This document shows positions 1 to 64,000 of a DNA stretch of 64,000 nt, piece by piece (the first letter of the stretch is position 1; each line of letters begins with the position of its first letter). The translations under genes were made by a program, and so were the position numbers. The stretch spans positions 296,306 through 360,305 of the forward strand of contig OY970126.1 of assembly GCA_963705915.1 (NCBI GenBank). The letters are read 5' to 3'. The notes below the pieces were generated by a model. That model was not told where the DNA came from, made no database searches, and saw only the letters and a list, made by a program, of their open reading frames with translations. This stretch comes from an uncultured bacterium (GTDB taxonomy: Bacteria; Patescibacteriota; Minisyncoccia; UBA6257; 2-01-FULL-56-20).

Positions 1-820
1 AACGAGCCGGCACCTCGGCGACGATAAAGTTGCCGGCGTGGTCGACGGCGCGGACATAGATATTGCTTGATAAGCTTTGATCTTCAAGAAGATACGGCGA
101 TTGGGCTACGTGCCAGGTTGGATTTGAACCGAATACCCACCCCGTCGGCACTTCCATAACTTCATAATGATCAATACCGGTGCCCTTGTCGTTCGTGGAA
201 AAGACGAGGAAGTACTGGTCATTAAATAAATTTGGATCTTGTTCGATTTGCGGCGTGAAGGGTTCCGGCCCAACGAGGGAATGCTCCGGCTCAACAGGAA
301 TTGCGACCGTGGTCGAAGCGATAAAAACCGGCGTCGACGAAACGCTCGTCGGAATAGTCGTTCCCTGACCATCGTTTGCGAGCACGGTCGCCGCTGCAAC
401 GGAAACCATTCCCGTCCCGGAGGCAATCGGCTGAAGTTCAAGTGAAACAATAGGTCCGGACGAACCATTGAAACCACCGGGGATAATGCCAGCGAGATCG
501 ACTTCGTCCGAGGAACTTGCCGCGGGAGCGGTGATCCAAAAACTCACGATCGAATCGCCGTCGTCCACGAGCTGCAAGGCGAAGAGGTTCGGGGGGAATA
601 CGAGGGACGCTTGAATCGTATTCACATCGCTCCCTTGAGTGTCGAGCGATACGTCAAAACGAACCGGCTGCCCGATGAGCGTGCTTGTTGCGGATGGCGT
701 GATACGAATCACGGCGGCGTGTGCCGGACGACTGCTTATAACCATTCCGCATATCACCACAATTACCGTAAGGGTTGCGGCGGAAAAGGTTCTTACATTT
801 GGCGAGGAAAGATATTTCAT
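1..820 (-). CDS. secreted protein with N-terminal signal peptide and cohesin-like beta-sandwich region; C-terminus lies beyond window start (partial)
   Basis: Manual translation of the minus strand from ATG at 820-818 gives MKYLSSPNVRTFSAATLTVIVVICGMVISSRPAHAAVIRITPSATSTLIGQPVRFDVSLDTQGSDVNTIQASLVFPPNLFALQLVDDGDSIV... with no stop before position 1. The start lies 7 nt below the stop of the 827..2026 gene. It is absent from the ORF track because it is truncated. Confidence 0.6.
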   Translation of the reverse strand, partial: MKYLSSPNVRTFSAATLTVIVVICGMVISSRPAHAAVIRITPSATSTLIGQPVRFDVSLDTQGSDVNTIQASLVFPPNLFALQLVDDGDSIVSFWITAPAASSSDEVDLAGIIPGGFNGSSGPIVSLELQPIASGTGMVSVAAATVLANDGQGTTIPTSVSSTPVFIASTTVAIPVEPEHSLVGPEPFTPQIEQDPNLFNDQYFLVFSTNDKGTGIDHYEVMEVPTGWVFGSNPTWHVAQSPYLLEDQSLSSNIYVRAVDHAGNFIVAEVPAR

Positions 821-826
821 GCTTGA

Positions 827-2026
827 TTAGCCCGTCCAATAATAAGCCATGATACTAAAATCGCGGAGCGTAATCGTCGACGAGCCATCGAGTTCGTATG
901 CCGCCGGCGGGTTCGGTCGGCCATACCAATACGCAAGAATTGAAAAATCAACAAGATTAACTTTGCAGTCACCGTTCAAATCCGCCTTCACGTTGCAACC
1001 GCTCGTCGAGGTGGCTTCCGCGACATCAGCGTCTCCAACGGTGAAGCCTTTCGCAATGCTGTAATTTGATATCGATGCCCCGTTCACCGATTCTGATTTT
1101 GCCGTATGATCGCCGTAGTCCAAATCTGCCGTGTCCAAGTCGTAGACATAAGCGCCGGTCGAGGCGGACGTTGCATTTCCGAAAACCGGCTGAGCAGAAT
1201 CAACTTCAATCGACACGTTTGAATTCGGAAACGACTCTCCAAAGATCACGAGCGTATCCCCTTTTTTTACCTCACTCTTATCGACATCGATGGTCGGCGA
1301 AAGGAATATGCCGGTCACATTGGTTGTCTCACCTGCGCTCACGAATATGGGGAAGGTAAAAGGATTCGACTGTCGTCCCGATGCGTCGTCTGCATAAACA
1401 TAAAAAAGATAATTTCCGGCATCAAGGTTGGAAATGGAAACAAAGAACGAGCCGGTTGGATCGGCGACCGTTTTCGACACGATCTGCCCGTCTTGGAGGA
1501 TTGTCACTTCGCTTGAGGGGTAAGCGAATCCGCTTAAGTCAACGAGGGTTGGTGCCGGATTATATCCGCCACCACCTCCGCCTCCACCACCCCCGCCGCC
1601 ACCACCTCCTCCACCACCACCGCCGCTATTTTGCGAAGGCGTGGTAACACTTGCTTCATTGCTGTAAGCGGAATATACCCCATCTTCGAATGCGCGGACG
1701 CGATAAAAATAGGTGGTGTCGGGAGCGGCGCTGTTGTCCGTATAGGTCGCAACGCCCGTCGTCGTGGTTGCAATTTCCGCATAGGTCCCCGAGACGTCGG
1801 TTTTCCGCTCAACGCTAAAACCATCTTCCGTGCCGCCGGAATTATCGGTCCAGGTGAGCGTCACTTGCGTCGGCGCGTCAGGCACCGCCGTGAGGTTCGA
1901 CGGGGCGTTCGGGGCAACAACCACGATAAGCGAGGTTTGCACGTTCGCAGCAAAAACCACCTTGCCAGCAATAGATGCAAACACCAAAATGAGCGCCCAA
2001 AGAAAAAGCTTTTTCATGTAAAACAA
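827..2026 (-). CDS. secreted protein: signal peptide, fibronectin-III-like domain, 21-residue poly-Gly linker, C-terminal dockerin-like Ca-binding repeat pair
   Basis: ORF track 399 aa. N-terminus MKKLFLWALILVFASIAGKVVFA is a signal peptide. TLTWTDNSGGTEDGFSVERK...YFYRVRAF is an FN3 signature. The C-terminus ADLNGDCKVNLVDFSILAYWYGR ... ELDGSSTITLRDFSIMAYYW matches the duplicated dockerin type-I segment pattern. Confidence 0.8.
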   Translation of the reverse strand: MFYMKKLFLWALILVFASIAGKVVFAANVQTSLIVVVAPNAPSNLTAVPDAPTQVTLTWTDNSGGTEDGFSVERKTDVSGTYAEIATTTTGVATYTDNSAAPDTTYFYRVRAFEDGVYSAYSNEASVTTPSQNSGGGGGGGGGGGGGGGGGGGGYNPAPTLVDLSGFAYPSSEVTILQDGQIVSKTVADPTGSFFVSISNLDAGNYLFYVYADDASGRQSNPFTFPIFVSAGETTNVTGIFLSPTIDVDKSEVKKGDTLVIFGESFPNSNVSIEVDSAQPVFGNATSASTGAYVYDLDTADLDYGDHTAKSESVNGASISNYSIAKGFTVGDADVAEATSTSGCNVKADLNGDCKVNLVDFSILAYWYGRPNPPAAYELDGSSTITLRDFSIMAYYWTG

Positions 2027-2032
2027 TGAATC

Positions 2033-2932
2033 TTATCGCGCTCCTCCCCTACGCAGTCGACGGATGATCGCGATAACAATACCGGCGAGTAGCACCGCGG
2101 CAATGAGCAACCAGACCCATTCCTTTTCAACGTACCGCTCGGTCTTTGATAGCCAATCAGATTTTAGAACGTTAAATACCGTTTTCTGACTCGCCACCAC
2201 CTGATGGTTTTTGTAAAATGTCACGACGCCCCAATATTGACCCACACCCATATAGAAATCGATCGGGAACGTGAGCTCATAATCTTGCACAGTGAACGGC
2301 GGCGTAGTCGGAAATCCGTCGTCTTTTTCAATATACGCAAGCCGCACCGAATCATACTGGTCATAGAGCTCAAAAACGGCGGAGTCGAACGATTCCGGAA
2401 CGTTGCCATCATTCTCAAACTTCACATCAACGAGTGGATCCTGACCTTCGTAAATATCGGGGAACGTAATTCGTTGGACCACATAATTTTCATATACGTT
2501 ATTGCCGACCGTGAGGTTTATGGCAACCTGCGCACCCAAAGCAATAGTCACCTGTCCAGCCGAACTCGGCGCGGTGTCAAATGAGATCGTTCCGTTATAA
2601 ACGCCGAGTGATGCATTTTGTGGAACCGTTATCGTAATAACCACGGGATATTGGTTGGTCCCCTCGGGTATCACAAAATTAAATCCGCGATCAATCGAGA
2701 CCCACGATTTTGCAGGAGCACCAAGCTGGAGATTGGCCTGAATCGGAAGATCCTGGTCGGGCTGATCCTGTACAAGGTAAATAGTTTGCGTGTACGTGGA
2801 TCCCGGCACTAAGTGGCCCGCATTTACAAATGGGGGCGAGACACCGAACGCCGCATGCGTCACCGGGATCGGAAGTAAAAAAAAGAATGCCACTCCCGCA
2901 ACCGCAATGACCATAAGAAAAGCCGGGCGCAT
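2033..2932 (-). CDS. cell-surface protein of unknown function (N-terminal signal peptide, C-terminal TM anchor with basic tail)
   Basis: ORF track 299 aa. N-terminal hydrophobic stretch MRPAFLMVIAVAGVAFFFLLPIPVTHA; C-terminus WVWLLIAAVLLAGIVIAIIRRLRRGGAR. Confidence 0.75.
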   Translation of the reverse strand: MRPAFLMVIAVAGVAFFFLLPIPVTHAAFGVSPPFVNAGHLVPGSTYTQTIYLVQDQPDQDLPIQANLQLGAPAKSWVSIDRGFNFVIPEGTNQYPVVITITVPQNASLGVYNGTISFDTAPSSAGQVTIALGAQVAINLTVGNNVYENYVVQRITFPDIYEGQDPLVDVKFENDGNVPESFDSAVFELYDQYDSVRLAYIEKDDGFPTTPPFTVQDYELTFPIDFYMGVGQYWGVVTFYKNHQVVASQKTVFNVLKSDWLSKTERYVEKEWVWLLIAAVLLAGIVIAIIRRLRRGGAR

Positions 2933-2985
2933 AGGGGTTAGAATACCTTCATTATATCACAAGGGAGCCCTGACCTCGTACCACT

Positions 2986-3927
2986 CTAAGAATGCCAAAG
3001 CGCCTGGAAAACATTCGTACCGGTATAGGTTCCTGTCGGTTGATTATTTGGCACTTGAGCACCCCAAAATGCGGCCTGGGCGACGCTTGTCGTGGTCGTC
3101 GGTGCCGTGAGCAAAAATCCCGTCACGGTGACGGCCGATCCGGAAAGCGGCGTACCGGATCCTGCATTAGTGTAGTTGAACGACGATGTGGCGAACGATT
3201 GATCGCTCGTTGGAATTACGTTTGCACCTGAGGTGAGCGTGGCGAACGCGTAAAGCTGCAGCGAGGTTGATGAGTTACCCGCATTTGTTGAAGTCGTCAC
3301 CTGATCCGTTGCTCCCGTGTTTGAGTTTGCAGCAAGCGTCCCGTAATTAATGGATGACGTCGTCACGTTGAGCGCGAGCAAGGTGTTTAAAGTTTCCTGC
3401 GGACTCGCGTCGCCGGTGCCAGTGGTATTATCAGGCGTTCGGAACATCACCGTAGCCGTCCAATGGTCGCTCGAGAAACTTGACGAAGCATCCGTCGCCT
3501 GGGCGAAGTAATAAACACCAAATGTTGTTGTGGTATTCTGGCTGCCGCTCGAACACGTGCTCGTGGCGGTAAAAGCGGTCGCGACATAACAATTCAAATT
3601 GTTCGGGGTCGTAAGACACGTTGACGATGTGACCCCGGCGCGATACAGCAAAACCGTTGTGGTTCCCCCAGTAATTTCACTGCAACCGTTTGAATCAGTA
3701 ATCGTTGCATTCACGCTCACACTTGTCGTGGCATTTGCGGTGAGCGTTATAGCACTCGAACCATTCAGGGTTACCGCCGAAACCTGAGGTGCGGCAGTAC
3801 CTACAATCACCTGGCTTGTGATGTTTGTGGATGTGGCACCAAGGATGACGTGGCTCACCACAAAAAGGCCCGTGAACATTGATGCCACGATAACCCAAAC
3901 GGCAACCTCAGCCTTGATACCTTTCAT
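2986..3927 (-). CDS. secreted Ser/Thr-rich protein; paralogous to domains of the 3974..7993 giant protein
   Basis: ORF track 313 aa with an N-terminal TM/signal segment. It shares a Cys-containing ~110-aa domain (ITDSNGC..ITGGTTTVLLYR..STC...NCYVATAFTA.STCS...TTTFGVYYF) and a C-terminal INYGTL...LTSGAN..TS...ATS.F block with the downstream giant protein. Confidence 0.75.
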   Translation of the reverse strand: MKGIKAEVAVWVIVASMFTGLFVVSHVILGATSTNITSQVIVGTAAPQVSAVTLNGSSAITLTANATTSVSVNATITDSNGCSEITGGTTTVLLYRAGVTSSTCLTTPNNLNCYVATAFTATSTCSSGSQNTTTTFGVYYFAQATDASSSFSSDHWTATVMFRTPDNTTGTGDASPQETLNTLLALNVTTSSINYGTLAANSNTGATDQVTTSTNAGNSSTSLQLYAFATLTSGANVIPTSDQSFATSSFNYTNAGSGTPLSGSAVTVTGFLLTAPTTTTSVAQAAFWGAQVPNNQPTGTYTGTNVFQALWHS

Positions 3928-3973
3928 TTATATAAGTTTAACAAGTTAGCTATGACTGATATGTGGATAACTA

Positions 3974-6900
3974 TCACTGGCCCGTGAAGGTCACCGTACC
4001 GCTATACGTTCCACTCACGCTACTCGACGGGATGCCGAGGCCCCAATAGATCGTGCTCGAAACGAGCGAGGTCGACGTGGGTGCGGAAAGTGAAAACCCG
4101 GATACCGTCGTCGGACTGCTATTGAGAATCTGTTCACTGCCTCCAAATGTGAACGTTGACGTCGCATAATGCTGTGAACTTGTGGCGATACTGTTTGCGC
4201 CGGACGTGAGCGCCGTGCCAGACAACTGCAGTCCAATCGCGGAATTGCCGAAATTCTCGACGAAGGCTGTTTGATTGGTGGATCCGGTGTTTGTGTTTGG
4301 ACTCAGAGTGCCGTAATTAATCGACGCGCCGCCGCTTGCTCCTTCGAACGTGGCTATACCAGGATCGTTATTGTTCCCGCTTCCCACAAGTGTGCCCGTA
4401 CTCGATGCGTTGACCTGGATCGTTGAGACGATCTGCTGCATGAAGATTTGCTCGTCATCGTTATATACATCAGACGAGGTGGCTTCTGCAATCCAATTTC
4501 CCGTCGGCGTAAGATTGAGCGTATTCGGCGCCGCCGCAAAATCGCCGCCGATCATGAGTTCATTCGCCTGTGTTGTTGTTATTGCAGGGCTTGCCCACGG
4601 CGTGCCTTGCCTACAACAAGAACCCGTAGATGTTGCTTGGTCCAGGGGATTGGTCGTCGTAATCCCGGTATAGTGGGCGGCAATCATGGAAAAATCGGCT
4701 GCTAGGTCATCGCCGGGGATGGTCGAGGATACCGTCGTGACACCCGCAGCCACATTATACGCATACCAAAGGCTATAGCTCCAATGGTTACCGAAATTGA
4801 GTTGCTGATAGGCAAGATGATAGGTGTCCCCCTTATTGTCGGTCGGTGTACCGGGACTCGTATCGCCGTCGACGCCGGAATATACCTGGACGAGAACAAG
4901 CTCCCCTGCATTCGTAGAAGTCGCAAAGGTCACTGTGGAGCTCGTACATCCTGCCGAAGTAGTCCCGCATCTCTCAATCTCCACAAGTGACGGAGTCTGT
5001 GGACCCGTCGATGAAGCTGTGACGCCCAAAGCACTCAAGGTGAGCAACTCCTGGCCTGTCGAGTCTTGCGTGGCGGTTGCGTTGCTCGAATCGGTAAAAT
5101 CAACCGTGCTCATCCAATCTTGCCCCGCATACGTTCCTGAATCGGTCGGGTCGGCAAAATAATAGACGCCGAATGTGGTCGTTGCATTCACCGTATTCCC
5201 GGAACAGGTACTCGATGCGGTGAACGCCGTTGCTACGTAGCAATCTTCATTATTAGGACTCGAACTACATGTGGACGAGCCAACGCCTGAGCGATAAAGC
5301 ATGACCGTGGTTGTTCCACTGGTGATCGCGGTGCAACCATTCGTGTCAGTGATCGTCGTGCCAACACTCACGCTCGTCGTCACGTCCGGCGTGAGAACAA
5401 TGCTCGACCCCCCGTTCACGGTTGTGTTCACAACGGCAAGCGGCGGCGAGGACGATGGCCGCCAGCTTGTGGTTACGTCGCAAACACTGCAGCCAAAATT
5501 GAGATTGCCCGCGACCGTGCCCGACGCGATGCCCGAAAAAACTCCGGTACTGCTACTGATCGTGACGCCGCTAAAATTAATCCAGCCAACATTTTGGCCC
5601 CAAGCATAGCCCTGAAGGTCGCCGAGGCCGTCGTTTGTAACGCCGCTTCCGGAAGGTGCCAAGTTAATCCAGCCAAAATTCTGGCTCCAAGCGTAGCCGG
5701 TCAGCTTGCTGCTATTCACGACCATAGGCGCATCGGCGGTGTTGAAATTTGTCCATGACATTTTATCGCCCCAGGCGAAACCGGGAGCAAGAGTGGAAGA
5801 AGGCGTATAAGCAATGACTATGACGCCCTGGCCGCCACTGCCCCCATTGCCGTCATTCGAAGCTGACCCTCCTGCTCCTGCTCCGCCACCGCCATAGAGT
5901 CCGCCGCTTCCACCATTGGCGCCAGTAGCCGTCGTGACTTCTCCAGCGCTGCCACCACCGCCGCCTGAACCATGAATAGCGTCCCATTCGGTCCCTGCGC
6001 CGCCGTTGCCTCCGACGTTATCGGCAACAACTGCGTTTCCTCCGTTCGCGCCGCCGCCGCCACCGCCGTTTGAACCTGCGCTCCCAGGTGCGCCGTGGAG
6101 CCCACCTGTTCCCGATCCACCAGGGCCGGAATTGCCGCCGTCTCCTCCGGTTCCAGCAGTAGCCCTCCCTCCGTTCGCTCCATTATCAGCTCCTCCGCCG
6201 CCACCGCTAGCTTTATTACCTACAACGTTGCCGTCGTCACCTCCATTGCCTCCATTACCAAATTTCCCTGCCGCCCCGCCACCAGCACCACCTCCTGCAC
6301 CGTTCTGATTAGATGAACCATTCCCACCGGATCCTCCGGCAAAGCAAGTCGCACCAATGCTCGTTGATGAAGCCCCTCCACCCCCTCCAGTTCCGCTGCT
6401 AGCGTTACCGCCGCTTCCCCCGTTCGCCCCGACAGAAGAAGATGCAAGCGTAAGACCGTTAAACCAGGTTCCGCCACCATTCCCTCCTGCCTCTGCTGTC
6501 CCAGTAGCGCCGGCACCGGCGGCCCCAACACGAATATCGATAATTTCCCCCGGGGTCAGCGCGAGATTGGATATTTTACAATAGGCGCCGCCGCCGCCGC
6601 CATCTCCGGAGTCACCGCCGTCATTTATCCGATCTCCGCCACCTCCGCCGCCGATGACTTCGATCGTGTTGCTCGCAGAGTTCCAATCAGAAGGAACCGT
6701 CCATGTGGTCAAGGCCGTGTTTGTAATAAAGATTGGACCGGTTGTATCTCTGAATGTTGCGATGCCGGGAAAGTTGAGCGTGCCGCTGGCCGCCGACCCC
6801 GTACTCGAAACATTATTCTGAATAGATGAGACGATCTGATCTTCGTATGCCATCCCGTTGTTTTCAGCACTGTCCGTTGAAGTCGCTTCCAACGTCCAGT

Positions 6901-7993
6901 TTCCCGTTGCAGAAAGCGAACAGGCACCGGCGGTATTTATATAACACCAATCCTGGCCCACTATAACTTCGTTGGCATAGTTGGTCGTCACGGCACCGCT
7001 CGCCCAAGGTCTAGTTTGGGCTCCGGTTGCCAGCGTTGAAGTTGAAACATCGAGCCATGCTGACGTTGCCATGCCTGTATAATGCGCAGCAATCAACGAC
7101 GCTTTAGTTCCACTATCCCCCGTCCCTGGCGTCGAAGACACCGTGGTTACGCCTGCAGGAACATCCGCCGCGTACCACAACGAGTAGTCGTATTGAGATT
7201 CTATATTCGGAACATCGTAGACTTCGGTATAAATATCGCCCTTGTTGTCAGTGGGCGTACCGATTACAGTGCCACCGCCCCCTGTATAGGCCTCGAGGAC
7301 GATGAGCTCTCCGGCAGTTGTAGGGGCACCAAAGGTAATACTCGTGGTGCTATTTCCGGCTTCAGTCTCCACGAGTGTCGGCGCCCCGGTTGCGGCAGTC
7401 GTGTAGGTGGCATAAATAGTCGGAGCCTCCGCATAAAGACCCCCCCCACTTGGAGCAGTACTCGGAAAAGACGACGCCGTTCCTTGACAAGCGCCGTTCG
7501 CAGAACCACCACAATAAAAACTATTCGCTGGACTGCTGTTATTGTATTCATAATCCATCTGTCGGCCGTTGATGCTCCCACCGCTCGCCTCCGCAACCGC
7601 GAACCAATATTGTGTGCCCGAAGTAATGCTCGCGGTTAGATATGTAGTCACGTTTCCGTAGGTCGCGGGGAGCGGGCTGCCGTTCACGTTTGATGCTATG
7701 AGTGTGCCTGGCTGGCCACTGTTGTCAGTGTATAATGCCACGCCCATAACGTTGCCCGTTGCACCCAAATCGTCTTGTACGTTTTCAAAGGTGACTGAGG
7801 TGAGTGTTCCGTTATCACTTGGCACAGACTGTGCCTTGAAATACATGACGTATGAATTGCCGTCAACACCGGTTGTATTAGGCGTCTGATTGCCAAAACG
7901 CATGGCCTGTTGCGAGGCATACGTTGAAAGCGGCGAGAGAAAAAGACCAAATCCAAGGAGCCCAAAAAATAGTGCGGTAGTTTTTGAAGACAT
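3974..7993 (-). CDS. giant secreted protein with internal domain duplication and ~280-aa Gly-rich low-complexity core
   Basis: ORF track 1363 aa from 8065. The signal-peptide-like MSSKTTALFFGLLGFGLFLSPLSTYA begins at the internal Met (7993), which avoids overlap with the upstream gene. It has two ~125-aa paralogous blocks (TAGELIVLEAYTGGGG... and NAGELVLVQVYSGVDG...) and a GGxGG-rich core. Confidence 0.8.
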   Translation of the reverse strand: MSSKTTALFFGLLGFGLFLSPLSTYASQQAMRFGNQTPNTTGVDGNSYVMYFKAQSVPSDNGTLTSVTFENVQDDLGATGNVMGVALYTDNSGQPGTLIASNVNGSPLPATYGNVTTYLTASITSGTQYWFAVAEASGGSINGRQMDYEYNNSSPANSFYCGGSANGACQGTASSFPSTAPSGGGLYAEAPTIYATYTTAATGAPTLVETEAGNSTTSITFGAPTTAGELIVLEAYTGGGGTVIGTPTDNKGDIYTEVYDVPNIESQYDYSLWYAADVPAGVTTVSSTPGTGDSGTKASLIAAHYTGMATSAWLDVSTSTLATGAQTRPWASGAVTTNYANEVIVGQDWCYINTAGACSLSATGNWTLEATSTDSAENNGMAYEDQIVSSIQNNVSSTGSAASGTLNFPGIATFRDTTGPIFITNTALTTWTVPSDWNSASNTIEVIGGGGGGDRINDGGDSGDGGGGGAYCKISNLALTPGEIIDIRVGAAGAGATGTAEAGGNGGGTWFNGLTLASSSVGANGGSGGNASSGTGGGGGASSTSIGATCFAGGSGGNGSSNQNGAGGGAGGGAAGKFGNGGNGGDDGNVVGNKASGGGGGADNGANGGRATAGTGGDGGNSGPGGSGTGGLHGAPGSAGSNGGGGGGANGGNAVVADNVGGNGGAGTEWDAIHGSGGGGGSAGEVTTATGANGGSGGLYGGGGAGAGGSASNDGNGGSGGQGVIVIAYTPSSTLAPGFAWGDKMSWTNFNTADAPMVVNSSKLTGYAWSQNFGWINLAPSGSGVTNDGLGDLQGYAWGQNVGWINFSGVTISSSTGVFSGIASGTVAGNLNFGCSVCDVTTSWRPSSSPPLAVVNTTVNGGSSIVLTPDVTTSVSVGTTITDTNGCTAITSGTTTVMLYRSGVGSSTCSSSPNNEDCYVATAFTASSTCSGNTVNATTTFGVYYFADPTDSGTYAGQDWMSTVDFTDSSNATATQDSTGQELLTLSALGVTASSTGPQTPSLVEIERCGTTSAGCTSSTVTFATSTNAGELVLVQVYSGVDGDTSPGTPTDNKGDTYHLAYQQLNFGNHWSYSLWYAYNVAAGVTTVSSTIPGDDLAADFSMIAAHYTGITTTNPLDQATSTGSCCRQGTPWASPAITTTQANELMIGGDFAAAPNTLNLTPTGNWIAEATSSDVYNDDEQIFMQQIVSTIQVNASSTGTLVGSGNNNDPGIATFEGASGGASINYGTLSPNTNTGSTNQTAFVENFGNSAIGLQLSGTALTSGANSIATSSQHYATSTFTFGGSEQILNSSPTTVSGFSLSAPTSTSLVSSTIYWGLGIPSSSVSGTYSGTVTFTGQ

Positions 7994-8030
7994 AACGATC
8001 CGTACTTTAATAATACCAGAGAAACGAGCC

Positions 8031-10379
8031 TTACTTGCTCTTCCCTTTCGGAACCGAAAGCTCATTTTGGCTCGCGGGCGCGGAAGACGTTGCGTTCGAT
8101 GGGATTGGTTCCCCTGCCTGCAAGTTCGCGATCGCGGTCTCTATCTGCTGATTCCCAGGATTGAGCTGGAGTGCAAGATCGAATTGCTGAAGCGCTTGAG
8201 CATCAAGCCCTTGAGCCGCATCAACCACACCGAGATAATAGTGGGCATTCGCATAATCGGGCTCAAGAATCGCCGCCACCTGGAACTCCTGTTCAGCCTG
8301 TGCAATTTGGTTGCTTTGATAATCAAGGTAACCAAGCTCAAAAGCCACGCCCGGGTCGAGCGGGTTTTGCTGTTCGAGTTCTTGTACCCGTGAGATTGCC
8401 TGAGCGGTATTTCCCTCTTTTATATATAAATTAATGAGCGCGATGCGGGCATCGGTATAATCGTCTTTGAGCGACAGCGCTTTTTCAAAAAGCGCTTCTG
8501 CCTGGCTCCAGTCGGCGGTTTGGGAGGCGTTACTCAGGGAACCCGCGCTACCCGGTGCGAGACCGGCGGACTCCACAAAGACGCGGCCCATCGCGAGATC
8601 CCACTGAGGGTTCTGTGGATCCAAAGCTGCTGCCTGCCCGTAACTGTTTTCAGCAAGCGTGTCGGCTCCACCGACGAGCGGCATAATACTTTCATATACG
8701 GAGCCAAGATTTCCCCAATTCGCCGCGTCGCGGCCATTAAGCTGAGTGGCTCCTTGCGCGGCCTGCACGGCATTTGCGAGTACCGACGGCAATTCGGCGG
8801 TGCCCGTGGCAGCGTTTTCCGCTATGAGTTGTTGTGCTTCCTGGATTAAAAGTTGTGATGCGCCGCGAAGATACACGTCTGTACGATCAAGCGCAAGTGC
8901 CTGATTCATATCGGCAAAGGCCTGGCTCAGGTTGCCCGACGCTTCTTCGTCGCTCACGCGGCCAAAAAAGATGGCAGCCCCATACCGCTCACCGCCGGCA
9001 TACATCGTGGCGAGCGTCCCTGCGGCAATGATCATGAGTATGATCAATATGAAGAACGAGAAGCTGCGGGGCGCTCCATCAAACGAAATATTCTCCTCGG
9101 GAGCATCAACGAGGAATGCACCGATGAATAGAAAGAAAAGAATACCTTCGGCGAAAAACAGCGGATACAAGAAAAGCGCCAATCCGAGGAACGCCGCCGC
9201 AGAGAGCAGCATCGCGCGATCCGGCGAAAACGATTGGATATCGAGCAACCACCATCCAACAAGACTCAGCAATCCGAGGAACAGGAGCCAGGCAACCAGC
9301 CCCCCCGTGGCGAGCAACGTGAGCACGAAATCGTATCCCTGCATTGGCGTTGTATTCCATAAGCTTGTTTCATTCACACTGACCGGCTTCCATAATGCAA
9401 AATCGAGATAGAATGTCGACGGCCCCGTGCCAACAAGCGATCGCCAACCAAGAAGCGACGGACCGACAGCGTCAAACGTTGCACCGATACTCGGACGGAC
9501 ATCCGGCGGCGCTTGATGAAGCCACGGCAAGCGCGGACCGACGAGCGACAAGAATAACGCCACAACGACAATGATAAATGCATATCGAAATCCCTGGCTC
9601 GTATCCGACGCCGACCGCAGCGCCGCGAGAATAATCGTGAAGAGCGCTACCGCGAGCCATAATAATTGATAATTGATGAGGAGGAGGCCGAGTGCTGCGG
9701 CGCAGGCTATCACCACAAAACTCCATCGCTCAAAACGGGAAAAGGGCTTAGTGCCAGCAACGCCAAGCGCAGCGAGTACGGCAACGAGCAATATCCCCCA
9801 TGCGGCAATCGAGCCGATGGGATTCTGTAACACAGATGATCCGGCTCCAAAAAGCTGCACAAGTCCGATGATTGAAGCGACGAGCAATCCAACACCTGCA
9901 CACAACCCAACGGTCTTCATATCGCGCGGGCGCAAAAAATAATACGTGAGATAACAAATCACGGCGCAGATGATAAGCGCGAGTACTGAATCAGGTTGAT
10001 CAAGCGACCCATAAAAACTTTGTGCGGGAGCGACCGAAGTCCACGCGCTCACAATCTCCGCAAGAATGAAGAGTCCGAGCGTTGGGAAAAACCATGACCG
10101 TGGATATGATAGTGTGCGCTCCTCAAAAACCGCGCCAAGAAAACAAACAAAGGCGGCAGCGGCGAGAAAACCGATCACCATGATCTTGTTAATCCCCACC
10201 GGATCAACCGTTAACGGTAAATAGAAAACGGGCACAAGCAGCGCAATTGCAAAAATGCAAAAACGTCCGATCGATCGAAATGCACGCGCCCGCTCACGGG
10301 GTCGCGGTATATCGCTCGGCGCTGGCGGCGGACCTTCGTAATAGGTTTCCTCGATGATAACGGTTTCTGAAGTGCGCAT
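8031..10379 (-). CDS. O-antigen ligase/Wzy-like polytopic membrane protein fused to C-terminal TPR repeats
   Basis: ORF track 782 aa. It has more than 10 predicted TM helices, followed by a TPR-like repeat region (AEALFEKALSLKDDYTDARIALINLYIKEGNTAQAI... YANAHYYLGVVDAAQGLDAQALQQFDLALQLNPGN). Confidence 0.75.
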   Translation of the reverse strand: MRTSETVIIEETYYEGPPPAPSDIPRPRERARAFRSIGRFCIFAIALLVPVFYLPLTVDPVGINKIMVIGFLAAAAFVCFLGAVFEERTLSYPRSWFFPTLGLFILAEIVSAWTSVAPAQSFYGSLDQPDSVLALIICAVICYLTYYFLRPRDMKTVGLCAGVGLLVASIIGLVQLFGAGSSVLQNPIGSIAAWGILLVAVLAALGVAGTKPFSRFERWSFVVIACAAALGLLLINYQLLWLAVALFTIILAALRSASDTSQGFRYAFIIVVVALFLSLVGPRLPWLHQAPPDVRPSIGATFDAVGPSLLGWRSLVGTGPSTFYLDFALWKPVSVNETSLWNTTPMQGYDFVLTLLATGGLVAWLLFLGLLSLVGWWLLDIQSFSPDRAMLLSAAAFLGLALFLYPLFFAEGILFFLFIGAFLVDAPEENISFDGAPRSFSFFILIILMIIAAGTLATMYAGGERYGAAIFFGRVSDEEASGNLSQAFADMNQALALDRTDVYLRGASQLLIQEAQQLIAENAATGTAELPSVLANAVQAAQGATQLNGRDAANWGNLGSVYESIMPLVGGADTLAENSYGQAAALDPQNPQWDLAMGRVFVESAGLAPGSAGSLSNASQTADWSQAEALFEKALSLKDDYTDARIALINLYIKEGNTAQAISRVQELEQQNPLDPGVAFELGYLDYQSNQIAQAEQEFQVAAILEPDYANAHYYLGVVDAAQGLDAQALQQFDLALQLNPGNQQIETAIANLQAGEPIPSNATSSAPASQNELSVPKGKSK

Positions 10380-10382
10380 GCC

Positions 10383-13300
10383 TTATGTGCCCGAATTATC
10401 GGAAGTTGAAGACGGCGTCGAAGGTGGCGGAGTAGCCGGAGGCGTCGTTGATGCGTCGGTTGAGGTGTCGGTCGATGTGTCAACCTGCGGTGGCGTGGAA
10501 GTTGGTGTGGACGTCGGCGTTGATGGCACGACCGGCAACGTTGACGACGGATCAGTGCTCGTTGTACTGGCGCTCGTTACGTCGGTGCTCGTTGTGCTCG
10601 TGTCCACGGTGTCGTCCGTGCTTGTAGGGTTTGTATCGTCATCGCTCGGCGTGGAGGTCGCCGTTGATGTTGGTGTTATTACCGGTGTGGGCATTGGTGT
10701 TGGCGGCGCAACAGGAGTCGATGCGGGCGGCGGCGTCTGTGATCCTGTTTGATTCTGCAACAATCCTTGAAGCTGGTTGCTTGTGATACACGTTTCCTGA
10801 ATGCAAAGGAGGTTGGTCGTCACCCGATCCACGACGATGCCCTTAAGCGTTGCAATGCCGTCGCTCACAAAAATGCCCATATTTGAGAGCGCCGCCTGGA
10901 CGTATTGGGTTACCTCGGCGAGAACCGACTGGTCTCCATTTGAAATAACGGCGGGGATACCGACCATCGTACTGCTTGCGTCGTCATTGCCGGGCGCCCA
11001 GTGTGGATTCACAAAAACTAAGATCTCCGGCGTCGATGTGGCGGTGGACGAAGTGTCCGCGTCAGCACCATCGTCGCCACTGTACGCCTGAAGCGCCTCA
11101 CCGATCACCATGCCAGGACCAATCGCCTTCACGGCAACGCCGGGTTCGATGGTCGAAGCCGCGAGTAAATCGCCAGGGTTGATCGGCCCATTTTCTGCAG
11201 AAACTTTCACGGGAACCCTGCCGGCAAGCGCAATGACCGCCTCTGTTGATGTTGTGAGCGATTCGTTATCACCAGCAATGTATGTTTCGCCGTTATCAAA
11301 GACAACGCCAGGATTCGTTGAAACGACGCCGATCACCGTCTCGTCATCTCCGCCACGAGATTTGGCAAGGCCCGGAATCGCGTCTTCGTCGGTTGTTGTT
11401 GCATCGGTGGTTGTTGCATCATGCGGGATCGCCACAACATCGCCCGGCTCCGTTGGTTCGATCGTGGGATACGCTTCGGCCAAGTCCATATTGCATGAGC
11501 CGCTCGTCGTGGCGTTGAATCCCCCGCTCGAGAGACACTGGCCGTAAAATCCTCCGCCGGCGTCCACCACGCCGTTCACATAGAGCATTGCACTACTTGT
11601 CGTCGTCGTTCCGATGCTGAGATTACCGGTTGAACTCGAAATGAAAATCGTTGACGTCGCCGAAAGTGTGCTCGTCGAGGTGTAGTACGGGAAATAATAA
11701 TCGACGCTCGTCGCGGAAGTACCGACGCCACCGGTGACGTTTGAAACGACCGTGGTCGTCGCGCCATAGTATTCCGTTTGCACCGAATTCACCGTGGAAG
11801 ATTCTGCCGTGGCCGAAGAGAGACGAACATCGATTTCCAGTGTTTGGTTTGAGGTCGAATCAATGCTCACAACACCGCCAGCCTGAAGTGTTGTGCCAAC
11901 CGCAGTGCTACTTGCGGTTCCAATGGTTGCAATATAATTTCCGATTTGGTTGTTTGTCGTCCCAGAAGCGTTTGATAAATTAAATTGCGCCGTCCAACCC
12001 GCTGGGTTTGCTGAGGCGGTTATGTTCGCACTTGTTGAGCTCGCCACAAGCTGCCCGCCATAATACATGAGCCATCCAATGCCGTGCGTGGTGGGAACTT
12101 TGAGCGTTCCGAACATCGTGACCTGGATAAAGCCTCCTGCCGTTCCGAGCGTATTGCCCGGAACGGTGTATTTATAAACCGATGTCGAGGCCGCTGTTCC
12201 CTGCACGTTCACAACCGTCGTTGTTGCGTTAAGTTGCTCTGCGTAGGTAACCGTCGATGTCGTCACGGTGAAGCTGCCGCTTGTACAACCGCACTGCGCC
12301 AAAGAAAGGCTCCCACCGGAAAGCGTGAGTCCATTACCGATACCAAGCGCACCGACCGCGCCGCTGCCGTTTGCGTAAAGGACGGACGAAAGCTGGCTCG
12401 TGATTGAAAGGTTGGTTGTTGTGACGTTCCCAAGGACGGTTGTTGACGCGAGCGACACCAAGCCGCCCGATTGATTGAACGCGCCGACCACGTTCAGTTT
12501 GCCGTTGTCAGTCGAGGTTCCGATGGCGGTATCGCCGGAAACAATAAGGCCGTTTGAAGGTGCCGCCGCGCCCCCGTTGCCAGCATACGAACCAATCGAT
12601 GCATTGCCCCCAACATCGAGCGTGCTCTTGATGATGCCCGGGGTATTGCTGTTCGGATCAATAATGGTCTGCCCGTCGGGAGCAACCATGATCGCGGGGT
12701 TGCCCACGGTATATGCTCCAGAACTTGACGCCAAATGATAAAGATCCCACGAGCTGCCGCCTGTTGCCCCTGTCTTGGATTCGATGAGGCTAAAAATCCA
12801 CCCGTCTTTATTGTGATCAATTGCATTCCAGGTAGAACCCGAAGCGTTGAAATAAGCATTTCCTTCCATATAAGAATAAAAGTTGCCGTTGTTGGAAGTT
12901 TGATCGAGGGCGAGCAATCCGGTGTTTCCGCCCGTCGCATCTCCAACGTCTATGTCACCTTGGCCAGACGACGCGTTCCCGTAAGCCCACAAGCCCGTTG
13001 ACGTTGCGGCGAACGGCCACGTGGCACTTCCAATAATGATGTCACCGGCAGAGGTCTCGTAGAGTGATGACGTTGCCGATACCGTACTCGAGCCGGACGT
13101 TGCCCACGTCATAAATTGATTCGCAACGATGCTTGAGGTGCTGTTCGCAAATACATTACCTCCGCCGCAACCAACGGAAGCGATGGTGCCGCTTGCGTTC
13201 GTTCCAAGGCACTGTGCTGATGCAACACCGGTGATGGTCACATTCGTTGTCGTCACATTACCGTTTGCGCCGAGTTGGAATTTAGTTGAACTGTTAACTT

Positions 13301-14138
13301 CAAAATTTATAAAATCTTGCTTAGATCCGGATACAATGTTCGCACCAAGGAATGTGCCGGACGCATTGCCGCCGGTGATGTAATTATTGCCAAGAAGAAC
13401 AAGCGTTGACGTTGTCGATTGCACCGGCAGGCCAGCGACCGAGAAAGCCGAATACGGCGACGAAGTGCCGATTCCCACAAAACCGCTATTGGCGACACTG
13501 AAGATGGGCGTCGCTGTCGCAACATAAAGGATATCGCCAGCGGGGTTCGTTGTTGTTCCTAAATTGAAATCAGAATTAATTTGCGCTGCATTCAACGTTA
13601 CGACTCCAGAGGATGACACGTCGAACTGACTGGAGCTATTCACTTCAAAATTCACAAAGTCGCCGTTGTATCCCGACGGTGCGTTCGCACCAAGGAATGT
13701 GCCGGACGCATTGCCGCCGGTGATGTAGTTATTGCCCAAAAGCACGAGTGTCGAGGTGGACCCTTGCACCGGCATACCGGCGACAGAGAGATCAGAGTAC
13801 GGCGCAGACGTACCTACGCCAAAATTTCCGTTCGTCGTATTCAAATAAAGAAGCGAGGTGTTTGCGGTGATCGTTCCGCTCGTGTCGTTATCAAAGAGAA
13901 CACCACCGACGGGAAGCGTGGTTGTCGAAAAAAGCGGCGGCTGGACGGTGCAGTTTGTGCTCGTTGGCGCGCAACCAGGGTCGAGCGTCTCCCCTGGCGT
14001 GAAAGGACTCCCCGGCGGATCAGCAAAAACGTGCTGGAGGGCAAAAGAAAACACGAGATAGAACCCACAAGCAATGGCACAAAATAACAAAAACCGGCTC
14101 TTTGCCTGATGGGGAGTTTTTTGAGGGTTTACGGTCAT
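10383..14138 (-). CDS. giant membrane-anchored surface protein with tandem ~110-aa repeats and Thr/Pro/Ser-rich C-terminal tail
   Basis: ORF track 1251 aa with an N-terminal TM segment (FLLFCAIACGFYLVFSFAL). The unit STLVLLGNNYITGGNASGTFLGAN...FVNFEVNSS is repeated in tandem. The C-terminal ~130 aa are T/P/S/D low complexity. Confidence 0.8.
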   Translation of the reverse strand: MTVNPQKTPHQAKSRFLLFCAIACGFYLVFSFALQHVFADPPGSPFTPGETLDPGCAPTSTNCTVQPPLFSTTTLPVGGVLFDNDTSGTITANTSLLYLNTTNGNFGVGTSAPYSDLSVAGMPVQGSTSTLVLLGNNYITGGNASGTFLGANAPSGYNGDFVNFEVNSSSQFDVSSSGVVTLNAAQINSDFNLGTTTNPAGDILYVATATPIFSVANSGFVGIGTSSPYSAFSVAGLPVQSTTSTLVLLGNNYITGGNASGTFLGANIVSGSKQDFINFEVNSSTKFQLGANGNVTTTNVTITGVASAQCLGTNASGTIASVGCGGGNVFANSTSSIVANQFMTWATSGSSTVSATSSLYETSAGDIIIGSATWPFAATSTGLWAYGNASSGQGDIDVGDATGGNTGLLALDQTSNNGNFYSYMEGNAYFNASGSTWNAIDHNKDGWIFSLIESKTGATGGSSWDLYHLASSSGAYTVGNPAIMVAPDGQTIIDPNSNTPGIIKSTLDVGGNASIGSYAGNGGAAAPSNGLIVSGDTAIGTSTDNGKLNVVGAFNQSGGLVSLASTTVLGNVTTTNLSITSQLSSVLYANGSGAVGALGIGNGLTLSGGSLSLAQCGCTSGSFTVTTSTVTYAEQLNATTTVVNVQGTAASTSVYKYTVPGNTLGTAGGFIQVTMFGTLKVPTTHGIGWLMYYGGQLVASSTSANITASANPAGWTAQFNLSNASGTTNNQIGNYIATIGTASSTAVGTTLQAGGVVSIDSTSNQTLEIDVRLSSATAESSTVNSVQTEYYGATTTVVSNVTGGVGTSATSVDYYFPYYTSTSTLSATSTIFISSSTGNLSIGTTTTSSAMLYVNGVVDAGGGFYGQCLSSGGFNATTSGSCNMDLAEAYPTIEPTEPGDVVAIPHDATTTDATTTDEDAIPGLAKSRGGDDETVIGVVSTNPGVVFDNGETYIAGDNESLTTSTEAVIALAGRVPVKVSAENGPINPGDLLAASTIEPGVAVKAIGPGMVIGEALQAYSGDDGADADTSSTATSTPEILVFVNPHWAPGNDDASSTMVGIPAVISNGDQSVLAEVTQYVQAALSNMGIFVSDGIATLKGIVVDRVTTNLLCIQETCITSNQLQGLLQNQTGSQTPPPASTPVAPPTPMPTPVITPTSTATSTPSDDDTNPTSTDDTVDTSTTSTDVTSASTTSTDPSSTLPVVPSTPTSTPTSTPPQVDTSTDTSTDASTTPPATPPPSTPSSTSDNSGT
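13290..13730 (-). repeat. tandem direct repeat (~345-bp unit, 2 copies, diverged) inside the 10383..14138 CDS
   Basis: 13290-13470 and 13620-13800 share long identical stretches, for example gcaccaaggaatgtgccggacgcattgccgccggtgatgta.ttattgcc.aaaag.ac.ag. Coordinates are approximate. Confidence 0.6.
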
Positions 14139-14189
14139 AGATACAACGAACTACGCAAGGCAGACTTTGCCTTACCTTAATTGTACCAA

Positions 14190-14212
14190 GAAAAACCACA
14201 TATTTTCTGTGG
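14190..14212 (-). terminator. weak candidate intrinsic terminator downstream of sodA
   Basis: Minus-strand RNA CCACAGAAAAUAUGUGG followed by UUUUUC; 5-bp stem only. Confidence 0.3.
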
Positions 14213-14260
14213 AAAAGAGCCTTCTCAAGATTAAGTCCTCAAATGAGAGCCAATATCGAG

Positions 14261-14863
14261 CTATTTTTTGAAATTTTTGTCCACAGCCTCCCAATGTACC
14301 ACGCTCCACCACGCCTCAATATAGTCCGGACGCTTGTTTTGATGCTTGAGATAATAGGCGTGCTCCCAAACGTCGAGCCCAAGAATTGGCGTCTGGTTTT
14401 TCATGATTGGGCTGTCTTGGTTCGGAGTCGTCACCACCGCGAGACTTCCCTTGTCGAGCACGAGCCACGCCCATCCGGATCCAAAAACTCCAGCGGCAGC
14501 TTTCGTGAATTCTTCTTTGAACTTGGCGAAGTCGCCGAATGATTTTTTTATTTTATCCGCGAGGTTGCCCGTCGGCTCACCGCCCTCTTTTGGCCCCATG
14601 ATCGTCCAGAAAAAAGAATGATTCGCGTGTCCCCCGCCATGATTTCTTACCGCAGTGCGAATATCCTCCGGCACCGAGTCGATCGAGCTGAGCAATTCCG
14701 CGAGCGGTTTATCCGCAACCTCTGGATGCTTATCGAGCGCTTCGTTCAACTTTGTGACGTACGTTTGATGATGCTTTGTGTGGTGGATTTCCATTGTCTT
14801 CGCATCGATGTATGGTTCGAGCGCATCGTAGGCATAGGACAGTTTTGGAAGTTCATATTTCAT
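14261..14863 (-). CDS. sodA: Fe/Mn superoxide dismutase
   Basis: ORF track 200 aa: [36 protein letters not shown] ... [28 protein letters not shown]. These are canonical Fe/Mn-SOD motifs. Confidence 0.95.
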
Positions 14864-14932
14864 GATTTTAATGATATTTTTCTTGCGGCGTCTATAATTC
14901 TATAATACACTATACGCGGTCGTTCGTTTCAT

Positions 14933-15003
14933 TGGGGGGTCGTCTAACGGTAGGACATGGGACTTTGAATCCCAGAATAAAGGTCCGACTCCTTTCCCCC
15001 CAG
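14933..15003 (+). tRNA. tRNA-Gln (anticodon UUG); unusual T-loop
   Basis: Hand-folded: acceptor UGGGGGG/CCCCCCA (U1-A72), discriminator G73, D-stem GUC/GAC, anticodon stem UGGGA/UCCCA with loop CUUUGAA, T-stem AAAGG/CCUUU. The T-loop UCCGACU is non-canonical (C55). No encoded CCA. Confidence 0.6.
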
Positions 15004-15036
15004 CTCTCTTGTGGATCGACTCGACTGGGAATTGAG

Positions 15037-15255
15037 CTAAAGCTTCTCCCGGAGAAACTCAAAAACGATATAGCCGATAAAGGCGGCGACAATTGCGATG
15101 ATAACATTAGTCACGCTAAAAATATCTTTCAGTGCAACGATTAAGGGTTTTCCATATCCCCTACTACGCGTGTACTCTCCCATCAAAAGATTGGCATAGA
15201 AAAGGAAGATAATAAAAGCCATTTCAACTACCGCTCTGCGGATCTTGTTTTTCAT
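15037..15255 (-). CDS. small two-TM membrane protein, directly downstream of truncated kdpD
   Basis: ORF track 72 aa with two hydrophobic helices. Its start is 9 nt below the kdpD stop. Confidence 0.45.
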   Translation of the reverse strand: MKNKIRRAVVEMAFIIFLFYANLLMGEYTRSRGYGKPLIVALKDIFSVTNVIIAIVAAFIGYIVFEFLREKL

Positions 15256-15263
15256 AGAAATCT

Positions 15264-16376
15264 TTAAATCATGACGATATGCACCTCCGGCAAATTCTGA
15301 ATGAGAAGTTCGGTAATCGATGTATGGAACTTGCCGAATAATGCTTTTTTTCTCGGATGGCCTTGCACGAGATGCGTGACCCCGTTCGCGTGGACGAACT
15401 GTATGAGGGATTGAGCGATGTTGTCGTCTTTCAAGGTAATCATCTCCGCCCCCATGCTTTCGGCAAGCTTCATGATCGCCGCGATCTCATCGTGATGGGG
15501 AGCAAGCGCCTTGCTTTCATCCGCGGCAGTCGAGACATGGACGACATACCACGTCGCGTTCAGCTGCGAAGCCAATCGCGATGCGCTCCGCAGAATCGCT
15601 TCCGCATTCGGTTCCCCGCCGCGAATCCGCACCATTACCTTGTTCAATGCGCTCGGTTTTACGGCGACGTTGAATCTTTCACGCTGCCGTTTGTCGAGAA
15701 GGTTGGCCATCTCGCTCAGCGTAAGCTCTCGCAGCCTCGTAAGATTCTTTGGCGTGAAAAAATTGTTAAGCGCCGTGTCGATGCGGTCAAGCTTGTATAT
15801 TTTGCCGTCTCTCAACCGTTCGATCAGATCATCGGCCTCAATATCGACATTGGTGATGAGGTCGGCCTGTGCCACGACGGAATCGGGAATGCGCTCGGCG
15901 ACCTTAACTCCAGTGGCTTCTTCCACAATATTATAGAGTGATTCAAGATGTTGGATATTGAGTGTCGTAATGACGTTGATACCCGCACCCAGTAATTCTT
16001 CAACGTCCTCGTATCGTTTTTTGTTCTTGCTGCCGGGGGCGTTCGTATGCGCGAGTTCGTCCACCAAAACCACGGTCGGATGTCTTTTAATGACGGCATA
16101 GACATCCATCTCTTTTAGCTCCAAGTTGCCGTGCCTCACAATTCTTGGCGGGACAATCTCCAAACCTTCCGCCTTCACCATTGTGTCGGGGCGGTCATGA
16201 GGCTCCACATAGCCGATAACCACATCCGTGCCGATCTCTTTCAGATGCTGCGCCTTCAAAAGCATGCGGTAGGTTTTTCCAACGCCCGCCGCCGAGCCGA
16301 GATAGACCTTTAGATAGCCACGCTTCTTGCGCTCGCTGAGCTTCAAAATATCGTCGGACGCTTTGCCATTATCCAT
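15264..16376 (-). CDS. kdpD: truncated KdpD: N-terminal KdpD sensor domain plus USP domain only (no TM region, no histidine kinase)
   Basis: ORF track 370 aa: LKVYLGSAAGVGKTYRMLLKAQHL...VVLVDELAHTN (KdpD N-terminal P-loop region), then a USP-like C-terminal half. The ORF ends without HisKA/HATPase domains. Confidence 0.85.
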   Translation of the reverse strand: MDNGKASDDILKLSERKKRGYLKVYLGSAAGVGKTYRMLLKAQHLKEIGTDVVIGYVEPHDRPDTMVKAEGLEIVPPRIVRHGNLELKEMDVYAVIKRHPTVVLVDELAHTNAPGSKNKKRYEDVEELLGAGINVITTLNIQHLESLYNIVEEATGVKVAERIPDSVVAQADLITNVDIEADDLIERLRDGKIYKLDRIDTALNNFFTPKNLTRLRELTLSEMANLLDKRQRERFNVAVKPSALNKVMVRIRGGEPNAEAILRSASRLASQLNATWYVVHVSTAADESKALAPHHDEIAAIMKLAESMGAEMITLKDDNIAQSLIQFVHANGVTHLVQGHPRKKALFGKFHTSITELLIQNLPEVHIVMI

Positions 16377-16399
16377 GTCTACATCATATCAGTCCCTGC

Positions 16400-16996
16400 C
16401 TATTTCTGTATCGGGTATTTTTGGTCGAGCGCCATGTTGAGCATAAGAACGTTCACACCTGGCTCGCCGAAGACATCAATGCTCCTTCCGTCGATATTCT
16501 CATTGATCAGCGCTTGAATGTTCGCGAGGCTGGTATTCCTCGCTTTCGCGACGATGGGTGCTTGAATCGCCGCATTCGCCAAACTGATCTCTGGATCAAG
16601 GCCGCTTGCGGAACCGGTCACGGCGTCCGCAGGTACGGGAGTGGACGTCGAAAGATCGTACTGCGTCCGATATGCCGCAATAGCCTGCTGAATCGTCGTT
16701 GCAAGTTTCTGTGAGGTGGGACCAAGATTGCTGCCACCGGAAGCCGTCGGATCATATCCAGCACCAGCATACGAAGGACGCGAATTGAAATATTGGGGTC
16801 CGGTGAATGTCTGCCCGATAAGCTCCGAGCCAATCACTTGTCCTTGGCCATTCGTAATCAAGCTGCCGTTCGCTTGGGAGGGAAAAAGCGCCTGGCCGAA
16901 GGCCCATACGACGAGCGGATAGACGCCACAGCATATGACCGCGAAGACCAACGTTGCGATGATCGATAATTTGAGTTGTTGAAGGATTTCTTTCAT
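16400..16996 (-). CDS. kdpC: K+-transporting ATPase subunit C
   Basis: ORF track 198 aa, N-terminal TM, KdpC-like. Sits in a kdpFABC arrangement. Confidence 0.9.
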   Translation of the reverse strand: MKEILQQLKLSIIATLVFAVICCGVYPLVVWAFGQALFPSQANGSLITNGQGQVIGSELIGQTFTGPQYFNSRPSYAGAGYDPTASGGSNLGPTSQKLATTIQQAIAAYRTQYDLSTSTPVPADAVTGSASGLDPEISLANAAIQAPIVAKARNTSLANIQALINENIDGRSIDVFGEPGVNVLMLNMALDQKYPIQK

Positions 16997-17001
16997 TGGA
17001 T

Positions 17002-19020
17002 TTACGCAAGGTGAAGCGCCGCAATGAGCATGTCGATCAGTTTGATCCCGATGAATGGCGCGATGAGGCCGCCGACGCCGTAAATGAGAAGATTGATGCG
17101 AAGCACCGTGTCCGCGGGGAGCGCTCGGAACTTCACGCCTTTCAACGCAAGCGGAACGAGGAGAATGATGATGATGGCGTTGAAGATGACGGCGGAAAGG
17201 ATAGCGCTCTGTGGATCATGCAGTCGCAAGATGTTCAACGGCGCGATGACGGGGAAAATCGGAAGGATCATCGCCGGGATGATAGCGAAGTACTTCGAGA
17301 CATCATTTGCGATGCTGAACGTGGTGAGCGCTCCGCGCGTCATGAGCATTTGCTTGCCGATCTCGACTACTTCAATGAGCTTCGTCGGGTTTGAATCAAG
17401 ATCCACCATATTCCCGGCCTCCTTAGCCGCCTGCGTCCCCGTGTTCATCGCGACGCCGACATCGGCTTGAGCGAGTGCTGGCGCATCGTTTGTGCCGTCG
17501 CCGGTCATGGCAACCATCCTGCCGCCCGCCTGTTCCTTGCGGATAAGTGCGAGTTTATCTTCCGGTTTTGCCTCCGCAAGGAAGTCATCGACGCCCGCTT
17601 CTTTCGCAATCGCTGCTGCGGTAAGCGGATTATCGCCCGTAATCATGATCGTCTTGATTCCCATTTCACGGAAAAGCTTGAAGCGTTCGACGAGCCCGCC
17701 TTTGACGATATCCTTCAAATAAATTACACCAAGGATTTTATTCTGCGTTGCAACGACAAGCGGCGTGCCACCGAGCTTTGAAACACGGTCAACTTCCCCT
17801 TGGATTTCATTTGAAAACTTTCCGTGCGACCACGCCTTGATGGCTTGCGCCGCCCCTTTGCGGTACTGCATAAATTCCATATCAAGTCCGCTCATCCTCG
17901 TTTGGGCGCTGAATGGAACGAAAACAGCTTTCGGCATTTCGGTTATTTCCCTGCCGCGGATGCCGAATTGCTTGGCAAGCACGACGATACTTCGTCCTTC
18001 CGGCGTTTCGTCGGCAAGCGACGCAAGTTGCGCGGCATCGGCAAGCTCGTCCATGCTCGTACCGGGTGCTGGAATGAATTCTGCCGCCTCGCGATTGCCG
18101 AGTGTGATCGTTCCTGTTTTATCAAGGAGTAACACGTCGACATCACCCGCGGCCTCGACGGCGCGCCCGCTCATCGCAAGCACGTTGTGCTGGACGAGGC
18201 GGTCAATACCAGCGATGCCAATCGCTGACAGCAATCCGCCAATTGTCGTCGGGATCAAACATACGAGAAGTGCGACGAGTACCGGGACGGAGAAAATTGT
18301 TCCACTGTAAATGCCGAAGAGCCGGAACGTAATGACAACCCACAAGAAAATAATAGTGAGTGCGGAAAGCAGGATGGTGAGTGCGATCTCATTTGGTGTC
18401 TTCTGGCGCTTCGCGCCTTCGACGAGCATTATCATGCGATCAAGGAAGCTTTCGCCGGGGTTTGCGGTGATGAGAACCTTAATCTGGTCCGACAACACTT
18501 TTGTACCGCCCGTTACCGCGCTGCGGTCGCCGCCCGACTCACGGATCACAGGAGCGGATTCGCCGGTGATCGCCGACTCGTCAACGGTGGCGGCGCCCTC
18601 GATCACTTCGCCGTCGCCCGGAATGGTTTCGCCTGCGACAACCAATACGATGTCTCCCTTCCGAAGTTCTTCCGCAGAAACCTGCTGTAACGTCCCATCG
18701 GCTTTGTATTTCAAGCCGAAAAGCTGCGTGCGCGATTTACGGAGCGCGTCGGCCTGAGCTTTCCCGCGACCCTCCGCCATCGCCTCGGCGAAATTGGCGA
18801 AAAGGACCGTAAACCACAACCAGAGGGCGATCTGGATCACAAACCCTTTCGGGCCGCTGTTCAAGAAAATCTCTACTGTCGTTATGATGGCCCCGACAAG
18901 CGTCACGAACATAACCGGATTGCGCACCATCCTTCGCGGATCGAGCTTCGTAAACGCGCTTCCAATTGCCGGAAGAATGATCGCTGAATCGAATATGCTA
19001 CTGGTTCTTTTATTATTCAT
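17002..19020 (-). CDS. kdpB: K+-transporting P-type ATPase subunit B
   Basis: ORF track 672 aa. P-type ATPase motifs [28 protein letters not shown]. Confidence 0.95.
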
Positions 19021-19026
19021 GGATGC

Positions 19027-20751
19027 TTAGAATAGTTTTCCGGCGTGCATGAGGAATTGCTCAACGATAGGACCGAGCGACAATATCGGGAAGAACGTCA
19101 GCGCAGTAATAAGGACAATGACGCCGATGAGCAGGAGAACGAACGTGACGCCGGTTACCGGGAACGAACCCGGACCCATCGCGACGCGCTTTTTCTTTGC
19201 AAGCGATCCGGCGAGCGCCAAGATCGGGATCATCATGAAAAATCTTCCGAAAAGCGCATCGAGACCGATCGTTGTGTTGTACCATACCGTATTCGCAGAA
19301 AGTCCGGCGAAGGCGCTGCCGTTGTTCTCGGCCGCAGAGGTATAGGCGTAGAGTATTTCGCTCAATCCATGCGGGCCGCTATTGTTGAGCCCGGCCAGAC
19401 CCCACGAACTCACCGCCGCCCATGCCGTAAAACCCAGAATGAATATGACGAGAACAAGGACCGAGAGCGCTGCGACTTTTACGTCATAAGCTTCGATCTT
19501 CTTTCCTAAATATTCAGGCGTTCGCCCAATCATAAGCCCGGCGAGGAATACCGTGAGTATGATGTACACGATCATCGTGTAGAGGCCAGAGCCCACGCCA
19601 CCAAAAATAATTTCGTCGAGCTGCATATTTACGAGTGGAACCAACCCCCCAAGTGGGGTGAAAGAATCATGCATTGCATTGACCGCCCCCTCAGACGCAT
19701 CGGTCGTGACGGTCGCAAAAAGCGAGGAGTTGAAAATCCCAAACCTCACCTCTTTTCCCTCCATATTTCCATCGGCAGCAGATATTCCAAGCTGTTGGTG
19801 AATGGGATTGCCCATCTGTTCGGCGTGATAGAGAACCGCAAAACCGGCCAGGAAGACGAGGAGCATCGCGCACCATATCGCCCATCCGTGTTTTTGATTC
19901 CCAACCGCCTTGCCGAAATAGTAAGTAAGACCCGCCCCGATGGCGAAGATGCTCAGCATCTCAAGGAAATTCGTGAGACCGTTCGGATTCTCAAAAGGAT
20001 GGGCTGAGTTGGCATTCATATATCCTCCGCCGTTCGTGCCGATCATTTTAATGGCTTCCTGGGAAGCGAGCGGTCCCTGCGGTATCGTCTGGGTCGTTAC
20101 CCCGCCGTTCGTCTGGACGACATTTGCGGTCGTGTAGCTGTTGAAATTCTGGATCGCGCCCTGTGAAATCAAGACTACTGCGAACACGAAAGCAATCGGC
20201 AAAAGGAGGTAATACGTGGTTCTCACCATATCGGTCCAGAAATTGCCGATGGTCTTGGCCGTATGACGGGCAACACCCCGGACAACCGCGGCGGCAAGCG
20301 CGATGCCCATCGCAGCCGATGCGAAATTATGGATGACGAGCGCAACCATCTGGGAGAAGTACGACATCGTCGCTTCCGGCACGTAGCTCTGCCAATTGGT
20401 GTTCGTCGCGAAGCTGACCGCCGTGTTGAATGCGAGGCTTGGACTTAAATTCGCAAAGTGCTGCGGGTTGAGAGGAAGCCATTGCTGCAGGCGAAGAATG
20501 ATATATGTGAAGACTATTCCAATCAAACTGAAAGCCAGCATTGCAATCGTATACTGTTTCCAATCCTGCTCTTTTTGCGGATCAATACCGAGAAGCTTAT
20601 AGGTAAACCGCTCAAGCGGCTTTAACAGGCGATCGAGAAACGTCTTTCCGTTAGCATCGAGCACCTGGAACAAATAGAGGCCAATCGGCTTCGTGATGAC
20701 GAAGAGGATTCCTACGAAGAGACCGAGTTGTATCCAATCAATAAGCGGCAT
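19027..20751 (-). CDS. kdpA: K+-transporting ATPase subunit A
   Basis: ORF track 574 aa polytopic; MPLIDWIQLGLFVGILFVITKPIGLYLFQVLD is a typical KdpA N-terminus. Confidence 0.95.
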   Translation of the reverse strand: MPLIDWIQLGLFVGILFVITKPIGLYLFQVLDANGKTFLDRLLKPLERFTYKLLGIDPQKEQDWKQYTIAMLAFSLIGIVFTYIILRLQQWLPLNPQHFANLSPSLAFNTAVSFATNTNWQSYVPEATMSYFSQMVALVIHNFASAAMGIALAAAVVRGVARHTAKTIGNFWTDMVRTTYYLLLPIAFVFAVVLISQGAIQNFNSYTTANVVQTNGGVTTQTIPQGPLASQEAIKMIGTNGGGYMNANSAHPFENPNGLTNFLEMLSIFAIGAGLTYYFGKAVGNQKHGWAIWCAMLLVFLAGFAVLYHAEQMGNPIHQQLGISAADGNMEGKEVRFGIFNSSLFATVTTDASEGAVNAMHDSFTPLGGLVPLVNMQLDEIIFGGVGSGLYTMIVYIILTVFLAGLMIGRTPEYLGKKIEAYDVKVAALSVLVLVIFILGFTAWAAVSSWGLAGLNNSGPHGLSEILYAYTSAAENNGSAFAGLSANTVWYNTTIGLDALFGRFFMMIPILALAGSLAKKKRVAMGPGSFPVTGVTFVLLLIGVIVLITALTFFPILSLGPIVEQFLMHAGKLF

Positions 20752-20757
20752 GATAAA

Positions 20758-20838
20758 TTAAAAATCTTCAGGACGAACCATGGTTATAAAAAGATAGATG
20801 ACGAGCGCGATGGCAATGATGCCGATGATGATGTTCAT
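20758..20838 (-). CDS. kdpF: KdpF-like 26-aa hydrophobic peptide
   Basis: Manual translation gives MNIIIGIIAIALVIYLFITMVRPEDF, immediately upstream of kdpA. Below the ORF-track size cutoff. Confidence 0.55.
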   Translation of the reverse strand: MNIIIGIIAIALVIYLFITMVRPEDF

Positions 20839-20840
20839 GG

Positions 20841-20924
20841 TTATAGTTTTTCGCAGGCTTTCATGTAGAGCCAACCGAGGGCAAAGAACACAATCGTGAT
20901 ACCGACAAAAATGAGGTCTTGCAT
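20841..20924 (-). CDS. second KdpF-like 27-aa hydrophobic peptide
   Basis: Manual translation gives MQDLIFVGITIVFFALGWLYMKACEKL, directly upstream of the first KdpF-like ORF. Confidence 0.4.
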   Translation of the reverse strand: MQDLIFVGITIVFFALGWLYMKACEKL

Positions 20925-21036
20925 GGATTTTTGGTTTCTATTTAATTCGAATATAGCGCCCTTCAATTCGTTGTCAATAGCAATATGCGTGAAATTCCTT
21001 TTGTTTTATATATGAAATTCGATAGTCGAGATTTGG

Positions 21037-21053
21037 TGTCAAAATATTTGACA
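21037..21053. promoter_or_regulatory. perfect 7-3-7 palindrome TGTCAAA-ATA-TTTGACA in the kdp/trmB divergent intergenic region
   Basis: Read directly. Candidate operator. Confidence 0.35.
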
Positions 21054-21118
21054 AGGGCTCGTTGTAGACATACCATCTAACCAAGAATATCATTGGCTCG
21101 GTTCGAGGCATTGAGTCA

Positions 21119-21135
21119 TTGTCATAAAATGACAA
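21119..21135. promoter_or_regulatory. perfect 7-3-7 palindrome TTGTCAT-AAA-ATGACAA, related to the 21037 palindrome
   Basis: Read directly. Shares the TGTCA..TGACA half-sites. Confidence 0.35.
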
Positions 21136-21208
21136 CAACTTATTACCTCAGAGCCGTTAGGCTTAAAGTATCATCACTTTACCTTGTGGAAAACCCAACC
21201 CTAAAAAT

Positions 21209-21961
21209 ATGGACCTAGAGGAAATTCTCACTAAAGTCGGCCTGGATGAAAAGGAGGCGAAAATATATATCGCTCTGTTGGATCTTGGCAGTGAAAAAGT
21301 ACATGAGATCGCGAAAAAGGCCGGCGTGAAGCGTCCCACTGCGTACGTCGTGCTCGAGCAACTCTACGCCAAGAATTTTGTCGTAAAGACCTATCACCAG
21401 CGCCGCGCTTTCTATTCCGCAGAAAAGCCTGACATCATCTTGCGCGCACTCAAGGAAAAAGAAGATCTCTTGGACCAAGCCTTACCTCTTTTCCATGCCC
21501 GGATGGCGGCATCGAAAATAAAACCAAAAATACGAATCTACGAAGGAAGGAGTGGCATTGAAAAAGTATACGACGAAATTTATGCGAGTCCGTCCGTATG
21601 TCTTTTCGGATCCCTCAAGAATCTCTCTGAGGAATTTGTCGGACGCGTGGATAAATTGAAGGAGATCATAAAATCGAAAGATATCCACGTACGCGACCTC
21701 CTTACTCATGATCCGAAAGATCTTGATTTCGGCTTTGCGGCCATCGGCCGCAACTACGAAGGGCGCGTCGTGCCAAAGGAATTCGACCTCTATATTGACG
21801 GAGCTGTTTACGGAGACCAGGTGGCGATTCTTTCCATAAAAAAAGAATTATTCGCCGTGGTCATTGAAAGCAAGGAGGTGGCTGATACATTTCGCTCACT
21901 TTTTGAACTTGCATGGAAGATGTCTGTACCGCTGGAGCAATTTGAAAAAGATAAACGATAA
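21209..21961 (+). CDS. TrmB-family transcriptional regulator
   Basis: ORF track 250 aa. N-terminal wHTH LTKVGLDEKEAKIYIALLDLGSEKVHEIAKKAGVKRPTAYVVLEQL is typical of TrmB. Confidence 0.85.
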   Translation: MDLEEILTKVGLDEKEAKIYIALLDLGSEKVHEIAKKAGVKRPTAYVVLEQLYAKNFVVKTYHQRRAFYSAEKPDIILRALKEKEDLLDQALPLFHARMAASKIKPKIRIYEGRSGIEKVYDEIYASPSVCLFGSLKNLSEEFVGRVDKLKEIIKSKDIHVRDLLTHDPKDLDFGFAAIGRNYEGRVVPKEFDLYIDGAVYGDQVAILSIKKELFAVVIESKEVADTFRSLFELAWKMSVPLEQFEKDKR

Positions 21962-22052
21962 GTTTTACCGGCATAAAATAAAGGAGCGTCCGATTGTAAG
22001 CGCAGCAGCACTGCATTAGGTCCAAAAAACTTAGCATGATATAGTAAGCCAG

Positions 22053-23261
22053 ATGAACAACCGCCCTTCATCCTTCTATGGCCTTGGCATAGCGCCAAGC
22101 ATTCTTTCGGTACTCAACAAATTATCACTTACCACCCCCACGCCCATCCAAGAGAAAGCGATCCCGCAAGCGATTGAAGGGAAAGACATCATGGGTATTG
22201 CGCAAACTGGAACCGGAAAGACATTTGCGTTCGGCATTCCTATGATCCAGCTTCTTTTGCAAGATCGGCGCCATCGGGCGCTCGTTCTTCTTCCCACGCG
22301 GGAACTCGCCGAACAGGTAGATGATTCGTTGCGAAAAATCGGCACGCCGCTCGGCATAAAAACGGCTGTCCTTATCGGCGGCGAACCGATGGGGCGGCAA
22401 CTTCAGGCGCTTCGGCGTACGCCGAACGTTATTCTTGCAACGCCGGGTCGACTCCTTGATCACCTTTCACAAAAAACGGTGACATTGCGGGATATGACCA
22501 TGGTAGTCCTTGATGAAGCGGACCGAATGCTCGACATGGGTTTTGCGCCGCAGCTCAAACGCATTCTCGCCGCATTACCCGCCGAACGGCAGACCCTTCT
22601 TTTTTCCGCCACGATGCCGGAAAATATCGTCTCGATGGCGCGCTCCTTCTTGAAGCTGCCCTTGCGTGTGGAAATTGCTCGCCAAGGAACCGCCGCGAAT
22701 GGTGTGACGCAAGAACTCTTTTTTGTGACCCAGCCAGAGAAGCCGCGCCTTCTTGAAAAAGTTTTACAAGAATACCGAGGCTCCGTGCTCGTCTTTGCAC
22801 GAACAAAATTCAGCGCCAAAAAAATCGCCGCTCATCTTCGCGCACTCGGCCACACCGCCGTGGAGCTTCATTCCAATCGATCGCTCAACCAACGGCGTGA
22901 AGCCCTTGCCGGATTCAAAACAGGAAAATATAGAGTCGTCGTCGCAACCGACATCGCTGCGCGAGGGATCGATGTACAGAATATTGAGCTCGTGATCAAC
23001 TACGACCTTCCTTCGGTTGCCGAAGATTATGTGCATCGCATCGGCCGCACCGGACGCGCAGGAGAATCAGGTCACGCCATTTCTTTTGCACGAGCCGATG
23101 AACGGCGCGACGTTCAGGACATCGAACGCCTCATGCGCATAAACCTTCCGGTGTCGAAACTGCCGACGTTGCCACCAGCGCCGCCAATGCCGCCTTTTCA
23201 CGGCGGGAATCATCATCGGCCCCGTGGCGGTTCAGGACGCCAAAATTTCCGGAGGAGATAA
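22053..23261 (+). CDS. DEAD-box ATP-dependent RNA helicase
   Basis: ORF track 402 aa. Motifs AQTGTGKT, PTRELA, DEAD-equivalent VLDEADRML, SAT, HRIGRTGRAG. Confidence 0.95.
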   Translation: MNNRPSSFYGLGIAPSILSVLNKLSLTTPTPIQEKAIPQAIEGKDIMGIAQTGTGKTFAFGIPMIQLLLQDRRHRALVLLPTRELAEQVDDSLRKIGTPLGIKTAVLIGGEPMGRQLQALRRTPNVILATPGRLLDHLSQKTVTLRDMTMVVLDEADRMLDMGFAPQLKRILAALPAERQTLLFSATMPENIVSMARSFLKLPLRVEIARQGTAANGVTQELFFVTQPEKPRLLEKVLQEYRGSVLVFARTKFSAKKIAAHLRALGHTAVELHSNRSLNQRREALAGFKTGKYRVVVATDIAARGIDVQNIELVINYDLPSVAEDYVHRIGRTGRAGESGHAISFARADERRDVQDIERLMRINLPVSKLPTLPPAPPMPPFHGGNHHRPRGGSGRQNFRRR

Positions 23262-23266
23262 GACGA

Positions 23267-23668
23267 CTACTTGGGTTGCCACTCCGTTGCTTGCAGTAAA
23301 CCGAAAAGATTTCCTTCGGTGTCTACGGCGCGAGAGAACCAACCCAAACCTTTCATCTCCCACTTTTCTTTTCCTTCCCATGGTTGGATCTGGCCGCCGT
23401 TCGCCTTGATGCTTGCGATGACCTTATCCATGTCGTCAACTAAAATCGTACAATCAAAGCTATTGAGTTTGCGCATGGGGTTATCAGACCGTTTATACAT
23501 GCCACCATCAATGCCAGGCCCCTCCCCTGTTTTCATCGTCCAATAATCCATGCCCACGCCGGGCATGCTCGTCTTTTCTATTTTCCAGCCAAGCGCATTC
23601 TCATAAAACTTTTTTGCACGCTCGGCGTCATCCGCCTGAACTTCAAAGTGTATGGGTCGATTGTTCAT
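23267..23668 (-). CDS. VOC/glyoxalase-bleomycin-resistance family protein
   Basis: ORF track gives 174 aa from 23791. The internal Met (MNNRPIHFEVQADDAERAKKFYENALGW) removes a 79-nt overlap with cyoD and matches the VOC N-terminus. Confidence 0.75.
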   Translation of the reverse strand: MNNRPIHFEVQADDAERAKKFYENALGWKIEKTSMPGVGMDYWTMKTGEGPGIDGGMYKRSDNPMRKLNSFDCTILVDDMDKVIASIKANGGQIQPWEGKEKWEMKGLGWFSRAVDTEGNLFGLLQATEWQPK

Positions 23669-23712
23669 TGTCTTATTATACTTATACCACCCTCCCGGTG
23701 TAAATATTCCAA

Positions 23713-24063
23713 TTAAAACCCTTGCTGGTCTTGCATATACTGGTTCATCTGCGCGGGTGTCATGTTGTAATTCAAATGTTCCATAATCCAAAGCGAACCA
23801 ACCACGACAATAAGCACAAGCACAATCGTCGTAAAGAATACGGCGAGCTTCCAGCGGCTTCCGGTTTCTGATCCGAGATGGAGGAAAAAAAGCATTTGGA
23901 TGATAAGCTGCAAAACGGCGAGCGCAAGAATGGTTGCGAGGATTTCCGCATTATCCATGCCGAAAAGTCCTGGCCGAGTGACAACCAAAAACGCGGCAAG
24001 CGTAAGGACGATCGACGACAGGAATCCGATGATGTATGACGTGAGATTGTTTTCTTTCATGGC
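23713..24063 (-). CDS. cyoD: cytochrome o ubiquinol oxidase subunit IV
   Basis: ORF track ORF from 24111. The likely start MKENNLTSYIIGFLSSIVLTLAAF is at 24063 (ATGA overlap with the cyoC stop). Three TM helices. Confidence 0.8.
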   Translation of the reverse strand, partial: AMKENNLTSYIIGFLSSIVLTLAAFLVVTRPGLFGMDNAEILATILALAVLQLIIQMLFFLHLGSETGSRWKLAVFFTTIVLVLIVVVGSLWIMEHLNYNMTPAQMNQYMQDQQGF

Positions 24064-24674
24064 TATATGACGCGGCCCATAAGATAAACGACCGTGAAGA
24101 TAAATATCCAAATGATATCGAGGAAATGCCAGAAGAGGCTGAGACGTTCGAGTTTTGAGACAACAAACGGCGTGAGGCCCCGAAGCTGGATCTGTACGAT
24201 GGCCACAACCATCCAGAGCAAGCCGATCGTGATATGCAATCCGTGCGTGCCGACGAGCGTGAAAAATGCCGAGAGGAATGCGCTTCGCTGCGGGCTATTG
24301 CCGCTTGCGGCGAGACCGGAAAACTCCATGAGTTCAAGCGTGAGGAATGTTGCACCAAGGAGGAATGTGACGATAAACCATACCATCGCCTGATTCTTTT
24401 TATTACTGCGGACCGCGAGCATCGCAAGGCCGCAGGTGAAACTGCTCGTAAGAAGGATGAGCGTTTCGGCGAGGGCATTCGATAGGCTAAAAAGATGTCC
24501 GCCGTCCGGGCCGCCAAAGGTGTTCCCGCGAAGGACGGCATACGTGGCAAAGAGCGCCGCGAATACAATGAGGTCGGTCATCAGATATACCCAAAAACCA
24601 AAAACGAATTTATCCTTGGAAGCCGCTTGCTTCGCCGTTTCTTGTCGTGCGACGGCCTGATTGTTTTCGTTCAT
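24063..24674 (-). CDS. cyoC: cytochrome o ubiquinol oxidase subunit III
   Basis: ORF track 203 aa; heme-copper oxidase subunit III-like with 5 TM. Confidence 0.9.
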   Translation of the reverse strand: MNENNQAVARQETAKQAASKDKFVFGFWVYLMTDLIVFAALFATYAVLRGNTFGGPDGGHLFSLSNALAETLILLTSSFTCGLAMLAVRSNKKNQAMVWFIVTFLLGATFLTLELMEFSGLAASGNSPQRSAFLSAFFTLVGTHGLHITIGLLWMVVAIVQIQLRGLTPFVVSKLERLSLFWHFLDIIWIFIFTVVYLMGRVI

Positions 24675-26660
24675 GAAAGTATTCGTGCGATTTCCATTTT
24701 CTCGACTTCAGTAGCCTTCAAAATATATTCCGTGTCTTCATCGAATGAACGCATGATCACGCAGGTGATGGCACCAATGAGGCCAATTGCCGCGAGCCAA
24801 AGGATGTCCCACACCAGGGCAAAGCCGAGAAGGAAGACAAAGCCGGAAAGATATATCGCCATCGGCGTGTTCTTTGAAAGCTCGATGTCTTCATATTTTT
24901 GATTTTTCATTTTACCGTTCGGGCCAATCTCGCCATCTTTCTTCATTTCCCAAAACGCATCGCGGCTATGGACAGTGGGCGTCACCGCAAAGTTATAGAA
25001 CGGCACAGGCGACGGTGTTGCCCATTCAAGCGTGTGCCCATTCCACGGATCACCGGTCGTGTCACGATTTTGGTTCCGCTCCTTCACGCTCACCACAACC
25101 TGGATGATCTGCACAATCGCGCCGGCGGCGATGATGAAAACGCCGATTGCCGCAACGATGAAGAGCGGCTGGAAACCGGTCGACGCGTCATAGTGGTCAA
25201 GACGGCGTGTTGCGCCCATGAACCCTAATATATAGAGCGGGGTGAAGGATGTGAAAAATCCTACGAGCCAAAGCCAAAACGCGCGTCTCCCCCATTTTTC
25301 ATTCAGTTTGAAACCGAGCACCTTCGGGAACCAATACGTGATACCGGCGAAAATACCGAAGAGCGCACCGCCAACGATCATGGTGTGAAAATGCGCGACG
25401 AGAAACAGCGTGTTATGCAATTGATAATCCGCAGCCGGCGTCGCGAGCAAGACGCCTGCCATGCCGCCAAACGTGAACGTGCTCACAAATCCCATAAACC
25501 AATACATCGGCGTCATAAAGCGGATGCGCCCGCGCCACATCGTGAGAATCCAATTGAACATTTGCACGCCGGCTGGAATGGCGATGAGCATCGTCGAAAT
25601 GCCAAAGAACGCGTTCACGTCTGCGCCCGCACCCATCGTGAAAAAATGATGCAGCCAAACCAAGCCTGCGAGCGCCGTGATCGAAATCGCGGCGCAGACC
25701 ATGGAGACATAGCCAAATAATCTTTTTGCCGGAAAACGTGGAAACGACCTCGGAGAAAATACCAAACGACGGGATGACAAGGATATAGACTTCGGGATGG
25801 CCCCACATCCAAATGAGATTCACATACATCATCGGATTGCCGCCGAATCCCGACGTAAAGAAATGCATGCCAAAAAACCTATCGAGCCAAAGAAGCCCGG
25901 TCGTCACCGTGAGCATCGGGAATGCCGAAAGGATGAGCGCCGAGCTGCAAAGCGACGTCCAAACGAACATCGGCATCTTCATGAGCGTCATGCCCGGTGC
26001 GCGCATCTTAATGATGGTGACGAGGAAATTGAGGCCGCCAAGCAAGCTGCCGAGGCCGGAGATTTGCAGGCTCCATATCCAATAATCGACGCCCGTGCCC
26101 GGACTATACGCGAGTTCCGAAAGCGGCGGGAGCGAAAGCCATCCGGCCGATGCGAACTGTCCGCCGACGGCAAAGAATGTGTTAATGAGGACCGCGCCGG
26201 CGACGTACAACCAAAATCCGAGCGAGTTCAAAAATGGAAACGCGAGATCGCGCGCGCCGATTTCGAGCGGCACGATGAGATTCATGAGGCCGAACAAAAA
26301 TCCCATCGTCACAAAAAATACCATGATGTCGCCGTGTGCCGTGAAAATCTGCTGGAAATGGCTCGGGTCAAGATACCCCTGCGAATTCCCCACCGACATC
26401 GCCTGCTGAATCCAAATCATGATGGCATCGAGTCCGCCGCGGAAAAGCATCACGGACGCCACAACGATATACATCACCCCGATTTTCTTCGGATCGGTCG
26501 ACGTGAGCCAATCCCTCCAGAGCCACCTCCAACGCTTGTAATACGTGATGACGCCGCCAACGAGCGCCATACCGAGGATGATACTCACCGTCCCTCCGAT
26601 CGTAAACCATTCGTGCGGAAGTGCGCTCCAGGTTAGATTGCCAAAAATAAAATGTTCCAT
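24671..26660 (-). pseudogene. cyoB: cytochrome o ubiquinol oxidase subunit I, interrupted by a +1 frameshift in a T5 (minus-strand A5) run at 25723..25727
   Basis: Two overlapping ORF-track ORFs (25413..26660 and 24671..25780) are both CyoB-like. The 5' frame reads ...[15 protein letters not shown] then junk. The 3' frame reads ...[11 protein letters not shown]... Deleting one A restores [13 protein letters not shown], which matches the E. coli CyoB region FSRKRLFGYTSLV. Confidence 0.85.
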
Positions 26661-26661
26661 G

Positions 26662-27561
26662 TTACATTTGCATGCCTGGCATCGCCATCCCCGGCATCGA
26701 CGATGACGGCATCATATACTTCATCATCACATTATTATAAAGATTCGGATCTACGGAGGAATAATAGGCCGGCGGATTGTAGGTGGACGGCTCGGCAAGC
26801 GTATTGTAGGCGTCTTCGTCGAGCGTGCTCGACATCTGCTTTATCTGCGCAACCCAGATATTAAAGTCCGTCTCCGCGACGGAGTTCGCCTGGAACGTCA
26901 TGCCGGCATAGCCAGCGCCGTTGATTTCCGTATCCTTGCCGGTGAACGTTCCCGTGGACGATGCGATCAAATTGAGCTGGGTTTCCATCGCGGCCATCGC
27001 ATAAATCTGGCTGCCGAGTTGGGGAATCCAAAACGAACTCATCGGCGCGTCCGCGGTGAGCTCAAAATGCACCGGCGTCTGCTCCGGAAACTCAATGTAG
27101 TTCACCGTCGCAATGCCTTGCTGGGGATAGATGAAAAGCCACTTCCACTGGAGCGCAACGACTTCTATGGTGAGCGGCGGCACGGACGAGGCGATCGGCT
27201 GATAGGGATCCACGGCGTGCACGCTCTTCCACGAGAGGACCGCAAGCACGGCAACGAGCATCGCGGGAATCACCCACAGCATGAGCTCACTCGACGCTCC
27301 ATGGTTTTGATTCGGTTCGTAGTTCGCAGCTTTGTTCCCGGCACGATAGCGCCACGCAAACGTAAAAAGCGCAACGAACATCGGCACAACAACCACGAGC
27401 ATCAAAAGCATCGACACTTTTATTGCACTAATCTCCTGCCCCGCAATCGTTCCATCCGGAGCAAAAAGCGCCACGAGACTTCCGCCAATCAAATATTTAA
27501 AAAAGATGACCGCAGCGAGGATGATCGCGGCTCCGATCGCGATTCGGTATTGCACCTTCAT
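26662..27561 (-). CDS. cyoA: cytochrome o ubiquinol oxidase subunit II, with Met-rich C-terminal tail
   Basis: ORF track 334 aa from 27666. The internal Met [21 protein letters not shown] gives a signal/TM N-terminus and removes the overlap with cyoE. The C-terminus ends [16 protein letters not shown]. Confidence 0.85.
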
Positions 27562-27619
27562 TATTGTAATAATAGCATGCGAGGGCGGCTGCCCGCGGCG
27601 CTCCTGCCCAAAACATCCG

Positions 27620-28528
27620 CTACGAAAACTGCACAAACGCGAGCGAGCCAATGATGATCGTGGCAAAAAGCGCCATCAGAACAACGAGCGAGCAGAGAAA
27701 CATGCTCCGCGCCCAACGGACGTCGTCGCGGGTGTAAAACCCGCGAACGCCAACGACAAACCAAACAAACCCAAGAGCGGCCGCGAGAATGCCGTACCAC
27801 GGATTTATGTAACCAAAATACGCGAGGAGAACGGTTGCGTAGATGTAGGCCATTACCAAAGTAACGATCGCAATCTTCGTCGTACGATTGCCGTGCTTTG
27901 CAGGAAGAATCGGAACACCGGCCGCCACATAGTCATGTGACCGACGAATCGAAATGGCAAAAAAATGCGGAATCTGCCAGGTGAATAAAATCATGAAAAG
28001 AAGCACGGCACCGAGATCAAGCTTGTTACTCACGGCCACGTAGCCAACAACGGGAGGCACGGCGCCGGCAACGGCGCCGACCGCAACCGCATACATTGTC
28101 CGCCGCTTCGCCCAGATGGTGTACATAACAACATAAAAGAATGCGCCGATGGCGGCCACGGCAACGGTGAGCAGGTTCGTGCCAATCGCAAGGAGCGCAA
28201 AACCAATCGCGCCGAGTACGATCCCATAGATGATCGCCGCGCGATTCGAAATCCTGTGAGTGACAAGCGCTCGATCCTTTGTGCGCTCCATCTTTCCATC
28301 AATCCCCCGATCGATGTAATTATTAAAAACACATCCGGAAGCAATCACAAAAGAAAGCCCAACGAGGGCAAACAGGAAAAGCTTGAGTGCTGGAATTATC
28401 GGGACGATAACGCTCGTCGACGGATCAACCACTCCCCCCTGAAGCGCAAGCGCAAACCCTCCCGCAAGCAGTACGGCGTTGCCATACACGATACCAGGCT
28501 TTACAAGGCTATAGTAGTCACGAAGCAT
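27620..28528 (-). CDS. cyoE: protoheme IX farnesyltransferase (heme O synthase)
   Basis: ORF track 302 aa; UbiA-family polytopic protein; operon position upstream of cyoABCD. Confidence 0.9.
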   Translation of the reverse strand: MLRDYYSLVKPGIVYGNAVLLAGGFALALQGGVVDPSTSVIVPIIPALKLFLFALVGLSFVIASGCVFNNYIDRGIDGKMERTKDRALVTHRISNRAAIIYGIVLGAIGFALLAIGTNLLTVAVAAIGAFFYVVMYTIWAKRRTMYAVAVGAVAGAVPPVVGYVAVSNKLDLGAVLLFMILFTWQIPHFFAISIRRSHDYVAAGVPILPAKHGNRTTKIAIVTLVMAYIYATVLLAYFGYINPWYGILAAALGFVWFVVGVRGFYTRDDVRWARSMFLCSLVVLMALFATIIIGSLAFVQFS

Positions 28529-28582
28529 GTGCTATTTAGTTTAGCACCTCGCAACAAAATAGACCCGCGACCTTCGCACTTC

Positions 28583-29272
28583 CTACCTCTTCTTCGGCGT
28601 CTTAATGACCCCAATCACTTTTCCATTGATCGTAAAATCGTCGCTTTCGTGAATATGGATTGCCGGGAAGTCATGCGTTGATTCGGACATGAGAAGAATC
28701 TGATTGTTCTCCTTGTCGATATAATATTTTTTGATGTTCGCCATGCCGTCGACGAGCGAAAGCACGATATCCCCACTCGCGGCGCTTTGGTCTTCGCTAT
28801 CGATAATCACATAGTCGCCGTCCTCGATGCGCTTGCCTCCAATCTCGGCGCGGTTCATTGAAGGACCGCTCACGCGAATGGCAAAGAGTCGATGTGCGGG
28901 AGCATCGGTCCGACCCGAGCCAACGGCACGAGCGTAACGGCGGTCGAGGAGAGATGTTGATGCCCGCAGATAGCCTTCAATATTCGTTTCCGCAAAAATT
29001 TGGGCAGGGCCGGCGTTTGCAGAACCCACGATTGGAATTCGGAGCAAGCGAGCGCCCTCAAGGCCGCCCGTTGCATATCCTTCTTTTGTTTTTTCTATAA
29101 TGCCTTTCATTTTATCGATTTTTATTAATCCGCGTTTTTCTAACTGCTGGAGGTGATGCTTGATCTTCTGCGGCGACCGCTCGCCGATGAATGCTCCTAT
29201 TTCGCGAAGCGTATACTTGCCAAGATTTTTCTCCCTGGCCAGAACTAAAAGTTTTTGTTGGATTTCGTGCAT
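28583..29272 (-). CDS. lexA: LexA-like S24 repressor
   Basis: ORF track 229 aa. N-terminal wHTH, C-terminal S24 peptidase motifs VSGPSM and K in IVLSLVDGMANIKKY. Confidence 0.85.
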   Translation of the reverse strand: MHEIQQKLLVLAREKNLGKYTLREIGAFIGERSPQKIKHHLQQLEKRGLIKIDKMKGIIEKTKEGYATGGLEGARLLRIPIVGSANAGPAQIFAETNIEGYLRASTSLLDRRYARAVGSGRTDAPAHRLFAIRVSGPSMNRAEIGGKRIEDGDYVIIDSEDQSAASGDIVLSLVDGMANIKKYYIDKENNQILLMSESTHDFPAIHIHESDDFTINGKVIGVIKTPKKR

Positions 29273-29286
29273 ATAGTAATAATAAA

Positions 29287-29315
29287 TGCCTTATTTTTAG
29301 TGTCAAGCATAACTG
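29287..29315 (-). promoter_or_regulatory. candidate sigma70-like promoter for lexA (TTGACA-17nt-ATTATT)
   Basis: Read on the minus strand just upstream of the lexA ATG. The -10 is weak. Confidence 0.3.
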
Positions 29316-29394
29316 TGGACAACCTTGACAGCACCACAAATTCAAACCCCCCGCTAGGGGGATCGCTCAAGCTCGGCGATTTCGGGTCGAAGAC

Positions 29395-29830
29395 GAAATC
29401 GGAGCCATTGCTGAGCTATCCCATTCGGAGGGTCTGGAATATGCATGATTGAGTTTTTAACGGTACTTTTTATCCAAGGAGAGCCGGGCGTATGGCGGGC
29501 TATCGTGTCGCAGGCGCGTTGTGAGGATTCCCCTATTCCTCCCTGCGATCAGATGGACCATAGTCAGCACGGGAACATGCGATGCGGATATTTCCGGCAT
29601 GGAGTCGCTTTAAAGTCGGTTCACATAGACTCCTTGTCTTTGGGAGCTTCAGGTCATATCAATTGCCTGGCCCCAACTAAGATTTCCGGTTATCCGGCTG
29701 CATGGTTATCGTCGGTAGCATCTCTCGCATTGGTCCACCGCCTTCCCTGATTCCCCTATGAGTAGTGCATAGGACGTAATCTGCTTATTCTTTATTTGGA
29801 CCTTTTTTACTATCTGGGCCGGCTCCATGG
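29395..29830 (+). ncRNA. candidate structured RNA in a 600-bp ORF-free gap; weak RNase P RNA-like features
   Basis: AAGGAGAGCCGGGCGUAUGGCGGGC resembles the bacterial RNase P P4 5' strand GGAAAGUCCGGGCUCCAUAGGGC. A complementary UCCGGCU lies ~270 nt downstream. Helices are possible at tcgcagg/cctgcga and 5' tcggagcc / 3' ggctccat. Family and boundaries are not established. Confidence 0.25.
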
Positions 29831-29888
29831 CTGCCGGTTCAGCATTTACTACAAGCCCATATTTTCTTTATTACAAAAATTTTATCGC

Positions 29889-30578
29889 TCAAGGTCCGAT
29901 TTTATCGATTGCCGAAGCTTCGATGTATCCGTTCGGATCGCGGACGCCGAAAACCACCACCAAATCTCCTGTTTTAACGTTGAGTATCGTGTCTGTTGCG
30001 AGGCCAGAGCTCAAAAGGACCGTGGACGTTTCGCCGCTTAAGCCTTCTAGAATGAAGCCGTTTGAGGCCATGGTGATGATTTCCCCGCGATGGACGTCTG
30101 AAATGTCGCCGGCATCATAACTTGAATAATAGCCACTCAAAATCGGCGGGTTATTATAGTCCGGAAGATACGATCCAACCGGCGTGACGGCCACGACAAA
30201 ACTCGCTGCGGTGAGTACAATGAGAATCCCAAGGAGCGAATACAAAAGCGGCCGCTGGTACGAGAAGGCGAAATGGTTTACGAGGATCACGAGGACGAGA
30301 AGGAAAATAAGCGAAAGGACGATGAGGAGCCACGGGAGTGATCGGAAAAATATATACCATCCGGAGACCCCCATGCCAGGCGCATAAAGAAGACCAGACT
30401 GACGCAAGAGGAAGAGGAAGAATCCAATAATATAAATGAGGAAGAGGCCAAGAATTACGCCTCCCACGACGGCGAGTATGGTCTGCAGCGCAAAATACCA
30501 TTTTGACCGCATTTTAACCCGGCCACTTTCGATGGCTTCGAAAACATTCTTTTGTATGGCTTGTTCTTCTCTCGACAT
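29889..30578 (-). CDS. membrane protein downstream of ECF sigma factor (putative anti-sigma factor)
   Basis: ORF track ORF from 30752. The start MSREEQAIQKNVFEAIE at 30578 abuts the sigma-factor stop. Four TM helices plus a C-terminal beta-rich domain. Confidence 0.6.
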   Translation of the reverse strand: MSREEQAIQKNVFEAIESGRVKMRSKWYFALQTILAVVGGVILGLFLIYIIGFFLFLLRQSGLLYAPGMGVSGWYIFFRSLPWLLIVLSLIFLLVLVILVNHFAFSYQRPLLYSLLGILIVLTAASFVVAVTPVGSYLPDYNNPPILSGYYSSYDAGDISDVHRGEIITMASNGFILEGLSGETSTVLLSSGLATDTILNVKTGDLVVVFGVRDPNGYIEASAIDKIGP

Positions 30579-30579
30579 G

Positions 30580-31164
30580 TTAGGTTTTGACCATTTTTTT
30601 GAGCATGGCCTTGCCGCGCTGAAGGCGGACACCAACCGTGGACACCGGAATGCGTAGAATGTCGGCAATAGCTTTGTAGTCCATCTCCTCAAAATAATAC
30701 AGGATGAGCGGCTCTTTGTATTTGGGGCTAAGCTTGTCGAGCGAACTCTCAAGCATGGTCTTGAGCTCTTGATGGCTCATACCGCCGTCGGCCGTTTCTT
30801 TGGCGATAAGGTGCGGAAATAGGATATCGAAATCGAATACGGAAACATTTTCCCGCTCCTTTTGTTTTTTCTTTACGGCGTTCACGAATTCATTGTGCGC
30901 GATACGATAGATCCAAGGGGAAAACCGTCGGTCGGCATCGAAACTTTTGATATTCACGTAGGCTTTAATAAAAATTTCCTGGACGAGATCTTTCACGTCA
31001 TCGCCCTGAAATAGGAAGCGGCGCGCATAGCGGCTCATCTTTGCCTCGTATCGCTCCATAAGAATTCGAAACGACTCGGCGTCGCCCCGCTGGACCGCCA
31101 CAGCGATTTGCTCATCCGTTTTGTCATGCATGACAAAGTATGAATCTACTACAGCAGTAGTCAT
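30580..31164 (-). CDS. ECF-type sigma-70 family RNA polymerase sigma factor
   Basis: ORF track 194 aa. Region 2 (DLVQEIFIKAY...FSPWIYRIAHNEF) and region 4 (YKAIADILRIPVSTVGVRLQRGKAML). Confidence 0.9.
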   Translation of the reverse strand: MTTAVVDSYFVMHDKTDEQIAVAVQRGDAESFRILMERYEAKMSRYARRFLFQGDDVKDLVQEIFIKAYVNIKSFDADRRFSPWIYRIAHNEFVNAVKKKQKERENVSVFDFDILFPHLIAKETADGGMSHQELKTMLESSLDKLSPKYKEPLILYYFEEMDYKAIADILRIPVSTVGVRLQRGKAMLKKMVKT

Positions 31165-31201
31165 AAATTTATTTCACCATAAAGCCCTCTATAGCTATAT
31201 C

Positions 31202-31228
31202 TACGACTCCTCTGGCGAGTTTGTTTCC
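31202..31228 (-). promoter_or_regulatory. ECF-type promoter (GGAAAC-17nt-CGTA) upstream of the ECF sigma gene
   Basis: Minus-strand read aaaaGGAAACaaactcgccagaggagtCGTAgatata, ~35 nt upstream of the sigma start codon. Resembles ECF autoregulatory promoters. Confidence 0.4.
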
Positions 31229-31249
31229 TTTTGCTTAGAATAACCTCAC

Positions 31250-31708
31250 ATGGATACCGAGCCCGAAACAGAAGCGACGACCCCGGCGGCGGGCACAAAC
31301 ACGCCGCCAACCAAACATCCCCGCATCATGATGTGGGTTTGGATTTTGCTCGGCGTTTCTGCGGCGCTATCGGTGTATGTCTACACGCAATCGTTGCCGC
31401 CGCCTTTTGGGCTTTATGATGCCTTTGCCAAGTGTATCGCCTCAACAACAACGAAATTTTATGGCGCCTGGTGGTGTCCGCACTGCCGCGAGCAAAAAAC
31501 TGAATTTGGCGACGCGGCGCAATATCTTCCCTATGTGGAATGTTCAACACCCGATGGTTCTGGAGAACTTGCAGTGTGCACGACTATCGGCATCACCAAC
31601 TATCCAACCTGGATCTTCCCGGACGGGTCACGCCTCACGGGAACAACCCCCCTCGCAACGCTTGCAGAAAAGACCGGCTGCGCATTGCCCACGAGCACGC
31701 ACACCTAA
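31250..31708 (+). CDS. membrane-anchored thioredoxin-like protein (CxxC = WCPHC)
   Basis: ORF track 152 aa. TM MMWVWILLGVSAALSVYVY, then WWCPHCREQK. Partner of the adjacent VKOR. Confidence 0.8.
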   Translation: MDTEPETEATTPAAGTNTPPTKHPRIMMWVWILLGVSAALSVYVYTQSLPPPFGLYDAFAKCIASTTTKFYGAWWCPHCREQKTEFGDAAQYLPYVECSTPDGSGELAVCTTIGITNYPTWIFPDGSRLTGTTPLATLAEKTGCALPTSTHT

Positions 31709-31749
31709 TGCGTGGACAATCGGCGGCTAAAATGAAAGAATAGACCAAT

Positions 31750-32298
31750 ATGACACCTTTTGTGCAAAACGTCACAAACCTCCTTTCCCTTGTTATCATC
31801 GCCTCCGACGCGCTCGCCGTTTTCCTCTTTCTATTGCTGGTAACGCCGCTCAAAGCGAGCGCACGGGGCAAAGCGGTGCTCGGATTTTTTGGCGACAATG
31901 CCATTGTTTTTTCGTTGCTCGTCGCCCTCGGCTCGATCGGCGGCAGCTTGTTCTATTCCGAGATCGCAAATTTCACACCATGCCTTCTCTGCTGGTGGGC
32001 GCGCATCCTGCTCTATCCGCAAGCGGTAATCCTCTTTGTCGCGCTCATTGCAAACGATGAACGGGTGCGGAAATATTGCGCCACGCTTTCGGCAATGGGG
32101 GTCTTGCTCACAACCTATCACACGTATCTTCAGTTTGGCGGCAACGACTTACTCCCCTGCTCGGCGAGCGGCACGAGCTGCAACCATGTGTATTTTGTGA
32201 CCTATGGCTATATTACGATCCCGACGATGGCGCTCACCGCGTTCGCGCTTATATTGCTTTTCTGTCTGATGCCATCGAAGCGCTCAAAAACGTCTTAA
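31750..32298 (+). CDS. vitamin K epoxide reductase (VKOR) family protein
   Basis: ORF track 182 aa, 4-5 TM. CLLCWW active-site CxxC in a TM helix, with additional loop cysteines. Confidence 0.85.
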   Translation: MTPFVQNVTNLLSLVIIASDALAVFLFLLLVTPLKASARGKAVLGFFGDNAIVFSLLVALGSIGGSLFYSEIANFTPCLLCWWARILLYPQAVILFVALIANDERVRKYCATLSAMGVLLTTYHTYLQFGGNDLLPCSASGTSCNHVYFVTYGYITIPTMALTAFALILLFCLMPSKRSKTS

Positions 32299-33010
32299 CT
32301 TCTTCCCAGGCTTTTGCCGCAGCATCGGCGTTGTAGAGTACCTTATTTCTTTCGTTAAAAAATCCATGTCCGGTGCCGGAATAGACTATCTTCCGGAAGT
32401 TCTTTTGATGTTTTTGCATGTTGGCTTCGAGTTCCGGCAACGTCTGCATAAGGCGCTCATCTTTTTCGCCGTAGAGCGCGAGGACCGGACAATTGATCTT
32501 TGCGAGGGCTTCTTCGGTCGGCGGCTGGCCATAGAACGCAACGGCAGCCGCCACGTCCGGCTCCGCACCGGCGAATGCAAACGAGTAGGTCCCGCCGAAG
32601 CAAAAGCCAAGGATGCCAACCACACCATTGCCGTGTTCGTGCGATCGGAGTAAATCAAAACATGCTTTCAGCTTCTTGATTGTCCGCGCGGCAAATTCTG
32701 GCGTGTGAATCGGAGCCGTTGCGGCGCGCATCTTTGCCTGGGCGGCACTTTTTACGGCCTCATCAGGGCTCGCCATTTCCTGCAAGAGCTCCGGCCCAAC
32801 AAATTCCAGCATCTCACCCGTCATGAGATCTGGCGCGAGCGCGCGATATCCCTCAGCCGCCAAGCGATCGGCAACGCCGCGAATTTGATCATTCAAACCC
32901 CAAATCTCGTGGATAACGATGATCGCTGGCGCAGGAACTTCTTTTGGATGCGAAAGATAGGCGTCGAATGTTTTTCCTTCTGCAGTAATTTTTATGGTTT
33001 CGTTGTTCAT
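32249..33010 (-). CDS. dienelactone hydrolase family protein
   Basis: ORF track 253 aa. GFCFGG nucleophile elbow and DLH-like layout. Confidence 0.85.
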   Translation of the reverse strand: MNNETIKITAEGKTFDAYLSHPKEVPAPAIIVIHEIWGLNDQIRGVADRLAAEGYRALAPDLMTGEMLEFVGPELLQEMASPDEAVKSAAQAKMRAATAPIHTPEFAARTIKKLKACFDLLRSHEHGNGVVGILGFCFGGTYSFAFAGAEPDVAAAVAFYGQPPTEEALAKINCPVLALYGEKDERLMQTLPELEANMQKHQKNFRKIVYSGTGHGFFNERNKVLYNADAAAKAWEEVKTFLSASMASDRKAI

Positions 33011-33050
33011 GGTTTATAGAGATGTTTTATATAGATAGTACGATTAGCTT

Positions 33051-34196
33051 CTACGAAAAGGTTACGGCTACGATTTCCGACCTCGTGCCGAGTCTGAGCG
33101 GCGGTCCCCACGTGCCAACACCGCTCGACGTGCACACCCACATTTTTTCGAATTGCTTGAAGCCGTAATCAAAACCGTTGTACATCTGTTTCGTGATATA
33201 CGTGAGCGGATAAATCTGGCCCCGATGGGTGTGGCCGAAGAAGCCAAGCGCAAATCCTTTTTTTACCGCAACGTCGAGGTTGTCCGGCTCATGTTTCATG
33301 AGGACGGCAGGTATGGTGCTCGAGAGCTCAATGTGGCTCAAAACATCTTCAAAATCTTTCCGATTGTGCGTGTCTTCATAATCAACGCCAACGATCTCCA
33401 ATCCTTCAATTTCGATCTTCTCATTTTCTAAAATATTGATATGCGCGCCTTGAATCGCCGCCATATATCGATCAATCTGACCATAAAACTCGTGGTTGCC
33501 AGTGACGTAGTGCACGCCGTGAGACGCCGTGAGGTTGCCAAACGGTTCCACAATCTTTTCGGCGTCGCAGCGCACGCCGTCATACATATCACCGCCGATA
33601 AGGACCACAGCCGGGGCAATCGCATTGATCCGATCAACAACCTTGCGGGCGAACTTTTCTTTACGGATGGCACCCAGATGGACATCGCTCACAAAAACGA
33701 GTGGGTGTTCTTTCCAAAATGCAGAAATGCCTGGGAGTTTCGCGCTAACCCGCGTTATTTGGGCGCGGCCACTGTTCCAAGTGCCGTAGGAGTGGATAAA
33801 GAAAAGCGGGACGAAACACACGATCCCGAGAGCAAAGAGGTTGATATACCAACCAAGCATCGTGGCGAAAAATAAAACAAAAAAGAACAGTACGCCGCCG
33901 ACAAAAAGGAAATGTACTAGCCCAAACCAGTAGGCAGCGAAAGCGTAATACCATTGCGCGATACGGTTCCGGGACCAGTGGACAATGAGCGAAGCGGTGA
34001 CAAACGTGAGGGCAAGCAATATGAATGCCACCCGCATTGCCGTGCTATCGAAGCCGAATGCCGCCGAGAGCGTTTCATAGACTGCGAGATGCACGAAAAT
34101 CAAAAGCACCTGAAACGCAACAAGCGTACCGGCGAATGCTATGCGCACGGACTTCCTATAATGCAACGTCGGCTTATGGGGTAAGGCTTTTGCCAT
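33051..34196 (-). CDS. membrane-anchored metallophosphoesterase
   Basis: ORF track 381 aa. N-terminal TMs, then calcineurin-like motifs VSDVHLG, GGDMYDG, GNHEF, GHTHRGQ. Confidence 0.85.
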   Translation of the reverse strand: MAKALPHKPTLHYRKSVRIAFAGTLVAFQVLLIFVHLAVYETLSAAFGFDSTAMRVAFILLALTFVTASLIVHWSRNRIAQWYYAFAAYWFGLVHFLFVGGVLFFFVLFFATMLGWYINLFALGIVCFVPLFFIHSYGTWNSGRAQITRVSAKLPGISAFWKEHPLVFVSDVHLGAIRKEKFARKVVDRINAIAPAVVLIGGDMYDGVRCDAEKIVEPFGNLTASHGVHYVTGNHEFYGQIDRYMAAIQGAHINILENEKIEIEGLEIVGVDYEDTHNRKDFEDVLSHIELSSTIPAVLMKHEPDNLDVAVKKGFALGFFGHTHRGQIYPLTYITKQMYNGFDYGFKQFEKMWVCTSSGVGTWGPPLRLGTRSEIVAVTFS

Positions 34197-34208
34197 AAAT
34201 GTTGGTTA

Positions 34209-35720
34209 TTATTCCGCAATAATAATATGCCCGTGCGCGGTCGCTTCTTTCGGCACGCGGATAAGGAATGAAGCGAACGCACCGATAATGATAACAATTG
34301 CAGCGATTTCAAACACGAACGCATATCCCGCAACCTCGGCTTTGAGGATAATAAGACCGACAAATTGCTGCATGACGATTGGCAACGTCGCTGGATTGGT
34401 ATTCTGGAGGACACTATTCTGTGCAATCGAAAAAACCTGGCCGTTGATAACGGAGGTGAGCAAGGTGCTAAAGATGGCGACGCCGAACGCGCCGGAAATA
34501 TTGCGCACGAGCGCGAGCACGGCGGACGCCTCACCGATATCTTCCTGCGGCACAGCAACGGCAACGAGATTGGTTCGCTGCGCCATGCCGAAGCCAAGCG
34601 CGAACGCCATAAATGAAAGTGGAATCGAAATCTGGAGCGCGGTCCAGCGCGGGTCGAGGCCGGCAAGCGCAAGCATCGCAAGGCCCGAGCCGAGCGTGCT
34701 TGCAAAGATGACGATCGACGGCTTCACTTTCCCAATGAGCCGCCCGCCAAGCGGCGCCGCAATCATGAGACCTATGGCGAGTGGAATGAAAAGGTACCCG
34801 GTTTGCGTGGCGTCATACCCCAGAAATGTTTCAGCGAAAATCGGGACGAGAAAAATGGCGCCGATGAGGCCCATGAACACAATAAAGTTATTAATGAGCG
34901 TATTTACAAAAACGCTGCTTTCAAAAAACTTTAAGTTGACGATCGGCTCGGTCTCATTTATTTCGATGTGATAGAAAATGATGGCAAAAGCTACCGTGGC
35001 AATGTAGCAGGCAATGCTCGTAACCGATCCCCATCCCCACGTTTGGCCTTGGTCGAGCACCAGGGTGAGCGCAGCAAGCGACGCGCCGAGCGCGGACGAG
35101 CCCCACCAATCAAAATGGGCGCTCCGCTTCTCTCCAACCGATTCGCTGATGAAGGTGAGTGCGAGGAAAAGACCGATGAGGCCGAGCGGAATGTTCACAA
35201 AAAATACCGCTCGCCAGTTGAAATTGTCGATGAGCGGGCCGCCGATCAAGGGACCGAAGACCGAAGCGGCGGCGAACGCTGACGACCAAATGCCAAGCGC
35301 CTGGGCTCGCTCTTTCATATCGGTAAAGGTAACCGCGATGATGGCCATCGCCGTCGGATAGTCGGCAGACACCGCGAACCCCTGGATGATGCGGAATAAA
35401 ATCATCGACGTCAGATTCCATGCAACGGCGCACAGCCCCGATGCGATAATAAAACCTATAAACCCTATGAGATAAATGCGCTTTCGGCCGGCGGTATCGC
35501 CAAGCTTCCCCCACACGGGCACGAAGACAGCATTGGCCAAAATATAGGCAGTTGAGATCCAGGCGGCATCCGTTACGCTGATGCCAAAATCACCGATGAT
35601 CTTCGGAAGCGCGAGATTAACAACCGTCTGATCGAGACGGCCAAGGAAGGTGCCGAAAATCACCGTTCCAAGAATCCACCAGCGTAGATTGCTTTGCTTT
35701 GCGTGCGCCTCTTCCGGCAT
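34209..35720 (-). CDS. MFS drug:H+ antiporter (14-TM, EmrB/QacA-like)
   Basis: ORF track 503 aa. LGRLDQTVVNLALPKI and GKLGDTAGRKR are MFS motifs. Confidence 0.9.
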   Translation of the reverse strand: MPEEAHAKQSNLRWWILGTVIFGTFLGRLDQTVVNLALPKIIGDFGISVTDAAWISTAYILANAVFVPVWGKLGDTAGRKRIYLIGFIGFIIASGLCAVAWNLTSMILFRIIQGFAVSADYPTAMAIIAVTFTDMKERAQALGIWSSAFAAASVFGPLIGGPLIDNFNWRAVFFVNIPLGLIGLFLALTFISESVGEKRSAHFDWWGSSALGASLAALTLVLDQGQTWGWGSVTSIACYIATVAFAIIFYHIEINETEPIVNLKFFESSVFVNTLINNFIVFMGLIGAIFLVPIFAETFLGYDATQTGYLFIPLAIGLMIAAPLGGRLIGKVKPSIVIFASTLGSGLAMLALAGLDPRWTALQISIPLSFMAFALGFGMAQRTNLVAVAVPQEDIGEASAVLALVRNISGAFGVAIFSTLLTSVINGQVFSIAQNSVLQNTNPATLPIVMQQFVGLIILKAEVAGYAFVFEIAAIVIIIGAFASFLIRVPKEATAHGHIIIAE

Positions 35721-35725
35721 AGGCG

Positions 35726-36373
35726 CTATTTCTTATACACCCAGATCCGGGCTGACATGCCGTTCTTGAGCTGTGGATATTTCGTGGGGTCAAAGCGGAC
35801 ATAGACATCGAATTCGTTCGTCGGGCGCTGGTCGGAAATGTCGAACACGACATCGCTCGCACGCGACGTCGGGCTCACTTCGTCAACAACGCCTTCAAAT
35901 TGTTCCGACCCAAACGCATCAACGGTAAATGTCGCGGCATCACCGACTTGCACATCGGACAATCCTGCATTTTCGTCGAGATAGCCGACAACACGAAGTT
36001 GGGTCGGGTCGATCATTGTCGCAACGACATCTTGCCCTGTGAGCGCGTTTTCGAATTCACCGATGTTTTGATCCACGGAAACAATCTCGCCGCTCGTCTG
36101 TGCCTTCACGATTTCATTGCCGACTTCCGCAACGGGTTCGTCCGTTGTCACCATGTCGCCAACATTCACAAACACCGCTTGAAGGTTTCCGGAGTTTGCG
36201 GGCGACAGGTTGATGAGCGGCGCCTGGATCACCGACTGGTCGATATAGACGGTCTGTGCGGAAACATACCAATAGAGGACGCCGCCAATGCCGCCGACAA
36301 TAACAAGCACAACCATAATCCACACGATCAAACGACTCCGCTTTTTATTTTCTTTTTGTTCGCCTTCGGGCAT
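35726..36373 (-). CDS. HlyD/EmrA-family periplasmic adaptor (short form)
   Basis: ORF track 215 aa. N-terminal TM, biotinyl-lipoyl-like and beta-barrel segments. Immediately upstream of the MFS pump. Confidence 0.75.
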   Translation of the reverse strand: MPEGEQKENKKRSRLIVWIMVVLVIVGGIGGVLYWYVSAQTVYIDQSVIQAPLINLSPANSGNLQAVFVNVGDMVTTDEPVAEVGNEIVKAQTSGEIVSVDQNIGEFENALTGQDVVATMIDPTQLRVVGYLDENAGLSDVQVGDAATFTVDAFGSEQFEGVVDEVSPTSRASDVVFDISDQRPTNEFDVYVRFDPTKYPQLKNGMSARIWVYKK

Positions 36374-36380
36374 GTTTTTA

Positions 36381-37877
36381 TTAAAAATTCGTTAATACCG
36401 TTCCGGCCGACACGCCGCTCGTAATTTCTGTCATACCATCATCTCCCGTAAGGCCAACTTGCACTTGCTGCCTCATTGACTGGGCTCCATTCTGGACCAG
36501 CACGAAATAATTATTCCCGTCATTGATGACGAGCCGCGTCGGCACTTCGACAACATTATCATGTTCGCCGATGATGATATGGACGTTACCCGTCATGCCG
36601 TCGTTTATACCCACCGTCGAGCTCGTGAAGTGGAGATCGACTTCATATGCGGGTGAACCATTCACCTGGGTCTGCAGCGTGGAAATCGTGGTGATCGTCG
36701 CAGGGAAACTAACGCCGGTGCCAAAGGCGTCGAGCGTCACGCTCGCGTCGTCCCCTACTTTGATCTTCGCAACATCAGCCTCCGAAACGTAGGTTTGCAT
36801 CTTGAGGCCGGTGTTATTAATGAGTGAAGCAACCGGGGCACCAGGCGTAACCACTTGGCCAATCTTTGCGGTGAGGTTCTCAACCGTTCCCGAAAATGGC
36901 GCGATGAGCTCTGCGTTTTGCAAAGCCACCTGTGCGCTGGCCACCGCCGCCTGTGCCTGCGTCACGGCGGCTTGCTGGGCTTCTATTTGCTGCGGCGTTG
37001 CGCCGGCCTGGGCAAGAGCGAGGGCGTCCTCTGCGCTTGCAAGGCCCGCTTGCGCGCCGGTGAGCGCCGCGAGTGACCCGTTCACTTCGGCCCGCGCGGT
37101 CACGACATCCACCTTAAACGCCGCGAGCATCGCCGCCGAAAGATTCGAGTTCGGCGTAGCGCTGTTTACAGCAAGGGCAAGCGTATCCAGGTAGGATCCG
37201 ATCTCTTGAAGCGTCGCGACGCCCGTAGCCGCAAGTGAGTTTTGGCTTGAACTCGTCGCGATGGTTGCGTTATACCACGTGGCAAGCGCCACGCCAATCG
37301 CTACGCGCTGGTTTTCGATATTGATGACGGTCTGCGAATTTGAATATGAAACGAGAAATATTGGATTGTTGGTATTCGGCTGGCTAAAGAGATTATCCGT
37401 TTGATTTTGAATCGCATCGTCAGCGGCGGCATAGGCGGTTCCGATTTCAACGTCGAGCGACGTGGACGCTGTTGTCACGGCTGTCTCGTCGATTTGCAAT
37501 TGCTCAGGACGCGTACCGCTTTCGAGCTGATCAAGATTGGCTTGTGCTGCGGCGAGCGCTGCGTTTGCCTGGTCAACCCCGGCGGAAAGTGCCGACGTAT
37601 CGAGACTCGCGAGCACCGTTCCCTGCACCACCGTATCCCCTTCTTGAACGTTTACAGCGGCAATCTGACCCGGCGTTTGGAACGAAAGGCCAACGCTATT
37701 TTCGGCAAGCGCCGCTCCCGGCTCGTCGAGCGATTCTACGACGTTCCCGGTTGTGGCCGTCACCGTGTTAAACGAAGGAGCCTGGTTCGTCTCAATATAC
37801 CAGTAAGCTCCGCCACCTACCACAACAATCACGAGAACAATCACGAACGCCCGGTATTTTGCAAAAAATGTTTTCAT
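36381..37877 (-). CDS. HlyD-family efflux periplasmic adaptor with long coiled-coil
   Basis: ORF track 498 aa. N-terminal TM, an Ala/Gln-rich coiled-coil (...AQANLDQLESG...QAAVASAQVALQNAEL...) and a C-terminal beta-barrel. Confidence 0.8.
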   Translation of the reverse strand: MKTFFAKYRAFVIVLVIVVVGGGAYWYIETNQAPSFNTVTATTGNVVESLDEPGAALAENSVGLSFQTPGQIAAVNVQEGDTVVQGTVLASLDTSALSAGVDQANAALAAAQANLDQLESGTRPEQLQIDETAVTTASTSLDVEIGTAYAAADDAIQNQTDNLFSQPNTNNPIFLVSYSNSQTVINIENQRVAIGVALATWYNATIATSSSQNSLAATGVATLQEIGSYLDTLALAVNSATPNSNLSAAMLAAFKVDVVTARAEVNGSLAALTGAQAGLASAEDALALAQAGATPQQIEAQQAAVTQAQAAVASAQVALQNAELIAPFSGTVENLTAKIGQVVTPGAPVASLINNTGLKMQTYVSEADVAKIKVGDDASVTLDAFGTGVSFPATITTISTLQTQVNGSPAYEVDLHFTSSTVGINDGMTGNVHIIIGEHDNVVEVPTRLVINDGNNYFVLVQNGAQSMRQQVQVGLTGDDGMTEITSGVSAGTVLTNF

Positions 37878-38308
37878 ATAGTTTTAATATTTTTGGAAAT
37901 CTTTCGGAGGATGCTGAGTAATTGTGTTCGTTCTTCGTGCGAGAGTGTAGAAAAAAGTTTTGTGAGCCGCTTGAGATGTGCTGTTACCCCTTTCGACAGA
38001 TACCGATTGCCGGAAGCGGTGAGCGATATGCGTATCGCGCGCCGATCCTTGGTGTCGAGCTGGCGTATGAGCAATTTCTCACGAACAAGGCCATCAATGA
38101 GAAGCGTTGCCGCCGGCGGCGTTATTCGAAAATATCTTGCTACATCCCGCATGTAAGGCCGCTTATGTTCTTTCACGTAGCGGAGGGTTTCAAACTGCAA
38201 AAAGGAGGCTGGCTTGCCATTGCCGTGGATACTTTTTCGCATCTGTTCGCGCATCGATCGCCCGATCTCAAAAATCTGCGTTAAAAGTTCCGAAATGCTT
38301 GAATCCAT
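37874..38308 (-). CDS. MarR-family transcriptional regulator
   Basis: ORF track 144 aa with a wHTH (LQFETLRYVKEHKRPYMRDVARYFRITPPAATLLIDGLVREKLL). First gene of the efflux operon. Confidence 0.85.
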   Translation of the reverse strand: MDSSISELLTQIFEIGRSMREQMRKSIHGNGKPASFLQFETLRYVKEHKRPYMRDVARYFRITPPAATLLIDGLVREKLLIRQLDTKDRRAIRISLTASGNRYLSKGVTAHLKRLTKLFSTLSHEERTQLLSILRKISKNIKTI

Positions 38309-38333
38309 GAATAGTTAGGGTACTTAACTATTC
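38309..38333. promoter_or_regulatory. perfect inverted repeat GAATAGTTA-N7-TAACTATTC abutting the marR start codon (candidate MarR operator)
   Basis: Read directly; 9-bp arms. Confidence 0.45.
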
Positions 38334-38450
38334 TACCGCTGGAGATACTATTGGTCAAATAAAACCTTTATTTTGACTTATAGAAATTTATATATTATAA
38401 TATGGGCAGTAATATTACGAACCAAACGCAGTATAAAGACTGGAGGCTAC

Positions 38451-39389
38451 ATGAAGGTAGACATGCTGGGATTCTTGCTCAGCCAGCAAGAAATGTTCTC
38501 TCACGACGTAACGAGCTCGGGTATTTACCCGGCCATCGACATTTGTCATGTTACCGCCGCCCCGCCCGTTCCTCCCTTTCTCACCTATCAAAAGATAGCA
38601 GAAGAGGCCGCCTGGCTTCGAAGCCAGATTGGAGATCGAGTAGAACGCCTAATCTTTGGGCTTCAGCACCCGCCTCTCGACGCTACAGACGAGAACATGC
38701 ACGACCTTCGATACCATTCGGGGATCTCGTTCTCTACGATCGCCTATCAGGGCGTCAACCGATACGGCGGCGGCTTTGCAGAATTAAACGCCCCATTCAC
38801 CAACGACGGCAGGTCTCTTCTCGAGATGATGGCGCGCGCCGGAATGATCCTTGATCTTTCTCACGCTGGCCACCGAACCGCACGGGGAGCGCTCGACTAT
38901 ATTGAAAAGGTCGGGCTGAATCTTCCGGTCGTTGCAACACACACCGGCTGCCATTCCGTGTATGCGAATAAGAGAAACCTGCCAGACGACGTCCTACTCT
39001 CGATTCGAGATCGGGGCGGCATCGTGGGAATCTACAACGTAACGTTCGGCCTCGATGCATCGGACAATTCACTTGCTCCGTTCATCGCGCACATTCGTCA
39101 TGCGCTACATCTTCTGGGTACAGAAGCGGTAGCGGTAGGGAGCGATGGCATCTACCAAACCTTGGACCTCGAGAAGCAGCAGGAGCTTTTCGCAACGATG
39201 AAAGCAAAAATCGATCCGGACGGCATATTTGGATCCCGGTTTCCTGCCGATCCGGTAAGCCTCAATACGCCGACGCGTATGAATGTAATCGCAGACGCGC
39301 TCCGTAAAGAGTTTCCGGACGATGTCGTAGAAAAGATCGTGGGAGGCAACGCCTACAGATTCCTCAAGAAGAACCACCTTGAATTTTGA
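38451..39389 (+). CDS. membrane dipeptidase (peptidase M19)-like protein
   Basis: ORF track ORF from 38373. The internal ATG at 38451 is preceded by a GGAGG RBS. Body contains ILDLSHAGH, VVATHTGCHSV and GSDG motifs. Confidence 0.75.
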   Translation: MKVDMLGFLLSQQEMFSHDVTSSGIYPAIDICHVTAAPPVPPFLTYQKIAEEAAWLRSQIGDRVERLIFGLQHPPLDATDENMHDLRYHSGISFSTIAYQGVNRYGGGFAELNAPFTNDGRSLLEMMARAGMILDLSHAGHRTARGALDYIEKVGLNLPVVATHTGCHSVYANKRNLPDDVLLSIRDRGGIVGIYNVTFGLDASDNSLAPFIAHIRHALHLLGTEAVAVGSDGIYQTLDLEKQQELFATMKAKIDPDGIFGSRFPADPVSLNTPTRMNVIADALRKEFPDDVVEKIVGGNAYRFLKKNHLEF

Positions 39390-39405
39390 CGCGTCGGTTA
39401 GGCTG

Positions 39406-39451
39406 TGGACACAGGGAGAATCGAACTCCCGCCCCCGCAATGCGAATGCGG
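39406..39451 (-). repeat. partial copy of tRNA-Ala 3' portion (anticodon stem to 3' end, 46 nt, 2 mismatches)
   Basis: Direct comparison with 39481..39551. Confidence 0.8.
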
Positions 39452-39455
39452 CCAA

Positions 39456-39473
39456 GCAGTTTCGTTTGTTTAC
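39456..39473. repeat. 18-nt arm (gcagtttcgtttgtttac) of a perfect inverted repeat bracketing tRNA-Ala
   Basis: Exact reverse complement of 39567..39584. Confidence 0.85.
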
Positions 39474-39480
39474 CTTAATG

Positions 39481-39551
39481 TGGACCCAGGGAGAATCGAA
39501 CTCCCGCCCCCGCAATGCGAATGCGGTGTAATACCACTTTACTATGGGCCC
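39481..39551 (-). tRNA. tRNA-Ala (anticodon CGC)
   Basis: Hand-folded: acceptor GGGCCCA/UGGGUCC with G3:U70, D-stem GUAA/UUAC, anticodon stem CCGCA/UGCGG with loop UUCGCAU, T-stem GGGAG/CUCCC with loop UUCGAUU, discriminator A. Confidence 0.85.
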
Positions 39552-39566
39552 ATGGATGAGAACATA

Positions 39567-39584
39567 GTAAACAAACGAAACTGC
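39567..39584. repeat. 18-nt arm (gtaaacaaacgaaactgc) of the inverted repeat bracketing tRNA-Ala
   Basis: Exact reverse complement of 39456..39473. Confidence 0.85.
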
Positions 39585-39600
39585 GTTTTCAATTGTTAAC

Positions 39601-39638
39601 CGCGCCTCTTAGGCGCGAGCCACTTTACTATGGGCCCA
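39601..39638 (-). repeat. partial copy of tRNA-Ala 5' end (19 nt), followed on the minus strand by a 6-bp GC hairpin (cgcgcc/ggcgcg)
   Basis: 39620..39638 is identical to the 5' end of the intact tRNA. The hairpin is at 39601..39617. Confidence 0.75.
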
Positions 39639-39677
39639 AGATTACAACACCTTACCACTTTTCCTACCGAGGGGTAA

Positions 39678-39705
39678 AGCCGCTGCTCACACGCAACGGC
39701 TTTTT
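39678..39705. terminator. 9-bp stem-loop plus T-tract between smc 3' end and the tRNA cluster; possible bidirectional terminator
   Basis: agccgctgc-tcacac-gcaacggct-ttttc. The plus-strand stem has one C.A mismatch (minus-strand G.U) and the T5 tract is on the plus strand. Confidence 0.35.
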
Positions 39706-39716
39706 CTTTACCCAAG

Positions 39717-41927
39717 CTATTTAGCTCCTGCTACAGTTGTTTCTTCGGCTGGTTCGAGTTTTAGCGAAATGATTTTTGAACTGCCATCTTCCGCGAGGGT
39801 CACGCCATAGAGTATTTCGGCGGCTTCCATGGTTGCGCGGTTGTGCGTGACAACGACGAACTGCGTCCGCTTTGAAAAATCGCGCAGCATGTCGCCGAAG
39901 CGGCGCGCGTTGCGTTCGTCGAGCGGTGCATCGATCTCGTCGAGTACAAGGAATGGCGGCGGACTCACGGAAACCATGGCAAAGAGCGCGGCGATACCGA
40001 CAAGGCTCCGTTCACCGCCTGAAAGCATGTCGAGTGACGTTGTTTTCTTGCGCGGTAATTTCACTTCGATCTCAACGCCACCTTCACCTTCGTCATGCTT
40101 CTCGACTGCCTGTTCCACGGCACCGGCGCCCACATCAGCGTCTTCGTCTCCTTCCGTGGACTCGGTTTTCGCCTTCAAGACCTTGAGCCGTGCGGAGCCG
40201 CCGCCGAACATGAGAGCAAAAAACTTATCGAACTCGTCATTAATCTTATGCAAAGACTTCTCAAATTCACTCCTGATCTTCTCTGAAAGATCGGCCATGA
40301 GCGCCGTGAGATCCCCCACTGCGCGAGTGAGATCTTCCGATTCCTTTTGCAAAAACTGATAGCGCTTTTCCGTGTCTTCGGCTTCCTTCATGAGCGCGGT
40401 GTCGACTTCGCCGATGCTTGCGAGGTCACCGCGCAGACGGAACATCCGCCGTTCCATGTCGGCAAAATCAATATTCGTGCTCCCCGCCGGCAGCGGCACA
40501 TCACGAAATTCTTCGGCACGCCGGCCAGCCTGCGCAAGCTGATGAAGCACTTCCTCGCGCCGCATATCAACACGCTCTTTTTGGAGCAAAAGTTCGCGAT
40601 TGGTTTTTTCCCAGTCATCGAGATGCCCTTGCGCGACCTGCACGTCGGCAACGGCAGCTTTGAAGTTAGCGTAAAATGCCTCTTGTCCGGCTTCGAGCGA
40701 TTTCTCCTGCTCGCGGAGTGATGTGATACTTTTTTCGAGCGTTTGCAAATCTTTCGCCGTCTTTTCGAGGTCGCGTCGGAGCGCTTCGGGCACTTCAGCC
40801 GCAGGACGACCTTCGCGTTCTTCGAGCGCAAAACCGATTTCTTCGAGCACGGTTTCGATTGCTGCCTGCACGCCGAGCGGTTCCTCATTCAACGCCTCTT
40901 CAAGCTCTGCCTTTATTTTCTGAAGGACGTCAACAAAATGATCAACCGACCGGTCGCTCCGCGAACCACCGCTCTTTTTTGCCATTTCGATTTGCGCCTC
41001 AATGCGCCCGAGATCTTTCTGAAGCTCGCTTCGCGATTCGGTGAGCTTACGGATTTCGTCTTTCACTTTTTGCAGTTCTTTTCGTTCTTCGGGTTGGCTT
41101 GCTTCGATCGCCGCCTGGCGCGTTTCGGCGGCCTTCTTTTCTTTCTCAAGATGCTCGTACTGCTTTTTATGCTCTTTCATCTGCGCCTCCACTGCCCCAT
41201 CTTTATTCTGCAGATCGCTCAGCTGCGTTCCAAAAAAATGCCCTTCGAGCGATTTCAATTCCTCTTCGAGCGCGCCGCGGCGTTCCCATCGCCCCGTCTG
41301 ACGCTTGAGGGAACGGAGATGTGGCACGATCTCTTCGATGAGCGCAGTCACCTTGTCAAGATTTATTTTAGAATTTTTTAACCTCCGTTCGGCGTCGGCT
41401 TTTTTGATCTGATATTCCCGAAGGCCGAGGATTTCCTCTATCATTTCGCGGCGTTCGAGGGGCGACGACCGGATGAAAAGATCGCTATCGCCCTGACCGA
41501 TAATAATGAGGCCACGGCTGCCGAGACGGGCTTTTGCAAAAAAATCGATGAGGTCACGCAGTAAGATTTCGGATTTATTTAAAAAATATTTGCTTTGCCC
41601 GTCCCGCCGGATTTCGCGCGTCACGACGACTTCCTCATAGTCAACGGGAAAAAATTTGTTGCTGTTTTCAAAATGCAAACTCGCGCTTGCCATGCCGACG
41701 CGCGGCCTTTTCACGGTCCCTGCAAAAATCAGATCCTCCACCTTGGCGCCCCGGAGATTCTTTGCGTCGCGTTCGCCGAGAAGCCATCGCAGGGCATCGA
41801 CGATATTCGATTTGCCGCTGCCATTCGGACCGACGATTGCCACAATGCCGGCCGGGAATTCGAGCGTGGTTTTGCCAGCAAACGATTTGAATCCGTTCAG
41901 TTCGAGGCGTTTCAGAAAATGTGACAT
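39717..41927 (-). CDS. smc: chromosome segregation protein SMC (short, 736 aa)
   Basis: ORF track. N-terminal Walker A GPNGSGKSNIVDAL, long coiled-coil, C-terminal signature LSGGERSLVGIAALFAM and Walker B LVLDEIDAPLDE. Confidence 0.9.
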   Translation of the reverse strand: MSHFLKRLELNGFKSFAGKTTLEFPAGIVAIVGPNGSGKSNIVDALRWLLGERDAKNLRGAKVEDLIFAGTVKRPRVGMASASLHFENSNKFFPVDYEEVVVTREIRRDGQSKYFLNKSEILLRDLIDFFAKARLGSRGLIIIGQGDSDLFIRSSPLERREMIEEILGLREYQIKKADAERRLKNSKINLDKVTALIEEIVPHLRSLKRQTGRWERRGALEEELKSLEGHFFGTQLSDLQNKDGAVEAQMKEHKKQYEHLEKEKKAAETRQAAIEASQPEERKELQKVKDEIRKLTESRSELQKDLGRIEAQIEMAKKSGGSRSDRSVDHFVDVLQKIKAELEEALNEEPLGVQAAIETVLEEIGFALEEREGRPAAEVPEALRRDLEKTAKDLQTLEKSITSLREQEKSLEAGQEAFYANFKAAVADVQVAQGHLDDWEKTNRELLLQKERVDMRREEVLHQLAQAGRRAEEFRDVPLPAGSTNIDFADMERRMFRLRGDLASIGEVDTALMKEAEDTEKRYQFLQKESEDLTRAVGDLTALMADLSEKIRSEFEKSLHKINDEFDKFFALMFGGGSARLKVLKAKTESTEGDEDADVGAGAVEQAVEKHDEGEGGVEIEVKLPRKKTTSLDMLSGGERSLVGIAALFAMVSVSPPPFLVLDEIDAPLDERNARRFGDMLRDFSKRTQFVVVTHNRATMEAAEILYGVTLAEDGSSKIISLKLEPAEETTVAGAK

Positions 41928-41942
41928 GGCGATGCTTGATGC

Positions 41943-42653
41943 TTATTTGTGATTCTTTTTAAGCGCATTTTTTGCGGCCTCAATCTCGGCTTCTTGCTTG
42001 GACGTCCCCTCGCCTTTAGCGATCATTTTCTCGCCAAAGTATACGCCCATCGTGAAGACGCGTTTGTGGGCGGGGCCGACTTCGTCCAAAACCTTGTACG
42101 TCGGCGTGAGCTTGAATTTATCCTGCACGAATTCTTGCAATTCACTTTTCGCGTCACGGTAGCTCTTGGTTTTCAAAACCTCATCAAGATTTATCATCAC
42201 GAATTTTTTGACGAACGGGCGGGTGGCAGAAAATCCTTGATCGAGATACATCGCGCCGATGAGCGCCTCCATGGCATTTGCAAGAATCACTTCGCGGGCT
42301 TTGCCGGTATCTTTTTTCTCTCCGCGTGACATTAAAATGAATTGCTGTAAACCGATCTGTTCGGCGACGCGCGCGAGGATTTGATAATTCACGAGCGCAG
42401 CGCGAAAAACGGTGAGCTGGCCTTCGGGTTGCGTGGGAAATTTTTCAAAAAGCTCCTCGGAAACCAAAAGTTCAAGGACAGCGTCACCCAAATATTCGAG
42501 ACGCTCGTTGTGCGGCAAACGCCATCGCGGATATTCGTTCAAATATGACCGGTGGGTAATCGCCTCAATCAACAAGTCTTCATTTTTGAACTTCACCCCG
42601 ATCGTTTTCGCGAGCGCTTCGGCCGCGGTCATGGCAGCATTTGTCGAGCTCAT
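41943..42653 (-). CDS. rnc: ribonuclease III
   Basis: ORF track 236 aa. ERLEYLGDAVLEL signature and C-terminal dsRBD. Confidence 0.9.
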   Translation of the reverse strand: MSSTNAAMTAAEALAKTIGVKFKNEDLLIEAITHRSYLNEYPRWRLPHNERLEYLGDAVLELLVSEELFEKFPTQPEGQLTVFRAALVNYQILARVAEQIGLQQFILMSRGEKKDTGKAREVILANAMEALIGAMYLDQGFSATRPFVKKFVMINLDEVLKTKSYRDAKSELQEFVQDKFKLTPTYKVLDEVGPAHKRVFTMGVYFGEKMIAKGEGTSKQEAEIEAAKNALKKNHK

Positions 42654-43117
42654 TCCTTTGGTTTCGCCGTCGGAGCCTCCCCTGTTTCCACAGCCTTCTT
42701 TTCGTTTATTTCCCTATAAATGGTTCCGAGGACGCCGTTCACAAACCGCGCGGCATTGGGGCCGCCGTAATTTTTTGCGAGCTCGATCGACTCATTGATT
42801 GCAACCCGCGGCGGCACTTCGTCCGGATCGGCGTAGAGCAATTCGTAGAGACCGATACGTAAAATATTTCGGTCGATAATAGCGATTTTTTCGAGCGGCC
42901 ATTCGGGCGCGGCTTTGCGGATGATGTTGTCGATGTCGCGCAAATGTTCTGCCACGCCATGCAAAATGCGCCACGCAAAATCGGGTTCATCAACGCCCGG
43001 CGCAAACTCCGCCATATTCCGCTCGAGGATTTCGGTGATATCCTTTTTTTGTTTGTAAAAATCCCACTCGTAAAGCGATTGGAGTACTACTGTTCGGATG
43101 AGATGCCGTGTGGCCAT
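42650..43117 (-). CDS. nusB: transcription antitermination factor NusB
   Basis: ORF track 155 aa, NusB-like (RHLIRTVVLQSLYEWDF...). Confidence 0.8.
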   Translation of the reverse strand: MATRHLIRTVVLQSLYEWDFYKQKKDITEILERNMAEFAPGVDEPDFAWRILHGVAEHLRDIDNIIRKAAPEWPLEKIAIIDRNILRIGLYELLYADPDEVPPRVAINESIELAKNYGGPNAARFVNGVLGTIYREINEKKAVETGEAPTAKPKE

Positions 43118-43157
43118 GGAAAGAGCTATTACTGCAAAAGACCGCTAACCGCCCACC

Positions 43158-43310
43158 TTATTTTTTCCCGCATTGTGGGCAAGCGCGATGCGCAAGTTTT
43201 GGCGCACCGCAATTCTTACAAACATATAAACGCTGCTTCTTCATAGCCAAATGCGACCGACGACGGCCGGTCTTGCCTTTGGAATGATGTTTAAGGGGTA
43301 CGCCTCCCAT
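43158..43310 (-). CDS. rpmF: 50S ribosomal protein L32
   Basis: Manual translation gives MGGVPLKHHSKGKTGRRRSHLAMKKQRLYVCKNCGAPKLAHRACPQCGKK. This matches the L32 pattern (basic N-terminus ...RRsH... plus a C-x2-C...C-x2-C zinc ribbon). Below the ORF-track size cutoff. Confidence 0.7.
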   Translation of the reverse strand: MGGVPLKHHSKGKTGRRRSHLAMKKQRLYVCKNCGAPKLAHRACPQCGKK

Positions 43311-43328
43311 ATATGCTCATTCTATCGC

Positions 43329-43967
43329 TTAACGCAAAAAAGTCAATCGATGCATGGGCAAGACGCCATATTTCGCTATCGCTTGGCGATGCAATTTCGT
43401 GCCGTAGCCTTTGTGAAGGTCGAAGCCGTAGATCGGATATTTTTTGGCGAGGCGCGTCATGAAACGGTCTCGCGAAACCTTGGCGATGATGGACGCGATG
43501 GCAACCGCCGGTATCTTTTCGTCTCCTTTTATGATCGTCTTGGCTTGCTTTGGCTGCTTTTCTCGACTGCCGATGAAGAGGCCGCCGTCCAGGAAGATTG
43601 CAGTTTCCGTGAGAGATTTGCCCCTCCGAAATTTTCTCGCCAGTGTCTTTGGGGTAGGTTCTCGTTTTGTGATCTTGAACGAAAGCCGCTCGTATGCCCG
43701 TGAGGCCGCGAGATTTGCGGCTCGTGAGATATTACGTTTCTCGATTTGGCGCGGATAGACTCGCGCCAAGGCAAAATCGATTTGTTTATTATGTATTAAA
43801 AATTTGAACCAAGCCTCCCGCTGCAGCTTCGTCAGTTTTTTAGAATCCTTTAATGTTCCGAGTTGTGTATTGCGAATGTTCCCGCGAACGCTTGCCGCGA
43901 CAACAACAACCGGACCAGCAAGGCATCCCCTGCCAACTTCATCAATGCCGATAATGTGGTTAACCAT
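43329..43967 (-). CDS. rnhB: ribonuclease HII
   Basis: ORF track 212 aa. MVNHIIGIDEVGRGCLAGPVVVAA is the typical RNase HII N-terminus. Confidence 0.9.
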   Translation of the reverse strand: MVNHIIGIDEVGRGCLAGPVVVVAASVRGNIRNTQLGTLKDSKKLTKLQREAWFKFLIHNKQIDFALARVYPRQIEKRNISRAANLAASRAYERLSFKITKREPTPKTLARKFRRGKSLTETAIFLDGGLFIGSREKQPKQAKTIIKGDEKIPAVAIASIIAKVSRDRFMTRLAKKYPIYGFDLHKGYGTKLHRQAIAKYGVLPMHRLTFLR

Positions 43968-43968
43968 T

Positions 43969-44484
43969 TTAGAACAAACCGCCGGTTGCCTGGGTTGGCG
44001 TTATGCCGGTGCCGCTCAAGGCGCTATTAATGTCGCCCAAATATGACTGTGCAAGCGCGAAGGTCAGCCAGATCGTCACAATTGTTGAGATTACGGTGAG
44101 CGCGATCGCGATTATTCCCATCCTTTGTGCTTTTGGATCACCGCTCTTAAAATATTTCACACCAGGCCAAAAACCGAGCGGTGGCAAAAGCACACTCACC
44201 GTGTAAATCCAAATTTTTGAAAGCGTGGATGTTGAAAGTGGTTTGAAATTAAGCGACTTGCCGCAATTCGGACAAAACGTGTAATACATCGGCACGACGG
44301 CACCGCACGAAGCGCATATGGTGCTCGTGAGCTTTGCGAGCTCTTCCGGCGTTAGATTCTTGGCCTGGGTAAGCCCGGGCTGGATCGTTGGCCCGGTTTG
44401 CGATGCACCGGCCTGCGCCGCCGGAGGTGACGGGGGTACGGGAATCGATGGATATGAAGACTGTGGCGATTCGTTTTCTGCCAT
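43969..44484 (-). CDS. zinc-ribbon plus two-TM hypothetical protein
   Basis: ORF track 171 aa. Pro-rich N-terminus, CASCG...CPNCG zinc ribbon, then two TM helices. Confidence 0.55.
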   Translation of the reverse strand: MAENESPQSSYPSIPVPPSPPAAQAGASQTGPTIQPGLTQAKNLTPEELAKLTSTICASCGAVVPMYYTFCPNCGKSLNFKPLSTSTLSKIWIYTVSVLLPPLGFWPGVKYFKSGDPKAQRMGIIAIALTVISTIVTIWLTFALAQSYLGDINSALSGTGITPTQATGGLF

Positions 44485-44562
44485 TCATTTTATTTTAGCA
44501 TGGATAGGACGTTGAATGGATTGCGTAAAACCTCGTTTTCTTTTATTATATAATGCAATCAA

Positions 44563-44619
44563 GCCCCTATAGCTCAGCCCGGTAGAGCAGCTCCCTTTAT
44601 GAGAGCCAAGGGCTCTCAT
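44563..44619 (+). repeat. partial copy of tRNA-Lys 5' 36 nt (35/36 identical) followed by a perfect 9-bp hairpin (ATGAGAGCC-AAG-GGCTCTCAT)
   Basis: 44563..44598 versus 44672..44707. Hairpin at 44599..44619. Confidence 0.8.
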
Positions 44620-44636
44620 CGGCTGGTTCGTTCGTT

Positions 44637-44655
44637 GAAAACAAAAGGGCAAATC
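44637..44655. repeat. 19-nt arm (gaaaacaaaagggcaaatc) of an inverted repeat bracketing tRNA-Lys
   Basis: Complement of 44759..44777 with a single G.U-compatible mismatch. Confidence 0.8.
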
Positions 44656-44671
44656 AAATTATGAGCAGTGT

Positions 44672-44745
44672 GCCCCTATAGCTCAGCCTGGTAGAGCAGC
44701 TCCCTTTTAAGGAGATGGTCCCAGGTTCAAATCCTGGTGGGGGCA
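44672..44745 (+). tRNA. tRNA-Lys (anticodon UUU)
   Basis: Hand-folded: acceptor GCCCCUA/UGGGGGC, D-stem GCUC/GAGC, anticodon stem GCUCC/GGAGA (27:43 G.A) with loop CUUUUAA, variable UGGUC, T-stem CCAGG/CCUGG with loop UUCAAAU, discriminator A. Confidence 0.85.
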
Positions 44746-44758
44746 CACTGCCCGGAAT

Positions 44759-44808
44759 GATTTGTCCTTTTGTTTTCACCTCACTGCCAGCCGTAAGGAG
44801 ATGGTCCC
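44759..44808 (+). repeat. second arm of the tRNA-Lys-flanking inverted repeat (44759..44777) followed by a 15-nt internal tRNA-Lys fragment (44794..44808)
   Basis: gatttgtccttttgttttc; then taaggagatggtccc, identical to tRNA positions ~36-50. Confidence 0.75.
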
Positions 44809-44817
44809 TGCCAGATG

Positions 44818-45081
44818 TCACTTCGCCCTCACGGTCACATGAGTCTTGCCCCACGAAATTTTGTTCCAAATGCGCTCGTGGATAAAATAGGCAACGGTGG
44901 TGTAAATGTTACTCACGATGACGAAGCCGACGGCAATATCGATTTGGTGAGTGAATAAATAGACGAACGTGAAGTCTAAGATGACGATAATAACCCGGTA
45001 GCTCAGCGCTTTTACAACCGAGCGCCATTCGCTGTCTTCGTGGATGTGTGCTTCTTGCTCGCCGTGGAGATTATGATCCAT
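44818..45081 (-). CDS. DUF2061-like small membrane protein
   Basis: ORF track ORF from 45405, but only the C-terminal 87 aa from the internal Met (MDHNLHGEQ...RSVVKALSYRVIIVILDFTFVYLF...FIHERIWNKISWG) look protein-like. They resemble DUF2061. Confidence 0.55.
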   Translation of the reverse strand: MDHNLHGEQEAHIHEDSEWRSVVKALSYRVIIVILDFTFVYLFTHQIDIAVGFVIVSNIYTTVAYFIHERIWNKISWGKTHVTVRAK

Positions 45082-45128
45082 AGCTTCATTATACACGCTC
45101 GCCTTCACGCACCGGACGATGTCACCGC

Positions 45129-45572
45129 TTAGTTTTTCTTTTTGAAGACCGTGAGGAGCGCCCGCTTCGTATAACCGCAGCGCTTGGCGAATGCGAAATT
45201 TTTTGGTTCGGTTTCGAAATAGATCGTCGTGCCCTTGGCGAGTGCCGCAATCTTTTTCATCATCGCAAGTCCTATTCCCTGCCGCTGATATTCCGGAGCA
45301 ATGATAAGGTCGAGAATTTTTGTATCGATCGCGAAGTCGCTCAAGGCGCGACCGATGCCGACGAGCTCGTGGGCGTCGTTCCACGCAGAGACGACGATGT
45401 CGCAATGCTCAAGCGAGCGACGCATGCGCGCAACGGAATATTCTTTTGGCGTACCCCAACCTAGCTCAACGTAGAGCGCTGCGGCTTCGGCTGGCTTCAC
45501 CGATCTTTTATCGGTTTTGATGGTTGTCGGCATAGGATTTTTGTGGTTCGCGATTGACGTTCGCCTCTTCAA
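45129..45572 (-). CDS. GNAT-family N-acetyltransferase
   Basis: ORF track 147 aa; motif A-like IAPEYQRQGIGLAMM. The start may be the internal Met at 45533. Confidence 0.75.
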   Translation of the reverse strand: MKRRTSIANHKNPMPTTIKTDKRSVKPAEAAALYVELGWGTPKEYSVARMRRSLEHCDIVVSAWNDAHELVGIGRALSDFAIDTKILDLIIAPEYQRQGIGLAMMKKIAALAKGTTIYFETEPKNFAFAKRCGYTKRALLTVFKKKN

Positions 45573-46785
45573 TCAATCTTTTATACACAAATGCACTCGG
45601 ACGAATACGGCGTTCGAGCGTCCGGTAATCGATTTCAACGAGGCCAAATCGGGGCCAATAACCGCTATCCCACTCGAAATTATCCATAAGCGACCAATGG
45701 AAATAGCCGCGGACGTCGGCGCCATGGTCAATCGCTTTTTGCATCGCTCGGATATGTTCGACGAGAAAATACTCACGATGCTTGTCGCGCGAATCGGCAA
45801 GCCCGTTCTCGGTAATATAAATCGGCTTGCCAAAGAACAATTTGAGTTCCATAAGCAAATGATAGAGACTTTCCGGATAAATCTCCCAACCAAAATCCGA
45901 AATCCGTTCATTTTTATTTCGTCCGTACCAATGGTCAACACGCATATGGAAATAAAAGTTGAGGCCGATGAAATCCGAGGATTCCGCAACGCCGAGGAAA
46001 AAATATGAATTCCACATCCTATCGGCCCACCATTTGAGCGCTCGATTCACCAACCCGCCGGCCGATTCAAAGTGTATAAGGTCCATGACGGGTCCGACGT
46101 GTGCTTGCGGGAATGCCTTTTTGATCTCGTCATACGAAGCGCGATGCGCTCGCATGAGGGCGTGCAAACTTTTGAAACCCATACGCCATCCCCGCCGTCC
46201 CGGCGGCCATTTGCCGTTATAGTATGAATTCATCGAAACGATTTCCGGTTCGTTGATGGTGATCCAAAAACGGACGTCTTCCCCGAACGCGGCCACAAGT
46301 TGTTCGGTATATCGCCGAAAATATTTAGGGAACTCCTTATTGAGCACGCCACCTTTACGGGCAAGCCAGGTGGGTAACGTCCAGTGCCAGATCGTAACGA
46401 ACGGCTCCATGTCGCGATTACGAAGCTCGCGAATAACCTCGCGATAGTGTGCGAGTTCTTTTTTGTTAAACTCCCCTTCTTCCGGCTCAACCCGCGACCA
46501 CTCAATCGAAAAGCGGTGCGCATTATGCCCAAGCGATTTTGCGATATCAAAATCTTCCCGAAAGCGATGATAGTGATCCGCTGCTCGTCCGGAGATGTAA
46601 TTCTCCTCTTGGAGCGGGTTCGGATAATTTTCTAAGATATGGTCTTCCCAGGTTTTTCCGCGAGCCTCGTTCGCCAGGCGTTTCGCGTTTTCATGTTCCC
46701 ACTCGGTCCAATTGTTATCGTTGCCGCCCTCAACTTGGTGTGAGCTCGTTGCTGCGCCCCAAAAAAATGGATCTACCATATTCAC
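45508..46785 (-). CDS. bglA: GH1 beta-glucosidase
   Basis: ORF track 425 aa. TINEP (acid/base) and ITENGLAD (nucleophile) motifs. Confidence 0.9.
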   Translation of the reverse strand: MNMVDPFFWGAATSSHQVEGGNDNNWTEWEHENAKRLANEARGKTWEDHILENYPNPLQEENYISGRAADHYHRFREDFDIAKSLGHNAHRFSIEWSRVEPEEGEFNKKELAHYREVIRELRNRDMEPFVTIWHWTLPTWLARKGGVLNKEFPKYFRRYTEQLVAAFGEDVRFWITINEPEIVSMNSYYNGKWPPGRRGWRMGFKSLHALMRAHRASYDEIKKAFPQAHVGPVMDLIHFESAGGLVNRALKWWADRMWNSYFFLGVAESSDFIGLNFYFHMRVDHWYGRNKNERISDFGWEIYPESLYHLLMELKLFFGKPIYITENGLADSRDKHREYFLVEHIRAMQKAIDHGADVRGYFHWSLMDNFEWDSGYWPRFGLVEIDYRTLERRIRPSAFVYKRLIEEANVNREPQKSYADNHQNR

Positions 46786-46797
46786 ATTCTACGGGAG

Positions 46798-47901
<1,104 letters not shown>

Positions 47902-47955
47902 GGGTCTAATTATAGTACGATGTTGGTTAAGAAAATATTAAAAAACGACCATCGT

Positions 47956-48972
47956 TCAATAGCCTATATTTTCTTTGGTTTGTGTTGATTCGCTTATCTT
48001 CATAAATCCAGTTGCAAGAAGAATTTCGTAAAAAATGAGGGAGATAAACTGAGCGACCCAGACAAAGAGAATACCAAGGGTGCGCAAAGCAAGGAAAAGC
48101 ACAACGGCCCAACCGACGATGAACCACGTTGGCCCTTCGGCTTGCCACGCTTGGAGCATCCCGACGATGAAGTTATAAAACGCATCGCTTGTCGGCGCGG
48201 ACGACGTTGCAGAACCGGATGTCGGCGCACCGAACGTATTTTCGAGTTGGGTTGTCTCCTGCGAGATTGTCGAGCTCTGCTGCTCTGGCGTCAAGCTTTG
48301 GAAGCTTGGGTTGTTCTGCAGTTCGGTTGTCGCAACGCTCTGCGCGAACGTCGAGAAAGAATTATTCGCGGAAAAATTTGGGTAGATATCGCTTATGAGG
48401 CCTGCTCCCCAATCAAAAAACTCCCGGAATCCTTGTCGTGATACAAAGACCGAATTCGAATTGAACTGGGGCACGTAGATCAAAATCATAAAGAGCAGCG
48501 TCGCAGTCACGAGCTTGCCGAGCATGGTTCCCGTGGTCCGGAAGAATTGGATCTCGATTCCGTTGTTGAGCATCGAACGTCCACCGAGATAGCCCCACAG
48601 GAGAAACAAATAGACGACGCCCGCGGCAACAAGGATGATCCCAAGTTGGTCCCTATAGAAGAATCCGAGGAGCGCCACGACCTCAAGGAACAGGATGACG
48701 AGCCGCCGAGAAAGATTACTCGTGAGGAAGAGTTCCAAAACCGAGAGCACGCTCCATAAGGCAAGTGCACCCAAAAGCCACCACAGCGAAAGATTGCTTT
48801 CAAGGTAGCGATAATAGGCAAAACCGAACACACCCGCCGAGAGTACCGCAAAGAAATCGAGAACAATCGACTTATAGAATCCGGGCGGCTTTTCGATCGC
48901 CGTGATTTTAGACTGATTGATCAGGTTTTGGGTCGGCCCCTCCCCCGCTATCACTTGTCGAAGATCCACCAT
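47956..48972 (-). CDS. polytopic membrane protein of unknown function located between dnaK and dnaJ
   Basis: ORF track 338 aa, ~8 TM. The 5' 65 nt overlap the dnaK 3' end, so the true start may be a non-ATG codon further in. Confidence 0.55.
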
Positions 48973-50791
48973 TGTCTTTATTATAGAACGCCTGCCCTAT
49001 TTTTTGTATCTCTGCGCTCACCTCCTGCGTCGCCTTTTGGATGGCAGCAATATCGTCGCCAGCCTGCGCAGCCTTGAGCGCCGTGAGTTTCACCTCGATG
49101 CCGCTCTTAATATCTGCCGGGAGTTTATCCCCAGCGTCACGGATCGATTTTTCAGCGAGGTAGACCATCGACTCGGCTTGGTTTTTCACCTCCACCAATT
49201 CTTTTTTCTTGGCATCCTCTGCAGCGTGTTCGGCGGCCTCCTTTTTGAGACGCTCGATTTCGTCTTTTGAAAGGTTCGTTGACGCCTCAATTTTTACCGA
49301 CTGCGTTTTGCCGCTCGCTTTGTCTTTTGCGGAAACGTTCAAAATGCCGTTCGCGTCGATGTCGAACGTGACTTCAACCTGCGGCATACCTCGCGGCGCG
49401 GGCGGGATACCGTCCAGAATAAATTTCGCGAGCGTTTTGTTGTCGGCCGCCATCGGACGTTCGCCCTGCAAGACATGTACTTCAACCGACGTTTGATTAT
49501 CGGCAGCCGTGCTGAATGTCTGCGTCTTTGCGGTTGGCACCGTCGTATTCTTCTGAATCATCGGCGTCGCGACGCTGCCGAACGTTTCGATGGCGAGCGT
49601 GAGCGGCGTGACATCCAGGAGCAATATGTCTTTCACGTCGCCCTGCAAAATGCCAGCCTGCACAGCGGCGCCCACGGCAACCACTTCGTCCGGGTTAATA
49701 CCCTGATGCGGGTCCTTGCCGAATAATTTTTTGACGGCTTCCTGCATTGCAGGCATGCGCGTCTGGCCACCGACCAAAATCACTTCGTTGATTTCACTCA
49801 ATTGATATCCCGCACCTTTCGGCGCAGGCGATGTAACCGTTTCTTTCGTGAGTTGAATCGAATGATCGATATATTCCTGCACAAGCGACTCAAGCTTTGC
49901 GCGTGAAAGTTTCATCACAAAATGCTTCGGGCCATTCGCATCAGAAGAAATGTACGGCAAATTGATCTCCGTTTCCGTGGCGGTCGAGAGTTCGTGCTTG
50001 GCTTTTTCCGCGGCTTCTTTCAGGCGCTGGAGCGCAAGCGCATCCTTCGAAATATCAATGCCTTCTTGTTTCTTGTATTCTTGCACCAAAAATTCCTGAA
50101 TCTTCTTATCGAAGTCATCGCCGCCTAAGTGCGTGTCGCCGCCGGTTGCTTTCACCTCAACGGTATCTTCACTCACTTCGAGCACGGAGATATCGAATGT
50201 ACCGCCGCCAAAGTCGTAGACGACGATCTTTTCGTTCTTTTGCTTATTGAAACCGTAAGCGAGCGCGGCAGCCGTCGGCTCGTTCACGATGCGGCGAACT
50301 TTGAGCCCTGCGATTTCGCCGGCGCTCTTCGTTGCCTGGCGTTGCGAGTCGTCGAAATAGGCCGGGACCGTAATTACCGCTTCTTCCACTTTTTCACCGA
50401 GTTTCGCCTCCGCATCGGCTTTGAGTTTTGCGAGCACCATCGAAGAAATTTCTTCCGGCGAATACCATTTGTCGCCCATCTTCACCTGCACGCCGCCCGT
50501 CGGTCCTTCTTGCATTTCATACGGCAGCCACGCTCTATCGCGCTGCACTTCGGCATCACTCCACTTACGGCCGATGAGGCGCTTCACCGAGAAAATGGTG
50601 TTCTTTGGATTCGTCACTGATTGGCGCTTGGCGAGCAAGCCCACGAGACGCTCGTTTGACTTCGAAATCGCCACGATTGACGGCGTGGTTCGGTTGCCTT
50701 CGGCATTTTCGAGGATCTTCGGCTCGCCGCCTTCCATGACGGCAACGGCAGAGTTTGTTGTTCCCAGGTCTATTCCTAAAATTTTTGGCAT
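48908..50791 (-). CDS. dnaK: molecular chaperone DnaK (Hsp70)
   Basis: ORF track 627 aa. [33 protein letters not shown]. Confidence 0.97.
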
Positions 50792-50847
50792 AGGTTTTAA
50801 TGTATTACGAAATTACGAATGTTCTACTGTTTCGACTTTATTATTTT

Positions 50848-51375
50848 TTAATGATTTTCCCTGCTTATAATTACTCGTGCTGGTCGAAGGACCTTTTCAT
50901 GCAGCCGATATCCTTGCTCAATCACTTCTACGATCGATCCGGCTGGTTTGTCTGACGGAATCTCTGAGAGGGCTTCTGCAACAGCCGGGTCAAACATATC
51001 ACCCTCCTTTATATCAATCTTCGTGAGTCCGCGCTTCTTTAATATATCTTCTATCTGCGTCCGGATGAGGTATACCCCTTTCTCGACGGGGCCATGGTTC
51101 TCGAGCGCCCGCAGGCCAAGATCAAAATTGTCAAGCACGGAGATCAAATCGCGGATGAGGTCCTGACTTCCATACTGCGCAACCTCTTCCAAATGTTTCA
51201 TCTCTTCCTTGCGATAGTTGATGAAGTCAGCTTTCGCCCGCTGCCATCCGGCGAGATATTCGTCCCGCTGTTTTAGGGTAGCGGCAAGTTTTTCTTCAAG
51301 GTCGCCGTTTGCGCCGCTTACATCATTTGTTTCCTTTGCCATGTTTTCCGCATTATTTTTTATTTCGTCGGCCAT
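50848..51375 (-). CDS. grpE: nucleotide exchange factor GrpE
   Basis: ORF track 175 aa; GrpE fold and operon position. Confidence 0.9.
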   Translation of the reverse strand: MADEIKNNAENMAKETNDVSGANGDLEEKLAATLKQRDEYLAGWQRAKADFINYRKEEMKHLEEVAQYGSQDLIRDLISVLDNFDLGLRALENHGPVEKGVYLIRTQIEDILKKRGLTKIDIKEGDMFDPAVAEALSEIPSDKPAGSIVEVIEQGYRLHEKVLRPARVIISRENH

Positions 51376-51384
51376 GGTTCGTGG

Positions 51385-52062
51385 TTATAAGTTTTTGAAA
51401 ATCCGAATTGTTTTTTTGTAATCCATCCGCTTTGGCCCAATTGCGAAAATCGAAATCGTCATGTCGCCCACGTGGTAATTGCCGCCGATCACAGAAAGAT
51501 TTTCACTTCTCGTGACTGGGCTTTTTTTACCAATGAACACGTTTGGCCCTTCACTCATCTTCGACGCAGCACGCGACACGCGCCCATCGACTTCTTCGAA
51601 ATCGTGGATCACAGACCGAATACCAGCATGGTCCTCCCAGTCGAGACGGCTTACGAGCTGTTCAAGACCCGCTTTCCAAACCATATCGTGTGCAAGATCG
51701 GCGGCGACGCCGAGGAGGCCGAGCTCCGACGAAAACCGCTCGAGCAAATCCGGCCACGCGCGCTCTTCGAGAAGTTCGCGCAGTGAATATTCGCGCGGAG
51801 CCGCTTCACGCGAATCGCGCGCCGCAGTCATCGCGCGCGTTGCAAAAAATTCATATCCCACGTCGGTCGGAATCCTGCCGGCTGAATGGTGCGGCTGCGC
51901 TAAAAATCCCTCTTCTTCAAGCGCATCAAGTTCCAGGCGAATCATCGCCGGTTTGATGCCGAAATCATAATTGTCATAAAGCCATCCGGAACTCACGGGC
52001 TCCCCCGTTGCAATAAATTCCTGGATGACTGCTTCTAAAATGTCCCCTTTGCGGTCGTTCAT
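51385..52062 (-). CDS. hrcA: heat-inducible transcription repressor HrcA (short, 225 aa)
   Basis: ORF track. N-terminal wHTH ILEAVIQEFIATGEPVSSGWL; operon position upstream of grpE-dnaK. Confidence 0.8.
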   Translation of the reverse strand: MNDRKGDILEAVIQEFIATGEPVSSGWLYDNYDFGIKPAMIRLELDALEEEGFLAQPHHSAGRIPTDVGYEFFATRAMTAARDSREAAPREYSLRELLEERAWPDLLERFSSELGLLGVAADLAHDMVWKAGLEQLVSRLDWEDHAGIRSVIHDFEEVDGRVSRAASKMSEGPNVFIGKKSPVTRSENLSVIGGNYHVGDMTISIFAIGPKRMDYKKTIRIFKNL

Positions 52063-52081
52063 CAGAACTATTATACGCCCA

Positions 52082-52108
52082 TTAGCAATCCCGTCAAGAG
52101 AGTGCCAG
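52082..52108. promoter_or_regulatory. CIRCE-like inverted repeat TTAGCAATC-N9-GAGTGCCAG upstream of hrcA
   Basis: 14/18 match to CIRCE consensus TTAGCACTC-N9-GAGTGCTAA, 20 nt upstream of the hrcA start. Confidence 0.5.
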
Positions 52109-52146
52109 TGGGCAAATATCGCACTTTCTTATGCTAAAATAATCCT

Positions 52147-53028
52147 ATGGACATCAAAAAGGGAAAAGGCGTCCAGTGGATTGACATACACGGGCCAACG
52201 GAAAAAGAGCTACAGTGGCTCACGACGCAATACAACGTGCATCCGGTAATCATCGACGAACTTCGCGGCCCATCGGCGCGAGCGCGTGTTGAAGCGTACC
52301 AAGATTATCTCTACTTCATCTACTACTTCCCGCTCTACGATAAAGAAGACGGCGCCTCGATCCGTACGGAAATCGACTTCATCGTGACCGAAGACACCGT
52401 CATCACCGTGCACTATGAGCCGATGAAGGACGTCTACGATGGTTTTGAGGTGCGGCGGTTCTCATCGACGCTCGAGATCATGTACAACCTCGTTGAACAC
52501 CTCATCAACTTTGAAGAACGGCAACTACGCCACGTTCGGGAAAAAGTGGAGGCGGTGGGGAAAGAGATTTTCAAGGGCAATGAAATGGACATCCTCCAAC
52601 GCGTGACCTATGTGAAGCGGGATATTTCAGAATATCGCATCGTGATCCGACTCCAGGGACCCATTCTCAATTCACTCCTTACTAAAGGAAAAAAGTTTTG
52701 GGGCGGCGATTCTGAAGTCTATCTCAATGACTTGATCGGCGACCAGTTGAAAATTGTGAGCCAGCTTGAAGATTACCGCGACGCGATTTCGGATTTTGAG
52801 GATACAAACAACCAACTGATGAACCTCAAAATTAATAGCGTGATGAAGACATTCACATCGCTCTCATTCCTCACGTTTCCGTTCGTGCTCCTCGCCGCGA
52901 TCTTCAGCATGAACACGCGCGATACCCCCATCATCAATTTGCCTGGTGCCTTCTGGATTGTGATCGGCGTGATGGCGCTCGGCATGATTTCACTCGCAAC
53001 GTATTTCAAACGAAAAGGCTGGTTTTAG
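52147..53028 (+). CDS. corA: CorA-family divalent cation transporter
   Basis: ORF track 293 aa. Cytoplasmic N-domain plus two C-terminal TMs with an MN motif (AAIFSMNTRD). Confidence 0.8.
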   Translation: MDIKKGKGVQWIDIHGPTEKELQWLTTQYNVHPVIIDELRGPSARARVEAYQDYLYFIYYFPLYDKEDGASIRTEIDFIVTEDTVITVHYEPMKDVYDGFEVRRFSSTLEIMYNLVEHLINFEERQLRHVREKVEAVGKEIFKGNEMDILQRVTYVKRDISEYRIVIRLQGPILNSLLTKGKKFWGGDSEVYLNDLIGDQLKIVSQLEDYRDAISDFEDTNNQLMNLKINSVMKTFTSLSFLTFPFVLLAAIFSMNTRDTPIINLPGAFWIVIGVMALGMISLATYFKRKGWF

Positions 53029-53041
53029 AAAATTTTAATGT

Positions 53042-54433
53042 ATGATCACAATCTACAATACGCTTTCAGGCCAGAAGGAAGCGCTGCCCGATCAGAAAAA
53101 GCTTAGGCTTTTTGTCTGCGGACCAACCGTCTACGACTATCTCCACATCGGGAACGCCCGAGGCTACATTTTTTTTGACTTCTTTGTGAAGTATCTCCGG
53201 TCAAAAGGGTACGATGTTTTCTATCTGCAAAATATCACGGACATTGACGACAAAATTATCCGCCGCGCAGCGGAAGAGCACGAGGCGCCAGCAAAACTCG
53301 CCAAACGATTCGCCGAAATTTATTTTGACGACATGAAAAAGCTCGGCGTGACAGCGGTCACCACGTACGCCGGGGCAACTGATTTCATCACCCAAATTGC
53401 AGCGCAGGTTGAGCGCCTCATTGAACGAGGTTATGCATACAAAATTGACGGCGACGGCTGGTATTTTGATATTGCAAAATTCCCGACCTACGGAGCGCTA
53501 TCGCATCGGACCGCGCTTGACGCAGAAGATTCCGTAAGTCGCATCGACGATTCCGTTGGTAAAAAAAATAAAGGTGATTTTTGTCTTTGGAAATTCACGT
53601 CGAAAGATAGGTATGAGAACGAGCCGTCGTGGAATACTGCCGTTGGCGAAGGACGCCCGGGATGGCACATCGAAGACACGGCCATCTCGGAATATTATTT
53701 CGGCCCGCAATACGACCTCCATGGCGGCGGCATCGATTTGAAATTCCCCCATCACGAAGCAGAAATCGCACAGCAAGAAGCGGCATCGGGCCGCAAACCA
53801 TTTGTCCGACAATGGATGCATTGGGGAACCTTGCTTGTCGAAGGGAAAAAAATGTCGAAGAGCTTGGGGAATTTTATTACCATCCGTGATTTTCTCGCCA
53901 ATTACGAGCCGGTTGTGTTGCGATGGATCACCTTTACTCACCACTATCGTTCACCTATCGACTATTCTTCAAAGCTCGCCGATCAAGCGAAAGCTGCCAT
54001 GAATACGCTCGGGGCTTTCATGGCAAAACTCGACCTCGCAGACGGCCCAGGCACCGGCGGCAAAACCGATCCGACGGAAATTATCAAAAAAATATCATTA
54101 AAATTTGACGAAGCATTGGCGGACGACGCGAACACCCCGCTCGCGATCGCTGCCCTCTTTGAACTAACCGCCCAATTCCAGCCGGTTGTTTGGACCATCA
54201 AGAGGTCCGAGGCAAAAAATATTAAAAAAATATTAACGTCTTCGCTCGAACTTTTCGGTATTTCATTAAAAAACCCTAAAATCCCGGCCGACGTGATGAA
54301 AATGGCCAAGGAACGGGAGCAATACCGAGTTAATAAACAATTTATGCAGTCCGACGACTTGCGAAAGAAAATTGAAAGCGTAGGATTTGAAATTGAAGAT
54401 ACTCCACGGGGCCCATTCCTCTGGCCGCACTAA
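53042..54433 (+). CDS. cysS: cysteine--tRNA ligase
   Basis: ORF track 463 aa. HIGNARGY (HIGH) and KMSKSLGN (KMSKS). Confidence 0.95.
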   Translation: MITIYNTLSGQKEALPDQKKLRLFVCGPTVYDYLHIGNARGYIFFDFFVKYLRSKGYDVFYLQNITDIDDKIIRRAAEEHEAPAKLAKRFAEIYFDDMKKLGVTAVTTYAGATDFITQIAAQVERLIERGYAYKIDGDGWYFDIAKFPTYGALSHRTALDAEDSVSRIDDSVGKKNKGDFCLWKFTSKDRYENEPSWNTAVGEGRPGWHIEDTAISEYYFGPQYDLHGGGIDLKFPHHEAEIAQQEAASGRKPFVRQWMHWGTLLVEGKKMSKSLGNFITIRDFLANYEPVVLRWITFTHHYRSPIDYSSKLADQAKAAMNTLGAFMAKLDLADGPGTGGKTDPTEIIKKISLKFDEALADDANTPLAIAALFELTAQFQPVVWTIKRSEAKNIKKILTSSLELFGISLKNPKIPADVMKMAKEREQYRVNKQFMQSDDLRKKIESVGFEIEDTPRGPFLWPH

Positions 54434-54453
54434 TATCGTTCCGCGTTAACCCC

Positions 54454-55815
54454 ATGCCCTCCAAAAAATCCGATCTTAAACTTCCGCCCCAGAATCTCGA
54501 GGCGGAGCAAAATGTGCTGGGCAGCCTTCTTATCGACAAGAACGCCATTTTTCGTGTCGCCGACCTTCTCGTGTCGGATGATTTCTATGCGCCAGCGCAT
54601 GCAAGGATTTATGATGCCATTTTGCACCTCTACGAGAAACGACAACCAATCGACGTCCTTTCACTCACAACCTACCTCAAAGACCAGGAGCTCCTGAAGG
54701 ATGTTGGCGGGTCAAGCTACCTCGCAGAACTCACGAACCAAGTGACAACGGCATCCCACGTGGCGCACTATGCAGGCATCGTCCGAGAAAAGAAAGTGCG
54801 GCGCGACCTCATCAAGGCTTCTGCTGAAATGGCAGAGAGTGCGTTCGAGAACGGACAGGAAATCGACGACCTTCTCGACGACAACGAACAAAAAATTCTT
54901 GCGATCTCACAGCATTCACTCCCGCAAAACTTCGTAGCCCTCAAAGACGATCTCGTCACAGCGTACGAACGTATCGCGACGCTCCACACCGGCGGCGGCA
55001 AGCTGCGCGGCGTGCCAACCGGATTCCATGAGCTTGACGAGACGCTTTCCGGTTTACAAAAGTCTGAACTCATCATCGTGGGCGCCAGGCCGTCTGTTGG
55101 AAAAACATCGCTCGCCCTCGACATCGGACGCAACTGCGCAAAAGCCGGACACACCGTCGGTATTTTTTCCCTTGAAATGTCCCGCGAACAATTACAGGAC
55201 CGCATCATTGCCGCCGAGTCACAGGTACCGCTCTGGCACATCCTCACCGGACGCATAACCAGCGAGAGCGAATTTCCGATGATTCAGGACGCGCTCGACC
55301 GGCTCTCGCAGATAAAACTGTTTATCGACGATTCCCCTTCGCTCAACGTCCTGCAGATGCGCTCGATGGCGCGGCGGTTGCAGGTTGAACACGGCCTCGA
55401 CCTCCTCATCATTGACTACCTCCAGCTGATCCGGCCGCGGGTGAACTTTGAAAGTATGGTTCAGCAGGTCACCGAGATTTCGCGGGGCTTGAAAGCGCTC
55501 GCCCGCGAGCTTAAAATCCCCGTCGTCGCCCTTTCCCAGCTCTCCCGCGGCGTTGAACAACGTGATCACAAAGTTCCCCGCCTCTCGGACCTCCGCGAAT
55601 CAGGATCTATTGAACAAGACGCCGACATCGTGATGTTTATTTGGCGCGACGAACATAATCCAAACGATACCGCGAGCGAATCCGACAACGTCGTTCATCT
55701 TCGTATCGCCAAACACCGCAACGGTCCATTGCGCGATATCGACTTCTTCTTCGACGCCGAACGCGCGAGCTTCAAGGTTTTGGAAAAACGCTACAGCGAA
55801 TTGCCCCCGTTATGA
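54454..55815 (+). CDS. dnaB: replicative DNA helicase DnaB
   Basis: ORF track 453 aa. N-terminal DnaB domain, Walker A GARPSVGKTS, RecA-like core. Confidence 0.95.
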   Translation: MPSKKSDLKLPPQNLEAEQNVLGSLLIDKNAIFRVADLLVSDDFYAPAHARIYDAILHLYEKRQPIDVLSLTTYLKDQELLKDVGGSSYLAELTNQVTTASHVAHYAGIVREKKVRRDLIKASAEMAESAFENGQEIDDLLDDNEQKILAISQHSLPQNFVALKDDLVTAYERIATLHTGGGKLRGVPTGFHELDETLSGLQKSELIIVGARPSVGKTSLALDIGRNCAKAGHTVGIFSLEMSREQLQDRIIAAESQVPLWHILTGRITSESEFPMIQDALDRLSQIKLFIDDSPSLNVLQMRSMARRLQVEHGLDLLIIDYLQLIRPRVNFESMVQQVTEISRGLKALARELKIPVVALSQLSRGVEQRDHKVPRLSDLRESGSIEQDADIVMFIWRDEHNPNDTASESDNVVHLRIAKHRNGPLRDIDFFFDAERASFKVLEKRYSELPPL

Positions 55816-56414
55816 AGTTGCCATCTCCCGTCCAGCGCGTGATCGAAGAACTTTCGAAGCTTCCTTCGATTGGTCCGCGTCAATCAGTTCGTCTCGCATT
55901 CCATCTCATTGGAGAGAATAAAGGCGAGCTCAAATCGTTCGCCGAAGCGATCGACGGTTTACGCAGTATTAAAATCTGTGAGCGATGTTTTTTTATCCAC
56001 CAGAACGATGACACGCTTTGCGACATCTGCAGAAATCCAAACCGAAAGCAGAATATCATTATGGTGATTGAAAAAGAAACGGACCTCATTTCACTCGAAG
56101 ACACTAAAAAATTTATCGGCCGTTATTGTATTGTTGGCCCGATCGCAAAAACGGGCTTTCTCGAACCGTGGCAAAAACTTCGCCTTCAAAGCTTGAAATC
56201 GTTTATAGAGAAAAATCTTGACGGGCAAGCAGACGAGATTATCTTGGCATTCAACCCAACGTCGCTCGGCGATTTTCAAGCATCGCTTCTCATGAAAGAA
56301 CTTGGCCCGCTGGCAAAAAAAATAAGCCGCTTGGGGCGCGGCTTACCAACGGGCGGCGAGATCGAGTTTGCCGACGACGAGACGCTCGGCAGCGCACTCG
56401 AACGGCGGAGCTAA
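55812..56414 (+). CDS. recR: recombination protein RecR
   Basis: ORF track 200 aa. HhH, C4 zinc finger CERCFFIHQNDDTLCDIC, Toprim. Confidence 0.9.
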   Translation: MKLPSPVQRVIEELSKLPSIGPRQSVRLAFHLIGENKGELKSFAEAIDGLRSIKICERCFFIHQNDDTLCDICRNPNRKQNIIMVIEKETDLISLEDTKKFIGRYCIVGPIAKTGFLEPWQKLRLQSLKSFIEKNLDGQADEIILAFNPTSLGDFQASLLMKELGPLAKKISRLGRGLPTGGEIEFADDETLGSALERRS

Positions 56415-56628
56415 CTTTTCGGCGGCGGCGATGATGCGGACCCTTCCTTCTCGAGGGGCTTATCGGGCGGGCTTTCCATTTTCTGCTTCAGGCGAGCCCT
56501 GAGCTTTCTCAGTTTGTTCTCTTCACTATTCGATTCGTTCTGTCTCGGCGTGTGAAATTCAGCGCCCATCGCAAAGGCTCCTTTTTAACGCTAGCGAATG
56601 ACGTGCTTTCCTGAGAGACACTATACCC

Positions 56629-57660
56629 TTAACCGTGCCGAACTTCAAGGACGTCGCCGTCTTGGACGACGTAGTCTTTTCCTTCAACGCGAAGCCACCC
56701 CTTTTGCTTCGCGGCAGCCCAGTTCCCCGCAATGAGCAGCTTATCACACGCAACGACTTCAAGACGAATAAACTTTTTCTCAAAATCGGTATGAATGACA
56801 CCCGCTGCTTGCGGCGCCTTCGTTCCCTGCTCAATCGTCCATGCACGTGTCTCATCCTCGCCCGTCGTGAAGAAACTGATGAGGTTCAGCGTGGCATAGG
56901 CTTCGCGTACGAGCTCGGGAACTGATTGCGCCGACGAGAGGTCAATTACAATATGATGCGCGCCAAGCGACGCGAGCTTCTCGGTGAGCGCCTGCGGCAC
57001 GTCGGCCGGTGTTCCATTTAAAAGATAAATCTGCCGCTTGAGGGTGAGAAGGTTCACATCCTTCAGTCGTCCGGTAGTTGCAATCTCGTGCGCAATTTCG
57101 TTTGCGAGCGCGACGTCGGCAACCGGCAGTCGGCCGGCCTCAAGGCACGCCTTCAATCGTCCAAGCAATTCTTTGTCCTGTATCGCTTCTTTTTTTCCTG
57201 TGCGCGCTTCGGCTTCGGCCTTCGCAAATCGTTTTTCGACAAGCTCGAGGTCCTTCAAAATCAATTCCGCGTTGATAATCTCGAGGTCGCGCAACGGATC
57301 GACAGAATTTTCAACGTGGATAATTTCCGGATTCTGGAAGACGCGCAAAACGACCACGATCGCTTGCGTCTCCTTGATGTGGCCAAGAAATTGATTGCCG
57401 AGGCCTTCACCCTTATTGGCACCCTTCACGAGCCCTGCAATATCATAGAATTCAACAACCGCCGGGATTTTTTTCTTGGACTTGCTCATCAGAGCCAGCT
57501 TCTCGCCCCGGTCGTCGGGAACGGAAACAATGCCAACATTTGGATCAATCGTGGCAAAAGGATAATTTGCGATCGTAATATCCTGCTTGGTGAGAATTTT
57601 AAAAAGCGTTGATTTGCCAACGTTGGGGAGACCGACGATGCCAAGAGAAATTTTTGCCAT
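56629..57660 (-). CDS. ychF: redox-regulated ATPase YchF (Obg-family GTPase)
   Basis: ORF track 343 aa. GIVGLPNVGKSTLF P-loop and C-terminal TGS domain. Confidence 0.95.
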   Translation of the reverse strand: MAKISLGIVGLPNVGKSTLFKILTKQDITIANYPFATIDPNVGIVSVPDDRGEKLALMSKSKKKIPAVVEFYDIAGLVKGANKGEGLGNQFLGHIKETQAIVVVLRVFQNPEIIHVENSVDPLRDLEIINAELILKDLELVEKRFAKAEAEARTGKKEAIQDKELLGRLKACLEAGRLPVADVALANEIAHEIATTGRLKDVNLLTLKRQIYLLNGTPADVPQALTEKLASLGAHHIVIDLSSAQSVPELVREAYATLNLISFFTTGEDETRAWTIEQGTKAPQAAGVIHTDFEKKFIRLEVVACDKLLIAGNWAAAKQKGWLRVEGKDYVVQDGDVLEVRHG

Positions 57661-57670
57661 ATGGGTTGAA

Positions 57671-58651
57671 CTATATTACATCTTCATCAAAATTCAAAGT
57701 TAAAATCTCAGCGGCAATCTTTTTTGCATTCCCGTGTTTCAACATGCTGAGATATGATGTCACGCGTCCAGGTTTTGGATATTCTCCAATTCGCTTGAGC
57801 GCACGTCGTTTTGTTGCTGGGCGAAGCACTCTGTGATCGGGAAAACAAACCCAACCAAGAAAATCCACCCCCGACGCCCATGTCTTAATAGACACTTTGC
57901 GTGGATGCAGTGATAGCTTCAATGCCCGATCCAGAAAATCCGCGATATGTGGCATAAGGGCCTCGAGTTCAGTTTTGTCATCACCGAGGAACACGAAGTC
58001 GTCGGCGTAGCGAATATAATATTTCTTACGCAAATCATGCTTCACGTATCGATCAAACTCATTCACGTAAACGTTCACCAAAAGTTGCGATGTCAGATTG
58101 CCGAGGGGCAATCCCCGCTTTGGACTGCTTTCAAAACTATCGATCACTTTTCCGAGAAGCCACAGCGTACCCCTTTCGGGAATATGCCTCTCGATTACTT
58201 GCATCAATGACGAATGATCAACTGATGCGAAAAATTTTCGTATGTCGCATTTTAGAACCCAACACGTTCGAGTATTATTTTTTGACACCTTGCGAGCAAA
58301 ATCATAAAAGCGCCGCACGGCGCGATGGACACCCTTATTGTTACGGCAAGAATAGATATCGTGTACGAATTTCTTATCAAAATGTGGATATAGGATGCGA
58401 TAGATAGCGTGATGAAGGACTCTATCGCGAACGGTAGCTTTGTGGATGCTGCGTGGCTTTGGATCGCTGATGCCGAAAGCGTGATAAGCCCCGTGCTCGT
58501 AGATTTTATTTTTCAGGTCTTCGTGGAGTGCATATAAATTACTGGAAAGGTTGAGCGAAAACTCCGCCACGTCTTTCTTGGCCTTTTTGCCGCGCACGAA
58601 TTCCTGCCAAGCGGCACAGAGGTTTTCAAATGATATAATAGTTTCAAACAT
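57671..58651 (-). CDS. diversity-generating retroelement (DGR) reverse transcriptase
   Basis: ORF track ORF from 58720; the likely start is the internal Met at 58651 (MFETIISFENL...). RT motifs include YADDFVFLGDD and the DGR-RT-specific LPLGNLTSQLLVNVY (I/LGxxxSQ). It is collinear with the Bordetella phage BPP-1 bRT (EPKPR..., SDF.KFF.S.D, GI.FLG...H..LR). Confidence 0.85.
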   Translation of the reverse strand: MFETIISFENLCAAWQEFVRGKKAKKDVAEFSLNLSSNLYALHEDLKNKIYEHGAYHAFGISDPKPRSIHKATVRDRVLHHAIYRILYPHFDKKFVHDIYSCRNNKGVHRAVRRFYDFARKVSKNNTRTCWVLKCDIRKFFASVDHSSLMQVIERHIPERGTLWLLGKVIDSFESSPKRGLPLGNLTSQLLVNVYVNEFDRYVKHDLRKKYYIRYADDFVFLGDDKTELEALMPHIADFLDRALKLSLHPRKVSIKTWASGVDFLGWVCFPDHRVLRPATKRRALKRIGEYPKPGRVTSYLSMLKHGNAKKIAAEILTLNFDEDVI

Positions 58652-58667
58652 ATGAACGCAGGAAAAA

Positions 58668-59063
58668 ATGACAAGAATAGGGGGGGGGCAAATTTTACCA
58701 TCAACTCTCGTCAAGCTCAAAACCGCCTATAAGAATTGGCTCGCACTTTTCCATCATTTTCCAAAAGTGGAACGTTTCGGTGTCGGTCAGAAAATCGAGC
58801 GATCGTTTCTTGATGCACTTGAACTGATTTTTTTGTCGGGCTTTGCGCCCACCGAACAGAAACTCCCAATCCTGACAAAAGCAGTGACGCGGCTGGATGT
58901 TTTGAAATTCTTTTTGCAGATCGCTTGGGAAAATAAACTGCTTACAACCGAGCACTATTCCACTTTGCTCGCCAATATCGAGGAGGTCGGCAGAATGCTC
59001 TATGGCTGGAAAAGGGGCCTTGAAAGTAAAACTCCCGCGAGAAAAGCGGGAGAACCACAGTAG
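58668..59063 (+). CDS. avd: Avd-like four-helix-bundle protein (DGR accessory variability determinant), encoded antisense to RT/TR; contains G9 tract at codons 5-7
   Basis: ORF track 131 aa: ...LKTAYKNWLALFHHFPKVERFGVGQKIERSFLDALELIF...VLKFFLQIAWENKLLTTEHYSTLLANIEEVGRMLYGWKRGL. This matches the FPK.E+FG...EIG+ML.G pattern of TIGR02436/Avd proteins. An AGGA RBS lies 6 nt upstream. There is a GGGGGGGGG run at 58680..58688. Confidence 0.6.
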   Translation: MTRIGGGQILPSTLVKLKTAYKNWLALFHHFPKVERFGVGQKIERSFLDALELIFLSGFAPTEQKLPILTKAVTRLDVLKFFLQIAWENKLLTTEHYSTLLANIEEVGRMLYGWKRGLESKTPARKAGEPQ

Positions 59064-59171
59064 TTGCGAGAGAAGACGGGGTTGTCGTCGTTCCACCTGT
59101 TGTCGTCCAAGGCGTTGCATTCGCGTTCCAGCCGTCGTCGTTCCAGTTGACGTTGACCGTGCGAAGCACGC
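59064..59171 (-). repeat. DGR template repeat (TR)
   Basis: A 108-nt near-copy of 59527..59635. Read on the minus strand, every substitution maps to an A in this copy (A>G or A>T at about 14 sites, including the AAC codons), plus one 1-nt indel. Confidence 0.75.
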
Positions 59172-59488
59172 ACCACTCTCGTATATGCACCCATCCGTGC
59201 CACCACCCCTCGACGCATCTTGAGGTTGTATCGTATTCGGGACGTAGAAGTCCACCGAGTACATATACCAATTCCTGTTATATTTTTGGAAATGAGTTCC
59301 TGCACTCCCGCGCAAGACGTGTCCGACGCAGCTCTCGCAAAGAACCATCTCAAAGTCGTGACGAAAAAGCCATAGCCGTTCCGTATCGCACGATTTCAAA
59401 TTCAGTATAACAATTTATGTAAAGTATAAAAAATAATGACCCCTCCTGCGTTGCTTTGCAGAAAGGGGTCAAGGTGTCGAGGTTCCAA

Positions 59489-59505
59489 GGGGTCATTGAG
59501 ACCCC
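59489..59505 (-). other. GC hairpin (GGGGUC-ucaau-GACCCC) ~20 nt downstream of VR 3' end, as expected for DGR target-site cruciform/IMH-proximal structure
   Basis: Read directly. A second 7-bp stem (gacccct...aggggtc) follows at 59440-59473. Confidence 0.45.
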
Positions 59506-59519
59506 AGGGTTCCTAGTTG

Positions 59520-60164
59520 TCAGGAATTGCGAGAGAAGACGGGGTTGCCGTCGTTCCACCTGACGCCGTCCAAGGCGACGGCACCCGCGAACCAGCCGTC
59601 GTCGTTCCAGCCGACGTCGACCGCGCGAAGCACGCCTTCGCGATCGCGAACGTAAAAGATGTTTGCCCACCCATTATTGAGCAGGACACCTTCGCCGCCA
59701 TTCGCCTGACGCTCCATGAGTCGCCAGATTTCCGCGAGGGTAACTTCCGCAGCAGTTTCGCCACCAAGATCGGCGATGATCTCGCTGTCGTTCGCGCTCT
59801 GGGTTAGCGTGAGCGGTCGAAGCTCCCCTTCGGGAAAATCCTCCTCAACCTTGCCGCCGAACCAGCTCTTGAAGTTCGAGCCGTGTTCGACCATCTTGAC
59901 GCCAGATTTCTTGTTGAAGAAAGTTTTGTCCGCATTGAACGGGAGGCTCTCGGTCGGCGGGGGTGTCGGGATCGGTCGGAGAATTTTATAGATACGCTTC
60001 TCAACAGGCCCCTTCGGACGGTTCCGAATGGCCGCAACCATTGTTGCGATTGCGTCCTTCGGTTGTTGAAACACGAACTGCCCATCCGAGTTTGAAAGTG
60101 TCTTGAAGCAGGCTTGATGGGTCACGAGTTGCCCCATCATTGCAGGGATCTGTTGTTCAGTCAT
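59520..60164 (-). CDS. DGR target protein (214 aa, no signal peptide) with C-terminal VR encoding a CLec-like ...GWNDDGW...RWNDGN... ligand-binding tip
   Basis: ORF track ORF from 60272. The internal Met at 60164 is preceded by a strong AAGGAG RBS. The VR lies at the C-terminus. Confidence 0.75.
   Translation of the reverse strand: MTEQQIPAMMGQLVTHQACFKTLSNSDGQFVFQQPKDAIATMVAAIRNRPKGPVEKRIYKILRPIPTPPPTESLPFNADKTFFNKKSGVKMVEHGSNFKSWFGGKVEEDFPEGELRPLTLTQSANDSEIIADLGGETAAEVTLAEIWRLMERQANGGEGVLLNNGWANIFYVRDREGVLRAVDVGWNDDGWFAGAVALDGVRWNDGNPVFSRNS
59527..59635 (-). repeat. DGR variable repeat (VR) in the last ~38 codons of the target gene
   Basis: Pairs with the TR. It ends 5 nt before the target stop codon and encodes ...RAVDVGWNDDGWFAGAVALDGVRWNDGNPVFSRNS. 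Confidence 0.75.
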
Positions 60165-60366
60165 GGTATTTCTCCTTGTGACCGTTTCTACAGTACTCTG
60201 CTGTTGGATTTGGCGTATTGGTTTCGCCACAGCCCACAAAGGCTTACTCAAAGCCACTCTGGGCTGTAGCAAAATCTCCCTCTATCAATGTACTATGCCC
60301 ACATTATATACCATAATAACCCACTCTGTCAAGATCGCCATTCTTATCTCGTACTTACGCATGTCC

Positions 60367-60636
60367 TTATGAATGCGTCTCCACCGCCTCAAATGTTTCC
60401 GAAACTGCCTGGGTGGTATTCACAACTTTCACTTTTTCGTTTCCATATTTAGTTCTGAGCACAGTCATCAATTCGTCCGCGTATGATGGCGAGAGCACTT
60501 CAACACCGGTGAAATCCAAAACCACATCCTCCGTTTTGGCGGTCCCATTGACGATCTGCTGAATACGCAAAGCCGCCTCCCGTGCTACAGGACGGCCGTT
60601 GAGTACGGTATTAAATTTTGACATTTGGACGGTCAT
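60367..60636 (-). CDS. STAS-like (DUF4325-type) small protein, putative anti-sigma-antagonist-like partner of the upstream ATPase
   Basis: ORF track 89 aa: ...EDVVLDFTGVEVLSPSYADELMTVLRTKYG... resembles STAS/SpoIIAA-like folds. Starts 12 nt below the ATPase stop. Confidence 0.55.
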   Translation of the reverse strand: MTVQMSKFNTVLNGRPVAREAALRIQQIVNGTAKTEDVVLDFTGVEVLSPSYADELMTVLRTKYGNEKVKVVNTTQAVSETFEAVETHS

Positions 60637-60648
60637 TTGAGTGATTAC

Positions 60649-61473
60649 TTATTGCTTATATTTTACCACAAAAGATGCGAGAGTGCCGACGATAGGAAAT
60701 ACGGAGTGAGCCTTCTGTCCGTTCCCATCTACGACAACGAGACCAGATCCCGAATGGATACGTACTATACCATCAAATTTATTGATTGTCCAATCTTGGA
60801 TTACTTTCAATCCGTTGCCGCGCGACTCCCCCACTCTTCCCGTCACACCACTCATCCCTAGCACAATTGCATCCTCATCGCTCGCAATAGATTTATTCGC
60901 GGCACGCAGTGATCCACTGAAGCCGATTCCCGGATCGGCGACAACGATTTCAATACGATGCTTGTTCGGATTATGTTGCGCAAGAATGATCGCGCCACGA
61001 ATGCTCGATGGCCACTGTCCATCGTTGTGATCAAAAACGTTATTGCCGAGTTCGCCAACGAGCGCCGTCGCCCGCGCTTCATCCAATTCGTTCAATCCGA
61101 AATGCCTGAACATCCTCCGTATCTTTGACGAAAGTTGGGCCTCAAGCGCATCGCGGAATTCGCAATGTAGGATCTCACACACATCATCGCTATCGTGCTC
61201 GTTGATCTCTAAAGCGCGGAGGGGCCCCAAGAAAGAATTATACGTAAACTCCATTAAAATCTTATTAAAATGCATCCGCTTTAGGTACGTAAGCATGTCA
61301 GCATCCTTCGGCAGGACAAGGTTCTTGTCTGCCTGATCCTTGAATTCAATCCCCTTGAGGCATGCCAAACCAATGGCCCACGGGTCGAACCATGTTGCCT
61401 TTTCAAAATTAATCGTATGGCCCGGAAAAATTTCCTGATACCTCTTGTATATCGTGTCGAAGGTAATATCCAT
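60649..61473 (-). CDS. GHKL-superfamily ATPase (RsbW/SpoIIAB-like kinase domain) with ~130-aa N-terminal extension
   Basis: ORF track 274 aa. N-box ELGNNVFDHN, G1 VVADPGIGF, G2 RGNGL. Confidence 0.65.
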   Translation of the reverse strand: MDITFDTIYKRYQEIFPGHTINFEKATWFDPWAIGLACLKGIEFKDQADKNLVLPKDADMLTYLKRMHFNKILMEFTYNSFLGPLRALEINEHDSDDVCEILHCEFRDALEAQLSSKIRRMFRHFGLNELDEARATALVGELGNNVFDHNDGQWPSSIRGAIILAQHNPNKHRIEIVVADPGIGFSGSLRAANKSIASDEDAIVLGMSGVTGRVGESRGNGLKVIQDWTINKFDGIVRIHSGSGLVVVDGNGQKAHSVFPIVGTLASFVVKYKQ

Positions 61474-61737
61474 TGGCTCTATTTTAACACAGTGCCGTTC
61501 GGCGCTGGCATGGATCGTATAATTCTTCCTTTCTCATCACGACTCACGATCACCCGCGCGTAGCGCAGAAATGGCAGCTTTATTCGAAATTCAAAGGGAA
61601 TTACTGGTTTTTTGTTGTTATCGATTGTGTTCTCACGATGCCGATGGAGAGTTTCATAAGTAACAGATCTGAATCCAAGGAGTATTATATAAGGAAGCGG
61701 TCGAAAAGCAACCACACCCCGTGATATAAAAACTATT

Positions 61738-63051
61738 ATGAAAAAAATATTCTTATGTGCAGCGCTCTCCGCCTTCCTCGCGACGACGGCCGTGGGAGCA
61801 CACGTTTTTGCGCAGACAGCATCGGCGGGCGCGTCTCTCGGTTCGTCGATTTCGAGCGGTGCCATGCCACCGATATCGGCTTCGGGCAGCGGTTTTGTGC
61901 AGTTTAATAATCTGACGGTGCAAGCCGTTTCGGGAGCGTCGGCGCCGGCCACAATCACGGCGTCAGCGCAATTCTATCCTCAACTCCCACCGGGAGTCGG
62001 CGCCACCGTGCCGCTCAACGGCTCGACGGGCGTCTCCGTTGGCACGAGCGGCGCAGCAGGAAGTGCTGCAAGTGCGTGCTTAAAATATAATTCAGAAAAT
62101 GCTTCGACGGGCCTTGTGATCCCCTGCCCAATGACACCGCCAGTAAATCCGGGCGGGCCTTTGATCCCCGTGAGCAGCAGTTCGGCGAGCGCAGCAACAG
62201 GTGCAAGCATGCCAAACATCGCCGTTGCAGCTCCCTATCAAATCGATATTTCGACCAACACGGAGCTTATGTTCCGCGACCGGACGCCAGCAACCCTCGC
62301 CGACTTCGCGCAAGGTGACACTATCAACGTCTTCGGCTACTACAATGCCGACGGCAGCATCCAAGCCTATCTCGTACGCGATATCTCAAAACCGGTCGAG
62401 ACGCAGACAATGCAGCTCGATAACGTAACGCTCGCCTCACTCTCGGCTTCAAACGTACCCGCCACGCTCGAGGTGACGCAAGCGCAAGGCGCTCCGTGCC
62501 TTGGCTTCAGTGGAAACACCTCAGCCCAGATTGCTTGCCCGATGGGAGTCATGGCCTTCCCGGGGAATCCTGGCACGACAAGCGCAACCGCCCCAACCCC
62601 GAGTGGTGCAACACCGAACTTTGTACTCCTTCGAAAATATGTAGTGAACGTCGACAGCCAGACGATCATTCTCGACCGGAACCGGACGCAACTCTCGCTC
62701 GCGAGTCTCAATCCGGGCGATACGTTGAACGTGTACGGCGAGACAAGCGATAACGGCCAAACGATCGACGCCGATATCGTCCGCGACCTTTCCATCCCGC
62801 CCGCACCAAGTTCGGTGAACGGGACCGTTACCCAGGTGAACGCCGATGGGTCATTCGTTATACAGACAGATAACGGCCAGACGCTTACCGTGCAGAATCC
62901 AGTGAGCGTGGGAGAAACCGTGACACTCCAGGGCATGATTAACAGTGCTCAAAATCTCATCACTGAAATCTCGCGCCTCATGATCGCGAGCAGCACAGCG
63001 CCAATGCCCGTTCCACCCCAAAACGGACTTGAAATCCCAGCAAAGCGCTGA
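61738..63051 (+). CDS. secreted protein with repeated beta-barrel (DUF5666-like) modules
   Basis: ORF track 437 aa. Signal peptide MKKIFLCAALSAFLATTAVGAHVFA. Repeated D(T)INV(F/Y)G...DG(S/Q)...A..VRD(I/L)S motifs. Confidence 0.8.
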   Translation: MKKIFLCAALSAFLATTAVGAHVFAQTASAGASLGSSISSGAMPPISASGSGFVQFNNLTVQAVSGASAPATITASAQFYPQLPPGVGATVPLNGSTGVSVGTSGAAGSAASACLKYNSENASTGLVIPCPMTPPVNPGGPLIPVSSSSASAATGASMPNIAVAAPYQIDISTNTELMFRDRTPATLADFAQGDTINVFGYYNADGSIQAYLVRDISKPVETQTMQLDNVTLASLSASNVPATLEVTQAQGAPCLGFSGNTSAQIACPMGVMAFPGNPGTTSATAPTPSGATPNFVLLRKYVVNVDSQTIILDRNRTQLSLASLNPGDTLNVYGETSDNGQTIDADIVRDLSIPPAPSSVNGTVTQVNADGSFVIQTDNGQTLTVQNPVSVGETVTLQGMINSAQNLITEISRLMIASSTAPMPVPPQNGLEIPAKR

Positions 63052-63063
63052 CGATCTCTTCTT

Positions 63064-63936
63064 CTACTTCGGCTCTTCAAGTTCCTGGAGCGGCGGAGGC
63101 GCGACGCTCGGCGGTGTGTTCAAATCGATATCAGCCTGACCACCTGGACGGAATATAAACGTAAATCCGAACGGGTCCTGGGGAACTTCCGGAATAATTC
63201 CGGCGGTCACGAGCTCCTGGGTTGAGGTTGGATAACTACCGACGTGCTCCTTATAGATTTTCGCCGCCGCTTCAAGATAATCAAAAATCTCAAGCCGCGT
63301 CACATATGCTTCCGCCCGCTGCTTCGTCGCTTCGTCGTTCGTGGAACTCGCAATCGTCTCCCATAACTGTTCGGTCTCTGCCCGTTGATCGGTGCCTATA
63401 CCAAAGTTCAGTGCAAAACGCTCGGCGTATTCCGGTACGCCGGGCGTTCGTGCTGCCATGTCAAAATAGGTAAGCGCCGCCTGCTCGTTTTCGTCGTCCA
63501 AATAATAATCGATGGCCATGTAATACGGGATGCGCCAGTCGGGGTCGGCATTTTGCAATCCTTGCTGGCCTATCGCGAGCGCCGCGGTATCACTCGCTTC
63601 GCCCGGGAAACGGCCGGGCGGAACCGCCGGCAATGTGAGCACCGAGAACGCGTAGGGGTAGGCAAGCTTTGGATCGACTGAGATGACGTATTGCACGTCG
63701 GTCAGATATTCGGTGCGTCCGGCAAAAAGATCAATCACTTCGGGCATGGTACTCGCCCAGAGCGTTGAGGCGACCGTCGAATGGAACCCCATGTCGACGA
63801 GGCGGATAAATTCCGGCGACGTATAACTTGAGAGCGGTGCCGGCGTTGCGGCGCCTACAAGCGAACGGTCGTAGTCATATTGCAATATAACGATAATCGC
63901 AAGAAGCAGGACGATGACGAGCGGCTTTCGTGCCAT
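63064..63936 (-). CDS. membrane-anchored hypothetical protein
   Basis: ORF track ORF from 63990. The internal Met (MARKPLVIVLLLAIIVILQ) gives a signal-anchor N-terminus. Confidence 0.55.
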   Translation of the reverse strand: MARKPLVIVLLLAIIVILQYDYDRSLVGAATPAPLSSYTSPEFIRLVDMGFHSTVASTLWASTMPEVIDLFAGRTEYLTDVQYVISVDPKLAYPYAFSVLTLPAVPPGRFPGEASDTAALAIGQQGLQNADPDWRIPYYMAIDYYLDDENEQAALTYFDMAARTPGVPEYAERFALNFGIGTDQRAETEQLWETIASSTNDEATKQRAEAYVTRLEIFDYLEAAAKIYKEHVGSYPTSTQELVTAGIIPEVPQDPFGFTFIFRPGGQADIDLNTPPSVAPPPLQELEEPK

Positions 63937-64000
63937 GCTAAATCTCTTTTTTATTGAAAATCCAAACTCCGGCCGTGAGGAGGAGCGCAATATAAACTGC

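Follow-up and report, generated by a model that had tools for sequence, protein, structure and literature searches.

Pairs of cohesin and dockerin modules are familiar chiefly as what holds cellulosomes together, and to our knowledge their roles outside cellulosomes are mostly unknown. The question raised by the first lines of this stretch of DNA is what such a pair might be doing in a member of the Patescibacteria, which are ultra-small bacteria with very small genomes, and whose envelope organisation and attachment to other cells are poorly understood. The window, that is, the whole stretch of 64,000 nucleotides that was analysed, begins with two neighbouring genes on the reverse strand, here called gene A and gene B, which a sequence-only reading had taken for a minimal surface-assembly pair, made of a dockerin-like and a cohesin-like secreted protein, at the end of a long array of secreted proteins. 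The two adjacent genes are real, with both open reading frames found and the quoted sequences exact, and their resemblance to dockerins and cohesins exceeds chance. Sequence, family and structure evidence all uphold the two domain assignments, and that interpretation as a whole was partly supported. Starting from the domain identities, folds, topology elements and tight, conserved gene linkage seen at the locus, we propose, with a probability of about 0.6, that the products of genes A and B belong to the dockerin and cohesin families as true, if divergent, members, and that with a second cohesin gene, gene C, these genes make up a surface-tethering module of Patescibacteria that is conserved and non-cellulosomal.

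A stalk protein ending in a dockerin module

Gene A (827..2026, reverse strand) encodes a predicted secreted protein composed of an FN3 domain, a polyglycine run, two Ig-like domains and a dockerin. In the list of open reading frames it is 399 aa long, from a TTG at 2026 to the stop codon at 827-829, while on an identical metagenome contig the gene was called from the ATG at 2017, the more likely start, which gives 396 aa beginning MKKLF. The N-terminus carries a predicted signal peptide (1949..2026, reverse strand; MFYMKKLFLWALILVFASIAGKVVFA, followed by AN, as read by eye), and in the AlphaFold2 (AF2) model a helix at residues 2-17 lies in this region. The FN3 domain (1646..1906, reverse strand; residues 41-127) is matched by Pfam fn3 with an E-value of 9.8e-9 and 35.8 bits against a gathering score of 25, and also by FN3 domains in the PDB. 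It is followed by a run of 20 glycines (1565..1624, reverse strand; residues 135-154), counted earlier as 21, which is encoded by mixed GGN codons, has a counterpart in orthologs and is a flexible linker; only here does the pLDDT of the model, 89.5 overall, fall below 50. Two Ig-like beta-sandwich domains (1025..1537, reverse strand) come next, the one recognised by Pfam Big_6 (residues 164-225, E 1.7e-10, 41.5 bits against a gathering score of 27.6) and the other seen as strands in the AF2 model at about residues 243-334.

The C-terminus of gene A, DLNGDCKVNLVDFSILAYW ... ELDGSSTITLRDFSIMAYYWTG, forms the dockerin module (830..982, reverse strand; residues 349-399). In Foldseek searches with the whole model, FN3/Ig arrays dominate the matches, so that no separate match to the dockerin fold was obtained there, and searching the PDB with the full-length sequence drew scFv/linker artefacts through the glycine linker, for which reason the search was redone with the C-terminal 71 aa. 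These residues match the solved dockerin 2y3n_B with an E-value of 1.8e-7 (phmmer, 177,635 PDB sequences). A profile built from 50 sequences of the dockerin family aligns end to end with its top PDB match (E 1.6e-7; profile positions 4-56 paired with chain positions 4-60); its matches include 2y3n_B, 5nrm_B, 5nrk_B, 4fl4_A, 1daq and 2mte, and the ten after the top one are either dockerin modules or cellulosomal enzymes that carry one. Similarity to solved dockerins thus extends over the whole module. Pfam Dockerin_1 (PF00404) aligns with residues 348-393 of gene A over profile positions 2-52 of 57 (E 0.0064), where its 17.1 bits stay below the gathering score of 22.9; an ortholog (L007) passes that score with 31.8 bits, and many of the 1105 homologs of gene A carry PF00404.

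The AF2 model shows two loop-helix (F-hand) repeats in tandem, each about 22 residues long, with loops at 346-357 and 375-386 and helices at 355-363 and 384-392 (396-aa numbering; pLDDT 92-96). Loop 1 (nt 947-982, reverse strand; DLNGDCKVNLVD) has the canonical calcium ligands D, N, D, N and D at positions 1, 3, 5, 9 and 12, which are kept in about 50-56 of 57 family sequences. Loop 2 (nt 860-895, reverse strand; ELDGSSTITLRD) is degenerate, reading E-x-D-x-S-x-x-x-T-x-x-D (E, D, S, T, D), so that canonical ligands are missing at positions 1, 5 and 9; the close orthologs have R-x-D-x-A here, and the repeat is canonical in about 38 of the 57. Across the family, both repeats keep helix residues of the form DFSI[LM]AYW/YYW almost without change, and about half of the members have a pair of cysteines flanking loop 1. 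The module had been described as typical of type I dockerins. With its degenerate second loop and sub-threshold Pfam score it is not typical, and the type I label is not settled, as 2y3n_B, the best sequence match, was titled type II by its depositors.

Membrane-anchored cohesins and their linkage to the dockerin gene

Gene B (2..820, reverse strand) begins 6 nt after gene A, between the TAA at 829..827 and its own ATG at 820, a distance given earlier as 7 nt, which holds when counted from the last stop base at 827. In its product a signal peptide precedes a cohesin and an FN3-like domain; the sequence reads from MKYLSS...PAHA at the signal peptide through AVIRITPS...VRFDVSLD...LQLVDDG...VDLAGIIPGG, in agreement with the segments quoted before, until it runs off the start of the window after 273 of about 308 codons. 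The full C-terminus, taken from a 100%-identical sequence (P0001, contig L001), adds a transmembrane (TM) helix followed by an RRKGKR tail beyond window position 1. In the AF2 model (pLDDT 93.6) this helix spans residues 256-282, and the product is predicted to be membrane-anchored by the helix and its basic residues, rather than freely secreted as had been supposed.

The cohesin domain (311..715, reverse strand; residues ~36-170) is an all-beta sandwich with the jelly-roll fold of cohesins. When the model was compared with the PDB by Foldseek, all 42 of the 42 best matches were cohesins, led by 2w1n (4e-11), 2vo8, 2jh2, 4ums, 1g1k and 2xdh, with target-normalised TM scores of ~0.7-0.77 to the top cohesins. 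Pfam Cohesin (PF00963) gives no match to gene B at E <= 1; it does match 18 of 63 relatives at E <= 0.1 (best 6e-7), one relative (P0087) carries a precomputed PF00963 match, and the family profile reaches the PDB cohesin 5aoz_A at E 0.047 only. A single-sequence PDB search with gene B brought up only a match to blasticidin deaminase, discarded as being at chance level (E 0.079). The alpha-helix and beta-flap insertions of type II cohesins are absent from the gene B model, in which DSSP assigns only strands and no helix over residues 11-143, and its target-normalised TM scores are higher against type I cohesins (0.70-0.77) than against type II (0.51-0.61). The membrane-proximal FN3/Ig-like domain (5..268, reverse strand; residues ~185-272) is the best-conserved part of the family, with GIDHYEV and YVRAVDxAGN as invariant alignment columns, and the gene B model aligns to the cohesin and FN3 double module of 2w1n. 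No SLH domain was matched in gene B or in the relatives searched. The pipeline label 'cohesin domain-containing protein' is already attached by NCBI to some relatives, two of those of gene B among them.

Just past window position 1 lies gene C, which overlaps the end of gene B by 40 nt and is its paralog (34% identity over the cohesin, E 5e-23). It has a membrane anchor of its own and a charged, predicted cytoplasmic tail of about 50 residues, and shares with gene B the motifs S-I-x-x-W, G-I/V-x-PG and L-x-NDG-x-GT. With gene C continuing past the window, neither a minimal pair nor an end of the array can be upheld, while the signal peptides and the C-terminal anchor do fit the surface role that had been suggested.

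The same arrangement is found well beyond this genome. In a survey of 80 Patescibacteria genomes, each representative of a species and together covering many lineages, a same-strand dockerin open reading frame stood upstream of the cohesin gene at 71 of the 71 loci where the upstream DNA reached far enough. The dockerin ended a median of 92 nt before the cohesin began. A further cohesin gene lay downstream at 71 of 74 testable loci, and one dockerin is accompanied by two to five cohesins. The conserved unit in Patescibacteria is one dockerin gene and at least two cohesin genes, and the triad occurs in at least 288 species-level genomes by a deliberately narrow search pattern. Family HMMs run over all six frames of the 64-kb window give a single dockerin and a single cohesin, at genes A and B.

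Upstream of gene A, on the same strand, the array of predicted secreted proteins starts at 8031..14138 with a 1251-aa protein of no assigned family (10383-14138) and a 782-aa TPR protein (8031-10379). It continues with a 1363-aa protein (3974..8065), predicted to be secreted, which has a glycine-rich central region (Pfam Gly_rich_2 at E 3.7e-4, below threshold) and a size of 622 to 1363 aa in syntenic loci, and with a Thr/Ser-rich 313-aa protein (2986..3927), also predicted to be secreted, with paralogous counterparts in two segments of the 1363-aa protein (58% and 50% identity) and with 246 homologs, the 120 matches listed carrying no Pfam domain. Next to gene A is a 299-aa protein (2033..2932) with a predicted signal peptide and C-terminal TM anchor, syntenic in close relatives. 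It is possibly a distant WxLIP_PGBD-like protein: its own sequence gives no match to PF06030, and a counterpart at another locus (L006), to which it is related at E 4e-5 by BLASTP, scores 34.9 bits against a gathering score of 27.3. No WxL domain was found in the window proteins, in four counterparts of the 313-aa protein at other loci or in the precomputed domains of its 120 listed homologs, and a WxL/csc-like assignment of the upstream genes is unsupported, WxLIP_PGBD being found only in that one distant counterpart. NCBIfam returned nothing meaningful for any of five proteins searched, and no enzyme domain, whether glycoside hydrolase, carbohydrate-binding module (CBM) or other, was found in A, B, C or five other proteins of the array.

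A proposed tether at the cell surface and its alternatives

As the same layout recurs across Patescibacteria without enzymes, the job of the module is probably to fasten a protein at the cell surface, and not to break down cellulose. In the proposed system, protein A would be exported through a Sec-type signal peptide and act as a non-enzymatic stalk, in which a 20-Gly hinge joins the FN3 domain to two Ig-like domains and the dockerin comes last. B and C would likewise be exported, and would be held in the cytoplasmic membrane by one C-terminal helix whose basic residues lie inside. Each would display one membrane-distal cohesin atop its FN3/Ig-like spacer. The dockerin of A may then bind B and/or C through their cohesins, Ca2+ being probably bound at least in loop 1, and this plug would fix the A stalk to the surface, possibly in support of the surface architecture or adhesion of small, presumably host-associated cells. 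Counted against this model are the dockerin score of 17.1 against 22.9 bits together with the missing cohesin match in Pfam, the second repeat without canonical ligands, the presence of two or more cohesins for one dockerin, and mirror-tree correlations that do not separate B from C.

As to the partner of the dockerin, it is conceivable, if unlikely, that A docks only on C, with B having another ligand or forming a heterodimeric receptor with C, and were this so the adjacent genes A and B would not encode a cognate pair. The C cohesin is less divergent than that of B (mean p-distance 0.53 against 0.64), its gene is present at 71 of 74 loci, it shares the signature motifs with B, and its distance matrix correlates slightly better with that of the dockerin (r = 0.46 against 0.42 for B; partial r 0.39 against 0.30). 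These gaps are small and all of the correlations are inflated by shared descent; as the values for B and C are similar, the partner of the dockerin is not discriminated by them. Moreover, B directly adjoins A across the 6-nt spacer, and is linked to the dockerin gene as universally as C. A bolder version of the tether, in which a single, internally symmetric dockerin bridges B and C or switches between them while the tail of C couples the stalk to the cell interior, would make the triad a core surface device and part of the machinery for envelope building or for holding host cells, but this we regard as speculative and improbable.

A further possibility is that the modules are homologous to dockerins and cohesins without binding each other, the cohesin-like sandwiches binding a host surface, a glycan or a cell-wall polymer and the dockerin-like tail being a calcium-stabilised structural or adhesive element. 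Outside cellulosomes, finding these domains is not enough to tell what they link (PMC9012536), and both the degenerate second calcium loop of this clade and the ratio of one dockerin to two to five cohesins are in keeping with such a reading. It is nonetheless made rather improbable by the strict same-strand linkage at 71 of 71 loci in distant lineages and by the near-invariant DFSI[LM]AYW/YYW residues of both repeats, which point to a conserved protein partner of the dockerin. The cohesin and dockerin modules themselves would suggest a small cellulosome-like system in which polysaccharide-degrading enzymes are collected at the cell surface, yet no enzyme or CBM domain was found in A, B, C and the five other array proteins, each carrier has one cohesin, there is a single dockerin in 64 kb, and neither a multi-cohesin scaffoldin nor attachment by SLH domains or a sortase (LPXTG) signal was found in the A/B/C module. 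Without enzymes or scaffoldin this reading was rejected as very improbable.

In Patescibacteria the pair takes the form of a fixed, enzyme-free unit of three genes, one dockerin stalk and two membrane-anchored cohesins. That a module is kept so consistently in very small genomes suggests that it likely matters for envelope organisation or cell attachment. A search of the accessible literature did not find this dockerin-cohesin-cohesin arrangement described, and on cohesins and dockerins in CPR/Patescibacteria it turned up only unrelated rumen, biogas and Omnitrophota work. The three proteins are small and, apart from their anchors, soluble, which makes the proposed interaction easily testable.

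Comparison with known systems

The upstream array bears a resemblance, and no closer relation, to the WxL/WxLIP clusters of Firmicutes. The ~300-aa protein with signal peptide and TM anchor just upstream of gene A is similar, its L006 counterpart passes the WxLIP_PGBD threshold, and small and large secreted proteins of the array have common C-terminal domains; unlike those clusters, the array has no WxL domain and its 299-aa protein lacks PF06030.

Single cohesins and dockerins without large scaffoldins occur in non-cellulolytic organisms, according to the survey of Peer et al. (2009) as cited in PMC9012536. Among such modules, the cohesin of Archaeoglobus fulgidus (2xdh) is like the gene B model (target-normalised TM 0.77), whereas here the cohesin carriers are predicted to be bitopic, spanning the membrane by a C-terminal TM helix, the dockerin is borne by a non-enzymatic FN3/Ig stalk, and the genes form a fixed dockerin-cohesin-cohesin operon that is conserved across Patescibacteria. 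The best structural matches are modules of Clostridium perfringens (2w1n, 2vo8, 2jh2, 2o4e, 2jnk/2ozn), of which 2w1n has the domain order of gene B, cohesin and then FN3 (E 4.1e-11), and the dockerin-bearing 2jnk is a weak match in the dockerin family profile search (E 0.24). In C. perfringens, cohesin-FN3 and dockerin modules sit on large secreted glycoside hydrolases and join them into complexes, while here there is no enzyme and the cohesin is predicted to be anchored in the membrane.

Cellulosomal modules were compared through Clostridium cellulolyticum 1g1k/2vn5, C. thermocellum OlpC 4dh2 and P. cellulosolvens 4ums/2y3n. Like the cohesins of cellulosomal type I pairs, that of gene B is an all-beta sandwich without the type II helix and flaps, and like cellulosomal dockerins, that of gene A has two loop-helix repeats; it differs from them in the degenerate loop 2 of its clade, in the cysteine pair that about half of the family has around loop 1, and in a family inter-repeat linker that is 4-7 residues shorter than in 2y3n_B and 5nrm_B. 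Unlike cellulosomes, the system has neither enzymes nor a multi-cohesin scaffoldin, and a TM helix replaces SLH or sortase attachment. As judged from sequence and models, the logic would be that of cellulosomal anchoring scaffoldins, in which a single cohesin serves as the surface anchor for a dockerin-bearing protein.

The dockerin protein

Counted from a TTG start, the reading frame of gene A (window 827..2026, minus strand) has 399 codons; on a metagenome contig identical to the window the gene is called from an ATG at 2017, giving a product of 396 aa with the N-terminus MKKLF. Pfam places an fn3 domain at residues 41-127 (E 9.8e-9), a Big_6 domain at residues 164-225 (E 1.7e-10) and a Dockerin_1 domain at residues 348-393 (E 0.0064), the last at 17.1 bits, under the gathering score of 22.9. 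The AlphaFold model (mean pLDDT 89.5; 57-sequence alignment) comprises a signal helix, three beta-sandwich domains, a disordered glycine linker, and two C-terminal loop-helix units with pLDDT of 92-96. Many shorter homologs are without the FN3 domain and the poly-Gly part, and the conserved core of the protein is therefore formed by the Ig domains and the dockerin.

The dockerin call is strengthened by matches to solved dockerins, by a family profile, by homologs carrying PF00404, and by the loop-helix units of the model. The last 71 residues of gene A alone match the solved dockerin 2y3n_B (E 1.8e-7) and other dockerins too, while a profile from 50 C-termini of the family aligns over its whole length with dockerins of the PDB, with 2y3n_B (E 1.6e-7) followed by 5nrm_B, 5nrk_B, 4fl4_A, 1daq and 2mte. 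PF00404 is precomputed on many of the 1105 homologs, and the Magasanikbacteria ortholog of gene A reaches 31.8 bits for Dockerin_1, over the threshold.

In a census of the calcium loops across 57 sequences of the dockerin family, nearly every sequence has a canonical repeat 1 (D-x-N-x-D-x-x-x-N-x-x-D), and approximately 38 have a canonical repeat 2. Repeat 2 is degenerate in the subclade of the window, with E-x-D-x-S-x-x-x-T-x-x-D in gene A; a close ortholog has R-x-D-x-A. Both repeats keep the helix residues DFSI[LM]AYW(Y) almost without variation, and a cysteine pair surrounds loop 1 in about half of the family, gene A included. The dockerin domain proposed for this protein in the sequence-only reading is thus upheld by sequence, profile and model, although its description as typical type I needs correction; the peptide strings quoted there for both proteins were all found in the translated frames, and the glycine linker is present, with 20 residues instead of the 21 claimed.

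The cohesin protein and its paralog

Gene B begins on the minus strand at an ATG at position 820, six bases past the TAA of gene A, and continues for 273 codons to the window start. Its orthologs carry full N-terminal signal peptides, which supports this ATG as the start, and the C-terminus beyond the window is seen in a 100% identical homolog, where RRKGKR comes after a hydrophobic helix. Gene B itself gave zero matches in Pfam, NCBIfam and a single-sequence PDB search. A homology search returned 604 relatives of approximately 300 aa each, mostly metagenomic, where several of the named sources are Candidatus Paceibacterota and two entries are titled 'cohesin domain-containing protein' by NCBI.

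The AlphaFold model of gene B (mean pLDDT 93.6; 63 sequences) contains an all-beta domain at residues 11-143, a second beta domain at 166-245 and a C-terminal helix at 256-282. When this model was compared with the PDB by Foldseek, matches were almost exclusively cohesins, with target-normalised TM up to 0.77; the top match was 2w1n, the cohesin and FN3 double module of C. perfringens GH84C (4.1e-11), followed by 2vo8, 2jh2, 4ums, 1g1k and the A. fulgidus cohesin 2xdh. Type II cohesins rank lower, and their helix and flap insertions are absent from the model. When relatives were scanned singly, 18 of 63 matched Pfam Cohesin (best E 6e-7), and the family profile matched an R. flavefaciens cohesin marginally (E 0.047). 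Based on the model, the Foldseek matches, the Pfam matches of relatives and the C-terminal helix, gene B is a divergent cohesin on an FN3-like spacer with a C-terminal membrane anchor.

On the contig identical to the window the array continues past gene B, where gene C (L001:10813-12207) encodes 464 aa and overlaps the end of gene B by 40 nt. Its cohesin domain shares 34% identity with that of gene B (E 5e-23), and the rest of the product consists of a signal peptide, more Ig-like domains and a TM helix; a charged cytoplasmic tail of approximately 50 residues lies past this helix. Downstream of gene C are fmt and def on the opposite strand. The cohesin predicted on the second protein is therefore borne out by the Foldseek matches and the Pfam matches of relatives, and the cohesin/dockerin domain reading of the pair is confirmed, but the notion of a minimal pair at the end of the array does not hold, as a paralogous cohesin gene follows and the array extends past gene B.

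Surroundings of the pair

Upstream of gene A on the same strand, the array encodes a 299-aa protein with a signal peptide and C-terminal anchor (2033-2932, minus), a 313-aa Thr/Ser-rich protein (2986-3927, minus), a 1363-aa Gly-rich protein (3974-8065, minus), a 782-aa TPR protein, and a 1251-aa protein with no family. Two separate stretches of the 1363-aa protein are paralogous to the 313-aa protein, residues 871-1019 with 58% identity and residues 1247-1360 with 50%, and none of the 246 relatives of the 313-aa protein carries a Pfam domain. The 299-aa protein shows distant likeness (BLASTP E 4e-5) to L006:7861-8769, a counterpart at another locus that is over the Pfam threshold for WxLIP_PGBD, a domain that binds peptidoglycan in the WxL surface clusters of Firmicutes; the proteins neighbouring the 299-aa protein had no WxL domain match. 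Directly upstream of the array is an Fe/Mn superoxide dismutase (14261-14863, minus), which is a neighbour at locus L005 too, and a kdpA-kdpB-kdpC cluster adjoins it (window 14261-20751, minus), where the KdpD-sensor/Usp protein had no histidine-kinase domain match.

Two further clusters were observed. A cyo-type quinol oxidase cluster (23800-28528, minus) contains a UbiA-family heme O synthase-like gene (27620-28528, minus), COX2 (26662-27666, minus) and COX1 (starting at 26660, minus), followed by ORFs resembling subunits III and IV (translations judged by eye). The COX1 frame shifts +1 near ~25.72 kb, such that the ORF at 25413-26660 spans profile positions 1-238 of 436 and the remainder lies in another frame, a sign either of a pseudogene with a frameshift or of a sequencing error. 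Terminal oxidases are uncommon in the Patescibacteria group. The second cluster (57671-61473, minus) may be a retron- or defence-type island, and includes a reverse transcriptase (RVT_1, E 8e-27, 57671-58720), two family-less ORFs (58701-59399 and 59520-60272), and adjoining these a DUF4325 protein (STAS-like, 60367-60636) and a histidine-kinase-like ATPase (60649-61473).

Conservation, proposed working and comparison of the triad

The gene order 313 / 299 / dockerin / cohesin / cohesin is retained in close relatives, and the core triad of A, B and C is retained in a Magasanikbacteria genome and, in a different neighbourhood, beside ATP synthase genes. Using a single narrow peptide pattern and one genome per species, 288 relatives of gene B were found, the best 80 of which span many Patescibacteria lineages (Paceibacterota, Kaiser-, Wolfe-, Nomura-, Magasanik-, Falkow-, Uhr-, Doudna-, Komeili- and Peribacteria). 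These 80 loci were searched with HMMs for the dockerin, for the cohesin and for the second domain. Each of the 71 loci whose upstream DNA exceeds 700 nt has an upstream same-strand ORF ending in a dockerin, within 400 nt of the cohesin in 64 of them (median gap between the two domains, 92 nt), and of the 74 loci where the downstream DNA is long enough, 71 have a further cohesin gene. One dockerin per locus is usual, seven loci hold three to five cohesin genes, and in some genomes three to five cohesin genes lie in tandem behind one dockerin gene (e.g. L069, L084). Locus L044 has two separate dockerin/cohesin sets. Across the whole window, the HMMs found no dockerin or cohesin modules beyond those of genes A and B.

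The analysis demonstrates which domains are present, how they fold, the topology elements and the gene linkage. The signal peptides, the C-terminal anchor with trailing basic residues and the tight gene spacing point to exported, co-expressed products. In the most likely arrangement, B and C would sit in the membrane with their cohesins facing outward, and A would serve as a non-enzymatic stalk with a flexible glycine hinge, held on B and C by its dockerin. We infer the interaction of A with B and/or C, its calcium dependence and its biological purpose. Distance-matrix correlation with the dockerin over 69 triads gave r = 0.42 for B and 0.46 for C, which does not distinguish the partner, and conserved motifs are common to B and C.

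It is established that cohesin and dockerin modules also occur outside cellulosomes (Peer et al., 2009, as summarised in the ANME genomics paper PMC9012536), and verified archaeal cohesin-dockerin pairs exist, while it was also stressed that domain presence alone does not reveal function (PMC9012536). Some relatives are already labelled as cohesin proteins by automated annotation, and no description of the dockerin-cohesin-cohesin arrangement was found in the literature searched, the coverage of which is incomplete. The value of the triad lies in its strict conservation in a poorly understood group and in a proposed interaction that is easily tested. Cellulosomal anchoring proteins follow the same logic as proposed here, but the triad has no enzymes, no multi-cohesin scaffoldin and a different anchor. 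The closest structures to the gene B model are the cohesin-FN3 modules of C. perfringens and type I cohesins; compared with these and with non-cellulosomal modules, the cohesin carriers described here are bitopic membrane proteins, one dockerin and two cohesins form a fixed operon unit, and the dockerin is borne on an FN3/Ig stalk, with a short inter-repeat linker and, in this clade, a degenerate loop 2, in a unit that is spread across Patescibacteria.

Follow-up and report, generated by a model that had tools for sequence, protein, structure and literature searches.

The tRNA-Ala(CGC) gene on the minus strand of the window, as the whole stretch of 64,000 nucleotides is called here, is flanked on both sides by partial copies of itself. 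Read 5' to 3', the locus consists of an 18-nt piece of the tRNA 5' end, a GC hairpin, an arm, the intact tRNA-Ala(CGC), a complementary arm, and a 48-nt piece of the tRNA 3' portion (Table 1). An earlier note on this DNA had described such a nested arrangement, and all of its elements were found again on the minus strand, including the exact complementarity of the 18-nt arms and the 19-nt copy of the 5' end. The 3' copy is likewise present, but it measures 48 nt with one mismatch and not, as had been proposed, 46 nt with two. Both ARAGORN and Rfam call the intact tRNA, and the minus-strand segment folds with z = -5.2 relative to shuffled sequences.

The inner tRNA-Ala carries the G3:U70 pair, and its CCA is not encoded. 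The outer 5' half is placed where the start of a tRNA would be expected behind the putative outer promoter, while the outer 3' half spans tRNA positions 27-73 and a few bases past the discriminator. Its sole mismatch, G68T, disrupts the outer acceptor pair 5:68, and it gives a sub-threshold Rfam tRNA match of 26.1 bits (39406-39473). Together, the two halves lack positions 19-26. The 68 nt between the 5' fragment and the inner tRNA contain no ORF, and 28 nt separate the inner tRNA from the 3' copy. The inserted segment, referred to below as the cassette, is about 190 nt long, of which some 100-120 nt are not tRNA, and the tRNA is its one gene. Within the hairpin, CGCGCC at 39617-39612 pairs with GGCGCG at 39606-39601. 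It was also considered as a terminator, which was ruled out: no T run lies 3' of it, and a terminator scan gave no match. Apart from tRNA, Rfam returned no intron, ribozyme or known cis element, either for the window at the gathering threshold or for the two nested loci at E up to 10.

Table 1. Features of the two nested tRNA loci, in window positions
Feature	Position	Strand	Remarks
Putative outer (older) tRNA promoter, TTTACC, 18 nt, TAAGGT	39649..39678	-	read from sequence
5' half of disrupted outer tRNA-Ala	39620..39638	-	tRNA positions 1-18 plus base -1; 19/19 identical to inner tRNA
GC hairpin, CGCGCC / TAAGA / GGCGCG	39600..39618	-	cassette left end
Cassette-internal sigma-70-like promoter, TTGAAA-17-TACTAT	39564..39592	-	sole promoter-like match in 39300-39800
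Ala arm 1 (GCAGTTTCGTTTGTTTAC)	39567..39584	-	18 nt; promoter spacer plus first 3 bases of -10 hexamer
Intact inner tRNA-Ala(CGC)	39481..39551	-	Rfam RF00005, 65.6 bits; ARAGORN 39480-39551
Ala arm 2 (GTAAACAAACGAAACTGC)	39456..39473	-	18 nt; 100% complementary to arm 1
Right junction TTGG, cassette / outer 3' half	39452..39455	-	(T/G)GG or TGT-type junctions recur in relatives
3' half of disrupted outer tRNA-Ala	39404..39451	-	48 nt, 1 mismatch (98%)
rnc, ORF with Ribonuclease_3 and dsrm domains	41943-42653	-	2.3 kb away
Nested tRNA-Lys(TTT), whole unit	44563..44808	+	second instance within window
Lys outer 5' half	44563-44598	+	tRNA 1-35
Lys hairpin	44599-44619	+	
Lys short stem, CGGCTGG / CCAGCCG	44620-44626 / 44787-44793	+	
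Lys promoter-like TTGAAA-16-AATTAT	44635-44662	+	
Lys arms	44636-44656 / 44758-44778	+	
Lys inner tRNA	44672-44746	+	
Lys decayed outer 3' half	44794-44808	+	only 15 nt

The same organization is found a second time in the window, on the plus strand, around a tRNA-Lys(TTT) gene. There, the outer gene is split cleanly at 35/36 of the anticodon loop with no duplicated core, and the junction reads U35, an insert ending in G, and U36; a U...G arrangement is likewise seen in most relatives. The Ala cassette instead occupies the D loop, after G18. In tRNA-Lys, a short stem closes the insert precisely at the junctions, and mirror symmetry is continuous from the acceptor stem outward via leader and trailer. 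Neither the hairpin nor the arms are conserved in sequence from the Ala to the Lys cassettes, the arms being unrelated. Motif searches of the window gave exactly two matches each, against 0.01-0.2 expected, and an origin of the motifs by chance is excluded. The longest two local inverted repeats in the 64 kb are the tRNA-Ala arms and the equivalent tRNA-Lys arms, and the idea that long palindromes are generally abundant was therefore rejected for the window.

Related loci show that the layout is no one-off rearrangement, a point for which the earlier note had recommended a search of relatives. The same architecture occurs at around 20 loci of Paceibacterota (CPR), with the full layout at L002, L004, L028, L030, L031, L035, L041-L044 and L047-L050; the L002 locus lies on a 913-kb contig and the L028 locus on one of 15 kb. 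Lys, Arg and possibly Ser are the other tRNA genes that have fragments and arms. The tRNA and its 3' copy are a constant 26-30 nt apart in over 20 loci, whose hosts share 66-83% SMC identity. The 5' half is found directly behind the resident promoter, where the un-nested loci L012 and L024 carry the tRNA itself, and the same tRNA is present without arms at the un-nested L012 and L023.

Within the window, outer and inner tRNA-Ala are nearly identical, so the argument for an insertion depends on the relatives. At L035, the outer pieces read GGGCCC/TGGGTCC and GGGAG/CTCCC, the inner tRNA GGGCTC/TGAGTCC and GCGAG/CTCGC; at L048, an outer A7:T66 with GTAA is matched by an inner G7:C66 with GTTA/TAAC; and at L044 a middle layer with GGGCCAA/TTGGTCC surrounds an inner tRNA with GGGCCCA/TGGGTCC. 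The differences at these loci fall mainly at mutually pairing positions, which argues against a duplication in situ followed by drift. At L039, the outer gene has a D arm (GCTCAGTTGGCTAGA) unlike the inner one. Since the outer pieces fit together by compensatory pairs in the acceptor stem and differ from the inner tRNA, they are halves of one older interrupted gene, and by this comparison the outer halves of the relatives constitute one gene distinct from the inner tRNA. At the window Ala locus, the older gene is interrupted in its D loop, and positions 1-18 upstream and 27-73 downstream form a non-functional relic. At most loci the outer halves are decayed or truncated, and the outer pieces are best read as pseudogene halves of a disrupted gene and not as a split tRNA. 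Nesting is also repeatable, as L044 is doubly nested and L041 contains two successive modules of arm 2 and 3' half. A presence/absence polymorphism separates L043 from L033: the tRNA and 248 nt downstream are the same in both, but the left half exists in L043 only.

The tRNA-Ala starts 12 nt past the -10 hexamer of the promoter-like site inside the cassette, and this -35/-10 arrangement is common to most of 15 aligned cassettes. At each of the two window loci, the promoter-like match that overlaps arm 1 is the only one. As arm 1 forms the spacer of the internal promoter, the main transcript is predicted to lack arm 1. The position of the putative outer promoter corresponds to that of TTTACC-17-TATCAT, which stands directly before the un-nested tRNA-Ala in L009-L012. 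It was not picked up by the consensus scan and in the window genome appears to be weak or decayed, although read-through from this weaker upstream promoter could occur. The Lys cassettes of L002, L028 and L049 have no convincing -10 hexamer, so their tRNA would probably depend on the outer promoter.

The arms change together. Over 14 distinct cassettes, 16 of the 18 arm pairs are changed on both sides with 98.8% of cells paired, a level of covariation (16/18) that none of 500 shuffles reached; the covariation table was usable for the arm helix, the D helix and the anticodon helix. Cognate arms are complementary at 16-17 of 17 positions, compared with 7.4 for non-cognate arms. The arms thus show the compensatory change typical of RNA helices but not their tolerance of G-U pairs: G-U occupies 2 of 252 cells in the Ala arms, as against 7 of 14 sequences with G-U in the tRNA's own anticodon stem. 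Over 23 leader-trailer helices, the non-Watson-Crick positions comprise 9 G-U, 6 A-C and 19 other combinations, with no preference for G-U. The GC hairpin is kept in 15 cassettes with compensatory changes from C-G to T-A (109 Watson-Crick and 6 G-U pairs). Taken together, the covariation, the position of arm 1 as a promoter spacer and the missing G-U preference point to a complementarity that was probably made at the DNA level and not selected in RNA.

Between hosts, SMC four-fold sites are 38-62% identical, which places synonymous sites close to saturation. The non-coding left part of the cassette is identical at 56 of 56 positions in L002 and L035, a pair with 52% identity at four-fold sites, and is 88% identical between L002 and L028, for which SMC amino-acid identity is 70%. 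L002 and L035 carry the same cassette within different outer alleles. Judged by these alignments, cassette DNA is much more similar between hosts than neutral sites are. The high conservation could reflect selection instead of recent transfer, and homologous recombination between nested loci could have mixed alleles and so given rise to some of the outer-versus-inner differences (L035, L048). No transposase, integrase, reverse transcriptase or HNH/homing endonuclease was detected by Pfam in about 40 ORFs of the window or in a 211-aa ORF of L006, and no such mobility genes were found beside the related loci that were examined. Viral contigs gave 0 matches to the Ala anticodon-arm duplication, to the junction of Ala 5' half and hairpin, or to the nested Lys patterns, and the 246-nt unit had no blastn match in phage and plasmid collections.

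The reading that we favor, with a probability of roughly 0.6, is that the locus holds a tRNA-Ala(CGC) expression cassette inside an older tRNA-Ala(CGC) gene, and that this cassette lacks an ORF, spreads horizontally and replaces the gene it interrupts. The GC hairpin forms its left part, followed by a promoter of sigma-70 type, the tRNA and, last, a trailer that repeats the promoter spacer in reverse complement. Such a small element would insert precisely at loop-coding positions of a cognate tRNA gene, presumably with the help of an enzyme supplied in trans, and would be tolerated because a working replacement tRNA comes along with it. Transcription of the inner tRNA would start chiefly at the internal promoter, and its maturation would involve RNase P, trimming of the 3' end and addition of CCA. 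What makes the arms identical, or keeps them so, would be a process acting on DNA and not selection of an RNA helix, possibly by way of a fold-back or hairpin single-stranded intermediate or by template switching at a quasi-palindrome. An 18-bp arm duplex that RNase III could cut would arise only where transcription from the outer promoter reads through. As the cassette regenerates its own target, re-invasion would be possible and would lead to Russian-doll loci. Either side may afterwards be lost by deletion between direct repeats, of which the 5' half and the tRNA 5' end form one pair and the tRNA 3' part and the 3' half the other. A wider proposal is more tentative, and we hold it at somewhat less than even odds: that these loci represent a class of self-replacing tRNA cassettes in CPR bacteria, previously undescribed, which are free of ORFs, have palindromic DNA arms, insert into cognate loops and spread horizontally among Paceibacterota, probably by means of a folded single-stranded or fold-back intermediate and the trans-supplied enzyme. 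A full-text literature search found no description of nested tRNA cassettes.

The earlier note had likened the arms to the processing stems of rRNA. If the arms were a functional leader-trailer helix cut by RNase III, selected to release tRNA-Ala from a long precursor as in rRNA operons, with the copies incidental, then the perfect 18-bp helix around the tRNA, the z-score of the folded segment, the strong covariation and the rnc gene close by would all be accounted for, as would the three Lys cassettes in which probable dependence on the outer promoter would place both arms in one RNA. Against it, arm 1 is a promoter spacer, so that the main transcript should begin downstream of it, the outer promoter of the window is degenerate, the Ala arms are nearly without G-U pairs and the mismatches of other helices show no G-U bias, unlike selected RNA helices, and the un-nested L012 and L023 make the same tRNA without arms. 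The likeness to rRNA processing is weakly supported, and selection for such a helix is an unlikely explanation of the locus. More unlikely again is an origin in situ without mobility, in which fold-back or template switching at the inverted repeat of the acceptor stem copied the leader and promoter as a reverse complement behind the tRNA and re-entered inside the tRNA, producing arm 2 and the 3' copy, after which a second event of a similar kind produced the 5' copy. Complementarity that appears to be DNA-made, the unbroken mirror symmetry of tRNA-Lys and the near identity of outer and inner copies in the window are what such a process would leave. It cannot, however, yield the compensatory outer-versus-inner differences of L044, L039, L048 and L035, it leaves unexplained the cassette identity of 56/56 at 52% four-fold identity, the hairpin, and the position of the 5' half behind the resident promoter, and it requires for the left part an independent event whose product happened to be complementary to the right part.

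Separate integrations of classical tRNA-targeted elements, whose bodies were then deleted in a reduced genome, might also have left the 3' and 5' parts as scars. A direct repeat like the one here, whose 48 nt run from the anticodon stem to just beyond the tRNA, is the classical att signature, the 211-aa ORF of L006 lies between tRNA-Ala and its 3' fragment, differing small ORFs separate the tRNA from smc in L003 and L005, and an archaeal element that left a 5' tRNA fragment has been documented (PMC3293823). We nonetheless rate this as improbable: the constant 26-30 nt spacing is unlike the outcome of random deletions, the remnants on the two sides complement each other perfectly, and tRNA-Lys is split clean at 35/36 without the duplicated core. 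The objection already raised in the earlier note, that a simple integrase duplication does not suffice, holds in view of the 5' fragment, the 28-nt gap to the 3' copy and the lack of a recombinase in the ORFs scanned (about 40 of 58). Its other suggestion, that the partial copies are brought together as in split or permuted tRNA genes, is not supported, since the halves follow each other in the normal order, the outer gene lacks positions 19-26, and the outer halves decay freely in relatives. To an outer gene that is functional, whether split or intron-containing, with its halves joined via the arms and the inner tRNA inside the intron, we give hardly any credence. In its favor are the Lys loci, where nothing is lost at 35/36, the insert follows U and usually ends in G, like the group I introns of Patescibacteria (PMC13011429), a short stem closes the insert, and at L028 the outer halves are perfect while the inner tRNA carries G33. 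In Ala, a D stem is impossible without positions 19-26; most outer halves, including the 15-nt Lys 3' half of the window, are decayed or truncated; searches relaxed to E = 10 still gave no intron or ribozyme family; and the part of the insert that is not tRNA amounts to only 100-120 nt or so.

In some respects, the proposed cassette resembles known systems. Mobile DNA classically integrates at tRNA genes, and to our knowledge the elements that do so are kilobases long, encode a recombinase and restore only that end of the tRNA which they displace. With such integrative elements (phage, ICE and genomic-island att sites) the cassette shares the tRNA target, the restored working tRNA and a 3' direct repeat, here of 48 nt. 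In contrast to them, it brings a whole tRNA with a promoter and not a 3' segment alone, also leaves a 5' fragment, is about 190 nt long without a recombinase gene, enters in the D loop (Ala) or at 35/36 in the anticodon loop (Lys) without duplicating a core, and nests recursively. Between the 48-nt repeats there is no recombinase-encoding element, and fragments of both tRNA ends are present. In the archaeon Caldiarchaeum subterraneum, a complete tRNA gene is preceded by a 5' fragment of a gene for the same tRNA, an arrangement that was attributed to an inserted element (Sugahara et al. 2012, PMC3293823). There, a recombinase is encoded in the 1.8 kb between the two, and archaeal introns are present in the tRNAs (PMC3293823), whereas here the host is bacterial, the 68-nt interval has no ORF and palindromic arms flank the tRNA. 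The Lys split at 35/36 and its U...G boundaries are those of the tRNA group I introns of Patescibacteria (PMC13011429), yet neither the Ala nor the Lys locus gave an Intron_gpI match at the gathering threshold or at E up to 10. The long covarying helix formed from the flanks of a stable RNA recalls the leader-trailer helices of rRNA operons that RNase III cuts, but one arm strand overlaps a promoter, G-U pairs are not tolerated, and the helix is absent at un-nested orthologous tRNA genes. As in the split or permuted tRNA genes of Nanoarchaeum, Caldivirga and Cyanidioschyzon, separated halves have complementary flanks able to juxtapose them; here, however, the halves are incomplete (Ala) or decayed (Lys), do not make a complete tRNA, are arranged 5' then 3' at one locus, and enclose a complete functional tRNA, and no bulge-helix-bulge motif was noticed.

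The Correia elements of Neisseria and the Rickettsia palindromic elements, which are found inside genes, are small, free of ORFs and have inverted repeats; they can carry promoters, yield RNase III substrates and occupy tolerated intragenic sites. The cassette differs from them in that its arms vary between copies and are unique in the window, it carries a complete tRNA gene as cargo, it is targeted to the cognate tRNA gene, and the Ala site shows no duplication of the target. Like MITEs and fold-back elements, the cassette has inverted repeats and is free of ORFs, yet its left arm has both the hairpin and the -35 region on its outer side. The Ala arm sequence occurs at one locus in the 64 kb, and the Ala junctions are without duplication. 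Some observations sit awkwardly with mobility of the cassette: the differences in hairpin and arms between Ala and Lys would be difficult for a sequence-specific transposase, arms that are unique in the window mean that there are no dispersed copies like those of a typical MITE, and the arms are not at the extreme ends of the inserted segment.

Under the preferred reading, a piece of about 190 nt would replace the whole of its target tRNA gene and leave both old halves as fossils, and it would have done so repeatedly, for several tRNA identities, in many species of a phylum whose genomes are tiny and whose tRNAs are single-copy. Should the cassette indeed be mobile, it would represent a minimal selfish strategy, that of carrying the gene that is destroyed, and would provide both datable fossils of former tRNA alleles and a way for tRNA genes to be replaced horizontally. 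Annotation is affected as well: the partial copies score as tRNA below threshold and may be mistaken for split or intron-containing tRNAs, and the perfect arms may be mistaken for RNA regulatory or processing elements. Among the relatives, tRNA-Ala is found on either strand relative to smc. An invertible segment was considered and rejected, as at L004 the whole unit and both outer halves are inverted jointly, and the tRNA was never seen inverted with respect to its own fragments.

The tRNA-Ala arrangement in the window is real and broader than the earlier note had it. It spans positions 39638-39404 on the minus strand and contains an inner unit, here called the cassette, in which a GC hairpin, an internal promoter and arm 1 precede the intact tRNA and arm 2 follows it. 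The cassette is flanked by 5' and 3' partial copies of the tRNA, the outer halves (see table). Every element described in that note was found again, except that the 3' copy, given as 46 nt with two mismatches, differs in both length and mismatch count. The motifs of the locus each occur exactly twice in the window, against an expectation of 0.01-0.2, and in a scan of all 64 kb its arms rank second among local inverted repeats, behind the corresponding pair that flanks the window's tRNA-Lys.

Features of the nested tRNA-Ala and tRNA-Lys loci and of the adjoining smc gene
Feature	Position	Strand	Remarks
smc	39717-41927	minus	upstream flank of tRNA-Ala
Ala 5' partial copy	39638-39620	minus	base before tRNA plus positions 1-18; 19/19 identical
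Ala GC hairpin CGCGCC/GGCGCG	39617-39601	minus	followed by 16-nt spacer
Ala internal promoter-like site TTGAAA-17-TACTAT	39592-39564	minus	sole such match in 500 bp
Ala arm 1, 18 nt	39584-39567	minus	followed by 15 nt to tRNA
Intact tRNA-Ala(CGC)	39551-39481	minus	Rfam 65.6 bits; G3:U70; followed by 7 nt
Ala arm 2	39473-39456	minus	exact complement of arm 1; followed by TTGG
Ala 3' partial copy, 48 nt	39451-39404	minus	positions 27-73 plus a few bases; one mismatch
Whole nested tRNA-Lys locus	44563-44808	plus	
Lys copy of positions 1-35	44563-44598	plus	
Lys 9-bp hairpin	44599-44619	plus	
Lys 7-bp stem closing the insert	44620-44626 / 44787-44793	plus	
Lys 21-nt arms	44636-44656 / 44758-44778	plus	
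Inner tRNA-Lys(TTT)	44672-44746	plus	
Lys decayed 3' copy	44794-44808	plus	starts exactly at position 36

The downstream flank of tRNA-Ala is an M19-like dipeptidase gene, and rnc, nusB and rnhB lie further upstream, beyond smc. The window's SMC protein led to 25 loci (L001-L025) in Candidatus Paceibacterota/Parcubacteria genomes, at 43-83% identity, which places the window in a CPR bacterium. The full layout is found in L002 and L004, whereas L001, L010, L011, L013 and L024 have right-hand remnants only, made up of arm 2 and an intact or decayed 3' copy that keeps a spacing of 26-30 nt; in L012 and L023 the tRNA-Ala gene is plain and follows immediately on its promoter. Searching metagenomes for duplication of the Ala anticodon arm yielded 25 loci, with the full layout in 12 (L028, L030, L031, L035, L041-L044 and L047-L050), a partial one in five (L032, L033, L034, L036 and L040), and three (L037-L039) from a more distant lineage. 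This recurrence disposes of the one-off rearrangement that the earlier note had allowed for, and its presence on two large contigs (913 kb for L002, 15 kb for L028) in practice rules out an artefact of assembly.

The same architecture, including an outer promoter, encloses the window's tRNA-Lys, where the leader-trailer pairing extends beyond the arms and is continuous with the acceptor stem. The outer tRNA-Lys is split between anticodon positions 35 and 36 with no base lost and none duplicated. Group I introns occupy the 35/36 position in tRNA-Asn/Asp of Patescibacteria (PMC13011429), and the Lys insert shares with them both this position and the U...G boundaries, but is without an intron core; ribozyme and intron families gave no match at either the tRNA-Ala or the tRNA-Lys locus. 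Nested tRNA-Lys is also present in L002, L028 and L049, with right-hand remnants in L010, L030 and L035. The architecture is likewise found around tRNA-Arg in L037/L038 and possibly tRNA-Ser in L044; the window's tRNA-Gln has none. The D, anticodon and T loops have all been seen as insertion points. Some 47-165 nt downstream of the L010 tRNA-Lys (37-111), an insert of about 84 nt breaks the outer 3' half in its T loop; this insert holds a 17-bp palindrome and no tRNA.

In several relatives the two outer pieces are matched to each other while diverging from the inner tRNA. The outer gene of L035 reads GGGCCC...TGGGTCC with a T stem of GGGAG/CTCCC, the inner one GGGCTC...TGAGTCC with GCGAG/CTCGC; in L048 the outer A7:T66 and D stem GTAA stand against G7:C66 and GTTA/TAAC; the L044 pieces, GGGCCAA and TTGGTCC, pair perfectly, the inner gene having GGGCCCA/TGGGTCC; and the D arm of the L039 outer gene is entirely unlike the inner one. 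As a non-functional relic cannot gain mutually compensatory changes in separated pieces, the outer pieces are what is left of a single gene that once worked and was then split in two by a segment with a different allele. Directly behind the resident promoter, at the place of the tRNA in plain relatives, comes the 5' half. The earlier note had likened the halves to a split tRNA gene; that such a split tRNA functions here is very improbable, the outer halves being decayed or truncated at most loci. In the L028 tRNA-Lys (11581-11654, minus strand), position 33 of the inner tRNA, normally an invariant U, is G, and both outer halves are perfect, so that joining them would yield an ordinary anticodon loop; the G33 may reflect an error in sequencing or hint at a role for the outer gene at this locus.

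Nesting has occurred more than once. L044 is doubly nested, a further pair of arms and a further 3' half lying around a whole inner unit that includes its own disrupted tRNA, and L041 has two modules of arm 2 and 3' half in succession. Recombination between direct repeats could remove either side of the structure, and such stripping would explain the orphan arm 2 and 3' half in L001 and L033. L043 and L033 agree at every position of the tRNA and of the next 248 nt (100% identity) but are only about 64% identical upstream, and only L043 has the left half. The tRNA gene is a sharp recombination breakpoint between lineages in these two metagenome contigs.

A sigma-70-like promoter is formed jointly by the conserved motif in the spacer and arm 1's conserved inner end; the window's tRNA-Ala starts 12 nt beyond it. 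The Lys cassette has TTGAAA-16-AATTAT, and the -35/-10 arrangement is kept in most of 15 aligned Ala cassettes. Because the promoter spacer and the first bases of the -10 hexamer are supplied by arm 1, RNA started at the internal promoter would be without that arm. The window's outer promoter, TTTACC-18-TAAGGT, is degenerate relative to the TTTACC-17-TATCAT of relatives. The GC hairpin is kept across cassettes with compensatory changes and has no T run.

The arms of 15 cassettes form perfect Watson-Crick runs of 16-22 bp, apart from a single U:G interruption in L041. Of 17 positions, 16-17 match between cognate arms and 7.4 between non-cognate ones. When arm 1, tRNA and arm 2 are aligned without gaps, the spacers being removed, both sides have changed in 16 of 18 arm pairs and 98.8% of cells pair, a level of covariation reached by none of 500 shuffles. 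Selection on an RNA helix is the less likely cause of this upkeep. G-U wobbles fill only 2 of 252 arm cells, and the non-Watson-Crick positions of all 23 leader-trailer helices (9 G-U, 6 A-C and 19 other) show no bias to RNA-compatible wobbles; in the tRNAs themselves, by comparison, 7 of 14 sequences have G-U at one pair of the anticodon stem. These counts and the overlap with the promoter point towards arms whose complementarity is produced or homogenised in DNA. This could happen through a fold-back or folded single-stranded intermediate, or by template switching at a quasi-palindrome. The processing stem, like those of rRNA, envisaged in the earlier note may form in read-through RNA only and, given the wobble counts and promoter overlap, would not account for the maintenance of the arms.

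Four-fold degenerate sites of smc are near saturation, at 38-62% identity between hosts. Over the non-coding left part of the cassette (hairpin to -10), L002 and L035 are nevertheless identical at 56 of 56 positions, with four-fold sites 52% identical, and L002 and L028 are 88% identical, with 70% SMC amino-acid identity. Judged from these comparisons, the cassette is much younger than the divergence of its hosts, or under unusually strong constraint; the free variation of arm sequences between cassette lineages favours recent horizontal spread with precise insertion. The identical L002/L035 cassette lies in different outer alleles that diverge within 8 nt left of the junction, a stretch too short for a RecA-type crossover. 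The palindrome in the older upstream leader is completely different between these close relatives.

The reading with the best support, to which we assign a probability of about 0.6, holds that a small tRNA replacement cassette with a promoter of its own lies nested in what remains of the cognate gene. The cassette recurs, can nest repeatedly and is horizontally young. It is classed with tRNA-targeted integrative elements and miniature palindromic elements, with a substantial, if lesser, chance of being a distinct class of mobile element. Beside the group I introns mentioned above, the nearest case in the literature is an archaeal element that encodes a recombinase; it too leaves behind a 5' tRNA fragment, with a complete tRNA downstream of the fragment (PMC3293823). 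Searches of about 40 window ORFs and of an ORF beside the L006 tRNA-Ala found no recombinase, transposase or reverse transcriptase, viral, phage and plasmid collections contained nothing similar to the nested unit, and we found no description of such nested tRNA cassettes in the literature searched.

A second leader type precedes tRNA-Ala and tRNA-Val in L001, L002, L007, L009, L010, L012, L013, L020, L035, L036 and L040. It starts with the first 6-9 tRNA nucleotides and a hairpin closed by their near-complement, and continues with CCCTCGCTCG, a long perfect palindrome and CTCGCTTC before the tRNA. Short direct repeats (CTCGCT) bracket the palindrome, whose sequence has nothing in common between the close relatives L002 and L035; a related motif, TTCGCT, flanks the Lys cassette arms.

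The 3' side of tRNA-Ala near smc is a variable islet. Among L001-L025, tRNA-Ala(CGC) adjoins smc on the same strand in 10 loci and on the opposite strand in 8, the entire unit with its fragments having flipped as one. In different species, small unlike ORFs lie between the two genes: in L006 (6380-7127, minus strand; 211 aa, without a Pfam match), L003 (6322-6666; 114 aa) and L005 (6376-6729; 117 aa), and in L006 a 3' tRNA fragment directly follows the ORF. Elsewhere, at 14261-20751 and 25413-28528, the window encodes an Fe/Mn superoxide dismutase, KdpD, KdpC and a haem-copper oxidase set with a COX1-family subunit, a COX aromatic-rich motif subunit and a UbiA-family prenyltransferase. To our knowledge, respiratory-type oxidase genes are uncommon in CPR genomes. 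The large ORFs adjoining KdpD/KdpC are probably KdpB and KdpA.

Follow-up and report, generated by a model that had tools for sequence, protein, structure and literature searches.

Putative replacement cassettes within split tRNA-Lys and tRNA-Ala genes of Patescibacteria

Two loci in a stretch of DNA of 64 kb (hereafter, the window) have an intact tRNA gene enclosed by fragments of another copy of that gene. The explanation that we favor, with more conviction than doubt but well short of certainty, is that resident tRNA genes were split by self-contained replacement cassettes, and that the cassettes in the window are nuclease-less (miniature or decayed) members of a selfish family. Insertion destroys the old tRNA gene, but the insert itself provides a working tRNA, so the cell is not left without one. 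Such a cassette appears to be a small type of selfish DNA, little described so far, for which an essential gene is an accessible target because a replacement comes with it. We read the window copies as nuclease-less family members because the same construction is found elsewhere in Patescibacteria with a gene for a GIY-YIG protein of roughly 80 amino acids. Within the searchable literature, we found no account of a tRNA gene being interrupted by a cassette with its own copy of that tRNA.

Organization of the two loci

The Lys locus (44563-44808, plus strand) consists of an older tRNA-Lys gene that is split around a 195-nt insert enclosing an intact tRNA-Lys(UUU). The inner gene, which would be the replacement copy, occupies 44672-44746 and is recognized by both ARAGORN and Rfam (67.7 bits). 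The resident gene is represented by a 5' stub at 44563-44598 (nucleotides 1-36, of which 35/36 are identical to the inner tRNA), which ends within the anticodon, and by a 3' stub at 44794-44808 (nucleotides 37-51, 15/15 identical). The two fragments abut exactly, at gene nucleotides 36|37 (canonical positions 35/36), which implies one gene split at a single point. The outer gene lacks nucleotides 52-76: nothing of it is left 3' of 44808, and the stop codon of a DUF2061 gene is located at 44818. Upstream of the 5' stub is a promoter-like region of the old gene (TTGCGT, 17 nt, TATTAT; 44521-44549, plus strand). This region was read from the sequence and scored below the scan threshold, so its function is only inferred.

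The insert contains a hairpin, a 7-bp outer helix, a pair of 21-nt arms and the complete tRNA-Lys. The GC-rich hairpin (ATGAGAGCC-AAG-GGCTCTCAT, 44599-44619) has nine perfect pairs, has no U-tract and makes up the left end of the insert. It is abutted by the 5' strand of the outermost helix (CGGCTGG, 44620-44626), whose 3' strand (CCAGCCG, 44787-44793) makes up the right end and directly abuts the 3' stub; the arms, which are 18-21 nt long in the two loci, are subterminal. Re-alignment of the Lys arms (44636-44656 and 44758-44778) gives 20 Watson-Crick pairs and one G.U pair on the tRNA strand. The leader and trailer of the inner tRNA (44658-44676 and 44740-44758) also pair, prolonging its acceptor stem. 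A preceding sequence-only reading had listed a 36-nt 5' copy, a perfect 9-bp hairpin, complementary arms with one G.U, the tRNA and a 15-nt 3' copy, and we located every one of these elements where it had put them; the 7-bp helix at the breakpoints and the leader/trailer helix were absent from its list. In the predicted fold, the helix of 7, 21 and about 9 bp runs into the acceptor stem (z = -7.2), its internal loops are not complementary, and the outer anticodon stem re-forms across the insert. The insert would therefore fold back on itself end to end, through hairpin, outer helix, arms, leader/trailer helix and acceptor stem.

The Lys arrangement is real and far beyond chance. When compared with shuffled flanks, local-alignment scores were 67 for the 5' copy (shuffle maximum 19), 30 for the 3' copy (21) and 37 for the arms (18). 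The arm sequence has two matches in the window, where 0.01 are expected, and both are the arms themselves. Elsewhere in the 64 kb there is no copy of at least 11 nt of any of the three tRNAs. The third of these, tRNA-Gln, had been said to lack the arrangement, and indeed none of its elements was found there.

The insertion point raises the question of whether the outer gene is still functional and the insert is intron-like, akin to the group I introns of Patescibacteria. Group I introns in tRNA anticodon loops are located from 33/34 to 36/37. Within this range, an unusual site at 35/36 has been reported in Patescibacteria tRNA-Asn and tRNA-Asp (PMC13011429), and the Lys gene is split at exactly this site. 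However, there is no group I or group II signal, even at E-values up to 5; Rfam scans of the window at the gathering threshold and at E<=5 reported only tRNAs, and no intron, ribozyme or riboswitch. Moreover, the insert holds a complete tRNA rather than a ribozyme core. Since the outer Lys gene lacks nucleotides 52-76 and the outer Ala gene lacks nucleotides 19-25, splicing would be unable to yield a tRNA, and we give this possibility almost no credence. An archaeal-type split or permuted tRNA with a bulge-helix-bulge intron was rejected as well, given the bacterial gene content and the missing parts of the outer gene.

The sequence-only reading had noted that a second locus has the same order of 5' fragment, hairpin, arm, tRNA, arm and 3' fragment, and this holds for tRNA-Ala(CGC) at 39404-39637 on the minus strand. 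In this locus, the 5' stub of the resident gene (39620-39637; nucleotides 1-18, 18/18 identical) ends in the D-loop, and the 3' stub (39404-39451; nucleotide 26 to the end, 47/48 identical) places the insert at 18/26. Between the stubs are a hairpin at the 5' breakpoint (CGCGCCT-AAG-AGGCGCG, 39601-39617), the upstream arm (39567-39584), an intact inner tRNA-Ala(CGC) found by ARAGORN and Rfam (39480-39551) and the downstream arm (39456-39473). The arms are complementary at 18/18 positions and are predicted to form an 18-bp helix. The hairpin loop AAG is common to the two loci. A terminator scan found no terminator at either hairpin.

The arms of the two loci had been described as unrelated to each other, but in context they are not entirely so. 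In both loci, the arms start at or just after TTGAAAAC, and they coincide with promoter-like hexamers that are correctly positioned for the inner tRNA: TTGAAA (44635-44640), 16 nt and AATTAT (44657-44662) for Lys on the plus strand, and TTGAAA (39592-39587), 17 nt and TACTAT (39569-39564) for Ala on the minus strand. The upstream arm overlaps the hexamers at both loci. By itself, TTGAAAAC is not enriched in the window (7 matches versus 4.35 expected). There are no further copies of the hairpins or arms in the 64 kb, each arm occurring only as its own pair, and a census of hairpins in the window revealed no repeated hairpin family. An invertible-promoter switch between the arms was considered and rejected, since flipping the segment would disrupt the -10 element of a tRNA that is essential and apparently present only once.

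Integrative elements are usually recognized by partial tRNA copies beside tRNA genes (PMC9897764), and the stubs might accordingly be attL/attR duplications left by integrase-mediated islands that have since been deleted. However, the Lys insert is only 195 nt and contains no ORF, and the neighboring genes are housekeeping genes (encoding a Zn-ribbon protein, RNase HII, DUF2061, a GNAT protein, an M19 peptidase and SMC), among which there is no integrase or transposase. In addition, crossover by an integrase places a duplicate of one and the same tRNA segment at each end, whereas here complementary, abutting halves flank an intact gene. Nor does an att layout feature a 5' stub that ends in the D-loop or anticodon with a hairpin behind it. 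We regard island remnants as very improbable. A 21-codon ORF starting from an ATG in the Lys hairpin was evaluated as a possible nuclease remnant, but it is too short and has no convincing similarity.

Occupied and empty sites among relatives

A related metagenomic genome, L090, contains a complete Ala cassette. The RNase HII of L090 is only 64-69% identical to that of the window, and the spacers of the cassette have diverged, but the hairpin and promoter-like hexamers are conserved. In the 18-bp arm helix, 7/18 pairs are changed on both sides and none is broken. This comparison, which rests on only these two sequences, shows from the aligned arms that they are under a constraint on pairing and not on sequence. 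In L093 and L103, by contrast with these filled sites, an uninterrupted tRNA-Ala is present at the syntenic place. The flank upstream of the plain tRNA-Ala in L093 aligns with the flank of the 5' stub in L090 and continues to align through tRNA nucleotides 1-18, diverging exactly after GTGG. The outer stubs in L090 are identical to the plain gene of L103. The plain genes and the continuity of the flanks show, at the level of sequence comparison, that the fragments are the resident gene and that the cassette is an insertion into it.

For Lys, the window contains the full cassette and L090 half of it, and the 5' side of the gene is plain in L094. The region upstream of the window's 5' stub aligns with the promoter region of tRNA-Lys in L090 (TTGAAT-17-TATGAT), which is located directly upstream of an uninterrupted 5' side of the gene. 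Only the downstream half of the cassette is present in L090, with an orthologous but unpaired remnant of the downstream arm and the same 3' stub as in the window. Such a half-locus is what would be expected to be left over from recombination between the 36-nt direct repeats, which could be a route of decay.

The recurrence of the pattern in L090 with compensatory changes in the arms, the uninterrupted sites in related genomes, and the recurrence of the layout across Patescibacteria, often with a GIY-YIG nuclease gene inside (see below), bear out the earlier argument for a functional or mechanistic pattern rather than chance. It had been conceded that an assembly artefact would undo this argument. 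This is excluded, as independent Logan contigs match the left halves of both loci base for base and as L090, which comes from a different metagenome, shows the same architecture. As a separate point, the sequence-only reading left the nature of the pattern unstated; we identify it as the insertion of a DNA segment that interrupts a resident tRNA gene and provides a substitute for it.

It could be proposed that the loci are neutral debris of local duplications, generated by replication slippage or template switching, without function or mobility. The stubs in the window are indeed 35/36, 15/15, 18/18 and 47/48 identical to the adjacent tRNA, and such copies are found only locally. However, debris would not readily give one compound design at two different tRNAs, nor the conservation of this design in L090 at the protein divergence given above, with diverged spacers and perfectly compensated arms. 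Also, between the inner tRNA-Ala of L090 and its outer stubs, the acceptor and T stems differ by compensated pairs; the inner and outer acceptors likewise differ in L026, L068, L089, L055 and L029. Finally, because the internal loops of the long Lys helix are not complementary, the helix is not a recent inverted duplication. We therefore consider neutral debris improbable. In the window itself, the stubs barely differ from the inner tRNA, and window-specific substitutions are common to both. Local duplication or gene conversion would produce this as well, and it counts against our favored explanation.

A more serious alternative, though still an unlikely one, is an RNA-processing architecture that arose in situ. 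In this case, the arms would be a stalk for an RNase III-type enzyme, as around rRNAs, and the fragments would be by-products of local duplication without a mobile history. Two expected properties of such a stalk are met, namely a long flanking helix (predicted for both Lys and Ala) and compensatory change (in two sequences only): a long end-to-end helix with z = -7.2 encloses the Lys tRNA, and seven arm pairs are compensatory between the window and L090. The single G.U pair is on the sense strand, and the window contains a gene for RNase III. However, an in situ origin leaves unexplained why the fragments are exact gene halves that are continuous with the resident flank, why, in L090 and in other genomes, the inner tRNA is of a different lineage from the outer copy, and why there are nested copies and nuclease-bearing versions. 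Furthermore, the upstream arm overlaps promoter-like hexamers and so is possibly not transcribed. It is important to distinguish the two parts of this alternative: a role in processing is compatible with replacement cassettes, and only the in situ origin is disfavored.

Nuclease-encoding cassettes and possible modes of spread

The cassette architecture recurs. At other loci in Patescibacteria, an outer stub is followed by a GC-rich palindrome or arm, an intact inner tRNA and a second outer stub, and cassettes with this layout also contain a gene for a GIY-YIG nuclease of about 80 amino acids. Among 13 small GIY-YIG ORFs in the loci that we fetched, 11 are at most 69 nt from a tRNA, and all six of the homologues of the L024 nuclease that we looked up are beside a tRNA, between tRNA stubs. 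For example, in L068, 22-nt arms surround the nuclease gene and a tRNA-Glu, followed by a hairpin and then a 3' stub starting at nucleotide 26. The Thr locus L029 is a double nest in the style of a Russian doll and is again split at 35/36, which is also the insertion point in the Ile locus L026. In L055, the nuclease is missing, the arms are present and the 3' stub has diverged. The inner and outer tRNAs of loci with this layout are often from different lineages. An insert in 16S rRNA (L019) is likewise bracketed by inverted repeats, which would form a helix in the host transcript.

The link between these cassettes and the window loci is inferred from shared architecture and breakpoints, and not from sequence homology: the hairpins and arms of the window are unlike the CCTGCCTGCCGGCAGGCAGG palindrome that is typical of GIY-YIG cassettes. 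GIY-YIG ORFs are absent from the window, from L090 and from the 0.55 Mb that loci L090-L169 cover, and the subtype with AT-rich arms was found in only two genomes. Moreover, no movement of a nuclease-less cassette has been observed. These points weigh against replacement cassettes as the explanation for the window. A scan of viral contigs for the Ala stub-hairpin junction gave no match. Look-ups of exact proteins yielded either short Logan contigs from a single run or no hits. L170 extends the window by 2.6 kb, and this extension contains no tRNA.

Given replacement cassettes, the targets would be junctions or loops of tRNA genes, i.e., the D-loop or position 26, the anticodon at 35/36, and the T-loop. 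Spread from an occupied to an empty allele is inferred to occur by copying that is either triggered by the nuclease or based on recombination, with the stubs serving as homology arms. Homing in the strict sense, in which the nuclease cuts an unoccupied target and the cassette is copied in during repair, is likewise an inference. As for the inverted arms, they might hold the whole insert together as a single folded domain. They could fold in a read-through transcript, which would allow RNase III-type release of the inner pre-tRNA and would also insulate it from the stubs, which are potential mispairing partners. If the inner promoter is the main one, then the upstream arm is not transcribed and this RNA role fails. 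The other possibility is that the arms fold in single-stranded DNA during recombination. Both roles, i.e., RNA processing or insulation and single-stranded-DNA folding, are inferred. The types of mismatch in the arms of other cassettes do not consistently favor wobble pairs in the sense RNA.

A wider reading can be formulated, which we hold only tentatively and consider somewhat less likely than not. It postulates an undescribed class of mobile tRNA-replacement cassettes in Patescibacteria. The units would be bounded by freely co-evolving inverted repeats, and empty units would collapse to a 20-nt palindrome such as CCTGCCTGCCGGCAGGCAGG. Their targets would be junctions or loops of tRNA (and rRNA) genes, and their cargo a spare tRNA, a bare GIY-YIG nuclease or both. 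Cassettes would be able to pile up as Russian-doll nests. The conserved tRNA stubs would belong to the mobile unit as homology arms, and self-folding from end to end would mean that a mere 15-50 nt of homology suffices for copying into an intact tRNA gene, even for a unit that encodes no nuclease. As a consequence, essential tRNA genes in these reduced genomes would be replaced serially and exchanged horizontally.

Relation to known elements

To our knowledge, the tolerance of selfish elements in essential, conserved genes has been thought to require either self-splicing, as in introns and inteins, or restoration of the gene end, as with integrases. Simply bringing along a complete spare of the target gene would be a third way for a cassette to be tolerated, at a cost that only very small genes, such as those for tRNAs, would allow. 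If our explanation is correct, it would account for the commonness of partial tRNA copies beside tRNA genes in Patescibacteria, it would mean that tRNA genes of these minimal genomes are replaced horizontally, and it would be a warning to annotators about stubs and palindrome-interrupted tRNA copies. The abundant GIY-YIG proteins of about 80 amino acids in Patescibacteria would gain a concrete, testable role. The compensatory arms would present a clean case in which to ask whether a pairing constraint acts on RNA or on single-stranded DNA.

The closest parallels are free-standing homing cassettes. Organellar GIY-YIG or LAGLIDADG ORFs insert into a gene and bring along a duplicate of the displaced gene end, e.g., in Allomyces atp6. 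In phage T4, SegB is a free-standing (intronless) homing endonuclease cassette in a tRNA gene cluster (PMC2330249). As in our loci, a conserved gene harbors a selfish insert, and related genomes include both occupied and empty alleles (for Ala, the site is occupied in the window and L090 but empty in L093 and L103). Further shared features are a carried substitute for the displaced part, original pieces that stay as flanking pseudo-fragments, and a GIY-YIG nuclease that is encoded by the related Patescibacteria cassettes. Unlike free-standing homing cassettes, however, the loci studied here replace a whole 72-75-nt tRNA gene with its promoter-like hexamers and not only a gene end, the window copies lack a nuclease, and the insert is bounded by freely covarying inverted arms. 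In addition, the nuclease of the related cassettes is a bare catalytic domain of 80 amino acids (UPF0213-like), without a DNA-binding domain.

Inserts that are tolerated in structural RNAs offer a second comparison. Bacterial 23S rRNA intervening sequences are removed by RNase III. The rRNA genes of CPR bacteria contain insertion sequences that are not introns and that encode GIY-YIG proteins (PMC11270868). They resemble the tRNA cassettes in phylum, nuclease family, structural-RNA target and bracketing inverted repeats, but differ in that the cassettes target a tRNA gene, which is unable to tolerate fragmentation, and so carry a spare tRNA. That study does not mention tRNA genes (PMC11270868). 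With the group I tRNA introns of Patescibacteria (PMC13011429), the cassettes share the phylum and the 35/36 insertion point (in the window's Lys locus, the Thr locus L029 and the Ile locus L026), but they have no ribozyme, the outer exons are incomplete, and the host is rescued by replacement and not by splicing.

Integrative elements at tRNA genes (PMC9897764) also target tRNAs, leave partial copies and restore a functional tRNA. Unlike these elements, the window inserts are 100-fold smaller and lack an integrase, their 5' and 3' stubs flank a complete inner gene, and their breakpoints are in the D-loop/position 26 and the anticodon, whereas integrases typically use the 3' part of the tRNA. 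Lastly, MITE-like elements are similarly short, non-coding and bounded by inverted repeats, although the arms of the window inserts are subterminal, and the window inserts could be non-autonomous derivatives of a protein-coding element in the same manner. However, they show no target-site duplication, they carry a functional tRNA, and their arms are unique in the 64 kb. The arms differ between copies yet stay complementary, which points to a constraint on pairing and not to recognition by a transposase.

Architecture of the tRNA-Lys and tRNA-Ala loci

Three tRNAs were detected in the window using ARAGORN and Rfam: tRNA-Gln (14933-15004, plus strand), tRNA-Ala(CGC) (39480-39551, minus strand) and tRNA-Lys(UUU) (44672-44746, plus strand). 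The best-supported explanation of the Lys and Ala loci is that resident tRNA genes were split by replacement cassettes, each of which carries an intact copy of the tRNA. The genome is Patescibacterial (Parcubacteria/Paceibacterota-like), and every one of the closest relatives of its RNase HII is a MAG from this group. SMC, RNase III, NusB, RNase HII, DnaJ and DnaK genes lie in the surroundings of the loci.

At the Lys locus (plus strand), a 5' stub corresponding to tRNA nucleotides 1-36 (44563-44598, 35/36 identical) is followed by a hairpin with a perfect 9-bp stem and an AAG loop (44599-44619). The inner tRNA is flanked by 21-nt arms (44636-44656 and 44758-44778) that form 20 Watson-Crick pairs and one G.U, and these are enclosed by an outermost helix of CGGCTGG (44620-44626) with CCAGCCG (44787-44793). 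The latter strand adjoins a 3' stub that matches tRNA nucleotides 37-51 (44794-44808, 15/15 identical). A sequence-only reading had described the 5' copy, hairpin, arms and 3' copy, and all were found at these positions. Because one outer copy resumes exactly where the other stops (36|37 in gene numbering, canonical 35/36), they together represent one gene cut at a single point. This outer copy has nothing beyond nucleotide 51, and so cannot encode a tRNA.

The 195 nt between the stubs are predicted to pair from end to end (z = -7.2), with the outermost helix followed inward by the arms and by a leader/trailer helix continuous with the acceptor stem. Between these helices, the internal loops are non-complementary, which contradicts the idea that the locus is neutral duplication debris, as does the compensated conservation described below. 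It is tempting to view the insert as an intron of the outer tRNA, given that position 35/36 is an unusual site of group I introns in Patescibacteria tRNAs (PMC13011429). However, no ribozyme was found at the loci using Rfam, and the outer exons are incomplete. Remnants of integrase att sites would follow the usual pattern of integrative elements at tRNA genes (PMC9897764); such remnants are at odds with how small the insert is, with the lack of an integrase, and with halves that are complementary and abut.

On the minus strand, the Ala locus repeats this arrangement: a 5' stub (nucleotides 1-18), the hairpin CGCGCCT-AAG-AGGCGCG, 18/18 complementary arms around the intact tRNA and a 3' stub from nucleotide 26 to the end (47/48 identical). 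Nucleotides 19-25 are missing from the outer copy. At both loci, the upstream arm overlaps promoter-like hexamers that, judged from sequence, are correctly spaced for the inner tRNA: TTGAAA-16 nt-AATTAT at Lys, ending 10 nt before the tRNA, and TTGAAA-17 nt-TACTAT at Ala, which coincides with the arm and ends 13 nt before the tRNA. No U-tract follows either hairpin, and a terminator scan gave no call at them. No stubs, hairpin or arms of this type were found around tRNA-Gln. In a separate observation, GGTTCGTTCGTT (44624-44635), located before the Lys arm, resembles GGTCGTTCGTTT (14919-14930), immediately before tRNA-Gln.

All features of the Lys and Ala loci lie far above chance expectation from shuffled flanks, which bears out the earlier claim that they are not accidental. 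No further copies of at least 11 nt of the three tRNAs occur elsewhere in the 64-kb window. With respect to a possible assembly artefact, the left halves of both loci are reproduced exactly in independent Logan contigs, which end within the repeats, as is usual for short-read assemblies.

Filled, empty and half-empty sites in relatives

A metagenome scan with RNase HII uncovered a locus, L090, that is syntenic with the window (RNase HII identity of 64% by tblastn, 69% by local alignment). Its tRNA-Ala bears a complete bracket, in which a 5' stub (nucleotides 1-18) and the conserved hairpin are followed by TTTAAA-17-TACTAT. The inner tRNA lies between 18-nt arms that are 18/18 complementary, and the 3' stub begins at nucleotide 26. 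In two about equally distant relatives, L093 and L103, there is a plain tRNA-Ala at the syntenic place. The upstream flank of the L093 gene aligns with that of the L090 5' stub and on through tRNA nucleotides 1-18, and divergence begins exactly after GTGG. This continuity demonstrates insertion: the stubs are the resident gene, and the block of hairpin, arm, tRNA and arm is inserted DNA. The L090 stubs are identical to the plain gene of L103, and the inner tRNA differs from these stubs by compensated pair differences in the acceptor and T stems, a pattern that fits an inner tRNA that, on sequence grounds, would have come from another lineage.

The tRNA-Lys of L090 has the downstream half only: an arm remnant that is unpaired, then CAGCCGC and a 3' stub of 14 nt. 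Immediately before the tRNA is a promoter region, which can be aligned to the stretch preceding the 5' stub in the window, and such a half-locus is the expected product of recombination between the 36-nt direct repeats. In another relative, L094, the 5' side of tRNA-Lys is plain.

The Ala arms of the window and L090 differ at 7 of 18 positions, and all seven differences are compensated on the other arm, leaving no broken pair, while the spacers beside the arms are about half identical. At the level of sequence comparison, this demonstrates that the Ala arms are constrained to pair. The free covariation points to nucleic-acid pairing, since a terminal repeat recognised by a protein would keep its sequence. 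The pairing may take place either in RNA or in single-stranded DNA. The upstream arm would be outside a transcript started at the inner promoter and inside one that reads through from the promoter of the old gene; the Lys arms contain a single mismatch, a sense-strand G.U, and C.A mismatches occur in arms of related cassettes.

The dead Ala stubs are as conserved between the window and L090 as a live tRNA (18/18 and 43/46 identical), and the window's stubs and inner copy have window-specific substitutions in common. This is unexplained; possible causes are gene conversion, recent homing accompanied by co-conversion, and selection acting on stubs within a mobile unit.

Upstream of tRNA-Ala, very short tRNA 5' stubs with a hairpin behind them form additional units: three in tandem in L093, of GGGCCGA plus GCATGGC-TTC-GCCATG (10522-10650), and one in L090, where GGGCCCATA overlaps with the hairpin CATATGACC-GAA-GGCCATATG (10244-10269). 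In view of these units, apparently plain tRNA genes may be innermost survivors of earlier events.

GIY-YIG cassettes in other Patescibacteria

The insertion is shown to recur. Among related MAG loci totalling 1.3 Mb, a tRNA-Ile (L026) and a tRNA-Glu (L068) have this topology together with a small internal ORF, and these ORFs encode single-domain GIY-YIG nucleases (nearest solved structure: UPF0213 protein 1ZG2). All fetched loci together contain 13 small GIY-YIG ORFs, of which 11 are no more than 69 nt away from a tRNA; of the others, one is within a 16S rRNA gene and one is intergenic. Inverted repeats of 17-22 nt bracket these two ORFs and the L068 cassette. The 16S rRNA insert (L019, 18040-18360) lies between 18-nt repeats CCCAGCCCTACTTTTGAA / TTCAAAAGTAGAGCTGGG, and is of the same kind as the GIY-YIG ORFs reported in non-intron insertions of CPR rRNA genes (PMC11270868).

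All six homologues of the L024 nuclease that were looked up in the database adjoin a tRNA (Phe, Arg-CCU or Leu-CAA). In five, an outer 5' stub ending at 35-38 carries the palindrome CCTGCCTGCCGGCAGGCAGG, or a 16-nt variant, in its D-loop and is followed by the ORF. The stop codon is at or inside a copy of the tRNA 5' end at the Phe loci (the intact inner tRNA) and the Arg locus (a second palindrome-bearing stub), and 6 nt ahead of the tRNA at the Leu locus. Some of the five also have an outer 3' stub, with the palindrome in the T-loop. In the sixth, L087, an intact tRNA-Phe precedes the ORF, and only a 3' stub with a T-loop hairpin, then a duplicated terminator, follows (1895-2330). A neighbouring gene on this contig carries a Por secretion tail domain, making it probably Bacteroidota. 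Such loci may thus not be confined to Patescibacteria.

Of the loci with a nuclease, L068 is most like the window type: AT-rich 22-nt arms enclose nuclease and tRNA, a GC-rich hairpin stands apart from them, and the 3' stub starts at nucleotide 26, as at the window's Ala locus. A locus without nuclease, L055, has 13-nt arms and a diverged 3' stub. In L029 (18201-18460), a tRNA-Thr(UGU) is doubly nested around an intact central tRNA; one stub ends in the D-loop, and the second is split at 35/36 with a matching 3' half. Its inverted-repeat pairs cross each other.

CCTGCCTGCCGGCAGGCAGG is a perfect 20-nt palindrome that, with variants, recurs across distant Patescibacteria (L024 7866-7885; L082 1964-1979, 2334-2353; L083 1952-1971, 2261-2280; L089 1959-1978, 2515-2534; L045 19585-19604, 19672-19687; L055 12265-12280). 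It occurs in D- or T-loops of dead tRNA copies beside GIY-YIG genes, in intergenic DNA and in a 16S-23S spacer, where solo copies are present. Because the L029 arms around the intact tRNA-Thr are the two halves of this palindrome, solo copies may, judging by sequence, be empty arm pairs.

Partial copies or arms were significant at roughly one third of 54 tRNAs in all fetched loci. However, this sample is biased, as the nuclease was the route to eight of the loci, and one of the flags is an artefact of masking.

Inferred mechanism and additional observations

A purely in-situ RNA-processing stalk would account for the helix and its covariation. Neither the exact split nor the continuity of the flank is explained in this way, and the same holds for the foreign inner copies, the nests and the versions with a nuclease. 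We classify the finding as an insertion of the homing or selfish kind that makes up for the gene it destroys. An otherwise lethal insert in a single-copy tRNA gene would be tolerated because an intact tRNA comes with it, here apparently under a promoter of its own. We infer that the cassettes of the window are related to the GIY-YIG cassettes but lack the nuclease, based on shared topology and breakpoints and not on sequence homology. Spread might occur by copying an occupied allele into an empty one, with the stubs as homology arms. The arms might close the insert into one folded domain, allowing release of the inner pre-tRNA and its insulation from mispairing stubs, or might compact the heterology in single-stranded DNA during recombination.

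Several components of this arrangement are already known: the GIY-YIG rRNA inserts, and free-standing homing endonucleases in phage tRNA clusters (PMC2330249). We found no description, in the full-text literature searched (whose coverage is incomplete), of tRNA genes split by a cassette that bears the same tRNA in full, whether or not a nuclease is present. Organellar endonuclease ORFs are a further known component, as they bring a duplicate gene end along.

The stop codon of the GIY-YIG ORF is regularly within tRNA-derived sequence (L024 8163; L082 and L089 2234; L088 321; L083 2240-2249; L026 13147-13149), e.g., TAG in GCCGCGGTAGCTCA of tRNA-Phe or TAA in an anticodon-loop remnant of tRNA-Ile, and the ORF is thus fused to the accompanying tRNA copy. 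In L089, a direct repeat of about 100 nt of upstream flank (1741-1840 and 2404-2500), copied along with the palindrome-bearing part of the outer tRNA-Phe, stands on either side of nuclease and inner tRNA, and looks like a long duplication from insertion or recombination. Partial tRNA copies without a nuclease are located downstream of intact tRNAs (Val-CAC, Tyr, Leu-GAG; L034 15448-15590, L021 9027-9240, L033 5593-5780, L041 915-1020), and some are broken by structured inserts of about 90 nt. Finally, the end of the window's upstream Ala arm with the leader, TTTACTATG (39556-39571, minus strand), complements tRNA nucleotides 6-14, CATAGTAAA (39538-39553), which also occur in the 5' stub and of which L090 conserves 8/9; the match may represent an alternative pairing, or the -10 box and D-stem may merely coincide.
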